From the IMG/VR virus record IMGVR_UViG_3300045988_082835: a stretch of 64,000 nucleotides of DNA; one strand, 5' to 3'. The position numbers and the translations under genes are program-made. Numbering within the stretch: the stretch's first letter is position 1; the number at the start of each line of letters is the position of its first letter. Below the pieces are notes generated by a model. It had not been told where the DNA came from, did no database searches, and saw only the letters and a program-made list of their open reading frames with translations. The stretch is from a virus. This document shows positions 1-64,000 of the stretch, piece after piece.

Positions 1-369
1 AGCATCCTCGGTTATTTCTTCTAAATAGATAATCCAATAAGTCCCAGTTCTTTTCCACTCAAAGACATCTCCCGGTTCATATTTTGCCATATGATCTATT
101 GAAATTATCTTATCATCATAATCTTGTTTTACTTTATCGGGATTAATAAGCGCTCTATATATAGGATAAATACCCATTTCATTATCAATAGCATCTAAAG
201 ATGCATCTAATACCTAAGATGATTTTTGTACCATCTAAACTGAACAACTTTGATAAGAATACTATAACGCTTTTTGAAGAGTGCGCCATTTATCCTTTAT
301 CATTCTATCTTCTTGCCGAACGCCGCCTTGCCACTCGAGTCTTTTCCTCATTAATTCAAGATTCGTCAT
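1..369 (-). CDS. hypothetical late/structural protein, 5' part (MTNLELMRKRLEWQGG...); continues beyond window start; in-frame TAG read as Gln
   Basis: minus-strand ORF from ATG (revcomp cat 367-369); continuous only if TAG is sense. Confidence 0.35.
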
Positions 370-667
370 CTTTTATTACCTATGCCAATAAATCTATACA
401 TCTAAAGACTGTTTTTCGATAAATCATAAAATCTTCTTTACATACACTTGAAGTTAAACCTTCTAATTTAGATAATAAGATAAGACCTTCGACTTTATCT
501 TTATATATCCTAACCAAACCACTAATTTCCTCTATCATAGTATTTAAATGATTTATCCAGTCTTCATCGTTTTCCTTCATTGGTATTAACTTCCATAACT
601 AATTGATTAGCCTCTTTAAGTCTTGCTCTCTAGTATCTAATGGAAAATCAATTTCATATTTATCCAT
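356..667 (-). CDS. hypothetical late protein (MDKYEIDFPLD...), TAG-recoded
   Basis: ATGGATAA start overlaps upstream stop; ORF-track 380..580 extends through TAG to TGA at 356. Confidence 0.4.
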
Positions 668-1196
668 CAAAAACACTCGTTTCTCTAAGAGTAGACCAAT
701 TCGACTTATAAGACCCTTCATTATCAATTAGTTTTCTTCTTTTATAAAGACGTTGCATATGGTGGCTTTGACGCTCAGCTTCCTTCTTTAGCTCTATCAA
801 TTTTGCTAAATGATTAGCCTAAGAAGTCATTTTAAAATCTGTACCAGAATATTTCATTCTCGTCTACTCTATTGATGCTACCTAACGCTATAACCAAGTA
901 TTATACATCAATAATGCAAGAATGTTTATTTCTTCAGTTGTTAAATGTGCGGAAAAGGCTGGAACAGCAACCGTCCCAGTCTCTTCACTAGCTATCTCAA
1001 CATTGGTAAAACTATATAATGGAAATCTAGGAAATTCAAACCCTGGGAGCGCATCCATTAAAATATTATACAAATCTTTCTCGGTATCTTCCTTAGTCCA
1101 TTCCATATACATATCATCAGTAATTTTACCAAAAAATCTATCGTACACTTCTTCAAAAAGGGTAGGATCGCCCTAAATTGGATACTTATTATCCAT
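660..1196 (-). CDS. hypothetical head-associated protein, TAG-recoded
   Basis: GGGAGG RBS then ATG at 1196; ORF-track 888..1148 is its in-frame core; 3 in-frame TAG. Confidence 0.45.
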
Positions 1197-1215
1197 GGCT
1201 ATAACCTCCCTTATC

Positions 1216-1773
1216 TTACTCGGATATAGTTACTCTACGCTTTGGAGTATCATCACTTGCAACCGATGCTCTTCTAACAGGCTTAACCTCATTTTTAGAA
1301 TTTTTTCCTTCGTCCGCGGTTAATTCCAACGCTTTAGTAACGTTAAAACCTAATTGTTTTTCTATCGCATCTCGCTTTGAAATATCATTCAAAGGAAGAG
1401 AAACCGCGTGAGCCTTAATCAAATCTTTTGTCCCATCAGGGGCAAAATCAAGAGCATCCTTGAATTCATCCAAAGAGCATGACTGCATCCACGAATCAAT
1501 ATCTTTCTCTTTTAACCAATATTCTGGTTCAACTTTCCCATTAATAAGATATTCAATAATTTCTTTATCATCAATTAATAGATAATTATAAATCAGCTTG
1601 CGGCCTCCGGGTGTTTGAACCAACTTTTCAAGCTCAGATACACTAATCTCTTTATGCTCACCTGGATAGAACATACGACGTACACCAAGCTCAGGCAGTT
1701 TATATACCGCGCGGCCCGCACTTTTATTATAAACAATACACTTATCTTTCATATTATATCTCCTTTTTCTCAA
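1216..1773 (-). CDS. hypothetical protein downstream of capsid gene
   Basis: ORF track 185 aa; likely true start ATG near 1749 after AGGAG. Confidence 0.5.
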   Translation of the reverse strand: MRKRRYNMKDKCIVYNKSAGRAVYKLPELGVRRMFYPGEHKEISVSELEKLVQTPGGRKLIYNYLLIDDKEIIEYLINGKVEPEYWLKEKDIDSWMQSCSLDEFKDALDFAPDGTKDLIKAHAVSLPLNDISKRDAIEKQLGFNVTKALELTADEGKNSKNEVKPVRRASVASDDTPKRRVTISE

Positions 1774-1813
1774 TAAATAAAGGGGATAGGGATATTTCCC
1801 TATCCCCTTTTAA

Positions 1814-2866
1814 TTAACCATTATTTGGATTTGGGTTAGTATTATCAAGCTCACCTTGAAGTTCAGTATCAACGTAAGAGAAAATGTTATTTGCCATCAT
1901 TACGCCAACTCCGACCTTGCGGTAAACCTGAATATCACGAGACCAGTCGTCGTTATCATCGCGCTCGCGCACGTGAGTAGTACCCTCAAAAGCAACTTTA
2001 ACAGGACGAGTATCTGCTCCACCGGGGATAACCCAAGCATAACCAGGGTCAATCATCTTTCTAGAGTTAGTCTCATCCTCAAGGGTTTGAGGTAGAATTA
2101 CCACTCTAGTTCCCTTGTAGTTAGCAAGGTATCCAGTTCCCCAATACTGATCTCTCATGTTATCAGAAATCCAAGCCTCGTTGTCTGGAATCATCTTTAC
2201 TGCAAACTCACGAGTACAGTAAATAGTGGGCTGACCATAAGCACTAGCAGTATTTACAAGATAATCCATAGTAGCTTCATCAAAACCAGCAACGGCACAA
2301 CGGTTTGCCGCGGGAAGCTGATTAATAGAACCCATAAGAGCTTGAGCAATCTCTCTATAAATAAGCTCTTGCATACCCTCAGTTACAATCTGAGTAAGTT
2401 CTGCGAAGTTTACTCTTCCGTCGAGGAACTCCTCGAATCCGATACGAGCAGCTCCGCCGATAGCACTTGTACCAACTTCGAAGCTCTCAGAACCGAGCTT
2501 AAAGGTCTCGTATACGCCAGCAAGTCCCACACGAGTGATGAATTGCTTAGCACGGGTAAGTCCAGTTCTACGAGTAAATACAGGTTTATCTCCCTGTCCG
2601 AAAGTTCTAATCTCGGCAAAATTGCCATAAGAATTGAGTAAACGATTAGGAACAACTTCATCCATAGTTTGCTCAATTAAAGAGAATAGAGTATGTTTAT
2701 TTTCTCTATAAAGTTCATCTGTGCCAACAAGCTCATTTAACTCATTGCGCAAAGTGGTGTTCAAAGCGTCGTAGCTAAAGGATTCTCCTTGATAGCTATA
2801 GGTACCAGAAGGATTTGCATTGGCGACAGTCTTCATTAAACTAAGTAAATTAGCTTTATCTAACAT
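1814..2866 (-). CDS. major capsid protein (HK97-fold-like)
   Basis: 350-aa ORF directly downstream of an acidic scaffold gene in a head module; composition and length typical of an MCP. Confidence 0.65.
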   Translation of the reverse strand: MLDKANLLSLMKTVANANPSGTYSYQGESFSYDALNTTLRNELNELVGTDELYRENKHTLFSLIEQTMDEVVPNRLLNSYGNFAEIRTFGQGDKPVFTRRTGLTRAKQFITRVGLAGVYETFKLGSESFEVGTSAIGGAARIGFEEFLDGRVNFAELTQIVTEGMQELIYREIAQALMGSINQLPAANRCAVAGFDEATMDYLVNTASAYGQPTIYCTREFAVKMIPDNEAWISDNMRDQYWGTGYLANYKGTRVVILPQTLEDETNSRKMIDPGYAWVIPGGADTRPVKVAFEGTTHVRERDDNDDWSRDIQVYRKVGVGVMMANNIFSYVDTELQGELDNTNPNPNNG

Positions 2867-2885
2867 TCTTCTTCACTCCTTCCAA

Positions 2886-3575
2886 TTAACCTACACGCTG
2901 TACTTTTACACCGGGTTGAAGATCGGGCATGGTGTATACTTTTACTACTGTAAAGATAGGATCTAAATCTCCACCCTTAGCAGAAGATTCAGTATCCTCG
3001 GTTAAATAACCATCAGTACCAATCTTTAAACGATCTCCAACAGCAAGTGAACCGGCATCAGCCTTAATAGTATTAGTTGTCCAAATATCACCAATACTAA
3101 TCTTAATTACACGTGGAACCATTTTAGTTCCTTCTGGCATCAAAGCTGGATAAGTAAATGTTTCCATATTCTTTTTATATGCTACGTTACTACCTTCACG
3201 TACAGCTTCACCAGTATAGTCATTAATGGTAGCGAGTGTAGAAACGGTCTGTCCGATTGGGCTATAAACACGAGCGTTATAGTTATCTTTAATCATAGCA
3301 AAATCGGCATCAGTCTCACGATCTCTATAAATTTTTACCTCATTGAATACCATCATCCAAGCACCAGAAGTAGCCTCTGTGCTAAAATCACATACACCCT
3401 TAGCATAGTCATACTTTACGAATTGACCATTCTCAAGAAGGGTGATTGTGCTAGCAGCAGGAAGCTGGGCATATACCTGACCATTTCTTGGAGCGGAAAG
3501 ATGGTTTGGTTCTACTTGACCATATCCATATTGGACAAAAGTAGCATTACCTAATCTTTTAGAACTCTTAGCCAT
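2886..3575 (-). CDS. hypothetical structural protein (possible head decoration/auxiliary capsid protein)
   Basis: 229-aa ORF between scaffold and MCP. Confidence 0.45.
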   Translation of the reverse strand: MAKSSKRLGNATFVQYGYGQVEPNHLSAPRNGQVYAQLPAASTITLLENGQFVKYDYAKGVCDFSTEATSGAWMMVFNEVKIYRDRETDADFAMIKDNYNARVYSPIGQTVSTLATINDYTGEAVREGSNVAYKKNMETFTYPALMPEGTKMVPRVIKISIGDIWTTNTIKADAGSLAVGDRLKIGTDGYLTEDTESSAKGGDLDPIFTVVKVYTMPDLQPGVKVQRVG

Positions 3576-3588
3576 TCTTTAATCCTCC

Positions 3589-4842
3589 TTAAATACTGCT
3601 CTTAGCAGTCTCACGAATTGCTTTTACCCAATCAGGAACATTATCTGTCTCTGGATGCTCCAAATTGAAAAGTCCTTTTGGGGTCTTATCATCCTCTTCA
3701 TGTTTATCCTCAAGGTTAAAGTTTACCTTATTTCTAACACAAAGAATAGATAACTTAGCTTCAATATCATCTAAAGAATAAGTGTCAATATGCTCCACGA
3801 CGTCTTTCTTATCATCATCGCTAAGCATATAGAAACTATCAATCATTTGTTGCTTATTTTGACGTTCAGCTTTGAGCTTAAACTCTTTCAATTCAGCAAC
3901 TTCGGTATCTAGAGTATTCTTCTCTTGCTCAAGAGCAGAATATTTACTCTCTAATTCATTAAATTTAGCAAGCAACTCTGTATATTCAGTTACATCTTCG
4001 AGATTATACTTGCCTTTCTTATCCTTATCCTCTTTTCCCTCTTTCTCAGGGGCAGGAGTTCCAGAAGAATTTTCTTTCTCCTTGTTTTTATCCTCTGGAT
4101 TAGGATTATTTTTCTCGAATTCGGTAAGTGCTTTATTCTCATTATCCATAGGTTCTTGAGAGCCTCCTTTATTAAAAGTTTCTTTTAATTGATCCATCAT
4201 AGAGTATACCATAGTTTTAAGTTTCTAAAACTCTTGATTACCCTCTAAAGAAAATTGAGAACTAAATTGAGCTCCCTCGAAACAAGGCTCAACATTTTCT
4301 CCGAGAACACATAATTTCTCAATCAATGCTTCATTGTAGATAAAGATTCTTTCATTTGTTTTTTCATCTTTTGTCCAAAATCCTGACTGATTTTTTTCAT
4401 TTAATTCCATAGAATGGTTGTTTCCATTTTCTAAAATTCTCTTAGATTCTGGATAAACACCAGTCCAAATATATACATCAGTAACTAGATATTCTCTTTC
4501 TACACCTTCATCATTGAACTTCTAAAACCATACATTAGCGTTATCTGGAACAAATCCATAAGGTCTTGTTACATCAACAATAGCAAACTTGCCGTCTTTA
4601 ATATCAATCGCTCTATTGTGACCTTCAAAATCCTTTGTCTCTTGATTAAAATAGCCAACAATAGGACTTCCCGGCAATTTACGCCCCATCTCTACAGCTA
4701 CTTCCTTAGTAATCACTGTATGATTGCGGTTTGGCTGTTGACCGACATAACAAACTTTACAAACGCCTTTGCTAACTAGAGGAGAAATCTAAGTGTTCTA
4801 AATATATTCCATTGTGTTTAAAATAGGAACACTAATATGCAA
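3589..4842 (-). CDS. scaffolding protein: N-terminal domain (possible prohead protease) fused in frame to a C-terminal acidic coiled-coil scaffold domain via sense TAG codons
   Basis: ORF-track pieces 4522..4716, 4225..4410 and 3589..4212 are one frame joined by TAG; TTG start after AAAGGAGGG; C-terminal 200 aa highly acidic with heptads. Confidence 0.55.
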
Positions 4843-4856
4843 GTTCAATCCCTCCT

Positions 4857-6485
4857 TTATGACGAACTTTCTTGATTAGCTATTGTCTTATCAGACTTTT
4901 CGCCATCTTCCTTCTTTGGCCTTCCGGCTCCATTATTGTTAGTTGAACTTGTCTATTTATTCTAAGAATTAGTATTAGATGACTAATTATTATTACCCAA
5001 ATCTTTTCCGCTTCTGGTATTAGAACTCATAGGAGGAATCATAATCTCCGCCAAGTTCAATACTTCATTCTCAAACGTTAATGTAGCTAAAATGCTTGAT
5101 TGAGAATGCCCTAAAGCGATTTGTGGCAACATCTTAGAATATCCTAACTGAGCGTGTTCTTTATACAACTTTGATAATTCTTTATAATTAAACTATGTTG
5201 TTTCTAACATCTCAGCTCTAAATTCATAATGATTCTTGCGATTGAATTTTTCTACCACTCTATTTAGTAATTCTGTAAACATGAGAGGTATATCTCTAAC
5301 GCTAGATTCATCAGTCAATATAGAATTTGTTACAGCAATATTTCCATCGGCATTAAACAAATTATGAGTTACACCTGAATTGTTGTAAACTGTACGTTCA
5401 ACCTTTTCCAAATCGTCGGTTGTTGTATTGGAGTTATTGTCTTTTGTATCAATTTTTTCAATATCCGCAAAAGTTGTCAATACATCTACTCCAATAGCTC
5501 TTTTAAGCATTGCAACTGCGTTATTATGAATATCTCTGGCTTCATCAACGTCAAAAATTAAATCACCATTCTTATCAAGAGGCAACTTCTAAATGATGAT
5601 TTTCAATAGTTGCTACATTGTTTTTTGACGATCCAATTCTTGCGCCTAATCCAAATCAATAATAGAAGGAATAACTCCCGCAAGAAAGGGAAATTCATTA
5701 TCGTTTAAGCTAAACTTAACTGAAACACTAGGATCTAGAGGATACCAAACAGTTGTACTCCCCGGGTAATCTCCCTTTAATTTCCCCTACTTATAAAGAA
5801 TATAAGCCTTCTATATATCTTGAGGAAAAATCTTTAATATCTGAACCTTATACTGTGGGTTTGGGAAATAAACATCAAAAAACTCAAGATTTAATTCAAC
5901 AATAGGATTAGGGCCTTGGAAATATCTATTGCGACAATATGAAGCAGGTAGCTTCTAAATGGCAAACCTATCTCCGAAGTCAACAATTATACCATAATAC
6001 GCCCCTTCTTTGATGATATCTAATGATATATTACCAAACATTCTCTTTATATTAGATTTATCAAGATAAAGCAATACTTTAGAAAAGTCTTTTAATAACT
6101 TCTCCTTATCTTTCTGCGCGCTTACGGTATATGGGGTTATATACCAATCAAATCTGTATAAGAAAGCTAGGTATTTACATAATCTGTAATATATACCGCT
6201 ACTTTCATAGAAATAATTAGAGATTTCTCTTAGAGTTCTATAATCATGCTTATAAATAGCATTTAATACGAACTTCTTATCTCCATAATTTCTATTTATT
6301 TTCTTATATGTACCTAGATTAATAAGCGCATCATCTACCGAGCGAAGCCCCACCCGCATCTTAGCATAATCAATGCTCTTATAATCTAAGTCATCTTCTT
6401 CCTCTTGCTGCTAATAGCGAGTAACGTCTTGATTTAATAAATCAAAACCTTTGGCTCTAATACTTTCTTGTCTACTCTTTAACAA
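4857..6485 (-). CDS. portal protein (about 543 aa), TAG-recoded (about 15 in-frame TAG)
   Basis: single continuous frame across ORF-track fragments 5955..6359, 5193..5585 and 4983..5168 when TAG=Gln; sits between terminase and scaffold; start after GGGAGGTG. Confidence 0.55.
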
Positions 6486-6503
6486 AATATCACCTCCCGG
6501 ATT

Positions 6504-6865
6504 CAGTATCCAGCCTTGCTCATTAAGTAATCATAAGAGATGATATTTTCCTCGGTATAGGGAACTTCTATAAGCGTAATTCCTTTTAAGGCACAAAATC
6601 TACGCTTTTGATTATCATTATATTTCTATTGATATAACCCTCTATTTCCACCAAATTTACTTACAGCCTAATAGTGCTATTTTCCTTGATATTCAATTAA
6701 AAAATCAAGATTTCCATCATCATCAAAAACAGCAAAATCAAAACGAAGTGGTCTACCGCTTGGCGCTTTTAACCCAGGAAATTCATACTCTTCTTTAAAG
6801 TTTATGCCATTTTGCTCTAGTATTTCATGAATTTTAATTTCTCCACGACTAGCTTTCATACTCAC
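6504..6865 (-). pseudogene. Vsr/DUF559-like PD-(D/E)XK homing-endonuclease gene, frameshifted into two pieces (6677..6865 and 6504..6665)
   Basis: motifs RFDFAVFDDDGNLDFLIEYQGKQ and RRFCALKGITLIEVPYTEENI match the C-terminus of the 35509..36456 ORF but lie in two frames; GTG start overlaps terminase stop (GTGA). Confidence 0.5.
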
Positions 6866-8607
6866 ACCTCGCTCATAAACATAAAGTCTGAAAATCTTCT
6901 ACTTTTACGCTTGCGTTTACTATCTTCTTCCTATTTAATATAATACAGCCCATATTCAAGCGCAGAGAATTTATCTTTAGGCACGGATTTATTTGCTTGT
7001 TTCAAAATAATATTCACGCCTTCATTTTCTTCTCGCAAATTCAGCATTTCTTCTCTTAATATAGAAGTTAAAGTGAACGGTTTTAAATATTCTGCCCGTT
7101 CTTCTGGTTTCATAGCCTAACCTTTTTTAGTACCAAGCAATTTATTTCTTGCAACTTTTTCATCAATCAAAAATCTAAGTTTTCCCGCTCTTAATTGTGT
7201 CTAAACATTACTATGCGCCTCGGTATTAATAGGAGCGTTAGCCTTAATTTCATAGATGGCATCATATTCTGTGTTTTCTGTCCTAAACCGCTTATACTCA
7301 CCATCTTCATCATTAGCTACACCAAAGTCAGGAAAAACTTCATTGGTATCAGGTACTATCTAAGGTTTAACCATATAATCCATCAATCCGGCGCCAAGGC
7401 CATTACCGTCGATTACAATAATCTTAGCCTTATAATTATAATATAATCTCTTTAACTTAATTGCCTAATCTTCAAAATGTTCATCGTCCATAGTATATAT
7501 ATTTACCAAAGACTTTATAGCAGGTCCTTGTGACTAAGGAGTTACCTTAAAGACACAAACAACAGATTGACATTTCTTTCTACCTACATCAACAGAAAGA
7601 ACATAATAAGCCTGTGCAGAAGATCTTCCAGACGATTCATATTCAGGCTAAAGGAGTTTTCTACTTCTATCAAAAGCATCTCCATTAAAGAAAGCATCTT
7701 CAACAGTTCCACTCCACTTAGATTCATACTCTCTATCGAATGAAGCTTCATTAAAAGTACCGTCCTATTTTAGTTCCTATACGAAATTGCGGGATTGCAA
7801 TCCTACTAACACAGGAATTCTCCATGTTCCGCCCATAACAATACTCTTTTCTGGTTCTAATATCATGCGCACAAGGAGAGTAATAAGTTTATTGTAGGGG
7901 AACGTATTCTTCCATCCCGCAGTAGTAACATAAATCTAGGATTTATTAAGTGTTTCTTCTTCATGAACAGAGCCATCTAAACATCTTCTATCAACGTTCA
8001 TCAAAGGAATTAAAACTTCGTTTAGAATATCTCCATCTACGCCGACACACTCCTCAATAAGTCCTCCATGTCTACGTTTACCACGAGAGGATTCTCTAGC
8101 TGCTACGTTATCAAAGTAGGAACCGTTTTTGAAGATATATTTACAATAATCTTTTCCTTCCTGCGTCTTGCCTCGTCTCCAATCAATTTCTCTTTGGAGT
8201 GCAGGGATTGCATTACATATTTCCTAGACTTTTTCTTTAGCAATTCCCGCAGCTTGTTCTTTTCCCCCAGAAGTAATGAATAACTTACATCCAGGATATA
8301 AAATACATCTACACATAAGCACCATTACAGAAAGAAATGATTTAGAATAAGCACGGGGGAATACCATGTATACATACTTATATCGCATGGCGGCCCGCAA
8401 GAAAACTCTCTAGTAAAAATAAAAGTTAATTTCTTTTTTCCTAGTTTCATCTCCACCAGTCTACAAGAAATCAATAAACATATCTGGATACTCTCTCCAA
8501 AATGCTACATACTATCTTGCAACTGGAATTATAGCTCGAACTCTTTCTTCTGAGAGTCCAATTTTTTTATTATTGTTCGAGAGGTTTAATAAATCTTTTA
8601 GCGCCAT
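6862..8607 (-). CDS. terL: terminase large subunit (about 581 aa), TAG-recoded (about 14 in-frame TAG)
   Basis: continuous 1746-nt frame with TAG=Gln; N-terminal ATPase region and C-terminal RNaseH-like nuclease region (IVIDGNGLGAGLMDYM); AGGAGG RBS before ATG 8607. Confidence 0.85.
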
Positions 8608-8609
8608 TA

Positions 8610-9782
8610 TTAAACCTCCTTTAGTATGCTATTTAACATTTCTTCATCTTTATCTCTTTCAGATTCTTTCATATCCTCATACTCTTGATAATCTTCTTCT
8701 GTCAGTTCTGGATGTTCATAATTAAATAAATCTTCATCCTCATCACTATCTTCAACATCAATATTGGCTTCGCGCTCTTTATCTTTCACGATTTCTCTCA
8801 AAGAAGCTTCAATCATATTACCAAGATTCATTTCTTCTGTAACTAGAGTATGCGTATATTGCTACAAATCCTAAAGAGTTCTATCTACTTTATCCTATGG
8901 CCCATCAGTATAATATCTAGGAATAAACCCTTCTTTCTCGCATAATGCTACTAACTCACCAATAGAATCAACAAATTCGCCGGATTCTCCTTTATTCTAG
9001 GCGGCAGTGAACTTTCCACTTTTCATTAAGCTATCATAGGCCTTCTACATTTTCTAAAAGCCATCAATATCTCCAGCATCAATTAACTAATTTGCTTTTA
9101 AACTAGTCTTGCATACCATAATAAGAGTATCTTTATGTCCAGCTCCCTAAATATCATATGAACTCATCATATCTTTATAGAGCTACTCCATTCTTACTCT
9201 TTCTTCCCAAGAATAGCCTCGACCCCATTTAAGACGAAGCATTAATTTATCTTCTTCTGTTAGCTAATCACTAAAGTCGTCTTCTTCCTCTTCTGGATCT
9301 TGATATTCTGGAGTTCCAACTGGAGCCTAAACATCTTCCAATTCTTTCGGTTTTGGTGGAGTTCTATCAATAGCTAATTGCTCTTGAATTTCATCCTCTG
9401 TAAATCCTTGAGCTTTCATATTAAGAACTTTTTTCTCGGTTGAATCCTTCTCTAGTGCCTCTGTATCTGCCCAAGTATACTTATTCCATTGTTTTAATTT
9501 CATTTTGGATAAATAGCGTCCAATAATGGTTAATCCAGTAACCTTCTTTGGATCTTTTCCATACCTCTCCAATAAGCCATTCCACTCTTCTTTGATATAT
9601 GGAACATCAATTTCCTATAAAATCCATTTATAAGTTTCTGGATCCCAATTATCTACGTGCATAGTAAGACACTTTTTACAAATATCCATCTTTCCATCTG
9701 GAGGATATTTTTCTATATTCTTTGATGTATAAAACTATGTATCATCCATAGTTTTACCACACTTTTTACAATAATGACTCAC
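8610..9782 (-). CDS. packaging-associated protein with N-terminal CxxC Zn-ribbon and acidic C-terminus (candidate small terminase), TAG-recoded
   Basis: frame joins ORF-track 9327..9572 and 8610..8831; directly upstream of terL; GTG start after AAGAGG. Confidence 0.4.
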
Positions 9783-9787
9783 TATAA

Positions 9788-10873
9788 TCAACCTCTTTTC
9801 TTGTTACGACACTTCTTACAAATACTATATAAATTATCTTTACTTGTCTTATTTTTTGAAAAGAATTGATTATGAGCTGGCTTTAATTGCCCACACTTAG
9901 AACATTTTTTCATTGGATAATTTCTGTTTTTATACTACCAATATAAAAAATCCTCTAGGGCGGCTTCGGCTATCAATTTAGGAATTTTATTTCTCCATAA
10001 ACTGGAGATATATTCCACGCTATATGTTTTTCCGAACTCTTCATTTAATATTTCCTATATCTCATTATTCTGCTTTTTATCAATCTTTAACTCAACAATT
10101 CGTAAATAGATTGGAAAATCCTCAAGAGCTTTATCGCATATCTCTTCAAACGCTTGAATTAGATACCACGTATCCCCATCGAACTAATCATAACTATCTT
10201 CTTTTAATTTTGAATAATTGCATAAAATAGCAGAAACTACATTTGGATCCATTAAGGAAATACCTTTAACGACTACTTCCTATCCATTAAGATAACTTTC
10301 ATCATCAAGAGGTATATGTGTTCTTGTATTTCTTGTTAGCTTACAAGGAACTATAGGCTTTTGATATGCCTATTTAATAATATACTAATCTTTTCGCATT
10401 TCTATCAATGCTTTTTTCATCATATAAGCTTGTTTCGTTCCCGCGGCGCGTTTCAAGGCACCTTCCCAAGCATTAATGGTTTCTCTCAACTATTTTAAAC
10501 ATGGTATAGAATCTAAATCTTTTTGTGTAATAGAAATCTTTGGCTAAAATATAACATTTTTATTGTCTGACATTAAACCATAAATGCCATCCTCGCCATT
10601 TTCCATCTATGAAGCGAGTCCCTCAAAAGAACATTCTCGTTTATTGACAGTGGCCATTCGGTTATCAGTCAATATGTTCTTCTCTTTCTTCTCTTGTTTC
10701 TCCATACATAGAACTAAATAATCTGCTAATACTTCTAAATAACCTGGAGTTAAATCAGGATTTTCTGCGATTATTTTTTCGACAAGCGCCTTGCGCTCTT
10801 CGGGAGATTCAATCGTATAGTCTAATTTTATCATATACTGGTTCATCTCCTTTTTATACTCATATAATAACAA
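9788..10873 (-). CDS. hypothetical late protein with C-terminal Zn-ribbon, TAG-recoded
   Basis: extends ORF-track 10607..10873 through several TAG to TGA at 9788. Confidence 0.4.
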
Positions 10874-10961
10874 AAAAAAACTAGATTGTCAAATCTTTAC
10901 TTGATTTAATATTTTTAAAATGCTATAATTTAAATATAATAAATAGGGAGGTTTTAATAAA

Positions 10962-11300
10962 ATGTTTTTCGATACGCTCTATTCTGAATTACCAAAACGA
11001 GCATAGTATTACTTTAACATTTTAATTATAAGCATAGCAGTATAGCCAGAAGTTCTAACAGACATACTTGGACATAAAAACACTGTTGACTTATGGGATG
11101 TTCAAAATATCAATAATGCAAGACCAACGGCTTTGCATATTTATGCTTCATATAATTTAGATAGAGATTCTGATTATGAAATATGTTGTATCCCACATTA
11201 GGTTTTAGAAATAACGCCTAATAACAAAATATCATTCTATGATATGATTGATTATGATACTGATGATCCATGGGGGCTAGAACCAGATGCAATAGATTAA
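10962..11300 (+). CDS. hypothetical protein, contains in-frame TAG
   Basis: AGGGAGG RBS then ATG 10962; stop TAA 11298. Confidence 0.4.
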
Positions 11301-11925
11301 CATAAAAGAATATTTTAAACAATAGAAAGATGAATTGCGGCAGTCCGATGTCAAGCCATCATTGACCATAATTGATGCAACTAACGGGGATGCCGGAAAT
11401 TAGATTTATATATAGAAAAAAGTAGACGACTTTGATGAATTAGGATGGCCAGTAAGCGTGATTAAAGTTCCAGAACACTGGACTCCCGCAGATTTAAATA
11501 ATTACATAAATAGTATAGATACTGATTGTATTATAGCACAAATGCCACTAAGAGATTCATTGAGTTCTTTTTCTATTGATGTAATTCCTACGATAAAAGA
11601 CTGCGACGGTTTAACTTCTTCTACTCTTGTTTTACCGGCAACGGTAAGAGGAATAGTAGACTATCTTGATGACTGTGGTTTTAAGTATGAAGGTAAAAGT
11701 GCTTTAATATTAGGTAGAAGTAATATAGTTGGTAAGCCAATGGCGAAAGAGTTGTTGGCGAGAAATATGACTGTATCTATCTGTCACAGTAAAACAAATG
11801 TAAATGCGAAGCTTTATTTAGCAAGAATAGCAGATTTAGTAGTATCCGCAGTTGGAGATTTTACTTTGACAAGAGAGGCTTGCCCTCACGCTATTGTTGT
11901 TGATGTTGGTATTCGTAGAAATTAG
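11287..11925 (+). CDS. folD: bifunctional 5,10-methylene-tetrahydrofolate dehydrogenase/cyclohydrolase FolD (5 in-frame TAG in N-terminal half)
   Basis: GRSNIVGKPMA...ICHSKT and PVPGGVG motifs; the FolD N-terminus is recovered only with TAG=Gln. Confidence 0.7.
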
Positions 11926-12077
11926 GCGAATTTTATTCAAGGCGATTTTGTTGAACTTGAAGATATTGCAAAGAGAAATGAAGTGTGGTCAACTCCTGTG
12001 CCCGGAGGGGTGGGATTATTGACTAGATTGGGGTTGATGAAAAATTGCTTATAGTTAGCGAAACAGGCGCGAAGATA

Positions 12078-12437
12078 ATGAAATTCTCAGAAGATTTTGA
12101 TAATTATGCTAGAGAGGTTCTTCATATTGAAAATCCTTTTCGAGAATTTTATCGTACACAGGATTCAACATTTAAGACTAATATTGATGGCAGCATAACA
12201 GTAGATATGGAGAAATCCAGAGAAATATACAGAGAAACAAAAATAAATAGAGAAGAATGGGTAAAGCTGAGGAATAGATATATCGCAGAAAGAATATTGC
12301 GAGAACTCGGGTATGAAGTCCTATTAGCTTCGTCTTATTTTGAGGATTACCCTGATGCAATTCCCTGTGATGGAGCTACAGGACAGTGTTTACTAGATTG
12401 TAGAATAAAGGGGTGTAAATATGAACCCATGCATTGA
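12078..12437 (+). CDS. hypothetical protein
   Basis: ORF track 12045..12437; likely ATG at 12078. Confidence 0.4.
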   Translation: MKFSEDFDNYAREVLHIENPFREFYRTQDSTFKTNIDGSITVDMEKSREIYRETKINREEWVKLRNRYIAERILRELGYEVLLASSYFEDYPDAIPCDGATGQCLLDCRIKGCKYEPMH

Positions 12438-12636
12438 TTATTGTTATCTTAGATTGCATCAATAGTATGATCCAATTAGATGCGATGATTCATGCGAATA
12501 TGCAAAAGTAATAAAAGAAAACAAAGAGTTAAAGTAGAAGATCGAGGAATTAAAAACTCAACACACTTTATTTGAAAAATAAAATAAGACAATTATTTAA
12601 TTTTGCCCAACGGCATTTTTATAAAAGGAGGCCGCG

Positions 12637-13401
12637 ATGACAAAACAAGAGCGCGCAATCAAGGCACGAGCGCATTATGAAGATATTAAAACTAGACTTG
12701 CCGCAAACACTAAATTATCTATCGAGCGCACATATGTATATAGTCCAGATTCTTTTACACAGCATGAATCCGGCAATCAGAAACCAGCTTTTACTCTAAC
12801 AGATATGGATAGTGTATCTTGCCTATTCAATTTATCTAACAATGGTAGAACAGCAATTCTTAACTACGCCAGTTATAAAAACCCGGGTGGATTTTTTCTA
12901 GGAGGTAGTCCCGCGCAGGAAGAGGCTCTTTGTCATGAATCCAATCTTTACCCTATCCTTCTTGCTTTTGATGAAACGTATTACGCATGGAATCGACAGA
13001 GATTAAATAAGGCTTTATATTTAAATAGAGCGCTGTATTCTCCTAGCGTAGTATTCGAGCGCAATGACAAACAAAAGGAAGCAGATATTATAACTTGTGC
13101 GGCCCCGAATTTCCGAACGGCGCATAGATACCAGAGTGTGAGTAAGAGCGAGAATGATAGAGTTCTTGAAGATCGAATTCACTTTATGTATCAGATTGCT
13201 GAGGAAAACGGTGTGGAAAATCTAATCGCGGGAGCCTGGGGTTGTGGAGTTTTTATGCAAGATCCGTATACGGTCGCAACCTTGCTCATAGGCGCAGCCC
13301 GCAATTATAATATTCCAAATATTTATTTTGCAATTCCTGACCGCAACTCCCAGAATTTTAGGGCATTTTTGAAAGCAGGTAAAGAATGTATAAACAGTTA
13401 A
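12637..13401 (+). CDS. PARG-like macrodomain protein (DUF2263/TIGR02452-type)
   Basis: signature NPGGFFLGGSPAQEEAL (GGG-x-QEE) and AGAWGCGVF; RBS AAAGGAGG. Confidence 0.65.
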   Translation: MTKQERAIKARAHYEDIKTRLAANTKLSIERTYVYSPDSFTQHESGNQKPAFTLTDMDSVSCLFNLSNNGRTAILNYASYKNPGGFFLGGSPAQEEALCHESNLYPILLAFDETYYAWNRQRLNKALYLNRALYSPSVVFERNDKQKEADIITCAAPNFRTAHRYQSVSKSENDRVLEDRIHFMYQIAEENGVENLIAGAWGCGVFMQDPYTVATLLIGAARNYNIPNIYFAIPDRNSQNFRAFLKAGKECINS

Positions 13402-13823
13402 TTATAGCTAGAAAAGATTTAAATATGTCTCCAGGTAAGCTGGCCGCACAAGTTTCCCATGCTTCTATTGCTTTTCTTTTAGAGAAAATACTTTGGGGAA
13501 GCAAAGAAGTAGTTAGGGAAAGAGATGGTATTATGTATCATGTGAATGTAAGTCTCGATACAGATTTATACCATAATTGGATAATAGAAGCAGAAACTAA
13601 AGTTGTTTGTCGAGCGAAAAATAAGAATGATTTATTGCGGGCGGTCGAAGCAGCTAAAGAGCTCGGTATGGAGGAGTATAAAGATTACTTTTTGATTTAC
13701 GATGCTTGCAGGACAGAGCTGGAAAAAGAGAGTCCTGAAGGGACTCTCACTTGTATTGGATTTAGGCCAATGGAAGCTGAGGAGATTGATAAGATTGGCA
13801 GAAAATATCAATTATACCATTAA
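13386..13823 (+). CDS. pth2: peptidyl-tRNA hydrolase, PTH2 family
   Basis: LIIARKDLNMSPGKLAAQVSHASIAF and C-terminal TLTCIGF...IDKIG motifs typical of PTH2. Confidence 0.65.
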   Translation: MYKQLIIARKDLNMSPGKLAAQVSHASIAFLLEKILWGSKEVVRERDGIMYHVNVSLDTDLYHNWIIEAETKVVCRAKNKNDLLRAVEAAKELGMEEYKDYFLIYDACRTELEKESPEGTLTCIGFRPMEAEEIDKIGRKYQLYH

Positions 13824-14393
13824 GGGATAGAATGGAAAATGGCTTATTATAAAATTTAAGGGGAATGGAGCCTTATATTCTTTGTGTTTAAATTGCGGAT
13901 TCACTCATTCGTGTTATAAGGAAGATGGCGATTTATTAGTTACCTATGATGAAGCAGGAGAATATAATTTTTGCCCTAGTTGTGGAGAAAAGATGAAAGG
14001 TTAAAAGTTTAGCCTTTCATCTTTTTTTCGTTATTGAGATTGAAAGTACGATTTAGATTTTGAAATGGCGTGGCAGAACAAATTTGCGAAAAAATTTCCA
14101 GTTTTTCCCAAAATACACCCTCCCCTTTCACATGGTAAAGTGCTGAAGTGTAGTCAGCCTCTTTCACTCATTAAAGTATGAAAGTAAAAAGCCACGCCCT
14201 AAAGGAATACGCGCGCGTAAAGGATTTATGCAAATTGCACAGTTGAACAATGTTTATTTTGTGCAAAAGAGAGAGAAAGAAATTTCAAAAAACTATTGAC
14301 AAACAGGGCAAACGGGTGTAAACTGGACTTGTCCAGTAGAGGACAGGGCAAAACTCAATGTACCTTGAAAATTAAAAATTTTCAAAAAAAGTA

Positions 14394-14422
14394 TTGACAA
14401 GTCTTAAAAGACTTGATACAAT
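14394..14422 (+). promoter_or_regulatory. sigma70-like early promoter TTGACA-17-TGaTACAAT (second at 14296..14324)
   Basis: consensus hexamers with 17-nt spacer upstream of 14474. Confidence 0.5.
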
Positions 14423-14473
14423 ACAGGCAGAACACAAGAGAACCACACCACAAAAAGAAAGAGAGTAAAAAAG

Positions 14474-14851
14474 ATGAAAAAGATTGATTTTACTAATGAT
14501 GATAGGAAGGTCATCATGGAGTACCTAGCCGCTAAGCAAGCAGTAGCGGCGGCAGAGGTTGCAGAGAAAGCGGCCAAGGCCAAAGCGAAAGAGGTTTTCA
14601 CCCGTTTGGGGAAAGAGTTCAAGACCACGGATAAGACCTCTTATCTGTACGGCACAGTCCAGATAAAGGGCGCCGCTCATGCGGTGGTCTATAAAGAGAC
14701 TACCGCTAAAGGAGCGATAGACTGGAAAGCCTACGCTTTAGCTAAAGGCGGCACAGAGGCAGAGGCGGAGCAATACCGCAAGCGTCCGACGGTCAGAACC
14801 TCTCTTGATTGGGCAACGAAAGACCAGCAAAAAGAACTCAATCAGCAGTAG
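14474..14851 (+). CDS. hypothetical early protein (Ala/Lys-rich)
   Basis: ORF track; two sigma70-like promoters upstream; terminator downstream. Confidence 0.5.
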   Translation: MKKIDFTNDDRKVIMEYLAAKQAVAAAEVAEKAAKAKAKEVFTRLGKEFKTTDKTSYLYGTVQIKGAAHAVVYKETTAKGAIDWKAYALAKGGTEAEAEQYRKRPTVRTSLDWATKDQQKELNQQ

Positions 14852-14856
14852 TTTAT

Positions 14857-14897
14857 AAACCCTGCCTTGCAAAACCCAAGGCAAGGCAGGGTTATAT
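14857..14897 (+). terminator. rho-independent terminator
   Basis: AACCCTGCCTTGC..GCAAGGCAGGGTT hairpin plus T-tract. Confidence 0.55.
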
Positions 14898-15126
14898 AAT
14901 CAAAAGAAAGAAGGCTGTATTATGAGGTATCAGTTGCAGGTTTTAGTGGGTGACAAAATGCGATACTATGAGCCGTCTACTTTTGCACACGCAAGATGGA
15001 GAGTAGACCATGAGCTTGTCAATCCTGACTATTGGATTGTAGACCTGTCTACCGGCGAAGCTATCAAGTAACCATATACCACAAGAAGCTGACCTAACGG
15101 CTATACGGGGAGAAAGGATAAAAGAT

Positions 15127-15513
15127 ATGTCTAACTTCATCAAGTATTACACCAATCCCACCTTTAATAAGCCTGAGTTCGTGCGTGTTCTCCGTTACTC
15201 CATGAATGTGAAGGCGGCCGCTGTGGATGATGGTATCATCCTTGACTTAGACGCTTTTAATGCTATCTCTAAGGCCGTCATGCCACATTGGGCCTTTATC
15301 AATGCACGGTATATCAACAGCAAGCTTCACACTCGTCCTGCCTCTCTTGACGAGTATAAGGCCGCTCTGGATAAGGACACCACAGAACAGCTTTATATCA
15401 TTCGGGATAACTATTATAATGAGTATGACAGGGTAACTGCCAAAGAATGGGATAGGCTTAATGCCGAAATCCCTGGACGGTATGACCTTCTGGGGAAGGA
15501 GCCTGCGGTATGA
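15127..15513 (+). CDS. hypothetical early protein
   Basis: ORF track 128 aa. Confidence 0.5.
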   Translation: MSNFIKYYTNPTFNKPEFVRVLRYSMNVKAAAVDDGIILDLDAFNAISKAVMPHWAFINARYINSKLHTRPASLDEYKAALDKDTTEQLYIIRDNYYNEYDRVTAKEWDRLNAEIPGRYDLLGKEPAV

Positions 15514-15720
15514 GAGTGCTACGGTATATAGGAGGCGGCCTTTGCGCCGCTCTCCTTCTCTGGATTGCTTTGAGCTGGGCTGACATAGTAGCAGATAACA
15601 GCTATCCAAATCCACAGCATAGTGAGTATAACTTCTTTACTGTGATGTTTTAATATTCTATCCGGTAATCTGCACAAAGATTGCCGGATATTTTTGTGCA
15701 CTTTCCCATATTGACTTTTC

Positions 15721-15765
15721 GCCGGGCCGCCAGCGTGCGCCGCGGCCCGAATTTTTGTTTGTTCG
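15721..15765 (+). terminator. GC-rich terminator of the GGCCCG..CGGGCC-GAATTTTT family
   Basis: family recurs at 17271, 18241, 19371, 20826, 22350 and 24140. Confidence 0.5.
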
Positions 15766-15831
15766 GCAGTTTCAACAATTATATGGCCAAAAGTTTGTGC
15801 AATCTGCCGAGAATTTTTCTCCCGAAATCGC

Positions 15832-15860
15832 TTGACATTCCTTTGTGGGTATGGTATATT
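15832..15860 (+). promoter_or_regulatory. early promoter TTGACA-17-TATATT preceded by the conserved CCCGAAATCGC element
   Basis: motif also at 17383..17411 and 18336..18364. Confidence 0.5.
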
Positions 15861-15913
15861 ATACTTGTCCAGAGAGACAGACCACAAAAAGAATTTGAAA
15901 GGAAGTAAAAGAA

Positions 15914-16153
15914 ATGGTGTGCTTCAAAGACGTTGTGATTTTGTTCCGGCAATACTCTTTCTGTCTGGAAGAGGATGCGGCTATTCAGGTAATCGACAGC
16001 AATACCGGCGCACATTTCCGGTTTGACAAGGAATGGAAGCTCCAGCTCGGCGGTGACTTTTATGGCGATGACCTCAGCGCCCTGTTCAAGAAGCAGGTGA
16101 CTGAGATTGAAATGAGAGAAGAAGGTGGCGTTAATATCTACATTAACGCATAA
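15914..16153 (+). CDS. hypothetical small early protein
   Basis: ORF track; promoter 15832..15860 with leader. Confidence 0.45.
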   Translation: MVCFKDVVILFRQYSFCLEEDAAIQVIDSNTGAHFRFDKEWKLQLGGDFYGDDLSALFKKQVTEIEMREEGGVNIYINA

Positions 16154-16191
16154 GAAACTGCGGGAGTGGAGGTCTATGACTTCCACTCCCC

Positions 16192-16404
16192 ATGATAAAA
16201 AATTCTATGGAGGTCAATTTCCGCATGATTACAAGAGAACAGTATAATATGGCAGAAGAACAGTGGAGAAATCTGTGGCATATTCGCAATAATCTTTATG
16301 AACAACTTGCTTTTGTTAATTCAGCAATAAAAGAAATCGAAGATAAATATTTCAAGTTAGAAAAGGAGGGGATTATCAATGACTATCGAGAGACTTCCGC
16401 GTGA
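16192..16404 (+). CDS. hypothetical small early protein
   Basis: ORF track. Confidence 0.4.
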   Translation: MIKNSMEVNFRMITREQYNMAEEQWRNLWHIRNNLYEQLAFVNSAIKEIEDKYFKLEKEGIINDYRETSA

Positions 16405-16649
16405 ATATCCTATTGGTTCCACTGTTTGGACTAATAAGGGATACGGAACAGTTTTGGCAAGACTGGGGAAATATCACCTTATCTGGTTACAGAGGCTGGG
16501 GCTGGCATAAGTCAGTCCTTGCTTTTTTCAAAAAAATATATTATAATAATTATAGAAAAATAAAGAAAGGAGTTTTTCTAATGACCTTAGAAGTGCTGAA
16601 AGCACTCGCGGTTATTTTTGGAGTTCTGTTTGAACTAGGATTCTTGTAA
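16401..16649 (+). CDS. hypothetical small protein with C-terminal TM helix
   Basis: ORF track. Confidence 0.4.
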   Translation: MNILLVPLFGLIRDTEQFWQDWGNITLSGYRGWGWHKSVLAFFKKIYYNNYRKIKKGVFLMTLEVLKALAVIFGVLFELGFL

Positions 16650-16786
16650 GAATTGTCCTATGGCTCAGTTCTGCCAGAAAATGCCTTGCGAGTGGTAATT
16701 ATTCCCTCCGATTGTTACAAATCGGCGATTCCCGTGATGGAGTCGTTTTTCGCACGAACCTAGGTCACTAGAATTTATTTATCAAA

Positions 16787-17023
16787 ATGCAAGAAACTAC
16801 TTTCTCAAGGAAATTGGATTCAAGTGGGCGCATCATGATTCCCGTAAGACTACGAGAGTAGATGGGCCTTGTTTCTGGTCAAGAATATTATTTCACTACT
16901 ATGGTAAAGGATGGCAGAAAATATATTTGTATCGACTGTGGCTCCGTTGACAATACTTCTCTTGAAGAAGCTATGCGAATTATACAAGCAAATGGAATGA
17001 AAATTGTTGAAAGTACCGATTGA
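16787..17023 (+). CDS. AbrB/MazE-family (SpoVT_AbrB fold) DNA-binding protein, one in-frame TAG
   Basis: RKLDSSGRIMIPVRLREQMGLVSGQEYYF resembles the swapped-hairpin AbrB N-domain; start uncertain (16712..16787). Confidence 0.5.
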
Positions 17024-17382
17024 CTTCCCGAAATTCTTATGTTAAAATTAAGTTATCAAAAGAAAGGAAGTTGAGAGATATGTATGAATTTGAGATTTTG
17101 CTTGAAAATGGCTCGACCGACAATATCTCTGGTTATTCCTATGAAGATGCTCTTTTCCGGTCTCGACGTAAACCTGAAGAGGTTGTAAAAGTTTTAAATC
17201 GAGAATATGTAGATTGAGATTTTCCTCCCAAAATGGGAGGAATTTCTTTTCCAATTCAAAATATATTGTTCAGCCGGCCGCGCATGAGCGCAGCGGCCGG
17301 AATTTTTTGTCAAGAGGCAATTTGCACAATTTTTGGATCAGTTTATTGGTGAAATTGACGGAAAGAAATTTCCCAAAATCGC

Positions 17383-17411
17383 TTGACTTTTCTCTCTCAT
17401 TCTGATATACT
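17383..17411 (+). promoter_or_regulatory. early promoter TTGACT-17-TATACT
   Basis: hexamers and spacing. Confidence 0.45.
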
Positions 17412-17463
17412 TAAACCATCAAGAGGGGAGAACAAAAGCCCTCAAGAAAGGGAGTAAAAGAAA

Positions 17464-17703
17464 ATGAAAAGCTATGTGGTTATGGCTGATAATCGTGAGA
17501 AGATTATCTGTGTATCTGATGATCTGCGGTTAGCTCGTGGCGCGGGCTGGGACTGGCTGAAAAAGCAATATAATCCCGATAACTGGCAGGATATTCTGGA
17601 GGATATGGACTACGAAAGCGAAAACGACCTGCGGCATGATATGCTCCTTGGGGCCTGCTGGGAAAATTTCGACATGGAAATTATCGAGGTAGAGAGGGTA
17701 TAA
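17464..17703 (+). CDS. hypothetical early protein
   Basis: ORF track; promoter 17383..17411. Confidence 0.45.
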   Translation: MKSYVVMADNREKIICVSDDLRLARGAGWDWLKKQYNPDNWQDILEDMDYESENDLRHDMLLGACWENFDMEIIEVERV

Positions 17704-17878
17704 TCCCTCTCTACCGCAGGAGGAACTAGCATGACCACTTTTATCATAATTGTTCTTGCCATTTGCCTGACTATCCAGTATGTGACCGCTATAATAAAAA
17801 ACCATTTCCTGCTTGCTATACTTTTCGCCGCCGAAATTATAATGTTTGGATATATTATAAATACTCCGATATAAAGGG

Positions 17879-17907
17879 TTGACAAATCCAACCCTTTATG
17901 ATATAAT
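17879..17907 (+). promoter_or_regulatory. early promoter TTGACA-17-TGaTATAAT
   Basis: hexamers and spacing. Confidence 0.5.
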
Positions 17908-17957
17908 AATACCATCAAGAGAAGGAAAACTCTATAAAACCAGAAAGGAAGTATGTT

Positions 17958-18197
17958 ATGACTATCAAGATGCCCAAGATGACCGAGGAAGATAGGGACA
18001 GTCTGATTGCTCTTCATACAGCAATGCGTTTGATAGACCGGAGTTCGGCCGACTCCGCTTTGGTTCAGTCTTTGGGGAAGTTCCTGCGTGAAGATACCTG
18101 TACTCCCGATGACGCGGCCACTATTTTGAAGGCGGTCTTCGACGAAGAGGCTGACCGCAGAGCTAACGAAATTGGCATTGATTTCCCTATGATGTAA
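17958..18197 (+). CDS. hypothetical early protein
   Basis: ORF track; promoter 17879..17907; terminator 18199..18236. Confidence 0.45.
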   Translation: MTIKMPKMTEEDRDSLIALHTAMRLIDRSSADSALVQSLGKFLREDTCTPDDAATILKAVFDEEADRRANEIGIDFPMM

Positions 18198-18198
18198 A

Positions 18199-18236
18199 AG
18201 AAATGCTCCCGGTTTTCCGGGAGCTTCTTTTTTATT
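18199..18236 (+). terminator. rho-independent terminator
   Basis: GCTCCCGG-TTTT-CCGGGAGC + T8. Confidence 0.6.
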
Positions 18237-18335
18237 TGCATAATATTGGGCGGATCGCGCAGGGTTGGCGCGATCCGAATTTTCTATGATTAGCAGTTTC
18301 AACAAAATATGTTTGCAAATGTTGTGCATTTTGAC

Positions 18336-18364
18336 GATTGACACTTCTCCCGAAATCTGCTATA
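18336..18364 (+). promoter_or_regulatory. early promoter TTGACA-17-TATACT
   Basis: hexamers and spacing. Confidence 0.45.
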
Positions 18365-18431
18365 CTATTAAATGTAAAGAGGGGAAACGAGTAAAACCTC
18401 TCAAATTAAAACAGAAAGGGAGTTTTTAGAA

Positions 18432-18827
18432 ATGCGTGTTACTAAGAGAATTGAAGAATATGTTCGTGACGAGGTTCGCAAGATTTCTGCCTGTAAGGAG
18501 GCGGCTATCCGGGAGAGGTATCAGCCAGAGTTCGACGCGCTGGAGGCTTTTAAGGAGGCTATCGTCAAGTCGGCCAATGAGCTGGGCGATACTATCCAGG
18601 CGGAAATGCAGGCTAAGGGCTATAAGACTTCCAGATATTGCGAGAATGTCATCCAGACCTGCACTTGCGGCATTTATACTCCGGCCAAGAAAAAAATGGA
18701 TGATGAAATCGCAGAGATTAACACATGGATTAACGAGCAGACCCGGCTCATGTGCGTCAAATTGGAAATGGGTGGAGATATGAACACCTTAACAGCCATG
18801 CTTGAGGAACTGCGCAAGGAGTTTTAA
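18432..18827 (+). CDS. hypothetical early protein
   Basis: ORF track; promoter 18336..18364. Confidence 0.45.
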   Translation: MRVTKRIEEYVRDEVRKISACKEAAIRERYQPEFDALEAFKEAIVKSANELGDTIQAEMQAKGYKTSRYCENVIQTCTCGIYTPAKKKMDDEIAEINTWINEQTRLMCVKLEMGGDMNTLTAMLEELRKEF

Positions 18828-18857
18828 GGAAGGAGGTAGAGAGGGCAAGCAATAGCC

Positions 18858-19337
18858 TTGCCCTCTCTAATAAAAAAAATGAAAGTAACTGGCATTGTGC
18901 GGCGCATTGATGATCTCGGCCGGGTAGTAATTCCTAAGGAAATTCGTCGGAATATGAATATTCGGGAAGGCGACCCGCTAGAAATCTTTATTGAAGATGG
19001 CGGGGTGGTTTTCAAGAAATATTCCCTACTATCTTCTTTTGCTCCTCAGGCCGCACATATTCAAAAAGTTTTAAGCATTAACGGCATTTCAGCGTCGGTT
19101 TTTGATAATTCAAGTCTTTTGTGCGGCCCTCGCCCCTTCGGAATGTCAAAGACCCCGGATGAATGGTTCAATATTCGTAATTGGGGTACTGAATGGAAGG
19201 GAAAATCGTTGTTTGTTACTCCTATTATTGCAGAAGGTGAGGTAATCGGCTTTATTTGCTATAAAAACGATAAAGAATCAGCGCATGATATGGTTCGACT
19301 TTCTGCGCAATTTCTAGCTCAATTTGCAGAAAATTAA
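18858..19337 (+). CDS. SpoVT/AbrB-family transcriptional regulator (AbrB N-domain plus C-terminal domain)
   Basis: MKVTGIVRRIDDLGRVVIPKEIRRNMNIREGDPLEIF closely matches the AbrB/SpoVT N-terminus; 159 aa like SpoVT. Confidence 0.7.
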   Translation: MPSLIKKMKVTGIVRRIDDLGRVVIPKEIRRNMNIREGDPLEIFIEDGGVVFKKYSLLSSFAPQAAHIQKVLSINGISASVFDNSSLLCGPRPFGMSKTPDEWFNIRNWGTEWKGKSLFVTPIIAEGEVIGFICYKNDKESAHDMVRLSAQFLAQFAEN

Positions 19338-19370
19338 AGAGGGCTTCGGCCCTCTTTTTTATACCAAAAT
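19337..19370 (+). terminator. rho-independent terminator
   Basis: AGAGGGCTTCGGCCCTCT + T-tract (same hairpin at 22318 and 54148). Confidence 0.6.
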
Positions 19371-19423
19371 TTCGACGGCGCGCTGACGCTCACAGCGCGC
19401 CGAGTTTTCTTGTTTGTAAGTTC

Positions 19424-19492
19424 TGCACAATTTTTGACTTGAAATCTTGTGCAAAATGTCATCTTGCAATTATCCTTAAATTATGGTATTAT
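19424..19492 (+). promoter_or_regulatory. regulatory cassette: operator-like palindrome TGCACAA-N16-TTGTGCA then promoter TTGCAA-17-TGGTATTAT; near-identical copy at 20881..20949
   Basis: about 70-bp duplicated block; inverted half-sites. Confidence 0.5.
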
Positions 19493-19519
19493 TAGTACAG
19501 AAAGAAGGAGGGACACTAA

Positions 19520-19744
19520 ATGAAACCTTCAAAGTTTATTCGGCCTAATGAGTGTTTAACTGTGGCTGAAATCTACCGCCGCCAATTTGGTGGTACTACC
19601 ACCCCAGAGAATTATGGGATCTATATGCAAGCTATTCTTTTGCGCGACCCTCTAATTTATGTGGATTATACGTCAATGCCTTATAAGGTATATCGGCATA
19701 AAAATTTCTTTGAAAAACTTGTTGACAAGATAGGCAACAGGTAG
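19520..19744 (+). CDS. hypothetical early protein
   Basis: ORF track; promoter 19464..19492 with flanking operator palindrome. Confidence 0.4.
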   Translation: MKPSKFIRPNECLTVAEIYRRQFGGTTTPENYGIYMQAILLRDPLIYVDYTSMPYKVYRHKNFFEKLVDKIGNR

Positions 19745-19774
19745 TATAATAAAACAAAAGGAGGTTATATATAT

Positions 19775-20239
19775 ATGATAACTAAAAAAATGCTCTGCTT
19801 TGATATGGACGGGACAATTGCAGATCTATACGCAGTCCCCAACTGGCTTGAAAAACTCCGCGATGGAGACCCCAGCCCATTCCGAGACGCCGCCCCCATG
19901 TGGGATATGAACGCCCTCCGAAATGCGCTTCTAAACGCAATTAGTAACGGGTGGGAGGTTCGAGTTATTACATGGTTGCCCCCTGAAAGCCCCCCTGAAT
20001 ATAAGAAAGCAGTCACAGCCGCCAAAAAGGAATGGCTTGCAAGGCATAAATTTCCGGCCCATAAATGCCATTGTGTGGCGTATGGAACAACTAAAGCTAA
20101 ATGTGTATTCCGTAGTTTCTATGAACCGCCGTTTATCCTCTTTGATGATAACGGCAAAATTAGAAACGGCTGGCATTTAGGGGATACCGTAGACCCCCAA
20201 ACTACAAACATTATTGAATATATCAACAATCTGGACTAA
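19775..20239 (+). CDS. HAD-superfamily hydrolase, probable 5'(3')-deoxyribonucleotidase
   Basis: motif I MLCFDMDGTIADL (DxDGT). Confidence 0.55.
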   Translation: MITKKMLCFDMDGTIADLYAVPNWLEKLRDGDPSPFRDAAPMWDMNALRNALLNAISNGWEVRVITWLPPESPPEYKKAVTAAKKEWLARHKFPAHKCHCVAYGTTKAKCVFRSFYEPPFILFDDNGKIRNGWHLGDTVDPQTTNIIEYINNLD

Positions 20240-20242
20240 ATA

Positions 20243-20273
20243 AAAGGGGCGGGTGAAATCCCCGCCCCATATC
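20243..20273 (+). terminator. rho-independent terminator
   Basis: GGGGCGGG-TGAAAT-CCCGCCCC. Confidence 0.55.
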
Positions 20274-20295
20274 TGGAAAATACGTAAAAAAGTTC

Positions 20296-20324
20296 TTGAC
20301 AATCTCACCGCATTGTGGTATAAT
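20296..20324 (+). promoter_or_regulatory. early promoter TTGACA-17-TGGTATAAT
   Basis: perfect consensus. Confidence 0.55.
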
Positions 20325-20549
20325 TTAATCATCAAGAGGGGATAACCCTCATAAAAGAAAGGAAGCTTTACTATGATGAATTTCTACTTTAAGACTGCGG
20401 CGGGCCATGTGTTCGTGGGTGTCGGTAAGGATGTTGACCGTGCCCGTTCTGATGCCAAGCGCAAGGCCGGTTCTCTTTGGTCGCCTTCGGCCAAGTGCTT
20501 CAAAATCGGGAACGCCATTTAAGGCGTTCCCAATAGAAAGAAAAGTTAT

Positions 20550-20786
20550 ATGAGAGTTAAAATTTCAATTTCTATCCAGCGTGAGTTAGAGGTCGATCAT
20601 CCTATCTTCCAACAGCTGGCCGATATTCATAGAAAAGGCCCGGCTTCAGTTGCAAACGATATTATGTATGATATTGCCACTAAAGAAATTGAGAGAGTGA
20701 CAGGAATTTCCACTGATTACAATAAATCTATCTCCATCACCAGCGTAGATGCTCTGCCTGATGAAACACCAATTTTAGAGTTTTAA
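20550..20786 (+). CDS. hypothetical early protein
   Basis: ORF track. Confidence 0.4.
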   Translation: MRVKISISIQRELEVDHPIFQQLADIHRKGPASVANDIMYDIATKEIERVTGISTDYNKSISITSVDALPDETPILEF

Positions 20787-21062
20787 AAAAATCCTCCCTA
20801 AATGGGAGAATTTTTTATATAAAGAAAATCAGCGGCCCGCGCTTGAGCGCCGCGGGCCGAATTTTTTTCTGTTGTAATGTTGCACAATTTTCAAGCAGAA
20901 ATCTTGTGCAAAATGCCATCTTGCAATTATCCTGAAACTATGGTATTATTATCATGTCAGGAGGAAAGGAAAAAGTTCTCCAGAGTAGGGTAAAGAGTCC
21001 CTTTTGTGAGAGAGGTTATCGCGACGCCTTTTTCAACGGAGAAAAAAAATATAAAATCCCTC

Positions 21063-21091
21063 TTGACACCAAGCCTTAAATGTGCTATAAT
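21063..21091 (+). promoter_or_regulatory. early promoter TTGACA-17-TGcTATAAT
   Basis: perfect consensus. Confidence 0.55.
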
Positions 21092-21125
21092 GATACCACC
21101 AAGAGAAGAAAGGACTTGATAGATT

Positions 21126-21950
21126 ATGATTGATAAACGCCGACATTATGTGCTGGTGGTTGATACAGAAACCGCCAACACATTAACCGAGACTGTCCCC
21201 GCTGAAATTGGGGAAGATGGGGAAATTATTACTCCAGAGCGCGTCCGTATGGATATGTCAAATGTTTTGGTATATGACTGCGGCTGGGCGGTCGTAGACA
21301 CCAAAGGCAATATTTACGAAACCGCAAGTTTTGTAAATCGGGATATTTTCAATGACGAGCGGGATTTAATGCGGACGGCCTATTATAACTGGAAAATCCC
21401 CCGGTATGTAGAGGAATTGCGGGCTGGCAGTCGCAAGATGGCTACTACCTATGAAATCCGTCAGGCCATGCTGGACACTATCGAGCGGTACGGCATTAAG
21501 GAGGTCGCCGCATATAATGCCCGCTTCGATGATAACGCCCTTCGGGTCACTCAGCGTTGGGTCACTTGTTCCAAATTCCGGTATTGGTTCCCATTTGACA
21601 GCGTGGAAATTTGGGACATTATGAAAATGACGCAAGATGTCATTTGCCAGATGCCCACCTATAAGAAATTCTGTGAGGAACACGGGTATGTGCAGGCTAA
21701 TGGCGTTCCCCGCAAGACTGCGGAAATCGTGTGGCGGTTTATCTCCGGCAACACTGATTTTGAGGAAAGCCACACGGGACTGGAAGATGTTCTGATTGAG
21801 GCGGAAATCATGTGGTACTGTATGCGCCAGCATAAGCCCATGAGAAAGGCCCTGTATGAGAACAAGCGGGAGTTTCCGCCCATGACAGATTTTCAGCGTC
21901 AGCTTTCCGCAAGTTTGCGGCAGATTCCGACAATCCGGGTCGGGGCTTAA
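21126..21950 (+). CDS. DEDDh-type 3'-5' exonuclease (DnaQ/RNase T-like)
   Basis: VLVVDTETAN (ExoI), AAYNARFDDNAL (ExoII), HTGLEDVLIEAEIMW (ExoIII). Confidence 0.6.
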   Translation: MIDKRRHYVLVVDTETANTLTETVPAEIGEDGEIITPERVRMDMSNVLVYDCGWAVVDTKGNIYETASFVNRDIFNDERDLMRTAYYNWKIPRYVEELRAGSRKMATTYEIRQAMLDTIERYGIKEVAAYNARFDDNALRVTQRWVTCSKFRYWFPFDSVEIWDIMKMTQDVICQMPTYKKFCEEHGYVQANGVPRKTAEIVWRFISGNTDFEESHTGLEDVLIEAEIMWYCMRQHKPMRKALYENKREFPPMTDFQRQLSASLRQIPTIRVGA

Positions 21951-22486
21951 TGCCCCGCCCGGTAGAAGGAGAAATAAGAAATGTTTCAGGGATTAAAGAA
22001 TAAGGCTATTCGCTTCCTACTTGAGCGGACGTGCCCAGATGTATTTACCATCAAGGCCATGCTTTCCAAGGTAACGCAGAAAGAAATGCAGTTTTATGCC
22101 GACCAGTTCTACTCAAAGAAAGAGGGTTAAATATGCAAACAAGAATTGTATATACTTCTTCCCTTTGTCCCGATGCCGTTTTCACGGCGCTTGAAATCAT
22201 CAAGCGTATGGGATGGAGCCATGATGAACCCGATGAAAACGGGGATATACTGGTATCCATCCCCGCCGAGGATGAACACCTGTTCGACTTTTTAGATAAC
22301 TGCCTTTTCGGATAAAAAGAGGGCTTCGGCCTTCTTTTTTTGTTTTATATTTTGGCGGGTCGCGCATGGGCGGCGCGACCCGATTTTTTCCTTGTAAATG
22401 TTGCACAAAAAATTTGATTCCGTTTTGTGCAACATTTTGCACAAAAACCCTATCCCAAAATCACGTTCTTTTGGAGGATCTCACAA

Positions 22487-22790
22487 TTGAAATCCGCTTT
22501 GTGGTGTGGTACAATAAGTACAGAAAGTGAGAGAGACGAACGGCAGACAGCGACAGCGAACTTTCAAAAATCTTTCAAAAAACCTCTTGACAAGCCCTTG
22601 TGAGTGTGCTATAATAAGTACAGAAAACAAGGCAAGGAACCTTGAAAAGTGAATAAAAAAGGGCTTGACAAACTCTCCAAAGTGTGTTACACTATAAGGG
22701 GAACGAGAGAGGGCAAACAAGTAAAGGGCAAAAGCTCTTGAAAAAAGTTTGAAAAACCTCTTGACAAACTCCCGATAGTGTGGTACAATA
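22487..22790 (+). promoter_or_regulatory. array of four tandem sigma70-like promoters (22487, 22588, 22665, 22762), each with an AAAACCTCTTGACAA -35 context
   Basis: TTGAAA-17-TACAAT; TTGACA-17-TATAAT; TTGACA-17-TACACT; TTGACA-17-TACAAT. Confidence 0.45.
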
Positions 22791-22838
22791 TAATCAAAGG
22801 ACAAGGACAGTCCTAAAAACCAGAAAGGATGTATTACC

Positions 22839-23240
22839 ATGAGCGAGAAGAAAATCCGTATCACTAAGGCCCAGCGTTTCGAGGACATTAAGGCCCTCTT
22901 GGCTGGTGAGGAGGTGAAGCATGGCACAACCATGGAGATTGCCATGACCGTCATTGACCATGAGCTGGAGCTGTTGCGGAAGAAGAATAGCTCCGGCGGT
23001 GACAAGAAGCTGACCCCGACCCAGCAGGAGAACGAGAGCCTGAAGGAGCAGATTATGGAGTATCTGGCCGGCCTGCCCGATGACACCGACGGCGTGACCT
23101 GTACCGACATTTTCAAGTCTGTGCCCTCTCTGGCCGCTTTCTCCACTCAGAAGGCCGCCGCCCTTGTGCGGATGCTCAAGCTGGACGGCCGTGTGACCTG
23201 TCAGGAGAAGAAGGGCAAGTCTCTCTTTAAGATGGCGTAA
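22839..23240 (+). CDS. hypothetical early protein
   Basis: ORF track; preceded by four tandem sigma70-like promoters. Confidence 0.45.
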   Translation: MSEKKIRITKAQRFEDIKALLAGEEVKHGTTMEIAMTVIDHELELLRKKNSSGGDKKLTPTQQENESLKEQIMEYLAGLPDDTDGVTCTDIFKSVPSLAAFSTQKAAALVRMLKLDGRVTCQEKKGKSLFKMA

Positions 23241-23377
23241 CCCCGTATAGGGCGGGGCGAAAATCCCCGCCCTACTCTATCTTAGGGGGTGAGACTATAT
23301 CGAGCCGTATCACTGACGCCGAGAGGTTATCGAGATATAAGCCTCTCCAACTGACACCAGAGGAGGAGGCGGAGCTA

Positions 23378-23695
23378 TTGGCCTATGACAAGGCGGTGGA
23401 AGCTGGTGAAAAAACTCAATACGATTTATCGCCCGATAAAGCGAAAATCGCGCAGAAATTCGCCCATGCTGGCACAAGAAAAACCCCTACCGCCTACAAA
23501 TTTACACCACGGCAACGCAAGCCAAACGCAACTAAAGGCGGCATAATCGCAGAGCTGGCGGACTTTTTGGAAAAAAATAGTCAATTCTCGATTGTTGACC
23601 TTGCCATAACAAACAAGGAACGCCAAATTGCGTTTTTTATCGGTGGGGATAGTTTCGAGTTAACGCTTGTACAAAAGCGTAAACCGAAAAAATAA
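23378..23695 (+). CDS. hypothetical basic protein
   Basis: ORF track. Confidence 0.4.
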   Translation: MAYDKAVEAGEKTQYDLSPDKAKIAQKFAHAGTRKTPTAYKFTPRQRKPNATKGGIIAELADFLEKNSQFSIVDLAITNKERQIAFFIGGDSFELTLVQKRKPKK

Positions 23696-23696
23696 C

Positions 23697-23735
23697 GGGG
23701 TAGGGCTGGCCTACCCCAGCCCTACCAGAAAAGAG
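23697..23735 (+). terminator. rho-independent terminator
   Basis: GGGGTAGGGCTGGCCTACCCCAGCCCTACC hairpin. Confidence 0.45.
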
Positions 23736-23743
23736 GTATTCCA

Positions 23744-24102
23744 TAGTTAGCACACAGACACGGGAAAAGGAGTTTCTATACGTCGGGCATTATGTAGACG
23801 TAAAGGGACGCTATATTCTCAAGATTGGCACAACAAACGACCTCGAAAGACGGGCCGCCGAGCATACAAGGAATTATAAACGGGCAAAAGACTATACCAT
23901 GCCTGTGGATAGTGCTTTTTCCTATGATTGGTATATCCGGTTATCTAAGTATAATACCCTTCGATATGAGGACTTGAACCGGACTTTATGGCAAAATATG
24001 GGAATTGGACATTTTATCAGAAACGACCGCTTTCTCTGTGACACGCCCCCGCGCATGGTAACAGTCATTATCCGCAAGGCATACCCGGTTATTCTAAGCT
24101 AA
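23744..24102 (+). CDS. T5orf172/GIY-YIG-like domain protein; start codon unclear
   Basis: LYVGHYVDVKGRYILKIGTTNDLERRAAEH motif; no in-frame ATG upstream of the conserved domain. Confidence 0.4.
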
Positions 24103-24139
24103 CAAGAACCACCCCAGAAATGGGGTGGTTTTTTTATCC

Positions 24140-25450
24140 CAATATGCGGGCGGGCCGGTCGCGGGCGACTCGGCCCGAATTTCCCCGATCGGACCATAGC
24201 GCAAAATTTTCATAGCAAGTTGGCCATAACGCAACTTAGTCTAGAATCTCCCAAAATTATATTATAACCCGATCGGTTTTCTATCTTATCCCGATCGGTC
24301 CAGCAATAGCGGCTTTCTCGTCCATTTTTTATAATAAAAAAATTTAAAATTGTCAAGTGTTCATAAGACTAACATTATCCCCTATACAGCTAACAATAGC
24401 AAAGATGTTGCTATGAAAAACAAATACCAGCGAGAGATTTTTCTGCGGCGCCGATCGGAATAACGAGATTTTATAATAAAAATAGCTAGAAAATTCTACT
24501 TTTAGCTAGGTAAACCGATCGGTCCGCAGGTTTTTCCTCTTGTTTTTCTCTTAATATAGCGAAAATTCTCTAAAAATCTAGCAAAAACGCACATTTTTCT
24601 AATAAAATTACTTAAAAATTAGCAAAATTTGCCTCATTTTCAGCAAATCTTCTTGATGTTCACCCTTTCTATACTTTTATAGATACAATTAAAAAGACTT
24701 ATTCTCTAGCTAAGAATTTTCTAGTCGATGCCTCAATCAGAGAAGTTATTTTAGAATAAAAGATCTTTAAGCTAGGGCCGATCGGTTGCAATTTATAAAA
24801 TAATATTATATAATATAAATATAAAAGGAAAGAAAAGAGGAATATATTCCATGGATTATACTAATATGATTAAATGTGCTCTTGATGGCGGTGCGTCTCT
24901 CGACGATATTGCTAAGGAGTTTACTGATGCTCTAAATGTCTTTAATAAGCAGAATCAGGTTCGGAAGGCTCGTCAGCAAGCTTTGGATGAAATTGAGTCG
25001 ACTTTCTAAATGCTGTTGATGATGAGCATCTTGATGCAGAGCATATCGGACAGCTTGCAGTTCTTATTTATGCTCCTTCTCACCCTGAGTGGGATGCTGA
25101 TACTATCAATAAATATGCAGAGGCTATCACTGAGACTGCTCGTATTTCTGCCCGAATTGTCGGGATGAATAATATCAATGATGCACTTGCAGCGACAGAG
25201 GAAGAGCTTGATAAGATAATTGAGAAGGCGATTCAGGAGATGCGAAATGAATCGGTCTCCGTTTCCATCAAGAGCAACAATGATGAAGATGTGGTAGCTA
25301 AGTTCTTGAGAGGGCTTAGATAAAAGAGAGGTAGAGATACCTCTCTTTTTTTATTGCTATTAAACAAGAGGAAAGAAGTAGAAGAATCGCGGAAGCCTAG
25401 GTTTACGATCGTTTTGACGAGTGTTGTGATGGTTGTACCTAGACCCGATC
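24140..25450. repeat. seven copies of the palindrome CCGATCGG scattered through an AT-rich non-coding region
   Basis: copies near 24185, 24262, 24288, 24447, 24518, 24778 and 25443; AGCAAAA direct repeats at 24570..24650. Confidence 0.5.
24841..25323 (+). CDS. hypothetical protein in two frames (51-aa N-part, about 100-aa C-part) joined by an apparent -1 shift at CTTTCTAAATG
   Basis: both parts protein-like; frame change at T-TTC-TAA. Confidence 0.3.
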
Positions 25451-25454
25451 GGCA

Positions 25455-25530
25455 CCCAACTCTACTATTTCTCCAATTTTCTCTACTATTTCTCCAATTT
25501 TCTCTACTATTTCTCCAATTTTCTCCAATT
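25455..25530. repeat. tandem direct repeat TCTACTATTTCTCCAATTTTC x3.5
   Basis: visible 20-21-bp periodicity. Confidence 0.6.
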
Positions 25531-25869
25531 TCACTTATATTCTCCCTATAGTCTATCCACTTTCTTATGGCTTCGCTTGTAATCTAACTCGAATCCTCAT
25601 ATAGATTCAATAATCCCTTTTCCTCTACCTCTATTAATCTCTCTTACCCTACCCATTACTCTTCTTCTTGACTTTTCCCTTTAATTTTTGATTCGATTTT
25701 TCTAAAACCTTCTTCCAGCTTTTCAATTCGATTTTCTAAATCATTTGCTCCCATCGTCCCATCTATACTTCCTTGAATATCCTCCCACCTCTGAAAATCT
25801 TCCATGGTTATCCTCCCTATCCATCGCTTTCTCACAAATACATGAAAAAGTCGCCGTTGTCTTTTCTTT

Positions 25870-26110
25870 GTTATCTTATATATATGTTATATTTATGGTA
25901 TTGTCAGAATACCATGAAATGGATTTTTATTTACTTTCATGGTATTGTCAGAAAACCATGTCATAGTATTGTTGGAATACCATGAAATAAATCTTTCAAT
26001 TAAAATCATAGTATTGTCAGAATACTATGAAATTTTCATAGCTTTCCAACAAATACATGATTTCATAGGTTTCTCACAATACTATGAAATTCATGGTATT
26101 CTCAGAAATA
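25870..26110. repeat. six iteron-like imperfect palindromes CATGGTATTGTCAGAATACCATGAAAT spaced 30-45 bp apart
   Basis: repeated units with dyad GGTATT..AATACC; next to the wHTH and RHH genes. Confidence 0.55.
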
Positions 26111-26118
26111 CATGAAAA

Positions 26119-26517
26119 TTAAAACGAAAATTTTTCTCCGTTAGGAGCGACATAATTATATTTATCCTCGTCAATAATTTTAGGAACTTCGTAAAAATCG
26201 TAATACCCCTTCTTCTCAAGAGGAATCAAATACCCTTTTTCTACCAATCCTTCTATTGCATTTGTATATTTAGCTTTCTTTATACCCAACTCCCTCTCAA
26301 TAATAGTAGGGCCAAAATCATAATCTGTCAACTTCTCTGACTAACTAGCAAAAAATATCCATAAAGAAAACTCACCATCACTAAGTTCTCTTCTCGCCGC
26401 AAATAAAGCATCCTTATTAATTCTAGCATATATATTATTAGTATTACAAGGCTCTTTATGAATATGACTTACTGTTCGCTAATTAGGACTTCTTCTTTTG
26501 TCTGCCATGGCAATCAT
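26119..26517 (-). CDS. winged-helix DNA-binding protein (Rep/regulator-like), 2 in-frame TAG
   Basis: ERELGIKKAKYTNAIEGLVEKGYL wHTH-like; ORF-track 26119..26331 extended through TAG. Confidence 0.45.
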
Positions 26518-26701
26518 CCTCCAATAGCGAACTTTGTCCCTTATATTTCTCAATCGCTTCTCTTAATTCCTAAGTATCTTCAAAAAGATAAACATTTAAC
26601 CAAGGTTTCTAAGCATTTGGTGCTGTTCCAACAACCTTAAATCCCAACTCACATAGCTTTCTAGCTAACTTCAAAGTAAAAACCTTATAATTATTAGTCA
26701 T
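26483..26701 (-). CDS. hypothetical small protein, 1 in-frame TAG
   Basis: ATG after AAAGGAG; overlaps downstream gene in another frame. Confidence 0.3.
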
Positions 26702-26717
26702 TTTGTTTTCGTCTCCT

Positions 26718-26861
26718 TTAGTCGTTTGAATGGTTTTCTATATATTCTTTTACTGCTTTTCTAATTACTTGCGACATAGTTAAATCTCTATCCTTCGCAA
26801 ACTCTTCTAAAGTCTTTTTTTCTTCCTCTGTTAATCTAACAGAAACAGTCGAATAATTCAT
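26718..26861 (-). CDS. ribbon-helix-helix (CopG/Arc-like) DNA-binding protein
   Basis: STVSVRLTEEEKKTLEEFAKDRDLTMSQVIRKAVKEYI; RBS GAGAGGTG. Confidence 0.55.
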   Translation of the reverse strand: MNYSTVSVRLTEEEKKTLEEFAKDRDLTMSQVIRKAVKEYIENHSND

Positions 26862-27064
26862 ATTATCACCTCTCTACTATATTTCACTTTTATTATACCA
26901 TAATTTTTCTGCTTTGTCCTAAAATTTGTTAAACTTTTTTCTAAAAAAATAAACAATATAACAACTGCGGACTGGCAATTTTCTTGCCTAAAATTTTCCC
27001 GCATCCGTGAGAAATTATGACGATTCGTTGTATGCCCTCCCGCATTTGAAATTGTATATTTTAT

Positions 27065-27583
27065 ATGGTATTATATTTATATATAAAGGAGGTTAATGTA
27101 ATGCTACCTATTATTCTACCTATTGCTTTCTGTATTATGCTGCTCATCTTTTTGCTCGCAGGTTGTGACAGCATTATCGAGTATATAGTATGCTCACTCT
27201 TTTCCATGTTTGGCTCTATATTTCTAACATTTCTATCACTCGTAGTATGCGTATTCATCATTGAATGTGCAAACCCCGAAACCTATTCAGCAGAAACTAT
27301 CGCAACCTATGATATTATCGCACTAAGTGATAACTTTAGTTCAGAAGATGGACTTTGCTATTCGTTCCTATATCAAACGGATAAAGGCATCACTTCAAAG
27401 TCTATTAAAGCAGATAAAACTTACATTCAAGAAACTTCCGACGCTCCATATGCAACAGAAAACACTGTCCGCTTTAAAAATCCCGTCCTAAATGTTTTGT
27501 TTGGCTCTTGGTCTACAGAATATAATATCTATATTCCAGAAGGGTCATTTATCCAAGATGGATATGGCATTAGCCTTGAGTAA
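27065..27583 (+). CDS. membrane protein (two N-terminal TM helices)
   Basis: ORF track; RBS AAGGAGG; terminator 27585..27620. Confidence 0.5.
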   Translation: MVLYLYIKEVNVMLPIILPIAFCIMLLIFLLAGCDSIIEYIVCSLFSMFGSIFLTFLSLVVCVFIIECANPETYSAETIATYDIIALSDNFSSEDGLCYSFLYQTDKGITSKSIKADKTYIQETSDAPYATENTVRFKNPVLNVLFGSWSTEYNIYIPEGSFIQDGYGISLE

Positions 27584-27668
27584 ATAAAGACTCCCTTTTA
27601 AGGGAGTCTTTATTTTTTTATAAAAATATTATATAATATATATAGAAAGTAAGAAAGGAAGTAAAGTC

Positions 27669-28106
27669 ATGGAGATTAGTAAGCTAGTTGAGACAAAAGG
27701 ATATAAGAACTCTACTGTAAAAATTTGTGAGTTCCTCGATTTTTCTGACACTGATCAGCTCAAAAGAGCTAAATTCTTTGCTATCCAAGAAACTTATAGT
27801 CCTATCCCGGTTCTCGGAATTAGTATAAATAATGGAGATCCGACTTGGCGGCTATGCGAAGTAAATAATGATGTGGATGAACTTTACTCTGTTGATAAAG
27901 GATATAAAATTTGTCTCAAAGTTTGCAACGAGCACGGAGGCAATATCTATTATCAAAGTGACTTTCTTTCTTTGCTGAAAAGTGGGCATATTATTTATTG
28001 CCCCGATGAAAGTAAATATGAAATCAAACACATTACTTGCGCAGAAAAGATCTCTGATGGAGCCATTCTAATTCACGAATTCGACTCTATAGAGAAGAGG
28101 AAATAA
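27669..28106 (+). CDS. hypothetical middle-gene protein
   Basis: ORF track; conserved promoter/5'UTR motif upstream. Confidence 0.5.
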   Translation: MEISKLVETKGYKNSTVKICEFLDFSDTDQLKRAKFFAIQETYSPIPVLGISINNGDPTWRLCEVNNDVDELYSVDKGYKICLKVCNEHGGNIYYQSDFLSLLKSGHIIYCPDESKYEIKHITCAEKISDGAILIHEFDSIEKRK

Positions 28107-28108
28107 AT

Positions 28109-28294
28109 ATGTCATTTCTTATCTATACAGGCTCCTTCGAGTTAGCGGCAAGAGAACTTGCTAAAACCCCAGAAGCGCAAGATGACTTTGACCTACAAGC
28201 TAAGATCTGCCGCAAATATGGAATTTTCCTAGAAAATATAACTGATGATGAAGTTGAAATGTTGTCCCGCATGGTTGAAGAATTTGCTAATTAA
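28109..28294 (+). CDS. hypothetical small acidic protein
   Basis: ORF track. Confidence 0.4.
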   Translation: MSFLIYTGSFELAARELAKTPEAQDDFDLQAKICRKYGIFLENITDDEVEMLSRMVEEFAN

Positions 28295-28310
28295 GAAAGG
28301 AAGAAATAAC

Positions 28311-28856
28311 ATGATTGGTGAAACTATTACTGTAAATGGAGTAAAGTGCCTCGTTCTTGACGAAATTAATGGTAATCCCTTCGTGATTGCCCTTGAGGTA
28401 GAAATTTATTCTGTTTTTGGAGACTCCAATAACTATAAAGAGAGTGGTTCGCGGAAGACCATTGAGTCTTGGTTTAAAAATACCGGTATCAAGGCTATCG
28501 CCCGTGATGTCGATCTCACCGCAATGGATGGATATAAAGGGTACGGCACACTAAATACTACTGTCGCGCCCCTTACTTTCGATGAATACCGAAAGTACAA
28601 TCATATTCTGACTCCTCATATCAAGAATTCGTTCTGGTTGGTTACCCCTTGGGGAAGTCCCGAAAAGGATAATTGGGCCTCGAACGGCGTTTGCATTGTC
28701 AACATCGATGGATCGGCGACCGGCAACACCTACGACAACATCTTCGGGCTCGCGCCGGCTTTCATCCTCGACAAAAACCAGTATTTTAACAAGTCTCTTA
28801 GTGATTTCACCAATGAGGAATTGATTGCCGAGCTTAACAAGAGATTGAAGGTGTAA
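28311..28856 (+). CDS. hypothetical protein
   Basis: ORF track 28245..28856; ATG at 28311 after AAGGAAG. Confidence 0.45.
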   Translation: MIGETITVNGVKCLVLDEINGNPFVIALEVEIYSVFGDSNNYKESGSRKTIESWFKNTGIKAIARDVDLTAMDGYKGYGTLNTTVAPLTFDEYRKYNHILTPHIKNSFWLVTPWGSPEKDNWASNGVCIVNIDGSATGNTYDNIFGLAPAFILDKNQYFNKSLSDFTNEELIAELNKRLKV

Positions 28857-28858
28857 TT

Positions 28859-29734
28859 ATGTATCTTCTCCCCTCTGCTCTTATTGACTCTATCTTAAAT
28901 AAATATACTGAAAGAGTTAATTCTAAGTCTGGATATTATAAAATTCCATATGAATCGTGGAGACTTCTAAAGAAACTTGCTTCTTCAGATTTAATTTTTG
29001 AAGTTGAAACTAAGCTCAAAAACGGAGAAATCCACCTATGTTTGACTAGCGATTCCCTCCACTACGAGATCCCTGTTACCTACGGTTTTGTAAATGTTAT
29101 GAAAGAAAGGTTGATTAAGATGACTGATACCAATTCCACTTATCCCATGCCTGCGAAGAAGAAAACTGCGCTTAATATGAATTTTGATTTCGGCCCCATC
29201 AATGAAGGCGTGGCTATTTCTCCTTACGGCCTTGCTGTCCTCACCGCAGATTACCGTTGGCTGACCTACAATCCCGCAACCGCGCAGACTGTTGAAGTAA
29301 CTGGCTTTACTTTTGATTTTAAGGGCATGATTTACAAGATTCCTGCCACCATTAAAGACGTTTCCGTGGGCGATCTGATTATCCATCAGAAGAAGCCTAT
29401 GTATGTGACTGAAATTACCGATTCTAATATCGGAGTTGTAGATATTATCAATTCTGAGGTAAAGACCGTCATTCCCATTACCAATATGTTCGGCTTTAAT
29501 TTCATCACCAAGATCGTATCTTTCCTCAATTTTGGTTCTTCTACTCCCACCGAGGAGCAGCCCTTTGGTAATATTATGCCTATTATCATGGCTAGCATGG
29601 TATTCAATGAGGATGAAGACTCTACCTTCGGCAACATGGATATGAGCAAGCTGATGATGATTTCTATGCTGTCCGGCAACTCCAATCCCTTTGGCAATAT
29701 GTTTAATTTCAATCTCAACACTCAAAATAAGTAA
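28859..29734 (+). CDS. hypothetical protein with C-terminal FGN-repeat region
   Basis: ORF track 291 aa. Confidence 0.45.
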   Translation: MYLLPSALIDSILNKYTERVNSKSGYYKIPYESWRLLKKLASSDLIFEVETKLKNGEIHLCLTSDSLHYEIPVTYGFVNVMKERLIKMTDTNSTYPMPAKKKTALNMNFDFGPINEGVAISPYGLAVLTADYRWLTYNPATAQTVEVTGFTFDFKGMIYKIPATIKDVSVGDLIIHQKKPMYVTEITDSNIGVVDIINSEVKTVIPITNMFGFNFITKIVSFLNFGSSTPTEEQPFGNIMPIIMASMVFNEDEDSTFGNMDMSKLMMISMLSGNSNPFGNMFNFNLNTQNK

Positions 29735-29838
29735 TTTAAAGAGGATGGCAGAAAGCCATCCTCTTTCTTCTTTTGATTTTTTATATATTTTATAATATAA
29801 TATATACATAAAGAATAAGAAAGGAAGAGGATTGCCAA

Positions 29839-30065
29839 TGACTGCTATTATTACTTGTTCTATCGAGGATGCAACTTTCGAGAGCCATTTTGCTATTGAT
29901 AAGGGAACTCCTGAGTATATGATCGCGGATGAGGCATATCGACTTGCTATTCTGTTCGCACAGACTCAGTTCATCGCAAGATTTGGTCGTCTTATTTCTG
30001 GATACGATTTTGGCGAATTTCTCAAAAAGCTTGATTATGATTATAAAATCAAGGAGGAAGAGTAA
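29839..30065 (+). CDS. hypothetical small protein
   Basis: ORF track; ATG 29839 after conserved 5'UTR motif. Confidence 0.4.
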
Positions 30066-30313
30066 TGAAAGATATTTTTGTAGTCTATTCTTGGCCGGAG
30101 TATGAAGATACGCCTGAATATAAGTGCGCAGTTTCGTCAGAATCGGATGCGCAAGAGATGGTTCTTTCCTTCTGGGAGAGTGCTGCATACGACTCTTATC
30201 TCTTTTGTTTAGGGATGGGGTATGTCTATTGCATGAATGACTTTGACGATGATATTTATATAGATGATTTCGGCTACTTTAAAACTTCATTAATTGACAA
30301 AGAGCTTCCTTAA
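30065..30313 (+). CDS. hypothetical small acidic protein
   Basis: ORF track. Confidence 0.4.
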   Translation: MKDIFVVYSWPEYEDTPEYKCAVSSESDAQEMVLSFWESAAYDSYLFCLGMGYVYCMNDFDDDIYIDDFGYFKTSLIDKELP

Positions 30314-30390
30314 GGAAGCTCTTTTTCTTTTGCAAAAATTAAAAAATAATGATATAATAATTATAGAAAGTGATTAAGGAGGTTTAAATT

Positions 30391-30873
30391 ATGCCTGTTG
30401 CTCCTAGTTTTCAATCCTATAAGCGTATCAGTGAAGAGCCTTTCATTAAAAATGGTAAGTATTATGTGACTGTAGAACACCCCAATACCAAAAATCATCG
30501 AGATGTTCGTTGGTATTCTGAAGCTGAATTCGCCAAAGCATATGGTAAGAAAATCGTAGATACTGATAAAGGATATGACGGATTGAAGCACGCAAGAGGC
30601 TTTGATAATGGCCCTATCCTTGTAATTCGTGGTAATAAAGCTGCGGATGAAGATTGGTTGCGGGAATCCGTAGCTCGATATGCCGTAGGGATTGGTTGGT
30701 ATATCGCTTCGACTGATACTTTCCCTGATGATGCACCTGATCATCTGAAGTATCTCTTGCTCGGATGGGACGAATTCCGCGATGGAGATGACCGTCATAT
30801 GAAGAAGCCTGCGGATCTGTCTACCCTATTGGATAAAAAAGCAAGAGCGAAAGAGTGGGTGAAAATGAAATGA
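30391..30873 (+). CDS. hypothetical protein
   Basis: ORF track; RBS AAGGAGG. Confidence 0.5.
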   Translation: MPVAPSFQSYKRISEEPFIKNGKYYVTVEHPNTKNHRDVRWYSEAEFAKAYGKKIVDTDKGYDGLKHARGFDNGPILVIRGNKAADEDWLRESVARYAVGIGWYIASTDTFPDDAPDHLKYLLLGWDEFRDGDDRHMKKPADLSTLLDKKARAKEWVKMK

Positions 30874-31030
30874 GTATCCTATTGATTGTTCTTTACGCTC
30901 TTATGTCTGCATCGTTCTTCGTTTTGGCTGCTTTAGCCGACGGAAAGACTGTTAAAGTATTAAACAGTGTCACAGCAGTTTGTTGGTTGGTCAACTGTAT
31001 TCTTACTATAATCAGAGAATTGGCAATCTA
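30872..31030 (+). CDS. small membrane protein (52 aa)
   Basis: ATG overlaps upstream stop (ATGA); hydrophobic. Confidence 0.35.
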
Positions 31031-31119
31031 ATTACCACATCAGTTCAAGAAATCGGTTTGCAAAAAACAAAAAAATAAGTTATAATAATTATAGAAAGTG
31101 AGAAAGGAGATTCCTTGTA

Positions 31120-31428
31120 GTGAGCGTTGATTATCGCACCGAAATAGTCTACGGAGTTCTTCTTGATAAGAATGAAATTAACATTCTTAATCAAAAGGAT
31201 GATGAATTTCGGGATACAAATTGTAATTTTATTCACATAGCCGACTGTTATACTGATGCTAGCGATATTGTCATCGGTGTTGAAATAGGCGGCGCTATTG
31301 AGGAAGGTACAGCTAGAAAGATTGCGCTTCCTGAAATCATTCCCGAAATGGATAAAGTGGAAAATATTCTCCGTGAACTCGGCGTTACACGAGAATTTGC
31401 ATGGTATGCAATTCATTGTGTCTCATAG
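31120..31428 (+). CDS. hypothetical protein (GTG start)
   Basis: ORF track; conserved promoter/5'UTR motif upstream. Confidence 0.45.
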   Translation: MSVDYRTEIVYGVLLDKNEINILNQKDDEFRDTNCNFIHIADCYTDASDIVIGVEIGGAIEEGTARKIALPEIIPEMDKVENILRELGVTREFAWYAIHCVS

Positions 31429-31508
31429 TCCAAGAAATTTTCTTGACTCTACTCAAAAAATATCATATAATATAAATACAATAAAACAAGAGAGGAATTG
31501 ATTAATTT

Positions 31509-31949
31509 ATGTCTAACACTGTAAAGAAGCCCACTAAGAAAGCCAATTATAATGCTATTTTGAGCATTCTGTCCGCCGCTGAAGGCGAGGGTCTCGTTCT
31601 CGAGTCCACAGAGATTACCTATGATAGTCTGCGCGAGTTCATTGAGCATGAGGTTGAGCTCCTTGATAATAAGGCCGCTGCTGCCGCTAAGAGAGCTGCT
31701 GCTAAGAAGGTCGAGGGAGATGCTCTTCGCGAGAAGATTTATGATGTCCTTACCGATGAGCCTATGACCATTAGTGACATTGTAAAGGCTCTGAACGACG
31801 AGGACATTTCTGCTCAGATGGTAACTGCACGTCTGACTCAGCTCGCTTCTCCTGAGGTTAACCGTGTTGTGAAGGAGACTGTGAGTGTTCCTGCCTCTAG
31901 CGAGGGTGGAAAGAGCAAGAAGCTTTCTGCTTACCGCAGAATTGGCTAA
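31509..31949 (+). CDS. hypothetical Ala/Lys-rich protein
   Basis: ORF track; terminator 31952..31995. Confidence 0.45.
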   Translation: MSNTVKKPTKKANYNAILSILSAAEGEGLVLESTEITYDSLREFIEHEVELLDNKAAAAAKRAAAKKVEGDALREKIYDVLTDEPMTISDIVKALNDEDISAQMVTARLTQLASPEVNRVVKETVSVPASSEGGKSKKLSAYRRIG

Positions 31950-32243
31950 TTAAAACCTTTAGAAAGGTAGCTACGAAGAGTAGCTACCTTTCTTTTTATC
32001 CACATTTTAGTACAAATTGCAAAGCCAGAGGGCCCTCCTGGGAAATTCATAATGTGACATACCACACATAATATAATAACAATAGCAATAATAATCAGAA
32101 ACATAGGTCAAACTCCTTTAACTTTTATTATATATTTATTATAACAAAGCAAAAGCACAATGTCAATTTGGCATTTTCTTCTCAAGATTGACGGGTTATT
32201 TATTATATGCTATAATAAATATATAATAAAGGAGGGTTGTTCA

Positions 32244-32447
32244 ATGATATTTAGTTTAAATTATCATTCCGACAATAAGAAAAAGGCTGGAGAGATTAGA
32301 TGCCCTTATAATCAACTAGGAACTATTATTAAATTTATTAAAGAAAATCCAACAAAGAGATATAATATTATAATTCCAGATGATTTAGTTCAAATAGAAT
32401 TAACAAGATTAATTGAACAAGTAGATATAGTAAAATCAATAGCATAG
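32244..32447 (+). CDS. hypothetical small protein
   Basis: AAAGGAGGG then ATG 32244. Confidence 0.4.
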   Translation: MIFSLNYHSDNKKKAGEIRCPYNQLGTIIKFIKENPTKRYNIIIPDDLVQIELTRLIEQVDIVKSIA

Positions 32448-32498
32448 GATTACACAATTCAATGCGGAAATATCTTACAATTACAAGACTTAAAAAAT

Positions 32499-33017
32499 AT
32501 GGGATATAATAGATATTTGCGTTTCCCTGTTACTGATTGGGAAACTTTTCAGGAATTGCGGGAAGCCGAGGTTAGTGACATCTATATAGATGGACCACTA
32601 GGGTTTCAAATGGATCTATTAGAGAAATATAAAGGAGATATAAAGATTAGGGTATCACCCACTATTTCTCCTAATGCCTCACTGTCCGCAGAAAGAAAAC
32701 CAACGAGCTTCTTTATTCGCCCAGAAGATCTTAGTCTCTATTCTGCTATTGATGTAATAGATTTTAGTCAACCATCTAAAGATAAAGAAGATACATTATT
32801 CAGTATCTATACTAGAGGTTCTTTTAGTTATGATATAAACCTTCTTATTGATGGGCTACCTTCAAGAAATAATCTATTATTTAAGGAAGAATTTGGAAAA
32901 ACTCGTTTAAACTGTAAACAAAAATGTAATATCCCAGGTCATCATTGTCATTACTGCGACACTTATTTCTCTGTTGCTTCTCGTTTAAACGAATTCGCTC
33001 AACTTAGTAAAAAGTAA
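32499..33017 (+). CDS. hypothetical protein with C-terminal Cys/His cluster
   Basis: ORF track. Confidence 0.45.
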   Translation: MGYNRYLRFPVTDWETFQELREAEVSDIYIDGPLGFQMDLLEKYKGDIKIRVSPTISPNASLSAERKPTSFFIRPEDLSLYSAIDVIDFSQPSKDKEDTLFSIYTRGSFSYDINLLIDGLPSRNNLLFKEEFGKTRLNCKQKCNIPGHHCHYCDTYFSVASRLNEFAQLSKK

Positions 33018-33084
33018 AATTAGATTTTATTATTTTTATATATTATAATATAATTATAAAGATAATAAAAGGAGTGTTTCTAAA

Positions 33085-33798
33085 ATGAAATGGTCAGAAA
33101 TTCTCCCTCAAGACGCGTTAAATTTGAGTGTTCAACTTGAAAATTATGCTTTGGAAGAGCGTTCAAGAGGGAAAGTTTTATTTCCAGAGTAGGATAAAAT
33201 TTTTCGAGCACTTAATCTCACGCGTCCTGAAGATGTAAAAGTTTGTATTGTTGGGCAAGATCCATATCATACCCAAGGCGCAGCTAACGGTTTGGCGTTT
33301 TCTATTTCTGATGGAAGTCCAATTCAACCTTCTTTAAGAAATATTTTTAGCGAGCTTAATAGCGACTTAGGGCTGCCAATCCCGCAGTCAGGAGATTTAA
33401 CGCCCTGGGCTGAACGAGGAGTGTTACTCATTAATGCGAGTCTAACCGTTTATGAACATCAAGCTAATAGTTGCGTTAATTGGGGATGGAATAAGTTTAC
33501 AACAGCAATATTAAAGGCTGCTACCCAGTTACCGCAGCCTATTGTTTTTATGCTATGGGGAGCTAATGCTCAGAATTTATTGAAGGATTTAAATTCTAGT
33601 CCTATGGTATGGGACGGTCCGGGAATAGCAAGAGAGAATTTAATTAAGAAAGCCTATATTTTATCCTCCCATCCAAGTCCCTTTAGTGTAAGTAAGCCAT
33701 GTAAGGGAACTCCCTCGTTTAAAGGTAGTAAACCATTTTCAACAGCGAATAGTTTATTGCTTTCAATGGGAGGAGAACCTATTGACTGGACTCTATAA
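33085..33798 (+). CDS. ung: uracil-DNA glycosylase (family 1), one in-frame TAG
   Basis: GQDPYH...GLAFS and LLINASLTV...SSHPSPFS motifs; N-terminal 68 aa recovered only with TAG=Gln. Confidence 0.7.
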
Positions 33799-33819
33799 GA
33801 TGGGAGATAAAGCATATAG

Positions 33820-35124
33820 ATGATAGATTTAAGAGAATTAAAAAATGATTTTGAATCTATACTTGTTCATTCTCAGGATTACCCCTTTTATTTAAACTCG
33901 GAGAATTTGATTTCTCAATGGTTAGAGGCTAAAAGGGATATAATCAACCTTTTTGGTGGAGAGTTGGTATTAAGGAGTAAAGAACCAGTTAAAATTTTCT
34001 TAACAGAAGAACAGAGAGATAAAAGATTTGAAGAGTTCTTACAGGCTCTTGATGAAAACGGGATTCTAACAGAGGAATTTGAATTATTTTTGCGCGTTAA
34101 TAAAGATGGATTCTTTGATAATAAAGTTATGTTACCTTATCCATCTTTTAATATTCCGTTAGGATCAAAGCTCTCAAAATCTTTCAAAAAGTTTCTTAAT
34201 AGTAATGAGATTGTCAGATGGGCTCAAGATATAGCATCAAGATATATTCAAGAGAATAAAATAGAAGGATATTTATATTTATCTGTTCATCCTATTGATT
34301 TTCTTACTATATCAGAGAATAATGAAAATTGGTGGTCATGTCAATCTTTAGACGGGGATTATAGAAGTGGAAATTTGAGTTATTTAGTAGATAAGACTAC
34401 AATAGTAGCATATCTATCAAATGGGAAACGAGAATATTTAAAATGTTTACCAAAAGGAATGACATGGAATAGCAAAAAATGGAGAATGTTAGTCCATACA
34501 GATGGAGAAAGAAATATCTACTACAATAGACAATATCCATATGAATCTAGAGATTTATTATCTAGTGTCCATAGTATGTTAGTTTCATTAATAAAAAATG
34601 AAATGACTGAACCGATTGACTATGGCTTTAAAGTAATCCAATCTCAATGGAGTAGCGGGATGCTTACATATAATCAGATCAACGCGGGTGGACGCACTTT
34701 TGATGCTAGAGACGTGATTGATACAAGTGACTATCTTGGCTATTCTGATTTAATTATCTCTAGTACATATGCTCCGATTATATCAGTAAATGATGACAAA
34801 TTTCATGAATATGCTGAAAGTATAGACAAGGGTAAAGAAGTTGAGGAAATGTTCTTCAATCACGCTTTTGAAATTAAAATTGGAGAGCGGCCAATCTGTC
34901 CATGCTGTGGAACTGAACATATTAAACGTGAAGATTCATTTCTTTGTGACTATTGTATTTCAGAAAAAGAGGCAGATGAAGATTTCTTTTTGACTTGTGA
35001 TAGTTGTTATCGTAGAATATATGATGAAGATGAAATTTATTGGATGGATGGTAGACCATATTGTAAAAAGTGCCATAATCTAATGCAACAAGAGGATAGA
35101 TTAATCGAGGAGGACGATGAATAA
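33820..35124 (+). CDS. hypothetical 434-aa protein with C-terminal multi-Cys zinc-finger
   Basis: ORF track. Confidence 0.5.
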   Translation: MIDLRELKNDFESILVHSQDYPFYLNSENLISQWLEAKRDIINLFGGELVLRSKEPVKIFLTEEQRDKRFEEFLQALDENGILTEEFELFLRVNKDGFFDNKVMLPYPSFNIPLGSKLSKSFKKFLNSNEIVRWAQDIASRYIQENKIEGYLYLSVHPIDFLTISENNENWWSCQSLDGDYRSGNLSYLVDKTTIVAYLSNGKREYLKCLPKGMTWNSKKWRMLVHTDGERNIYYNRQYPYESRDLLSSVHSMLVSLIKNEMTEPIDYGFKVIQSQWSSGMLTYNQINAGGRTFDARDVIDTSDYLGYSDLIISSTYAPIISVNDDKFHEYAESIDKGKEVEEMFFNHAFEIKIGERPICPCCGTEHIKREDSFLCDYCISEKEADEDFFLTCDSCYRRIYDEDEIYWMDGRPYCKKCHNLMQQEDRLIEEDDE

Positions 35125-35432
35125 TGGCTAAACGTGGAGATGCAGCTCGTCAAAATGTAATGGATACAATTTGCAAGGCTTTTGGAGAAGACTTTGTTGG
35201 AATTCAAGATAAAAAAATCTATGTGTGGGCACAAGATGGCGTAAATGGAGAGAAAATTCAATTTGCGGTTTCTATTACTATGCCAAAGACACCGATTGCG
35301 GGTGGTGGAGATAATGCGCCCTCTACATCAAGCTCAGGAGGGGCACCAGCAACTGAGTTTACTCCTACTGAGTTAGCTCCTGAAGATAAGGCCAAGATCG
35401 AAGAGCTAAAAAGAAAATTAAATATTATTTAA
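35124..35432 (+). CDS. hypothetical protein (Gly/Ala-rich C-terminus)
   Basis: ORF track. Confidence 0.4.
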   Translation: MAKRGDAARQNVMDTICKAFGEDFVGIQDKKIYVWAQDGVNGEKIQFAVSITMPKTPIAGGGDNAPSTSSSGGAPATEFTPTELAPEDKAKIEELKRKLNII

Positions 35433-35508
35433 CTGGTCACTTTTGATTATATCTGTTTTAATAATTTTTATATTTATTGAAACGATATATGATAAAGGAG
35501 AGAATTTT

Positions 35509-36456
35509 ATGGCACCATTAAAAGATTTAACGGGATAGCGTTTTGGAAAATTGTTGGTTATTAAAAGAGTAGAGAACACTAAAGCTAATAAAGCATAGTG
35601 GCTTTGTAAATGCGACTGCGGAAATGAAGTTATAACTATAACAAATTAGTTGACAAGTGGAGCAAAAACTTCTTGTCCAAAATGTTCTAGGACTTTATAC
35701 AGGAAAGATTTAACTGGACAAAAATTTGGAAGATTAACTGTATTAGGTTATGACTAGGAATATACAGACTCGTGGAAACAAACGCATACTGGGACTGCCG
35801 TATTTTGGAAATGCTAGTGTGATTGTGGAAATATAACCTATGCAAAAACCGCAGAATTAAATAACGGAGCTAAAAAATCTTGCGGATGTCTACAAAAAGA
35901 AATATCAGGCTAGATTATGAAAGAAATAGTTTAGCCTATAGGAGTTGAAACGCGCTTAGCTCAAGGGGATCTTACTGGATAGCGTTTTGGTAGATTAACT
36001 GCTCTAAAACGATCAGAAGATGATCACAGATATTGGATTTGTAAATGTGACTGTGGTAATATAAAAACAGTATCCCGTAGTGCTCTGATGAATCATGATA
36101 CGCAGAGTTGCGGATGTATTGGAAATTCTCGCGGAGAGACTAAGATAGCAGAAATTTTAACTTAGTATGATATACCTTTTATAAGAGAATATAAATTTAA
36201 AGATTTAAAAGATAAATCTTATTTAAGATATGATTTTGCTATTTTCAAAAATGAAAGACTTATAGGGTTAATTGAATATGACGGTAGGCAACATTTTGAT
36301 ACAAGTAGTTAGTGGTATAGTGAGGATAACTTAAAAAGAGATTCTTTAAAAACTGAGTATGCTAAAGAGCATAATATACCTTTGTTAAGAATCGCCTATA
36401 CAGATTACGAAAAAATTCAAGAAATTATTGAAAGATTTTTGGGTATGGGTAATTAA
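35509..36456 (+). CDS. homing-endonuclease-like protein: repeated LTGQRFGxL...CxCxCGN Zn-finger DNA-binding modules plus C-terminal Vsr/DUF559-like PD-(D/E)XK nuclease; about 10 in-frame TAG
   Basis: repeats read GQRFG, KAQWLC and TNQLTSG only with TAG=Gln; C-terminus LRYDFAIFKNERLIGLIEYDGRQHF. Confidence 0.6.
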
Positions 36457-36480
36457 ATTATTCAGTATAAAGTTTAATAA

Positions 36481-36545
36481 TAGTACACTTCCCTCACTAA
36501 AGAGAGGCGTAAAGAAAAGACTTTAGATTTTACGCCTCTCTTGAA
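36481..36545 (+). terminator. rho-independent terminator after the homing-endonuclease gene
   Basis: AGAGAGGCGTAAA..TTTACGCCTCTCT hairpin + T. Confidence 0.5.
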
Positions 36546-36603
36546 AATTAAAAAAAATTATTATATAATATATATAGAAAGTTAAGGAAAGGAAGTTCTG
36601 AGT
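36541..36603 (+). promoter_or_regulatory. middle/late promoter family member TTGAAA-17-TATAAT plus conserved start and 5'UTR ATATATAGAAAGTTAAGGAAAGGAAGTT
   Basis: same motif at 42473, 46468, 53731, 54447, 30330, 31058, 37831, 27625, 29785, 57600, 60385 and 63160. Confidence 0.55.
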
Positions 36604-37494
36604 TTGAAGATTTATCTCGACCTGGAAGCTAATTGCACCACCAATGAAGCAATTTCTATTGGTATGGTAACAGAGAATGGAGATACATTTTATAGTCTCA
36701 TTCGTCCGCATACGAAACTTGACCATAATATAAAGGTTTTGACAGGAGTTTCTCAGGAAGATGCAGACCAGGCTCCTAGTCTTGAAGAAGCAATGTTAGG
36801 AGTTAGAGAGTTCCTTTCCTTTCTTGATGAAGAAAATACTTTCTATCACTACGGCAAGAGTGATAGGGATTTTCTTAGAGCTTCTATGGGCTTTACGACT
36901 GATATGAAAGCTCTTACTACTCTGCAATACATTCACAATAGATGTGAAAATGTTGACAAAAGGGTGGCGTCTCATTTTCGCAGGGATGCGATTGGTCTTA
37001 GGTCTGCGTATCTGACCATGAAACTTTCTTCTGAGGATCCAATTCAGAATCATAATGCTTTAGAAGATGCCTGGATGTTGAAATACGTTTGGGAAAATAT
37101 TGATGGATACACTCTTCCTGATGGGATTGAGCCGGTAAAAGTACCTAAGGTCAAGATGTCTTATGGTAAAAGCAAGGCTAATCCTGCAAGCCCGGAAGAG
37201 CTGATGAATCGCAGACTGACGGCGAAACAGCCGCGTTCCCGCAGAAATGAAGCGATTAGGAATTGTCCTGCTATTGATGACGATAAGTATAAGATTGCGG
37301 GAGTGGCGATTAAGGGTGAGCGTGAAATTCCCTTTAAAGAGATTTATGAAGTAAAAGGGTTCGTTCATACGGGCAGATTTAAAACTGCGGCCCAGGTTCT
37401 TCATGCTCTTGATGTTATTTACGCGGCCATGGAGACCGGTAAAGGTAATCCAGATACCAAAGGCTGGATTTTTAAGAAAGTTGAAAAACAATAA
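36604..37494 (+). CDS. DEDDh 3'-5' exonuclease (DnaQ-like), TTG start
   Basis: IYLDLEANCTT, YHYGKSDRDFL and HNALEDAWMLKYVW motifs. Confidence 0.6.
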   Translation: MKIYLDLEANCTTNEAISIGMVTENGDTFYSLIRPHTKLDHNIKVLTGVSQEDADQAPSLEEAMLGVREFLSFLDEENTFYHYGKSDRDFLRASMGFTTDMKALTTLQYIHNRCENVDKRVASHFRRDAIGLRSAYLTMKLSSEDPIQNHNALEDAWMLKYVWENIDGYTLPDGIEPVKVPKVKMSYGKSKANPASPEELMNRRLTAKQPRSRRNEAIRNCPAIDDDKYKIAGVAIKGEREIPFKEIYEVKGFVHTGRFKTAAQVLHALDVIYAAMETGKGNPDTKGWIFKKVEKQ

Positions 37495-37509
37495 AAAATA
37501 TTGTATAAT
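37481..37509 (+). promoter_or_regulatory. tRNA-operon promoter TTGAAAAACAATAAAAAATATTGTATAAT; identical copies at 38086..38114 and 39935..39963
   Basis: 29-bp exact repeat; TTGAAA-17-TGTATAAT; overlaps ..EKQ* stops of upstream ORFs. Confidence 0.55.
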
Positions 37510-37580
37510 ATTTATGTGAGTTGTTCTGTTGCAGCAGAACTTATAAGCCGCAAGTGAGGGCTTTATACTCACTTTTATAT

Positions 37581-37675
37581 CCCGCGGTAGCTCAACGGTA
37601 GAGCAGCCGGCTTATACCCGGTATTAGCGCCAGATTAGCGTGAGGTTTGGGGTTCGAATCCCTGGCGCGGGACCA
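37581..37675 (+). tRNA. atypical 95-nt tRNA: standard acceptor, D- and T-arms, anticodon loop CTTATAC (UAU), 25-nt unpaired extra region
   Basis: cccgcgg..ccgcggg acceptor, gctc/gagc D-stem, ttcgaat T-loop, ACCA 3' end. Confidence 0.4.
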
Positions 37676-37737
37676 TAGGCGTAACGCTGCACGCCCTCGA
37701 AAGAGGTATCACAGAAGGCACATACAGCAAAGTTATT

Positions 37738-37811
37738 TTCCGAATAGTCTAATGGTTGGACATTTTAATTGAAATAAAAAGTTATGGGTTCGAATCCCAT
37801 TTTGGAAGCCA
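37738..37811 (+). tRNA. class-I (short variable loop) tRNA with anticodon UGA (Ser UCA family); U1:A72, G73, G10
   Basis: clean cloverleaf; anticodon stem ttttа/taaaa, loop ATTGAAA. Confidence 0.55.
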
Positions 37812-37889
37812 TCTAGTGCCTTGAAATTATTTGAAAAACTTTTATAAATATGATATAATATTTATAGAAAGTGAGAGAGGAAGTTGTTT

Positions 37890-38099
37890 ATGGATAAGAA
37901 ATTATACCTCGCGCAACTTGCCGCTAAGGCCATGTCCTGTTACAGCGATGAAGATGTAGTTTGTGATAGCCTTTGGCTTATGAATGGCGGCATTGGTGGG
38001 CCAGAGGAACAGTGGGAAAACTTTCTCAAGGTTTTTAAGGATACCTTTGGTATTTCCTATGATGAAGCTAAACAACTGAATCTTTTTGAAAAACAATAA
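37890..38099 (+). CDS. hypothetical small protein
   Basis: ORF track 37884..38099; ends ..EKQ* inside the next promoter. Confidence 0.45.
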   Translation: MDKKLYLAQLAAKAMSCYSDEDVVCDSLWLMNGGIGGPEEQWENFLKVFKDTFGISYDEAKQLNLFEKQ

Positions 38100-38289
38100 A
38101 AAATATGTTATAATATTTATATAAGGCAGATACAGCAAATTATTTACAAATAAAACGCTTATTTTGGTTTAAGAAAGTTTATTTATTCTGCCTTGAGCTT
38201 GGGTCGGTAGCTCAGAAAAATTTTTGGGTAAAGTGAGCTAAAGATAATTCACTAATTCTTATATATTATATAAAGGAGAGTGAATTGTT

Positions 38290-38811
38290 ATGCCGACAGC
38301 GTTGGATTTAACTGGACAAAAATTTGGAGCATTAACAGCAGTTTCAAAAGCTCCAAGTAGAAGTGGTAAAACATATTGGCTATGTAGATGTGAATGTGGG
38401 AACGAGAAAGAAGTTTAGACAGGTCATTTAACTTCTGGAGCTATTTAGAGCTGCGGATGTAAGTAGCATTTAAAGAAAAATAGTGGAAAAAATGTAGTTA
38501 ATTTTAGAAAACGAATTAAGCTAGCATTGGTGGAAGGTTTTTCTCATAAATGCTCTTACTGCGGATTGCGGGATGCACCTCAGTTATACGACTTTCATCA
38601 CGTTGACCCATCTACAAAAAGTTTTGGTATCGCAAATTCTTCTACTACAAGAAGTAAATAGGCTTATGCAGATGAAGCAAAAAAGTGTATAATGCTATGT
38701 GCTAATTGTCACAGAAGAATTGAAAATGGTCTAATTTCTTTAGATGATTTTACGCCAATCTTATTTGATGAAGAGAAGTATTTCAAAACTCTTGAGGATT
38801 TGATTTCATAA
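38290..38811 (+). CDS. HNH homing endonuclease with N-terminal LTGQKFG Zn-finger module, TAG-recoded
   Basis: FHHVDP...CANCHRRIE HNH motif; several in-frame TAG. Confidence 0.6.
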
Positions 38812-38821
38812 TCCTCAATAT

Positions 38822-38895
38822 GGATCGCTAGTTCATCGGTAGAACGCAAGGCTGTTAACCTTGATAGCATGGTTCAACTCCATGGCGATCCGCCA
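38822..38895 (+). tRNA. tRNA-Asn(GUU)
   Basis: loop CTGTTAA; acceptor ggatcgc/gcgatcc; CCA encoded. Confidence 0.85.
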
Positions 38896-39021
38896 GAGTC
38901 AAGTTTGTGAGTAGCGTCGTGACTTTAACCCTAAACTCTCAATTCGTCCACTGCGAAGGAAAATAAAAGGCTGGCCCAATAGAGCGACGGGTGGTTCTGA
39001 AACAAATAGTTGCTCTTTTAT

Positions 39022-39098
39022 GTTCTCGTGGCGCAATAGGCAGACGCGCGTGGCTTAGAACCACGATGTTGCGAGTTCGACTCTCGCCGAGAACACCA
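39022..39098 (+). tRNA. class-I tRNA with anticodon UAG (Leu CUA family) and A73
   Basis: anticodon stem cgtgg/ccacg, loop CTTAGAA, 5-nt variable ATGTT, T-arm gcgag-ttcgact-ctcgc. Confidence 0.55.
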
Positions 39099-39196
39099 AA
39101 GAAGAGTCGCGAAAGGATCTGTCCAGAAAAAATTTGTATCACAAGAACTTCCGGTGTAGCTCAGTTTAACCGTCTGGCCGGCTCTTCTATTTATAT

Positions 39197-39283
39197 GCAC
39201 CTGTGGTGGAATTGGCAGACACGACAGCTTGAGGGGCTGTTATTCGAAAGAGTGTGCAGGTTCGAGTCCTGTCAGGTGCACCA
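39197..39283 (+). tRNA. tRNA-Leu(GAG), class II
   Basis: loop TTGAGGG; 15-nt variable arm; A73. Confidence 0.85.
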
Positions 39284-39423
39284 TGGTTTCTACTGATTTT
39301 CCATGACCAATAAGTCAGAAGTGTGATATATGCGAACGACGAGGCGCAAAGCACACGGGGTGCGTACGACCCTTCCTCGCCTTATTTGGTGGCGTAGTTC
39401 AGTAGGCTAGAACGTCGGCCTGT

Positions 39424-39891
39424 CTTGGAGATTAATAGAGAATATCTTTAGAGGGAGGATTGATAGCATTGGAGAAATTAAATCCATCCCAGATTGGAGA
39501 TATTACAGAGCTTAAATGTTAGGCGTATTTAATTGAGAATGGTTGGAATGTTCTTATTCCGATTGGAAATCATCAAAAGTATGATTTAGTGATAGAGAAG
39601 AACGGCAAATTCTATAAAATTCAAGTAAAACACGCTATGCCGGTAGAGGAAACTGGATTTCTTGTTCGTACTAAATATGAAGTGCGAGAAAATGGAAAAG
39701 TTAAAAAAATGACTTATTCTGCTAAAGATGTAGACTATTTTATGACAGAGTTTAATGGAAGGTTTTATATGTTCCCTGTTTTTGGAACAGTAGAGACTAA
39801 GTTTTGGACTGTTGCCACAAGATTATCTACTCAAAAGCAGGCTAAAGATTTTAAAGCTGAAGATATTCTATCCACACTATAATCACTAAGG
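39424..39891 (+). mobile_element. intron-like insertion in tRNA-Asp anticodon loop (possible group I intron)
   Basis: 5' exon ends in U, insert ends ..CTAAGG; carries a homing-endonuclease ORF. Confidence 0.5.
39469..39882 (+). CDS. PD-(D/E)XK homing endonuclease, I-Ssp6803I-like, one in-frame TAG
   Basis: ITELKCQAYLIENGWNVLIPIGNHQKYDLVIEKNGKFYKIQVKHA; TTG start after GAGGGAGG. Confidence 0.55.
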
Positions 39892-40146
39892 CACGCCGAA
39901 GGTCACGGGTTCAAACCCCGTCGTCATCGCCAATTTGAAAAACAATAAAAAATATTGTATAATGTTTATACAAGGTTGAGAAAGAACAAAGTATCGCAAG
40001 TCGTATATAGGCAGCGATAGCGCGCAAGTGAATCAGCAATGCGGTGTCCCCTTTGGGTTGATGCCTGGCACATTGGACTGTAGTAGCCGATAAATTAGAG
40101 CGTAGTTCTCCTTGATTGACACGACCAATCATCTTAACCATAGTAT

Positions 40147-40222
40147 GGGGCATTAGCTCAGTTGGGAGAGCGCCTGCCTTGCAAGCAGGAGGTCACGAGT
40201 TCGACCCTCGTATGTTCCACCA
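40147..40222 (+). tRNA. tRNA-Ala(UGC)
   Basis: G3:U70; loop CTTGCAA. Confidence 0.9.
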
Positions 40223-40432
40223 TAGGTATCTACTAACAATTATACATATGATACCATCTAATGATTACAGGTTTTTATTGATTTCATTGCCATAAAACAA
40301 TAGGGCATTATCTATTTCCGCCCTCAATAGAAATAGGTGGTTTTCAGTGACGCCGCTGTTCACCAACTGGAAGAAAAGTTAGTATCTTAATAAAGTAGAT
40401 GATAGAAGTAAGATACTAAAAGTGCGTAATAT

Positions 40433-40507
40433 GCTCGGTTAGTCAAGCGGTAAAGACGCTGGCCTTTCACGCCAGAAGCACGGGTTCGACTCCCGTACCG
40501 AGTACCA
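40433..40507 (+). tRNA. tRNA-Glu(UUC)
   Basis: loop CTTTCAC; 4-nt variable. Confidence 0.85.
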
Positions 40508-40539
40508 TAAATCAATAGGAAAAGGAGATAAATCTTATT

Positions 40540-40779
40540 ATGAAGAATGTTCACGGGAAGTTCAATTCTTTTGTCGCGCTCGGTCAGGCCTTTGGTATTA
40601 AGTGTGCGGTTGAAGCTGAGAAGGTACATAAGTGCCCTAATTGCGGGAATGAGCTTCGCAAGGTTGGTAACACAAATGTTTATGTTTGTGATTACGGAAC
40701 TCTTGAGGATACAGATTTGAAGGGAACTCCCGTGCAGGTGCTCACAAAGTGTGGCACTATTGAGATTGACAATACTTAA
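40540..40779 (+). CDS. small Zn-ribbon protein
   Basis: ORF track; CPNCGN..VCDYG; RBS AAAGGAG. Confidence 0.45.
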   Translation: MKNVHGKFNSFVALGQAFGIKCAVEAEKVHKCPNCGNELRKVGNTNVYVCDYGTLEDTDLKGTPVQVLTKCGTIEIDNT

Positions 40780-40821
40780 ATAAGTGGAGACCTAAGCAAG
40801 TCGATAAACTGCTTGTTATAT

Positions 40822-40898
40822 GGCGCCTTCCTCTAAATGGCATAGGAAGCCGGAACCTCACTCCGGCAATATGAGTTCGAATCTCATAGGCGTCACCA
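40822..40898 (+). tRNA. tRNA-like gene with poor D-stem and C33 anticodon loop ACCTCAC (CUC?); possible pseudogene
   Basis: good acceptor and T-arm with CCA; D-stem ctct/agga mostly unpaired. Confidence 0.3.
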
Positions 40899-41185
40899 GA
40901 CGTATGGACTCCACGGCTCAACGGAGAAAACGGGTCTTTCTTGTGCGTAGAGTATGGTACGGCAAGAATATAATTATTAATTGGCACGTCCTTGCTTTAT
41001 AAAGTGAAACGGTTCCGGCTGATACATCCAGCGGAGGGGCGCAAGAGTACCGTGACTATTAGAGTTATTTCAAAATGTGAAGTATGTGAGGCGTGGGCCA
41101 GGAGTGGCAATGCAGACCAACTTAGAAGCGTCTAGGCATTGAGTAACAGAAATATATTTTGATTATAGCTCTAATAGTTGTATAT

Positions 41186-41260
41186 CGCAGAGAGGGTGTT
41201 GGTTCCCTGTCGAGTCTCATAAACTCGATTACGTGAGTTCGATTCTCACCTCTGCACCCA
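41186..41260 (+). tRNA. tRNA with CAU anticodon and C1-A72 mismatch (initiator-like or Ile2/Met)
   Basis: loop CTCATAA; lacks the GGG/CCC initiator stem. Confidence 0.65.
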
Positions 41261-41375
41261 TAAAAGACTGACACATTGGGAACCTATTTCTGAGACGCTT
41301 ACGAGCCTCTCAAGTGCGATAATAGGCTGTCAGAAGGGCACTACCATTTTAAATATTCGACAAGGAGGTAATAAA

Positions 41376-41435
41376 ATGATGGATATTGATGATTTCATTT
41401 TCGCAGAAACAGAAGTTATCCCAAGCAATAGGTAA
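41376..41435 (+). CDS. 19-codon ORF (MMDIDDFIFAETEVIPSNR) behind a perfect AAGGAGGT SD
   Basis: SD spacing 7 nt; TAA stop. Confidence 0.25.
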   Translation: MMDIDDFIFAETEVIPSNR

Positions 41436-41509
41436 GATAACTTATATGTTCAATGCGGCCACCGAGAGGTGTTGGTTCCAAGCCCATGAAACGCAGAGGA
41501 AACATATTT

Positions 41510-41601
41510 GGAGGGGTGGCAGAGTGGTTGAATGCAAGGGATTGCTAATCCCTCGGCCATAGAAATGTGACCCGGAGGTTCGAATCCTCTCCCCTTCGCC
41601 A
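41510..41601 (+). tRNA. tRNA-Ser(GCU), class II
   Basis: loop TTGCTAA; long variable arm; G73. Confidence 0.85.
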
Positions 41602-41632
41602 ATCGCCAATCGGGACAGACACTGTTGTATAT

Positions 41633-41830
41633 GCCGGCCGCATATAAACGAGGCGATTTGTGTTAATAGCGAAAACCGACTAAGCTATTCCGTTCGCTTG
41701 CGGCGATAATACAAGCAACTTAATAAGTCCGACAAGTTTGGTGGTACTGCTGCGGACGCCAAGAGGGACAGGGGGCCAAAACCACAAGACAGAGGAATGG
41801 GTTCGATTCCCATGCGGCCGGCGATTAGGC
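41633..41830 (+). ncRNA. tRNA-like structured element: canonical T-arm (atggg-ttcgatt-cccat) next to a 13-bp long-range stem (atgccggccgcat/atgcggccggcat) enclosing about 170 nt; no CCA
   Basis: inverted repeat 41633..41645 with 41815..41827. Confidence 0.25.
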
Positions 41831-41911
41831 TGGCGGTTGGTGTATAGTGTGGAAACGAGCATACTGTCAATCTTCTTTAACCTGGGCCGAGGTTTATATC
41901 GGCTATTATAT

Positions 41912-41987
41912 GCTGGATTAGCTCAATAGGTAGAGCAATCGCCTTGTAAGCGATAGGTTAAGAGTTCGAGTCTCTTATCCAGCTCCA
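41912..41987 (+). tRNA. tRNA-Thr(UGU)
   Basis: loop CTTGTAA. Confidence 0.9.
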
Positions 41988-42180
41988 GCCTCGGCAGAGG
42001 CGTTTAAACGCGGCAATGGAGTGATTCCTCCTACCTGTAAGATATTGTGGCCGCTTTATCAAGCAGTCCGTATGGTAAACCGAGTCGGATAGGGTTGGAT
42101 AGGGCGCAGAGAATTGTACCGCTAATTCCGAGTGCAAAGGCAGGACGCCGATACCTGATATTAAAATCTATTGCCAATAT

Positions 42181-42257
42181 GTTGTGAGTAGCTTAACTGG
42201 TAGAGTCCCTCGTTGTGGCCGAGGTTAGTGCGAGTTCGAATCTCGTCTTACAACCCA
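42181..42257 (+). tRNA. tRNA-His(GUG) with encoded G-1 pairing C73
   Basis: loop TTGTGGC; extra 5' G. Confidence 0.9.
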
Positions 42258-42326
42258 TAGACCTATTCAGCAAATTTTCAATCATATGTTTTTGGGTACA
42301 TAAGAAGATGAAAAGGGGTCTAGTAT

Positions 42327-64000: not shown

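Follow-up and report, generated by a model that had tools for sequence, protein, structure and literature searches.

Two overlapping genes in a 64,000-nucleotide stretch of viral DNA (IMG/VR record IMGVR_UViG_3300045988_082835; the whole stretch is hereinafter the window) raise the question of whether a phage PARG-like macrodomain protein and a PTH2-type peptidyl-tRNA hydrolase serve a common function. Bacteria have only recently been found to use ADP-ribosylation of RNA/tRNA as a weapon and against phages (RhsP2, CmdT, TreThr), and this pair, consisting of two small soluble proteins for which toxins and assays are known, could reveal whether phages repair ADP-ribosylated RNA. It might also hint at what the many uncharacterized TIGR02452 proteins do, and at the role of PTH2 where the host Pth1 is already available to the bacterium or phage; if the two are just neighbors, the outcome is the routine annotation of two auxiliary genes. 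The features of the locus are:

11281..12078, + strand: FolD-like gene (context), with 7 in-frame TAG codons; Pfam THF_DHG_CYH_C match (1.5e-35) on the TAG-to-Gln translation
12421..12582, + strand: small Cys-rich open reading frame of 53 codons (context), with two in-frame TAG codons; from its translation
12625..12631, + strand: AAGGAGG, a strong Shine-Dalgarno sequence with a 5-nt spacer to the PARG start codon; read in the sequence
12637..13401, + strand: gene for a bacterial-type PARG (DUF2263/TIGR02452) macrodomain protein, a predicted hydrolase of 254 aa, with ATG start and TAA stop; from profiles, PDB matches, and AF2 model
13386..13401, + strand: PARG/PTH2 overlap of 16 nt, with possible translational coupling; from the sequence
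13386..13823, + strand: gene for a PTH2-type peptidyl-tRNA hydrolase of 145 aa, with ATG start and TAA stop; from profiles, PDB match, and AF2 model
13985..14028, + strand: hairpin with U-run, a likely intrinsic terminator; MFE -23 kcal/mol, z = -8.1, 0/200 shuffles as stable

Identity and conserved features of the two proteins

The open reading frame at 12637..13401 is confirmed as an intact bacterial-type PARG macrodomain, on which profile search, solved-structure search, and fold comparison agree; its hydrolase activity is predicted from the sequence and the structural model. Profile searches recovered TIGR02452 over residues 10–244 (E=1.4e-53; 182 bits against a cutoff of 50) and PF10021 (E=8.3e-27; 94.8 bits against a cutoff of 23.5), and sequence matches in the PDB included the PARGs of D. 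radiodurans (8e-24) and T. curvata (4e-21). Using Foldseek with the AF2 model (pLDDT 93.4) as query, we recovered T. curvata PARG (3sih; E=2e-18, TM 0.84/0.78) and the 5zd* entries (TM 0.79–0.81), whereas non-PARG macrodomains matched the model only at TM≤0.55; the top matches by sequence as well as by fold were all PARGs. PHROGs holds no family for this protein, and PADLOC returned no match for PARG, PTH2, or three of their neighbors.

The textbook PARG signature is GGG-X6-8-QEE, with a triple glycine, and the original prediction had read such a GGG..QEE signature here. Its second half stands: in the catalytic loop N-P83-G84-G85-F86...Q94-E95-E96, the terminal triad matches the QEE of DrPARG in the alignment and does not vary across 24 homologues. 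Its first half does not, since the loop reads PGGF: the first two glycines are invariant and the third is a phenylalanine (F86), at a position occupied by G/F/Y/M/L/Q across these 24 members of a phage-rich PARG subfamily. The diphosphate loop, G199-A-W-G202-C-G204-V-F206, aligns with GAWGCGVF of DrPARG, and its G199, G202, G204, V205, and F206 are invariant in the homologues; position 242, aligned to the ‘ribose cap’ residue (exo- versus endo-glycohydrolase), is variable across the family. The phage protein accordingly resembles T. curvata PARG (3SIG) and D. radiodurans DRB0099 (5ZDA-5ZDG) in fold (TM 0.79–0.84, ~27–30% identity), in the catalytic Q-E-E, and in the G-x-G-x-G-V-F diphosphate loop. 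It differs from the known bacterial PARGs in having Phe as the third Gly, in being phage-encoded, and in the overlap of its gene with that for PTH2, its activity being a prediction from sequence.

The second open reading frame (13386..13823) is confirmed as an intact PTH2 peptidyl-tRNA hydrolase by the same three lines of analysis, with hydrolysis again predicted from sequence and model. Its residues 2–144 span profile positions 1–115 of 115 in PF01981 (1.9e-23; 83.3 bits against a cutoff of 23), such that both of the families named in the original prediction, TIGR02452 and PF01981, were matched far above chance. Further matches were to phrog_1866 (4.8e-21) and to Ta0108 in the PDB (2.6e-13), and the AF2 model (pLDDT 93.9) aligned at TMt 0.83–0.86 to archaeal Pth2 and Bit1 (1rlk, 3erj, 1xty, 1q7s). 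The protein scored under the NCBIfam equivalog cut-offs of PRK04322 (83.6 bits against 126) and TIGR00283 (68.7 against 82), and judged by its sequence it belongs to a divergent, insert-bearing subfamily that is widely distributed among Clostridia genomes.

With the archaeal and eukaryotic PTH2 proteins (S. solfataricus Pth2 1XTY, A. fulgidus AF2095 3ERJ, and human Bit1 1Q7S) the phage version shares the fold, the full-length PF01981 match, and conserved N-terminal RxDLxMxxGK...H and C-terminal D-x-x-x-T motifs. Both G17-K18 and D106-A-C-R-T110 are conserved, and K18, D106, and T110 show no variation among 42 members of the subfamily and have counterparts at the aligned positions of archaeal Pth2. 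We take the active-site roles of the Lys of the GK motif and the Asp of the D-x-G-x-T motif to be those indicated by mutagenesis of S. solfataricus K18/D86. The phage protein departs from these relatives by an insert of ~22 aa (residues 33–55), which is lineage-specific, variable, and modeled as a β-hairpin, by a second insert of 4 aa, and by Cys108 in place of the usual Gly of the D-A-G motif.

Gene overlap, transcription unit, and genetic code

The two open reading frames spanning 12637–13823 and their 16-nt overlap proved real, and the overlap is kept in relatives. The sequence ATGTATAAAC starts at 13386, so that the PTH2 reading frame opens 16 nt before the PARG stop codon ends, and an overlap or a 1-nt spacing is retained in nine related loci (L001-L007, L018, and L020). 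PARG has the strong Shine-Dalgarno sequence, and the PTH2 start is preceded by a weak AGG(T) only; RNA structure at the junction was not significant. The hairpin and U-run ~160 nt past PTH2, in a region conserved in L001, likely close the transcription unit. A sigma-70 promoter scan around the pair yielded weak matches that did not stand out clearly from shuffles (23 versus 14.7 ± 3.9 expected), from which we claim no promoter. A 40-aa zinc-ribbon open reading frame at 13882-14004 was rejected as a further member of the module, being mostly absent in the 97%-identical relative L001. Separately, a YpsA/SLOG gene is seen downstream of the pair in relatives.

The window derives from a TAG-recoded, tRNA-rich, large uncultivated gut phage (29 tRNAs including a CTA suppressor). 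A contig of 163.6 kb is its nearest relative, and its host is probably a member of Clostridia; contigs of these phages co-bin with Oscillospiraceae and Eubacterium MAGs. Translating TAG as sense raises the coverage of the window by open reading frames from 0.58 to 0.83, and its terminase- and portal-like genes contain 4–15 TAG codons each. TAG is also a sense codon in the genes neighboring the pair, namely the FolD-like gene, which is syntenic with PARG/PTH2 throughout the phage family, and the Cys-rich open reading frame, whose L002 homologue has a TAG at the identical position. The PARG and PTH2 genes themselves have no TAG against 13 Gln codons. Given that the recoded genes of this phage use TAG at ~48% of presumptive Gln codons, the Poisson probability of its absence from the 399 codons of the pair is ~8e-5; the pair also lacks TAG in recoded relatives. 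Both genes could hence be translated with or without an active phage suppressor tRNA.

This bears, indirectly, on the proposal that the two are early factors: their freedom from TAG in a recoded genome speaks for it, but the co-directional genes that precede them at a distance of 54 nt do contain TAG. We considered an apparent 200-nt intergenic region (12438-12636) as the site of a separate promoter and rejected it, because alignment with relatives showed it to be mostly occupied by the TAG-containing open reading frame at 12421-12582, leaving a gap of only 12583-12636 upstream of PARG. With the apparent promoter region filled in this manner, the idea of a separate early operon is weakened.

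Distribution and linkage in phages and bacteria

Both genes had been called rare in phages, which holds for reference collections, where PARG occurs in 19 and PTH2 in 24 of 50,697 INPHARED records and both together in none, but not for large metagenomic phages; IMG/VR has at least 236 PARG-like stretches. Each was already known in phages, and it is their pairing that seems new: a full-text literature search returned no paper joining PARG, peptidyl-tRNA hydrolase, and phage, and nothing on ADP-ribose glycohydrolase with phage genome and tRNA.

Among 22 non-redundant phage PARG lineages, seven have a PTH2 within 3.5 kb by raw count. Spacings range in examples from 0.7 kb (L062) to 3.4 kb (L024), the gene order is reversed in L025/L084, and PARG identity across the linked lineages falls to ~30%. 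Several of these lineages constitute one syntenic phage family and are hence not independent events, with the tight pairs mostly confined to a family with common terminase-YonG_N-FolD flanks. No PTH2 lies within 3.5 kb in the other 15 of the 22 lineages, nor within 10 kb in 69 of 80 redundant loci, and no PARG is near PTH2 in 75/80 bacterial-genome loci and 8/12 phage lineages. A distance of 8–13 kb separates the two in the largest phage cluster. Both have been lost from a phage that is 97% identical, which indicates that the pair is dispensable, and in L008 the two have decayed together.

The neighborhoods of the two genes elsewhere include RNA-repair and ADP-ribose-processing functions. A gene for an RNA ligase, PNK/HD, RlaP, Thg1, or CCA-adding enzyme lies within 10 kb of PARG in seven lineages, among them a PARG-RNA ligase-PNK/HD arrangement in L096, and RNA-repair genes are near PTH2 in 4/12 lineages. 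In phiCD211, PTH2 is 1.1 kb from RtcB. Pooled RNA-repair matches around the largest PTH2 cluster looked strong, yet only 19/48 of its loci have one. With respect to other ADP-ribose hydrolases, PTH2 of phage XacN1 has a NADAR-type (YbiA-like) and a NUDIX gene nearby, and in Faecalibacterium MacroD-like and ARH genes lie 1–3.7 kb from PTH2; this bacterial link is confined to Faecalibacterium and was therefore counted as one lineage. In the window, no RNA-repair gene (ligase, kinase, nucleotidyltransferase, RlaP, PNK, or phosphatase) is present within 5 kb of the pair. An RlaP/MVP-like island lies ~43 kb away, with RlaP and two Metallophos genes at 61.5–63.9 kb.

Candidate functions and competing explanations

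It is quite possible, albeit tentative, that PARG and PTH2 form a co-made accessory module maintaining RNA/tRNA or countering host defense. The two proteins would be produced together; PARG would release ADP-ribose attached to RNA at the 2'-OH of a ribose or at a terminal phosphate, or release it from poly(ADP-ribose), and PTH2 would hydrolyze the ester linkage in peptidyl-tRNA or N-acyl-aminoacyl-tRNA that accumulates through stalled ribosomes or tRNA-blocking toxins, such that both might jointly return tRNAs to the usable pool in infection. We consider this the best reading because only bacterial PARGs are known to reverse RNA 2'-O-ADP-ribosylation: these enzymes, including DRB0099, the closest solved homologue of the phage protein, are the only hydrolases that reverse the 2'-OH RNA ADP-ribosylation by RhsP2; they also clear ADPr-phosphate ends, and the precedent for hydrolysis of a ribose–ribose ADP-ribose bond (in PAR or 2'-O-ADPr-RNA) is limited to SCO0909 and DRB0099 (PMC11833690). 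ART toxins that target tRNA exist (PMC13617354), N-acetyl-aminoacyl-tRNA made by TacT is detoxified by Pth (PMC9241777), and a jumbo-phage PTH2 has been assigned to RNA repair and ribosome rescue (PMC7824862). The PARG/PTH2 linkage and the RNA-repair neighborhoods seen in other lineages also favor the module; weighing against it are the unlinked majority of loci, the lack of an INPHARED record with both genes, the non-independence of several linked lineages, the distance of RNA-repair genes from the pair in the window, the Phe in the PARG signature, the PTH2 scores under the equivalog cut-offs, and the loss of both genes in the 97%-identical phage.

A more specific version appears decidedly doubtful to us, namely that the pair is a dedicated two-step tRNA ‘de-blocking’ module against host toxins whose target for ADP-ribosylation is RNA or charged tRNA, and that PTH2 more generally accompanies ADP-ribose hydrolases time and again (PARG in the gut phages, NADAR in XacN1, and MacroD and ARH in Faecalibacterium). 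Here, removal of the ADP-ribose would fall to PARG, and PTH2 would deal with peptidyl-tRNA left by stalling or with aminoacyl-tRNA that is blocked; if true, phages would for the first time be seen to counter RNA ADP-ribosylation.

The linkage data bear on a somewhat unlikely alternative, in which the two are unrelated accessory genes brought together by co-inheritance or accumulation in a variable region, with PTH2 providing general ribosome rescue/tRNA recycling, PARG acting on protein- or poly-ADP-ribose or on the phage's own ADP-ribosylation, and no joint pathway. Consistent with this are the majority of PARG loci that have no nearby PTH2 (and vice versa), the lack of any INPHARED phage with both, the concentration of tight pairs in the one family with terminase-YonG_N-FolD flanks, and the 8–13 kb separation in the largest cluster. 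It is countered by a linkage that survives order reversal and divergence of PARG to ~30% identity, by the joint decay in L008, and by the recurrent proximity of PTH2 to three other ADP-ribose hydrolase superfamilies. Early anti-defense action in which PARG reverses ADP-ribosylation by DarT-like DNA-modifying toxins, the example first offered for this gene, is very unlikely, and we rejected it on known substrate specificity: the enzymes known to reverse DNA-base ADP-ribosylation by DarT are DarG/TARG1-type macrodomains and NADARs, whereas PARG-type enzymes act on ribose–ribose (2'-OH-linked) and phosphate-linked ADP-ribose (PMC11833690). The absence of TAG from the pair would suit such a role, and orphan antitoxin-like ADP-ribose hydrolases against DarTG are reportedly carried by phages (PMC11825919, PMC13309987). 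These DarG-type orphan macrodomains are, like the protein studied here, phage-borne ADP-ribose hydrolases possibly directed at host ADP-ribosyltransferases; however, the phage PARG belongs to a different macrodomain clade, its best matches being PARG and not TARG1/DarG, with a different known substrate chemistry and no PADLOC match, and the TAG-recoded co-directional genes directly upstream leave early timing no more than possible.

Two further explanations concern one protein more than the other. PARG could destroy soluble immune signals with a ribose–ribose glycosidic bond, such as the 1''-2' or 1''-3' gcADPR of Thoeris TIR proteins, leaving PTH2 incidental. We regard this as highly improbable: from the chemistry, the ribose(1'')-O-ribose(2') bond cleaved by PARG would be the bond type that closes gcADPR, a role in degrading ADPr-derived signals has been suggested for jumbo-phage Macro and NADAR domains (PMC7824862), and PARG-SLOG (YAcAr) fusions exist alongside the YpsA/SLOG gene found downstream of the pair in relatives, but in our literature search gcADPR was nowhere described as a substrate of a PARG or macrodomain, and the PTH2 linkage and RNA-repair neighborhoods would be left unexplained. 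Scarcely probable is a service to the code change of the phage, with PTH2 recycling peptidyl-tRNA from TAG stalling or run-through during the suppression takeover and PARG tuning ADP-ribosylation of translation factors. The phage and its relatives are indeed TAG-recoded and the pair itself TAG-free, but PTH2 is also present in the standard-code phages XacN1, phiCD211, and EF1 (the last reported not to be recoded), both genes occur in L024 and L147, where the recoding signal is absent, and no phage ART was identified.

The RNA/tRNA-maintenance or anti-defense module that we favor shares its proposed logic with known phage RNA-repair and NAD-ADPr counter-systems, in which damage done to RNA and translation by the host is made good by Macro-type hydrolases and PTH2 (Iyer et al. 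2021, PMC7824862). In other phages homologues of PARG or PTH2 have genes for RNA ligase, PNK/HD, RlaP, Thg1, CCA-adding enzyme, and RtcB as neighbors, and the L096 arrangement resembles the DRB0098-0100 operon (PMC11833690); in contrast, the pair of the window is stand-alone and overlapping, with ligase, kinase, and nucleotidyltransferase absent within 5 kb. The jumbo-phage PTH2 likewise occurs in a large, tRNA-rich phage (PMC7824862).

Two overlapping genes of the PARG and PTH2 families

Both predicted genes are present in the sequence at the positions originally claimed, and are accompanied by the following features:

12421–12582, plus strand: small Cys-rich ORF of 53 codons with two in-frame TAGs, kept in relatives
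12625–12631, plus strand: Shine-Dalgarno sequence of PARG (AAGGAGG), a strong ribosome-binding site
12637–13401, plus strand: PARG ORF, 254 aa, ATG start, TAA stop
13386–13823, plus strand: PTH2 ORF, 145 aa, ATG start, TAA stop
13985–14028, plus strand: hairpin with U-run (-23 kcal/mol, z = -8.1)

The first gene is intact and codes for a member of the PARG family: profile searches recovered TIGR02452 far above its cutoff (E=1.4e-53, 182 bits versus a cutoff of 50, residues 10–244), confirming the original family assignment, as well as Pfam PARG_cat_microb (8.3e-27). The nearest solved structures are the PARGs of D. radiodurans (E=8e-24) and T. curvata (E=4e-21), with which the AlphaFold2 model (pLDDT 93.4) superimposes at TM 0.79–0.84; eukaryotic PARGs and plain macrodomains fit it much more poorly. 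The catalytic residues Q94-E95-E96 and the diphosphate-loop motif GAWGCGVF (199–206) do not vary among 24 diverse homologs. Of the GGG..QEE signature on which the gene had been recognized, QEE is thus borne out, whereas the alignments show P-G-G-F in place of the triple glycine; the third Gly position, replaced here, is occupied by G, F, Y, M, L or Q across the subfamily (24 homologs). Four PARG-like homologs (P0079, P0082, P0088, P0104) carry a fused YAcAr/SLOG domain (PF10686). YpsA (SLOG) and DUF488 genes are located 1–2 kb downstream of PARG-PTH2 in relatives of the phage (L018 7492–7986; L020 6715–7206), and no YpsA/DUF488-type gene was found among the window ORFs scanned.

The second gene, likewise intact, encodes a PTH2-family protein, as predicted: the match to the Pfam profile PF01981 covers its entire length (E=1.9e-23), phrog_1866 is also matched, and the score does not reach the more stringent equivalog cut-offs of NCBIfam. 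The fold agrees, with the model (pLDDT 93.9) aligning to archaeal Pth2 proteins and human Bit1 (TMt 0.83–0.86). Neither the GK motif (K18) nor the D106-x-x-x-T110 motif varies among 42 relatives. A variable insert of ~22 residues (33–55) is modeled as a β-hairpin.

The claimed overlap holds as well, the PTH2 ATG lying in ATGTATAAAC inside the last PARG codons, such that 16 nt are shared (13386–13401). A strong site at PARG together with a weak AGG(T) at PTH2 is what translationally coupled genes usually show; folding revealed no significant RNA structure at the junction. The hairpin downstream of PTH2 is probably the end of the transcription unit. A 40-aa CxxC...CxxC zinc-ribbon ORF (13882–14004) lies between PTH2 and this terminator; it is unlikely to be a conserved gene, being mostly absent from a 97%-identical relative (L001). 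Upstream runs a co-directional string of FolD (7 TAGs), a 119-aa ORF and the Cys-rich ORF, leading into PARG and PTH2. The Cys-rich ORF was concealed in an apparent intergenic region, and shares the codon position of one TAG with the related locus L002; consequently, the true gap 5′ of PARG is just 54 nt. The PARG gene has a G+C of 40.3%, versus 34.7–36.5% for FolD, the 119-aa ORF and PTH2, and encodes Gln more often by CAG than by CAA (7:3), opposite to the recoded genes (CAA:CAG 116:35); these biases may reflect a foreign origin or different expression.

A TAG-free pair in a TAG-recoded phage

The window is phage DNA with 29 tRNA genes, one of which, at 54919–54993 within the array, has a CTA anticodon reading TAG. 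Taking TAG as sense raises long-ORF coverage from 0.58 to 0.83 and restores terminase-, portal- and FolD-like genes bearing 4–15 in-frame TAGs each; structural and packaging genes with in-frame TAGs occupy the minus strand at 3589–10888. Recoding signals are seen at 3589–12078 (TAG-bearing genes) and 37581–55885, and the tRNA array also encloses a gene for an AAA/nSTAND3-like ATPase (49777–50898). The nearest relatives are 96–164-kb IMG/VR contigs of a single human-associated dataset and ~148-kb contigs binned with Oscillospiraceae and Eubacterium MAGs. By description, the TAG recoding and many tRNAs resemble those of phAss-1, a TAG-recoded, tRNA-rich gut phage group with Clostridia as predicted hosts (PMC10607447).

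Many genes lack TAG, including those of the 56–64 kb region and the pair, which has none against 13 Gln codons, while recoded genes use TAG at ~48% of presumptive Gln codons (P ~8e-5 for its absence over 399 codons). The coding regions of the pair are also TAG-free in recoded relatives, even at a PARG identity of only 52–66%. Both proteins can hence be made with or without active suppression, which is compatible with the early expression originally proposed but no proof of early timing.

Rarity, linkage, and gene neighborhoods

The suggestion that both genes are rare in phages is correct for reference records and not for IMG/VR. Among 50,697 reference phage records, 19 have a PARG-like gene (Lak megaphages, Bacillus phage G, and unannotated metagenomic phage records [two hits, one record of 642 kb]), 24 have PTH2 (XacN1, phiCD211-like phages, Enterococcus phages, and others), and none has both. 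Pattern scans of IMG/VR, in contrast, recovered at least 236 PARG-like and at least 156 PTH2-like stretches, mostly on 90–275 kb contigs. Given these counts, an earlier review covering the PTH2 and Macro domains of jumbo phages (PMC7824862), and the frequent presence of phage-type PTH2 in genomes of Clostridia, among them complete Faecalibacterium chromosomes, neither gene is new singly; each is a further member of a known family.

Clustering of PARG genes at 85% identity yielded 22 lineages, seven with PTH2 within 3.5 kb, among which PARG identity drops to ~30%. Their arrangements include:

Window family: PARG upstream of PTH2, overlapping or abutting throughout
L025/L084: reversed order, with a 78-aa gene between PTH2 and PARG
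L062: PTH2 0.7 kb downstream of PARG
L024: PARG and PTH2 separated by 3.4 kb

Three more MAG contigs carry the two genes <2 kb apart, and in the largest cluster (~150-kb phages) both occur 8–13 kb apart. From the PTH2 side, PARG lies within 10 kb in 4/12 phage lineages. The linkage appears to exceed chance but is not obligatory, judged from lineage counts uncorrected for common descent and for gene spacing across whole genomes. A literature search recovered no paper joining "PARG", "peptidyl-tRNA hydrolase" and "phage", and the conserved coupling seems undescribed so far.

RNA-repair genes (RlaP, CCA-adding enzyme or HD domain, Thg1, RNA ligase, PNK/HD) occur within 10 kb of PARG in seven lineages, of which L062 has PTH2 as well. 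In phage locus L096 (2096–5263), PARG is directly followed by an RNA ligase and then a PNK/HD protein, the same gene trio as in the D. radiodurans DRB0098-0100 operon (PMC11833690). RNA-repair genes are also near PTH2 in 4/12 lineages; phiCD211 has RtcB 1.1 kb away, and Astolliot a tRNA adenosine deaminase nearby. Other families of ADP-ribose hydrolase also occur close to PTH2: phage XacN1 encodes a YbiA-like (NADAR) protein and a NUDIX hydrolase <4 kb from PTH2, and on the Faecalibacterium prausnitzii UT1 chromosome (L133 7998–11829), counted as one lineage, MacroD-like and ARH (DraG-like) genes lie 1.4–2.5 kb downstream of PTH2. An RNA-repair-like island is also present in the window (55994–63929), immediately after the tRNA array and ~43 kb from the pair:

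56015–57538: DUF2828/DUF7788 protein, phrog_850 "RNA-binding protein"
57919–60342: 807-aa protein bearing the shoulder and repeat domains of Major Vault Protein
61482–62279: RlaP nucleotidyltransferase
62276–63145 and 63396–63929: two calcineurin-like phosphoesterases

A vault-protein homolog is unusual in a phage.

Possible roles and natural loss of the pair

The anti-phage system CmdTAC ADP-ribosylates mRNA, and ART toxins hitting tRNA, charged tRNA included, are known (PMC13617354). Bacterial-type PARGs, including DRB0099, are the sole ADP-ribosylhydrolases reversing RhsP2-type 2′-OH RNA ADP-ribosylation; they also strip ADP-ribose from RNA/DNA 5′-phosphate ends and protect cells from the toxin (PMC11833690). 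Pth enzymes, in turn, detoxify N-acetyl-aminoacyl-tRNA generated by TacT-type toxins (PMC9241777). This biochemistry and the gene neighborhoods make an accessory RNA/tRNA-maintenance module the best-supported reading: PARG and PTH2 would be co-expressed and would keep RNA, above all the tRNA pool, usable in infection. We infer the co-expression, the substrates and the anti-defense role from these associations, and the pair opens a way to test whether phages repair ADP-ribosylated RNA.

It is possible, if rather doubtful, that the two are independent neighbors with no joint pathway. DarT, the original example of a target, is a very improbable one, given what macrodomains are known to act on and the affinity of the protein to PARG rather than DarG. 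Breakdown of gcADPR-type immune signals by PARG is chemically attractive but unsupported, and we consider it similarly improbable. Slightly less probable still is a service to the phage's own stop-codon recoding, since PTH2, and also the pair, are found in standard-code phages.

The module is dispensable, for one phage (L008 5950–6800; contig IMGVR_UViG_3300045988_075249) has lost both genes in a natural double knock-out whose flanks are 97–100% identical to the window. Its PARG lacks residues 95–161, and with them the catalytic Glu pair; the remnant is joined to the first PTH2 residues, and the remainder of PTH2 is fragmented. Truncated alleles of PARG and PTH2 are frequent in metagenomes and the protein database. 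This pattern of loss fits a conditionally useful counter-defense gene, but also simple accessory cargo.

Follow-up and report, generated by a model that had tools for sequence, protein, structure and literature searches.

In a large gut phage in which TAG is read as glutamine, the early genes appear to be run by a repeated cassette of ~130 bp, which combines an RNA hairpin, a 32-bp palindrome and a host-type promoter. The palindrome may be the operator of a phage-encoded regulator, of which a small AbrB-fold protein is the most likely candidate, and the cassettes may serve as homologous joints between gene units; as a whole, we consider this reading somewhat probable. As shown in Table 1, the full order of a 27-nt GC hairpin with a T-run, the palindrome TTGCACAA-N16-TTGTGCAA and a sigma-A-type promoter was present in six units of the window, by which we mean the whole 64-kb stretch of DNA that was analysed, and not in at least eight as originally predicted. 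In two further cases, C0 and a degenerate cassette, a palindrome and promoter occur without the GC hairpin, and there is one additional palindrome and one orphan hairpin. The C0 palindrome is kept at the same position in the related loci L002-L007 and L024. In L002 and L004, the same GC hairpin sequence likewise follows a palindrome of the form of the extra one, CTGCACAA-N16-TTATGCAC, and the equivalent of the degenerate site in L010-L023 is TTGTCCAA-N16-TTGTTCAA, accompanied by a promoter.

Table 1. Cassettes, isolated cassette elements and relevant genes, with positions in the window.
Feature	Position	Strand	Elements	Remarks
Palindrome C0	14235..14266	+	TTGCACAG-N16-TTGTGCAA; -35 of promoter 14296-14324 lies 29 bp downstream; second tandem promoter 14394-14422	No GC hairpin
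Extra palindrome	15670..15701	+	CTGCACAA-N16-TTGTGCAC	Overlaps terminator of upstream gene (15659-15690)
Cassette C1	15723..15860	+	Hairpin 15723-15749; palindrome 15771-15802 (TTCAACAA..TTGTGCAA); TCCCGAAAT box 15820-15828; promoter 15832-15860	Predicted to drive ORF 15914-16153
Small AbrB-fold protein gene	16787..17023	+		78 aa; TAG = Gln at 16859-16861; candidate operator binder
Degenerate cassette	16980..17048	+	TTATACAA-N16-TTGTTGAA (16980-17011); promoter 17020-17048 with TCCCGAAAT in its spacer	No GC hairpin; palindrome within 3' end of AbrB-like gene
Cassette C2	17274..17411	+	Hairpin 17274-17300; palindrome 17322-17353 with degenerate right half (TTGGTGAA); box 17371-17379; promoter 17383-17411; clear leader hairpin	Predicted to drive ORF 17464-17703
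Cassette C3	18251..18366	+	Hairpin 18251-18277; palindrome 18298-18329; promoter 18338-18366; box 18348-18356 in promoter spacer	Predicted to drive 18432-18827 and SpoVT homologue
SpoVT homologue	18879..19337	+	AbrB-type N-domain and weak GAF-like C-domain	Accessory gene
Cassette C4	19376..19492	+	Hairpin 19376-19402; palindrome 19423-19454; weak-(-35) promoter 19464-19492 (TTGCAA / TGgTATTAT)	Predicted to drive ORF 19520-19744
Cassette C5	20833..20949	+	Hairpin 20833-20859; perfect palindrome 20880-20911; promoter 20921-20949	Downstream: consensus promoter 21063-21091, core gene 21126-21950
Cassette C6	22356..22515	+	Hairpin 22356-22382; perfect palindrome 22401-22432; third half-site 22437-22444; box 22453-22461; promoter 22487-22515	First of four tandem promoters before 22839-23240
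Winged-helix protein gene	22839..23240	+	C-terminal winged helix-turn-helix	Core, 133 aa; rival binder candidate
Orphan cassette hairpin	24151..24177	+		Closes early block
Suppressor tRNA	54919..54993	+	Anticodon CUA	Needed for reading TAG in AbrB-like gene

The sequence TTGCACAA and its complement occur nine times in the window, compared to 1.87 expected copies (0 of 100 shuffles reached nine), confirming the predicted enrichment over shuffled sequence, and all nine lie within 14259-22444. The pair TGCACAA-N10-24-TTGTGCA was observed four times against 0.01 expected. The gap between the 8-mers, originally put at 16-18 bp, measures exactly 16 bp, and each half-site is itself pseudo-palindromic (TTG-YR-CAA). 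For comparative footprinting, alignments were anchored on the neighbouring gene and not on the motif, and in these alignments the half-sites were kept whereas the 16-bp spacer had diverged. In ~30 related phage loci the spacers and linkers have diverged, whereas the half-sites, N16 (24 of 24 in L001-L024), the 19-22 nt between hairpin and palindrome, and a third box, TCCCGAAA, are retained, and in L173-L176 the palindrome is still present where the 274-aa neighbour protein is only 27% identical. The information content was 1.6-1.75 bits per position in the half-sites versus 0.36 in the spacer, values that are inflated by the choice of instances. The predicted pattern of terminator-operator-promoter-small-ORF cassettes is real and non-random, and footprinting strengthens it, with the details corrected as described here.

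The geometry towards the promoter is also restricted. Among 35 non-redundant instances, the distance from the end of the operator to the -35 was 8-9 bp in 20 and 29 bp in six, and the TCCCGAAA box stood at a fixed offset in 23. The two distances differ by two turns of the helix, and this speaks for a bound protein acting on RNA polymerase. The inverted repeat could instead form a stem-loop in RNA or DNA, or simply be left over from duplication, with no protein partner, since the two 8-mers are complementary and C4 and C5 are obvious paralogues. These two copies, originally described as near-identical duplicates of ~70 bp, are indeed duplicates, but match at only 61 of 69 positions (88%), and at 91 of 119 (76%) when the hairpin is included. 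A stem-loop or relic is however most improbable. Departures from the consensus, in C1, C2, C3 and the 16980 site, affect one half-site only and are uncompensated (TTCAACAA..TTGTGCAA, TTGCACAA..TTGGTGAA, TTATACAA..TTGTTGAA), which indicates a protein site rather than a helix. Moreover, each repeat is found 5' of the promoter that belongs to it, and half-sites, N16 and distances are fixed in relatives in which all flanking non-coding DNA has diverged. We therefore favour an operator, the inverted repeat TTGCACAA-N16-TTGTGCAA located 19-22 nt 3' of the hairpin, that a regulator encoded in the phage family would bind sequence-specifically.

Promoter-like sites numbered 41, compared to 22 +/- 4.9 in shuffles, and included five perfect 12/12 matches, and terminator-like sites numbered 29 against 11.7 +/- 3.0. 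The putative promoter is of the sigma-A type with a TG-extended -10, its -35 being placed either 8-9 or 29 bp past the operator and the TCCCGAAA box 18-21 bp past it. It would often be followed by a 5' leader hairpin, and then by a strong Shine-Dalgarno and one or two small ORFs. The leader hairpin, predicted as part of the shared order, was clear at ~7 of the 16 promoters examined, e.g. C2 (z = -4.3) and P20296 (z = -3.5), and not at the rest, with none at C4, P19722, P17020 and P14394. With the dyad of the operator at about -61 or -82, on the same helical face, a bound protein may act directly on RNA polymerase, and could be a class-I-type activator of the members with a weak -35. In the relatives, many cassette promoters come close to the consensus (TTGACA / TGnTATACT) and would be expected to work without an activator, which counts against this part of our reading. 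Alternatively, the protein could work as a switch resembling p4 of phage phi29, activating or over-stabilising. The phi29 p4 sites (5'-CTTTTT-15 bp-AAAATG-3'; PMC3100819) are likewise short inverted repeats ~15-16 bp apart with A/T tracts inside, present in several copies beside host-polymerase promoters, at or upstream of the -35, in a phage with a Firmicute host, and a single protein is responsible both for activating a weak-(-35) promoter and for repressing strong early ones (PMC3100819). The half-site sequence differs, no p4 homologue was detected in the present phage, and the four clustered phi29 sites form a single switch whereas the putative sites described here are distributed at one per unit across 8 kb. 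From the sequence, both the identity of the regulator and the sign of regulation can only be inferred.

The GC hairpin pattern CGGNNCGC-N11-GCGNNCCG was observed five times against 0.01 expected, and a repeat search gave seven hairpin copies. In the stems 93.7% of cells were paired compared to 73.3% in shuffles, a percentage inflated by the choice of windows as paired. Both sides had changed in seven of ten stem pairs, the covariation score was 0.52 versus 0.15 (0 of 500 shuffles), the mismatches comprised 23 G·T and six A·C, and folding energies ranged from -15 to -23 kcal/mol. These compensatory changes and the G·U bias indicate that the hairpins act as plus-strand RNA, and the hairpin, which is followed by CCGARTTT(T), may function as a back-up terminator or insulator behind the unit's own terminator. 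An argument against this is that the hairpins in distant relatives and at 24151 carry only three T's after a two-purine spacer, which makes a poor intrinsic terminator. The hairpin could also be primarily a structure-specific site for recombination or protein recognition that mobilises the units, by analogy with integron attC or with the role speculated for the PeSL stem-loops of T4-type phages (see below). This would be compatible with the main explanation, and we consider it rather unlikely. The hairpin has a constant length of 27 nt and conserved CGG..CCG ends, and the flank CCGARTTT is conserved even with a 3-T run. An ordinary terminator lies 17-33 nt upstream of every copy, which would render a terminator role redundant, the indel junction between the window and L024 coincides with the 5' GGCGG of the hairpin, and the last hairpin is located 48 bp downstream of a core T5orf172 (GIY-YIG-related) gene. 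However, the bias towards G·T suggests selection on plus-strand RNA and not on a DNA cruciform, six of the seven copies in the window are followed by 4-7 T's, homology would begin at the hairpin anyway because it is the first element of the cassette, other junctions fall after the hairpin (19405) or within the palindrome, and no recombinase was found in the early block.

The segment of 14.2-24.2 kb would be the early region of a phage genome of ~100-165 kb, assembled from expression units linked by the four-part composite cassette; its transcription would depend on the host polymerase, and it is compatible with the standard genetic code. The host of this TAG-recoded phage probably belongs to the gut Clostridia. 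None of the 65 Gln-type codons in the early block is TAG, compared to 40% in the minus-strand genes, and the GC3 of the block is higher than elsewhere; we take both as signs of an early character. The only TAG-recoded gene of the block encodes the small AbrB-fold protein. The recoding, the third motif, the coincidence of cassettes with gene gain and loss, and the winged-helix protein were not part of the original prediction. A standard-code host, a suppressor tRNA-CUA on the phage, TAG aligned with Gln, and a TAG-free early block opposite TAG-rich late-type genes also characterize the gut phages for which recoding has been proposed as a timing device (Borges et al., bioRxiv 10.1101/2021.08.26.457843; phAss-1 group, PMC10607447). 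That idea concerns lysis and lysogeny genes (bioRxiv 10.1101/2021.08.26.457843; PMC10607447), whereas the recoded early gene here encodes a putative DNA-binding regulator, and carries the amber codon in only 10 of 15 distinct sequences. Hypothetically, the single in-frame TAG would delay synthesis of the AbrB-fold protein until the suppressor tRNA has been made, but as the other five sequences lack it, such a gate is not obligatory.

The original prediction named two AbrB/SpoVT-type proteins as potential binders of the palindromes, and of these the smaller one remains a reasonable candidate. It has 78 aa only if the TAG at 16859 is read as Gln, which family comparison supports. The gene is a core gene of the phage family (25 of 25 loci), the protein matches PHROG 4681 (7e-8), with scores below the Pfam curated cut-offs, and the structural model is closest to AbrB, SpoVT and MazE (probability 0.92-0.99). 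It has the GRxxIP loop in common with these proteins, the N-terminal loop SRKLDxxGRIMIPxxLR being nearly invariant in a 24-member alignment, and differs from them in being amber-recoded and without a toxin partner. In an AbrB-fold tetramer, two dimeric swapped-hairpin heads could reach two sites 24 bp apart. AbrB itself is known to have only a loose consensus (TGGNA repeats), which differs from the defined 8-mer palindrome pair found here. The absence of a TTGCACAA palindrome from the AbrB-like gene's own promoter counts against our reading. An equally open rival as operator binder is the winged-helix protein, which would be made early and abundantly and exert feedback on the cassette promoters. 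With its long N-terminal helices it would form an extended dimer that might span 24 bp. This alternative is possible, if on the unlikely side. Its gene, also core in 25 of 25 loci and present in the distant L173 and L176, lies behind four tandem promoters, the first being that of C6, and has a GC3 of 0.78. The model, which is confident (pLDDT 87.7), resembles PerR/Fur, ArsR, MarR and Z-alpha winged helices in its C-terminal half (probability 0.99-1.0), yet Foldseek E-values were only 3e-3 to 3e-2, and no Pfam or PHROG family was found. Furthermore, the helix presumed to serve in recognition (model residues 103-115) and the wing differ at several positions among relatives (Q104 to S, R112 to G), without a corresponding change in the half-sites. 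Both core candidates co-occur with the operator in every locus, thus presence or absence does not separate them.

The larger protein is a true SpoVT/AbrB homologue, as predicted, and probably a captured host sporulation regulator. It has 152 aa, matches PF04014 (2.6e-11) and PDB 2w1t (2e-22), and its N-domain is nearly identical to that of B. subtilis SpoVT. Transcription from C3 would amount to autoregulation if it bound the palindromes and controlled the cassettes, but we regard this as very unlikely. The gene is absent within +/-10 kb from nine of 24 loci that keep the palindromes (L003-5, L007, L012, L015, L016, L021, L023), several other loci contain only an N-terminal fragment, and TTGCACAA-N16-TTGTGCAA, allowing up to two mismatches, was not found in 20 cellular spoVT loci (108 kb). 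An accessory gene is unlikely to encode an obligate binder. Homologues of spoVT and abrB are listed among the sporulation genes carried by gut phages (PMC10294663), which fits an auxiliary, host-directed role. It is also conceivable that a host DNA-binding protein reads the palindrome and/or the TCCCGAAA box, the phage having placed host control sites before its early promoters. The motif is unchanged across phages whose proteins are 27-55% identical, as expected for a conserved host reader, and the palindrome is missing from the dedicated promoters of both candidate regulator genes. Nevertheless, we think it unlikely; no sites occur in the window outside the 8-kb early block, and we know of no Firmicute regulator site, including those of Rex, CcpA, CodY, LexA, CIRCE and AbrB (TGGNA), that matches the palindrome.

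The cassettes coincide with the gain and loss of small genes between related phages, and in close relatives homology resumes at the hairpin edges. At the position of the 24151 hairpin, L024 carries a complete unit (hairpin, palindrome, promoter, two ORFs and terminator) between two such hairpins. This resembles the mobile promoter-early stem-loop cassettes (PeSLs) found in T4-type phages (Arbiol et al. 2010, PMC2839356; Comeau et al. 2014, PMC4122927), in which a GC-rich stem-loop/terminator is likewise combined with a strong host-type early promoter into a repeated intergenic element. In both cases the elements cluster in a variable region rich in small orphan ORFs, where they bound insertions, deletions and replacements between close relatives. 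The lineages are unrelated, a TAG-recoded phage with a probable Clostridia host versus T4-type phages of a Gram-negative host. PeSLs have been described as promoter plus stem-loop only (PMC2839356; PMC4122927), with a polyG/polyC stem-loop, whereas the cassettes presented here have a uniform 27-nt hairpin with CGG/CCG ends, and add a conserved 32-bp palindromic putative operator and the TCCCGAAA box at fixed distances. Independent of regulation, the ~120-bp cassettes would provide homologous joints by which units of orphan genes may be inserted, deleted and swapped between relatives.

The cassettes of the early block are real and conserved, and almost certainly both regulatory and recombinational. 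As originally predicted, the inverted half-sites TTGCACAA and TTGTGCAA were enriched, with 9 occurrences versus 1.87 expected, all of them within 14259-22444, and the paired, palindromic form occurs 4 times versus 0.01 expected. The hairpin pattern was found 5 times versus 0.01 expected, and a repeat search resulted in 7 copies. The motif TCCCRAAAT, which was not part of the original prediction, occurs 10 times versus 2.0 expected, and 8 of these 10 sites lie within the block or next to it. Relative to shuffled sequence, promoter-like and terminator-like sites are each enriched about twofold, and there are five perfect TTGACA-17-TATAAT promoters. The proposed order of terminator, half-sites, promoter, leader hairpin and small ORF is a real pattern, yet it is complete in six units (C1-C6) rather than in at least eight, and a leader hairpin is found in about half of the units only. 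Two other promoters are preceded by the palindrome and lack the GC hairpin, and there is one extra palindrome and one orphan hairpin. The 8-mers are invariably separated by 16 bp, and not by 16-18 bp, and the two cassettes described as near-identical are alike but identical at only 61 of 69 positions.

The layout of the cassette, listed in the table, was obtained by aligning the six copies in the window with about 100 distinct copies in related phages. The two promoter arrangements differ by 20-21 bp, i.e. two helical turns, and in both of them the distance between the box TCCCGAAA and the palindrome is 18-21 nt. The operator dyad would be near -61 or -82 if transcription starts approximately 7 nt past the -10. 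There is a likeness between the conserved 3' flank of the hairpin, CCCGAATTT, and the box TCCCGAAAT (e.g. 15746-15754 and 15820-15828); the two are in direct orientation on opposite sides of the operator dyad, each about 37 bp away from it, which could mean an array of four sites at intervals of roughly 24-26 bp.

Table. Features of the window and elements of the cassette
Feature	Position	Strand	Remarks
Early block with cassettes	14.2-24.2 kb	plus
Hairpin starts of C1-C6	15723, 17274, 18251, 19376, 20833, 22356
Cassette element 1			the unit's own ordinary terminator
Cassette element 2	17-33 nt on		27-nt hairpin CGGnCCGCGC-N7-GCGCGGnCCG, then A(A/G)TTT(T)
Cassette element 3			linker; palindrome starts 19-22 nt past hairpin
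Cassette element 4			TTGCACAA (w)TTT-N8-AAA(w) TTGTGCAA
Cassette element 5, arrangement 1			-35 after 8-9 nt; TCCCGAAA in promoter spacer; TG-extended -10
Cassette element 5, arrangement 2			TCCCGAAATC first, then -35 at +29
Promoters with palindrome, no GC hairpin	14235; 16980 (degenerate)
Extra palindrome	15670
Orphan hairpin	24151
Two genes upstream of the block	12637-13823
Mini-operon	16520-16790
Inverted repeat TTCTAATGACC / GGTCACTAGAA	16576 / 16763		flanks first mini-operon ORF
Small AbrB-like protein	16787-17023		78 aa
SpoVT homologue	18879-19337
Core neighbor	21126-21950		274 aa
Tandem promoters of winged-helix gene	22487, 22587, 22665, 22761		within 22487-22839
Winged-helix protein	22839-23240		133 aa
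T5orf172 (GIY-YIG-related) core protein	23743-24102		22.7 bits, cut-off 20
Copies of CCGATCGG	24185-25452
Tandem repeat TTCTCCAATTTTCTCTACTAT and iteron-like array (CATGGTATTGTCAGAATACCATGAAAT and variants)	25465-25535 and 25880-26130
29 tRNA genes	37581-55885
tmRNA and full-length ROOL RNA (350 bits)	44377-44707; 47254-47849
Suppressor tRNA, anticodon CUA	54919-54993

The T5orf172 gene stops 48 bp short of the last cassette hairpin, and the conserved N-terminal 50 residues of its product have no in-frame ATG, GTG or TTG start. Directly past this hairpin, AT-rich non-coding DNA contains all copies of another palindrome, CCGATCGG (7 occurrences versus 0.46 expected), which may represent a second class of control sites for the next gene set. 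The TTCTCCAATTTTCTCTACTAT and CATGGTATTGTCAGAATACCATGAAAT repeats could mark a replication origin or serve as a binding array.

Using the 274-aa core neighbor as a probe, we retrieved 24 related loci with protein identities of 76-99%, and all 24 contain several TTGCACAA-N16-TTGTGCAA sites. The 330 nt preceding the 274-aa gene were aligned with the gene, and not the motif, as anchor. In this alignment, the half-sites are nearly invariant and the spacers diverge, e.g. TTTTCAAGCAGAAATC, TTTTGGCGGCAAAAAG and ATTTCTCGATCAATCT, and compensatory hairpin variants, a conserved -35 and -10, and the box TCCCGAAA are present as well. More distant contigs (L173-L176) were reached by means of homologues of the small AbrB-like protein. 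In two of them, L173 and L174, the 274-aa protein shows only 27% identity; palindrome and box are retained there, and 8-9 nt still separate the palindrome from the -35. In most distant copies, the hairpin end and the palindrome are about 21 nt apart, with an unrelated linker sequence. An exact scan of viral contigs for the operator, which is informative only for contigs of the same phage family, gave at least 120 loci, roughly the number that, by our estimate, would arise by chance with 16 fixed bases in so large a collection.

The palindrome is most likely a protein site and not a helix. The dyad and its spacing are conserved, spacer and flanks diverge, and the distance to the promoter is fixed, as is typical of a protein-bound operator. 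Departures from the consensus are uncompensated and occur on one side only, namely TTCAACAA..TTGTGCAA in C1 and C3, TTGCACAA..TTGGTGAA in C2, and TTATACAA..TTGTTGAA at 16980. The palindrome is located upstream of its own promoter, and each 8-mer half-site is itself pseudo-palindromic (TTG-YR-CAA), with centers 24 bp apart and A/T tracts inside. To our knowledge, it matches no known host-regulator site (Rex, CRP/FNR-type, CIRCE, LexA, CodY). Its geometry is like that of the phi29 p4 sites (CTTTTT-15 bp-AAAATG, PMC3100819).

For the hairpin, 93.7% of the stem cells across 38 distinct copies are paired, compared with 73.3% after column shuffling and 33-43% for slid controls, figures that apply to copies picked as paired windows beside palindromes. 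Seven of the 10 stem pairs are changed on both sides, and the covariation score is 0.52 versus 0.15. The non-Watson-Crick stem cells comprise 23 G·T and 6 A·C, and this bias points to selection on the plus-strand RNA. Folding energies range from -15 to -23 kcal/mol. Behind six copies in the window, 1-2 spacer purines precede 4-7 T's; the orphan hairpin and the distant relatives have TTT only, following two purines, and an ordinary terminator is located just ahead of every copy. Because of the stem covariation and G·U bias, the T-run lengths, and the preceding ordinary terminators, we consider the hairpin, with reservations, a back-up terminator or insulator. There is room for a role as recognition element as well, in view of the conserved CGG..CCG ends and the CCGARTTT flank.

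When the window was compared with the two loci most closely related to it, L001 and L024, homology resumed at 18248, 19405, 20833 (both) and 24149, in each case at most 3 nt from a hairpin edge, and the pieces that were missing or replaced were entire units. Opposite the orphan hairpin, L024 contains a hairpin, palindrome, promoter, two ORFs, terminator and hairpin, and the junction between window and L024 falls within the 5' GGCGG of the hairpin. The C4 cassette of L001 is chimeric: its hairpin is foreign, its linker is of the C5 type, and both are joined to the C4 spacer and promoter. Of about 25 ORFs, 14 are restricted to some relatives. The same insertion and replacement behavior has been described for the PeSL cassettes of T4-type phages (PMC2839356, PMC4122927). 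The likeness extends to the combination of a stem-loop with a sigma-70-type early promoter, found in the six window cassettes and in about 30 related loci, to the variable region rich in small orphan genes, represented here by the early block, and to the indel and replacement boundaries at the cassettes seen against L001 and L024. Similarity to phages of the reference collection, however, is confined to a few 120-195-nt patches, and since host lineage and motif sequence differ from those of the T4-type myoviruses, the cassettes are better regarded as an analogue of PeSL than as a member, with an embedded operator and in an unrelated, code-switching phage lineage.

This lineage is represented here by a large phage with, besides its tRNA genes, a tmRNA and a ROOL RNA. 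At 4-12 kb, ORF coverage increased from 0.20-0.27 to 1.00 once TAG was read as sense, and in the long minus-strand genes (1.8-10.9 kb, 1814-10873) TAG makes up 40% of the Gln-type codons. In-frame TAG aligns with Gln in homologues and a suppressor tRNA-CUA is encoded, as expected for code 15 (TAG = Gln). In the early-block genes (14474-24102) outside one mini-operon, none of the 65 Gln-type codons is an in-frame TAG. The G+C content of the block is 43-47% versus 33-40% elsewhere, and GC3 is likewise higher. The window looks like a two-dialect genome, with TAG-rich minus-strand genes versus a TAG-free early block. The block also favors CAG over CAA. With a 7-kb region as query, no annotated relative was found in the reference phage collection, only four short patches of 120-195 nt, and the phAss-1 group of TAG-recoded gut phages is only remotely related (PMC10607447). 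Most early-block ORFs have no Pfam or PHROG family. The cellular homologues of the SpoVT gene in the block, with at most 39% full-length identity, come from Oscillospirales and other Clostridia, which suggests a host from these groups. Two early genes terminate in TAG (14849-14851 and 19742-19744) and would be extended in the presence of the suppressor tRNA; readthrough of 19520-19744 would continue in frame into 19775-20239 and give a 239-aa fusion. Homologues of the two genes just upstream of the block carry, on related contigs, the Pfam families PARG_cat_microb and PTH2, i.e. poly-ADP-ribose glycohydrolase-like and peptidyl-tRNA hydrolase.

As to which protein binds the operator, our rough estimate gives the small AbrB-like protein, referred to as AbrB-fold, somewhat less than an even chance; the winged-helix protein is a less likely binder and the SpoVT homologue a very improbable one, and the remainder is left for a host factor or one that escaped our view. 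A SpoVT/AbrB-type regulator is indeed encoded, with 43.7 bits to PF04014 for its N-terminal swapped-hairpin domain (cut-off 24.7, E = 2.6e-11) and E = 2.3e-22 to the SpoVT structure 2w1t. As to a GAF-like domain at the C-terminus, SpoVT_C and GAF remained under their cut-offs (17.0 versus 27.5 and 17.4 versus 22.4 bits), and residues 109-149 give a collinear, weak match to SpoVT residues 131-175. The gene is accessory, being absent or truncated in many palindrome-bearing relatives, and no operator was found in cellular spoVT loci. The sporulation-gene homologues listed for gut phages include those of spoVT and abrB (PMC10294663). We consider the gene a captured one that is directed at the host. 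The close relatives L001 (8371-8511) and L024 (6740-6880) have an extra short gene encoding an AbrB-type N-domain only, with 62% identity to the first 47 residues of the SpoVT homologue, within a unit that the window lacks. A link between the cassettes and AbrB-type proteins is plausible for the small core protein only.

This small protein is present in all loci. Its proposed AbrB likeness was partly borne out, with sub-threshold matches to PHROG 4681 'antitoxin' (7e-8) and AbrB chains (E = 0.012), but scores under the curated Pfam thresholds (MraZ 21.2 bits versus 23, MazE_antitoxin 18.3 versus 24.7). With regard to a swapped-hairpin fold, the AF2 monomer has a pLDDT of 75.6, and its best Foldseek matches are AbrB, SpoVT, MazE, Sso7c4 and C68, with probabilities of 0.92-0.99 and E values of only 9e-3 to 0.2. 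The N-terminal loop SRKLDxxGRIMIPxxLR is nearly invariant. The matches of this protein in viral contigs were confined to the same phage family. A toxin-antitoxin reading of the gene was rejected; its downstream neighbor varies between relatives, and nothing toxin-like was found in the block. The winged-helix candidate, unseen in the original prediction, has a pLDDT of 87.7 and a C-terminal winged helix. With a GC3 of 0.78, the maximum of the window, and four tandem promoters ahead, spaced about 80-100 nt, it probably exceeds all other early genes in expression. Both proteins occur in every locus, so presence or absence cannot separate them. The presumed recognition helix of the winged-helix protein (residues 103-115, our own assignment) varies across relatives while the operator is constant, which slightly favors the AbrB-fold protein.

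In 21 of the 25 loci, the AbrB-like gene contains one in-frame TAG, a codon that is absent from all other genes of the block with confidently assigned limits. Among 15 distinct sequences of this family, 10 have one TAG, five have none and none has two; the TAG is at position 25, 32, 40 or 75, where other members mostly have Gln. The gene has a late-type codon usage, with CAA favored over CAG and a GC3 of 0.32. With a TAG in 10 of the 15 sequences, most family members depend on the suppressor tRNA for the full-length protein, in line with the proposal in the literature that recoding serves as a timing device (bioRxiv 10.1101/2021.08.26.457843). The five TAG-free versions show that the amber gate is dispensable. 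In a speculative scheme that we consider rather unlikely, the amber-gated AbrB-fold regulator, encoded by the sole TAG gene amid an otherwise standard-code block, would bind TTGCACAA-N16-TTGTGCAA, the appearance of tRNA-CUA would be the clock that flips early transcription, and, given the fixed 19-22-nt spacing, the bound protein would be a roadblock making weak hairpins efficient terminators. As for a phage-specific promoter of the AbrB-like gene, TAGGTCANTAGAA was not enriched (5 versus 7.5 expected). The mini-operon preceding this gene starts with a conserved sigma-A promoter and a Shine-Dalgarno sequence. In its 38-aa Cys-rich ORF, TAG and CAG alternate between relatives, and a T5 run in the window, versus T4 in relatives, puts this ORF out of frame. 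It is followed by a conserved, structured spacer of about 90 nt with a terminator-like hairpin, and the AbrB ORF has no Shine-Dalgarno sequence.

For TAG-recoded gut phages of this abundant and uncultured family, regulation of the early region can be drawn as a concrete, testable map, on which there are two candidate regulators, defined promoters and a total of eight operator sites. In Clostridia, the compact terminator-operator-promoter-leader module might also find use as a genetic part. The cassettes carry the PeSL idea beyond T4-type phages, in that repeated regulatory cassettes are also recombination joints for orphan genes, and with the operator built into the cassette, a new gene comes pre-wired into the control circuit of the phage. 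Should the operator be bound by the AbrB-fold amber protein, code switching and the timing of transcription would be directly coupled.

What the first reader, a model, noticed from the sequence alone, without database searches (positions are those of the whole stretch)
24140..26861. Candidate replication origin with Rep-like wHTH and RHH genes
The region is ORF-poor and AT-rich, with seven CCGATCGG (GATC-containing) palindromes, AGCAAAA repeats and a 3.5x tandem repeat. Six iteron-like palindromes CATGGTATTGTCAGAATACCATG abut the 3' end of a winged-helix protein gene, which is preceded by a CopG-like RHH gene. This is the classic arrangement of iteron origins with their initiator and copy-control proteins.
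Basis: inference. Interest (0 to 1): 0.55.

Follow-up and report, generated by a model that had tools for sequence, protein, structure and literature searches.

The report
Phage replication initiator with iteron array
A large gut phage that reads the stop codon TAG as glutamine carries a small DNA-binding gene of the phage replication-initiator type, followed by eight copies of its probable binding site; this is most likely an ordinary iteron-type replication origin, and it lies next to a separate, deeply conserved cluster of CCGATCGG sites whose role is unknown.

Summary
The sequence features are real. All seven CCGATCGG octamers of the 64-kb window lie in 24185-25452 (0.46 expected). Eight 23-bp palindromes, not six, fill 25822-26114 directly after the stop codon of a 129-aa winged-helix gene (26119-26508, minus strand). 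That gene is only intact if two in-frame TAG codons are read as Gln, which this phage does.

The gene order is RHH, DUF5659, wHTH, repeats.

The 'Rep-like' reading is supported by homology. The wHTH has 687 remote homologues, many matching Pfam HTH_36 and PHROG 'replication initiation protein', 'O-like' or 'DnaD-like' families. In five other lineages the homologue carries its own array of 3-8 repeats, mostly ~23-bp palindromes, inside its linker-coding region or just after its stop. The repeat sequence changes with the protein, as at lambda O/ori.

The CCGATCGG region is a distinct element. It is conserved across three lineages while the iterons change, and it stands out because GATC is threefold depleted in the window. 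Nothing shows it is part of the origin.

The AGCAAAA repeats are at chance level and the 21-bp tandem repeat is not conserved. GC skew follows the coding strand, so it cannot locate an origin.

Verdict: a probable iteron origin of a known kind (confidence about 0.55), plus one unexplained conserved motif cluster.

The parts
26892..26920 (-). Sigma-70-like promoter of the RHH-DUF5659-wHTH operon (AGGACA-17-TATAAT with a TG extension)
   Evidence: Consensus scan, 10 of 12 matches with TG. The equivalent TTGGACA...TATAAT is present in L010. Prediction only.
26718..26861 (-). RHH (ribbon-helix-helix) gene, 47 aa, no TAG
   Evidence: Pfam DUF6290 2.2e-11 and RHH_1 1e-8, both above cut-off; PHROG CopG/Arc-like repressors. 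Conserved upstream of the module in L001-L010 and L015.
26483..26701 (-). DUF5659 gene, 72 aa, two in-frame TAG read as Gln; its end overlaps the wHTH start
   Evidence: Pfam DUF5659 1.1e-6, 28.9 bits (cut-off 23.6), aligned across both TAG positions. A DUF5659 gene lies immediately upstream of the wHTH homologue in L011, L016/L017, L018, L010 and L015.
26119..26508 (-). Winged-helix (HTH_36-like) putative origin-binding initiator, 129 aa, TAG at codons 10 and 56, C-terminal motif NGEKFSF
25822..26114 (-). Array of eight 23-bp palindromic iteron-like units (gene-sense unit TTTCATGGTATT-CTGAC-AATACCATGAAA); GC 0.265
   Evidence: Unique in the window. Conserved as an array in L002-L008. Replaced by a different palindrome, CATGTACCTCTGAGAGGATTATG, in L010, whose wHTH is 47% identical.
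25845..25893 (.). AT-rich spacer between units 8 and 7 (contains ATAACA x2 and TATATATA); candidate unwinding element and/or promoter of the small ORF
   Evidence: Read from the sequence. Conserved as AAATATAACATATAT in L003 and L006. Not among the 25 least stable 40-bp windows.
25656..25805 (-). Small conserved coiled-coil ORF (49 aa) downstream of the array, preceded by AGGGAGGA
   Evidence: The motif DLExRIEKLEEGFRxIE is conserved in L003 once its TAG is read through. No family match.
25460..25525 (.). 21-bp x 3.1 perfect tandem repeat; variable, probably not functional
   Evidence: About two copies in L002 and absent in L003-L005.
25375..25455 (.). Conserved ~80-nt non-coding element containing CCGATCGG (25445) and CGATCG (25406)
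   Evidence: Nearly identical in L003-L005. The core GGTGCCGATCGG...CTAG is also found in L010 and L015.
25322..25349 (.). Bidirectional intrinsic terminator between the convergent 157-aa gene and the minus-strand module
   Evidence: 12-bp stem plus T run; an A run on the other side is visible in the sequence.
24851..25323 (+). Acidic 157-aa protein gene of unknown function, carrying a 1-nt frameshift in this window
   Evidence: Two ORFs in different frames. Intact 157-aa gene in L001, L002 and L014. Only 26-35% identical in other lineages. No family.
24786..24814 (+). Promoter of the 157-aa gene (TTGCAA-17-TATAAT), abutted by the CCGATCGG at 24778
   Evidence: Conserved in L003, L010 and L015.
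24183..24785 (.). Conserved non-coding region with six CCGATCGG octamers (24185, 24269, 24291, 24451, 24515, 24778); the pair 24451/24515 with flanks CTGCGG/CCGCAG forms a long stem
   Evidence: 81% identity to L003, all octamers kept, a 115-nt block 100% identical. Fold z = -3.4. Two compensatory changes in L003. Three or four octamers at equivalent places in L010 and L015.
24151..24182 (.). GC-rich hairpin CGGGCCGGTCGCGGGCGACTCGGCCCG at the border with the early gene block
   Evidence: Member of the terminator-like hairpin family of the 12.6-24.1 kb block. Its sequence is conserved in L003, L010 and L015. Synteny with L001 and L002 breaks here, where they carry a two-gene insertion.

Best explanation
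The finding contains two separate conserved elements.

ELEMENT A (25822-26920, minus strand) is a replication-initiation module of the lambda-O type. An operon RHH - DUF5659 - wHTH is transcribed from a sigma-70-like promoter. The 129-aa wHTH protein can only be completed once the phage's amber-suppressor tRNA reads TAG as Gln. It then binds as dimers to the eight 23-bp palindromic iterons that begin 4 bp after its stop codon. The resulting nucleoprotein complex would open the adjacent AT-rich spacer, and the conserved C-terminal tail (NGEKFSF) would recruit a helicase, loader or primase. DUF5659 is its conserved partner. The RHH most likely autoregulates the operon.

Shown: the anatomy, the homology, and the change of repeat sequence together with the protein.
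Inferred: binding, DNA opening, recruitment, and that replication starts here.

ELEMENT B (24151-25455) is a conserved non-coding region flanking a fast-evolving 157-aa gene. It carries seven CCGATCGG octamers in a genome otherwise purged of GATC. It is under selection and is probably a set of protein-binding sites, with the locus RHH as the best but weak candidate, or of DNA/RNA stems. Its function is not established, and nothing shows that it belongs to the origin.
For: 1. Family. A profile of the wHTH finds 687 homologues. Of the best 150, 58 match Pfam HTH_36, a domain reported in plasmid Rep proteins and in Stx-phage replication regions (PMC3832669, PMC8951638). 63 match phrog_270 and 21 match phrog_428 ('replication initiation protein'), 34 match phrog_186 ('DnaD-like helicase loader'), and 18 match O-like families. 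The orthologues at the same locus in L010 and L015 match these families over the N-terminal DNA-binding part of the profiles.

3. Repeats go with the gene. Six lineages carry arrays of 3-8 repeats, mostly ~23-bp palindromes, either in the linker-coding middle of the homologue's gene or just after its stop:
- the window clade;
- L010, CATGTACCTCTGAGAGGATTATG x7-8, with the first copy inside the 3' end of the gene;
- L015, TCTGAAAAACCGAC x7 as direct repeats, inside a 224-aa gene;
- L011, TTGTTTTCTGACAAAACAA x4, period 23;
- L016, AAAGTGGGAAAAACCCACTTT x3, period 23;
- L018, CTTACCATAAAAAATGATAAG x5, followed by an AT-rich AAATAATAT x3.
The repeat sequence differs wherever the protein differs. 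Origin repeats inside the initiator gene are the hallmark of lambda O, SPP1 G38P and RepA_N plasmids (established knowledge).

4. The array is unique in the window and is its most AT-rich non-coding part.

5. C-terminal tails. 36 of 153 family members end in F-x-F, as this protein does. About 10 end in D-(L/I)-P-F, like the SSB tip that recruits replisome proteins (the SSB comparison is from established knowledge).

6. Genomic position. In the small temperate element L016 the homologue is the only protein between integrase and terminase with any replication-related match.

7. Element B. All 7 octamers are kept between lineages that are about 80% identical, and 4 are kept in L010 and L015. GATC occurs 89 times against 261 expected in the window, yet 9 of the 89 are in this region.
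Against: - The window protein itself scores below the HTH_36 cut-off (17.3 against 25 bits) and matches no PHROG directly. The link to initiators runs through homologues, and the PHROG names are themselves annotations, not experiments.
- The protein has only 129 aa and no C-terminal domain.
- Unit 7 may overlap a -35-like CTGACA, and unit 8 lies just upstream of the small ORF's ribosome-binding site. That layout would also suit an operator.
- No exceptional DNA unwinding element and no DnaA boxes.
- No helicase, primase or polymerase gene was recognised among about 45 window proteins scanned.
- The cumulative G-C minimum of the window is at 10,900, not here, although skew tracks the coding strand.
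- A phage genome of up to about 164 kb may use another origin or recombination-dependent replication.
- For element B, the RHH beta-strand differs in L010 and L009 while CCGATCGG is unchanged in L010, and there is no octamer at the RHH promoter.
Confidence: 0.55

Rival explanations
1. Operator array. The wHTH is a transcription factor, made only after TAG suppression starts. It binds the eight palindromes to repress or activate the downstream small ORF and to insulate the convergent transcription units. No replication starts here.
Against: Eight to ten tightly packed sites are unusual for an operator. In L011, L015, L016 and L018 the arrays lie inside the coding region of the homologue's own gene, where an operator role is implausible and an origin role has precedent. 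The -35-like element is not conserved in L006, and the promoter scan did not report it. Homologues match replication-initiator families, not regulators.
Confidence: 0.2
2. Partition or copy-control site. The array is a centromere-like or handcuffing element (comparable to TubR-tubC, ParR-parC or P1 incA) for a plasmid-like prophage state, bound by the wHTH and/or the RHH.
For: Arrays of 7-10 repeats next to a small wHTH or RHH gene are typical of type II and type III partition sites (established knowledge). TubR appears among the weak Foldseek hits. Iterons downstream of an initiator gene act as copy control in P1 and F (established knowledge).
Against: No ParA, ParM or TubZ-type NTPase gene in the locus or within several kb. 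No relative was found in 185,579 species genomes as a prophage or plasmid. The family's homologues sit in the replication modules of small phages.
Confidence: 0.07
3. RNA hairpin array. The palindromes act in the transcript, as a run of 9-12-bp hairpins in the 3' UTR of the wHTH operon or the 5' UTR of the small ORF (REP-like stabilisers or attenuators), not as DNA sites.
For: Each unit can form a 9-12-bp hairpin. Unit 26007 keeps perfect pairing through a change on both arms (CATAG...CTATG), and unit 25962 gives a G-U pair on the minus-strand RNA.
Against: The copies share sequence, not just pairing. The 5-nt centres are directional (CTGAC or GTGAG in six of eight units). In L015 the repeats are direct, not palindromic. 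No Rfam match. The tie to a DNA-binding domain across six lineages is not explained.
Confidence: 0.05
4. For the CCGATCGG region only: it is the real or an additional cis-acting site for DNA replication or packaging. Options are a transcription- or R-loop-primed origin, a methylation-gated site like P1 oriR or pac, or the boundary of a terminal repeat that contains the early genes.
For: It is the only GATC cluster in a GATC-depleted sequence. The octamers are conserved across three lineages. The region lies exactly between the early gene block, with its host-like promoters and terminators, and the rest of the genome. It holds a conserved TTGACA-17-TATAAA promoter-like site on the minus strand at 24328-24356. 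The centre-to-centre spacings of 84, 22, 64 and 263 bp are close to whole helical turns. P1 pac has seven GATC hexamers (established knowledge).
Against: No methyltransferase was recognised in the window. The terminase-like genes are about 15 kb away. The minus-strand promoter is not conserved in L010 or L015. No RNA family matched. Folding is not significant apart from one stem. There are no data on physical genome ends.
Confidence: 0.12

Closest known systems
Phage lambda O protein and ori-lambda (also P22 gene 18 and other lambdoid origins located inside the initiator gene)
   Same: The N-terminal winged-helix domain binds as a dimer to an array of dyad-symmetric repeats located in the linker-coding part of its own gene, next to an AT-rich stretch. 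Homologues of the window protein match PHROG 'replication initiation O-like' families and carry arrays in their linker regions.
   Different: The protein here has 129 aa and no C-terminal P-binding-type domain. The array has eight 23-bp units (lambda has four of 19 bp) and lies just after the stop codon. There is no detectable direct sequence match to O, and a DUF5659 partner gene is present. Binding and initiation are untested.
RepA_N initiators of staphylococcal multiresistance plasmids (pSK41/pTZ2162 RepA, PDB 4pta) and DnaD/DnaB primosome N-terminal domains
   Different: Sequence identity is only 6-12% over 84-85 residues. No RepA_N Pfam match. This is a phage, not a plasmid. The C-terminal part is reduced to a short tail.
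Bacillus phage SPP1 G38P with oriL, and SaPI Rep-ori modules
   Same: An initiator gene with its binding repeats inside it or immediately 3' of it, in Firmicute phages and satellites (established knowledge). The host of this clade is probably a Clostridia-class Firmicute, judging by relatedness to Phass-1 (PMC10607447).
   Different: G38P and SaPI Rep carry ATPase or helicase-interaction domains. No such domain is present here.
pMV158 copG-repB operon (RHH copy-control repressor upstream of the initiator)
   Same: An RHH gene is first in the operon that encodes the putative initiator. RHH_1/CopG match, and a weak RepB-RCR_reg match for the L010 orthologue.
   Different: pMV158 replicates by a rolling circle with a nicking Rep. 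No operator for the RHH was identified at its promoter. The copy-control role is pure analogy.
GATC clusters of E. coli oriC, P1 oriR and P1 pac
   Same: A local cluster of GATC-containing repeats in a non-coding control region.
   Different: The conserved unit is the full octamer CCGATCGG, spread over 1.3 kb. There is no DnaA-box enrichment, no Dam or SeqA gene was found, and the hosts are probably Firmicutes.

Membership tests
Iteron-type phage origin with an O-like initiator | The initiator has a sequence-specific winged-helix DNA-binding domain homologous to known phage initiators | tested here: met
Iteron-type phage origin with an O-like initiator | An array of at least 3-4 repeated sites within or next to the initiator gene, specific to each initiator | tested here: met
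   Eight units at 25822-26114. Arrays with lineage-specific sequences in L010, L011, L015, L016 and L018.
Iteron-type phage origin with an O-like initiator | An adjacent AT-rich DNA unwinding element | tested here: inconclusive
   The array has GC 0.265, and a 49-bp AT-rich spacer lies between units 7 and 8. It is not among the 25 least stable windows.
Iteron-type phage origin with an O-like initiator | The initiator has a domain or motif that recruits a helicase or loader | tested here: inconclusive
   No C-terminal domain. There is only a conserved tail, NG(E/K)xFxF, shared with longer homologues, some of which end in an SSB-like DLPF. The partner is unknown.
Iteron-type phage origin with an O-like initiator | The protein binds the repeats and replication starts there | not testable with these tools
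   Needs EMSA or footprinting and replication-initiation mapping.
Pfam HTH_36 (PF13730) | Score at or above the gathering threshold (25 bits) | tested here: not met
   17.3 bits, E = 0.0043, for the window protein. 58 of its 150 closest remote homologues match at E <= 0.001, best 8e-11. It is therefore a divergent relative rather than a scored member.
Plasmid iteron Rep proteins (RepA/RepE/Pi, Rep_3; two winged-helix domains) | Two tandem WH domains and a Rep_3-type sequence match | tested here: not met
CopG/RHH_1 ribbon-helix-helix proteins | Sequence membership | tested here: met
   RHH_1 35.2 bits (cut-off 20.5) and DUF6290 44.2 bits (cut-off 27).
CopG/RHH_1 ribbon-helix-helix proteins | Acts as copy-control repressor of the initiator operon through an operator at its own promoter | tested here: inconclusive
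   It is the first gene of the operon. No repeated or palindromic operator, and no CCGATCGG, was identified at 26862-27064.
Dam/SeqA-type GATC-regulated origin (oriC, P1 oriR) | GATC cluster together with DnaA boxes and a Dam methylase | tested here: not met
   A GATC cluster is present (9 of the window's 89). DnaA-box matches are at chance and none lies in the region except 24068, with one mismatch. No methyltransferase among the proteins scanned.
Plasmid or phage partition centromere (ParR-parC, TubR-tubC, ParG) | An adjacent NTPase motor gene (ParA, ParM or TubZ) | tested here: not met
   None in the locus or its neighbours. The only AAA protein is at 49.7 kb.

The most novel reading that the evidence does not exclude
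A bipartite, code-gated origin. A minimal 129-aa O-like initiator, whose codon for a near-invariant Gln is TAG, can be made only after the phage's amber suppressor is active. It fires from the eight-iteron array. The neighbouring CCGATCGG octamers are the only GATC cluster in a GATC-purged genome and are conserved across lineages that have exchanged iterons and the intervening gene. They would form a previously undescribed licensing or architectural element, gated by the RHH or by methylation. DUF5659 would be a new, widespread partner of this initiator family.
Probability: 0.12. Interest if true: 0.7.

Novelty: new variant of a known kind. Interest (0 to 1): 0.42.

Why it matters
Origins of replication are unknown for the large, uncultivated, stop-codon-recoded phages of the gut. 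If this module is the origin, it gives four things.

- A concrete initiator-and-site pair to test by EMSA, plasmid replication and coverage profiles.
- A candidate function for DUF5659. It is the conserved upstream neighbour of this initiator family in phages from about 12 kb to over 130 kb, and no paper in the searched library mentions it.
- A test of whether replication is tied to the genetic-code switch, since the initiator needs TAG read-through.
- A defined cis-element, CCGATCGG, that is kept against genome-wide GATC avoidance.

If the array is only an operator, the finding is an ordinary regulatory region.

Tried and rejected
- DNA and protein searches of 50,697 GenBank phage records with the region, the wHTH, a typical family member, DUF5659 and a neighbouring gene: no match. 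Only the capsid gene places the phage near Phass-1 and EF1-like phages.
- Scan of 185,579 species genomes for the wHTH: nothing.
- Rfam at gathering and at E-value thresholds: no RNA family in 23.6-27.1 kb.
- RNA folding of 24140-24320 on either strand: not significant (z -1.0 and -1.2). A small-RNA reading of that block is therefore unsupported.
- Nearest-neighbour duplex stability: the region holds no uniquely unstable DNA. The promoter at 24790 ranks fifth, and the iteron spacer does not rank.
- DnaA boxes: chance level.
- AGCAAAA: chance level.
- PADLOC: no defence-system match. NCBIfam: no family.
- Foldseek against the PDB and a sequence search of PDB chains: only generic winged-helix similarity.
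- The first AF2 model, from 3 sequences, was poor (pLDDT 51) and was discarded in favour of the 150-sequence model.
- GC skew as an origin locator: rejected. The cumulative minimum at 10,900 and the local inversion at 25,435-27,488 coincide with changes of gene strand, and coding-strand skew is positive for every gene set.
- The literature search for CCGATCGG gave nothing relevant.
- RHH as the CCGATCGG binder: attractive, because both are conserved between the window and L015, but not supported by L010, where the beta-strand differs and the octamer does not.
- PHROG scan of the genes around the homologue in L016: no further replication proteins.
Full report
CONTEXT

The window comes from a large phage that reads TAG as an amino acid.
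- Allowing TAG as sense raises greedy ORF coverage from 0.66 to 0.84, and from 0.41-0.55 to 0.98-0.99 in the late-gene block at 4-12 kb.
- A tRNA with anticodon CUA lies at 54919-54993 within an array of 29 tRNAs.
- The capsid protein is 51% identical to that of Phage Phass-1, a 136-kb TAG-to-Gln phage predicted to infect Clostridia (PMC10607447).
- Near-identical and about 80%-identical relatives are IMG/VR contigs of 96-164 kb.
- Left of the finding lies a block at 12.6-24.1 kb with higher GC (0.43) and almost no TAG. Each small gene there has a TTGACA-N17-TGnTATAAT promoter and a GC-hairpin terminator. It looks like an early region.

CHECKING THE OBSERVATION

- CCGATCGG occurs exactly seven times, all between 24185 and 25452, against 0.46 expected.
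- The tandem repeat is 21 bp x 3.1, at 25460-25525.
- The palindromes are real and unique to 25822-26114: five lie within 3 mismatches of CATGGTATT-N5-AATACCATG against 0.06 expected, and there are eight when degenerate copies are counted.
- AGCAAAA is not enriched (25 against 20.6).
- The stretch 24103-24850 has no credible ORF in any frame, even with TAG = Gln.
- The rest of the finding does encode proteins. On the plus strand there is a 157-aa acidic protein gene (24851-25323), broken here by a 1-nt deletion and intact in L001, L002 and L014. On the minus strand lie RHH (26718-26861), DUF5659 (26483-26701), wHTH (26119-26508) and, beyond the palindromes, a conserved 49-aa coiled-coil ORF (25656-25805).
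- The wHTH and DUF5659 genes each contain two in-frame TAG codons. Codon 10 of the wHTH falls on a Gln conserved in at least 90% of 150 homologues, and the DUF5659 Pfam match runs across both of its TAGs. Both observations independently support TAG = Gln.

THE wHTH PROTEIN

Direct searches give little: HTH_36 at 17.3 bits, below the cut-off, no PHROG match, and only five close relatives in 5.8 billion proteins.

A profile search of 1.84 billion representatives finds 687 homologues of 105-380 aa that share the N-terminal ~115 residues. Of the best 150:
- 58 match HTH_36 and 3 match DnaD_N;
- 63 match phrog_270 and 21 match phrog_428 ('replication initiation protein');
- 34 match phrog_186 ('DnaD-like helicase loader');
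- 18 match O-like families.

The orthologues at the same locus in two diverged relatives match these families over the N-terminal part of the profiles: P0006 from L010 against phrog_186 (3.5e-5) and phrog_270 (3.9e-4), and the L015 protein against phrog_678 (1e-4). HTH_36 is described in plasmid Rep proteins and in Stx-phage replication regions (PMC3832669, PMC8951638).

THE COMPARATIVE RESULT

This carries most of the weight. In every lineage where I could read the DNA, the homologue's gene is accompanied by its own array of short repeats, and the array is where lambda-type origins are.
- Window clade: eight to ten units directly after the stop codon.
- L010 (wHTH 47% identical): seven or eight units directly after the stop, with the first copy inside the 3' end of the gene. 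The arms change from GGTATT to TACCTC while the TTTCATG ends and the CTGA centre stay.
- L015 (a 144-kb IMG/VR contig with the same locus architecture and a 224-aa protein): seven direct repeats TCTGAAAAACCGAC inside the linker-coding part of the gene.
- L011 (237 aa): four 23-bp palindromes TTGTTTT-CTGAC-AAAACAA in the linker region.
- L016 (218 aa, a small temperate element running from integrase to terminase): three 23-bp palindromes AAAGTGGG-AAAAA-CCCACTTT in the linker.
- L018 (278 aa, a 132-kb pig-gut contig): five 23-bp palindromes CTTACCAT-AAAAA-ATGATAAG in the linker, followed by AAATAATAT x3.

Repeats that follow the protein, change when it changes, and sit in the linker-coding part of the gene match what is known for lambda O/ori-lambda, SPP1 G38P/oriL and RepA_N plasmids (established knowledge). 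They are hard to explain as transcriptional operators.

Two further regularities emerged.
- A DUF5659 gene lies immediately upstream of the homologue in the window clade, L010, L015, L011, L016/L017 and L018.
- Short and long family members share a C-terminal motif NG(E/K)xFx(F/V). 36 of 153 end in F-x-F and about ten end in D-(L/I)-P-F, like the SSB tip. This suggests a tail that recruits a partner.

PROPOSED MECHANISM (INFERENCE)

The operon RHH-DUF5659-wHTH is transcribed from the promoter at 26892-26920. Full-length DUF5659 and wHTH appear once the suppressor tRNA is active. wHTH dimers then occupy the eight units, whose asymmetric 5-bp centres mostly point the same way. The complex opens the AT-rich spacer at 25845-25893, and the tail, perhaps together with DUF5659, brings in a helicase or primase. 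The RHH probably autoregulates. Use of the alternative code in replication genes is reported as variable among recoded phages (bioRxiv 10.1101/2021.08.26.457843), so TAG codons in an initiator gene are not an argument against this.

WHAT ARGUES AGAINST IT

- The protein is very small.
- No recognisable replisome gene lies in the window.
- There is no uniquely unstable DNA and there are no DnaA boxes.
- Units 7 and 8 bracket a possible promoter and 5' UTR of the small ORF, which fits an operator.
- GC skew cannot decide the matter. The cumulative G-C minimum is at 10,900, where late (minus) and plus-strand genes diverge. The only other inversion (25,435-27,488) coincides with the minus-strand module. 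Coding-strand skew is positive for every gene set, from 0.09 to 0.34.

THE CCGATCGG REGION IS A DIFFERENT ELEMENT

- All seven octamers are kept, with similar spacing, in lineages that are about 80% identical at the DNA level (L003-L005, L034, L045, L050).
- Four are kept at equivalent places in L010 and L015, whose iterons and 157-aa gene are very different.
- The octamers flank the fast-evolving 157-aa gene on both sides.
- One abuts the -35 of that gene's promoter (24778 next to TTGCAA at 24786).
- The pair at 24451/24515, with flanks CTGCGG/CCGCAG, forms a long stem (z = -3.4) that is maintained in L003 by two compensatory changes (TCGCGG/CCGCGA).
- A 115-nt block ending in the GC hairpin at 24151-24182 is 100% identical between the two clades.
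- GATC is threefold depleted in the window (89 against 261 +/- 15), yet nine of the 89 are here. The octamers are therefore retained against a genome-wide pressure.

The locus RHH is nearly identical in its beta-strand between the window and L015, which fits a conserved site. It differs in L010 and L009, and no octamer lies at the RHH promoter. I could not assign a function. Protein-binding sites for a conserved factor, DNA/RNA stems, or a packaging or terminus signal at the edge of the early block all remain possible.

ELEMENTS OF THE FINDING THAT ARE NOT FUNCTIONAL EVIDENCE

The 21-bp tandem repeat is variable or absent in close relatives. The AGCAAAA 7-mer is at chance, although the longer TTTTGCTA-containing blocks at 24560-24665 are conserved within the clade.

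VERDICT

It remains unproven (confidence about 0.55). The main rival is an operator array (about 0.2). The GATC/CCGATCGG cluster should be treated as a separate, unexplained conserved element rather than as part of a 'classic' origin. The plasmid-style copy-control label for the RHH is only an analogy.

Noticed in passing
window 1-64000: GATC is about threefold under-represented (89 against 261 +/- 15 expected), which suggests restriction avoidance. Nine of the 89 sites, and 8 of the 11 CGATCG, lie in 24187-25450.
   Followed up: partly
window 1-64000: CCGCRG/CYGCGG is 3.6-fold over-represented across the whole window (69 against 19 expected). No explanation was sought.
   Followed up: no
window 37581-55885: An array of 29 tRNA genes, including a CUA-anticodon suppressor (54919-54993). 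Embedded in it are a tmRNA (44377-44707, 71.6 bits) and a full-length ROOL RNA (47254-47849, 350 bits).
   Followed up: no
window 56015-60342: A DUF2828/DUF7788 protein (507 aa) lies directly upstream of an 807-aa protein with major-vault-protein shoulder and repeat domains. This is a vault-like gene pair in a phage.
   Followed up: no
window 12600-24100: An early-looking block with higher GC (0.43) and almost no TAG. Each small gene has its own TTGACA-N17-TGnTATAAT promoter and GC-hairpin terminator. It includes PARG (12637-13401), PTH2 peptidyl-tRNA hydrolase (13386-13823), an AbrB/MazE-fold protein (18858-19337) and a T5orf172-like gene (about 23740-24102).
   Followed up: partly
window 24995-25010: The conserved 157-aa gene carries a 1-nt deletion (TGCGAC to TCGAC) that splits it into two frames. 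It is intact in L001, L002 and L014. This is either a real pseudogene or an assembly error.
   Followed up: partly
window 24149; L001 5795-6687; L002 12340-13232: Relatives carry an extra two-gene cassette (87 aa and 150 aa) between two copies of the GC hairpin, exactly where synteny with the window breaks. The hairpins may mediate cassette gain and loss.
   Followed up: partly
window 26479-26481 (codon 10 of the wHTH gene): The in-frame TAG falls on a Gln conserved in at least 90% of 150 homologues. This is direct alignment evidence that TAG encodes Gln in this phage.
   Followed up: yes
L042 11250-11800 (IMGVR_UViG_3300045988_073130): A relative carries a second, GC-richer paralogue of the wHTH family (ending SEFYF) about 10 kb from the first. 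It is absent from the window and may be an inserted element with its own initiator.
   Followed up: no
L011, L016/L017, L018, L010, L015 and window 26483-26701: DUF5659 genes lie immediately upstream of HTH_36-like initiator homologues in phages from about 12 kb to over 130 kb. This is a conserved gene pair. No paper in the searched library mentions DUF5659.
   Followed up: partly
window 11248-12078: A phage-encoded FolD (methylene-tetrahydrofolate dehydrogenase/cyclohydrolase) with seven in-frame TAG codons lies at the switch between the late and early blocks, where the cumulative GC skew has its minimum (10,900).
   Followed up: no
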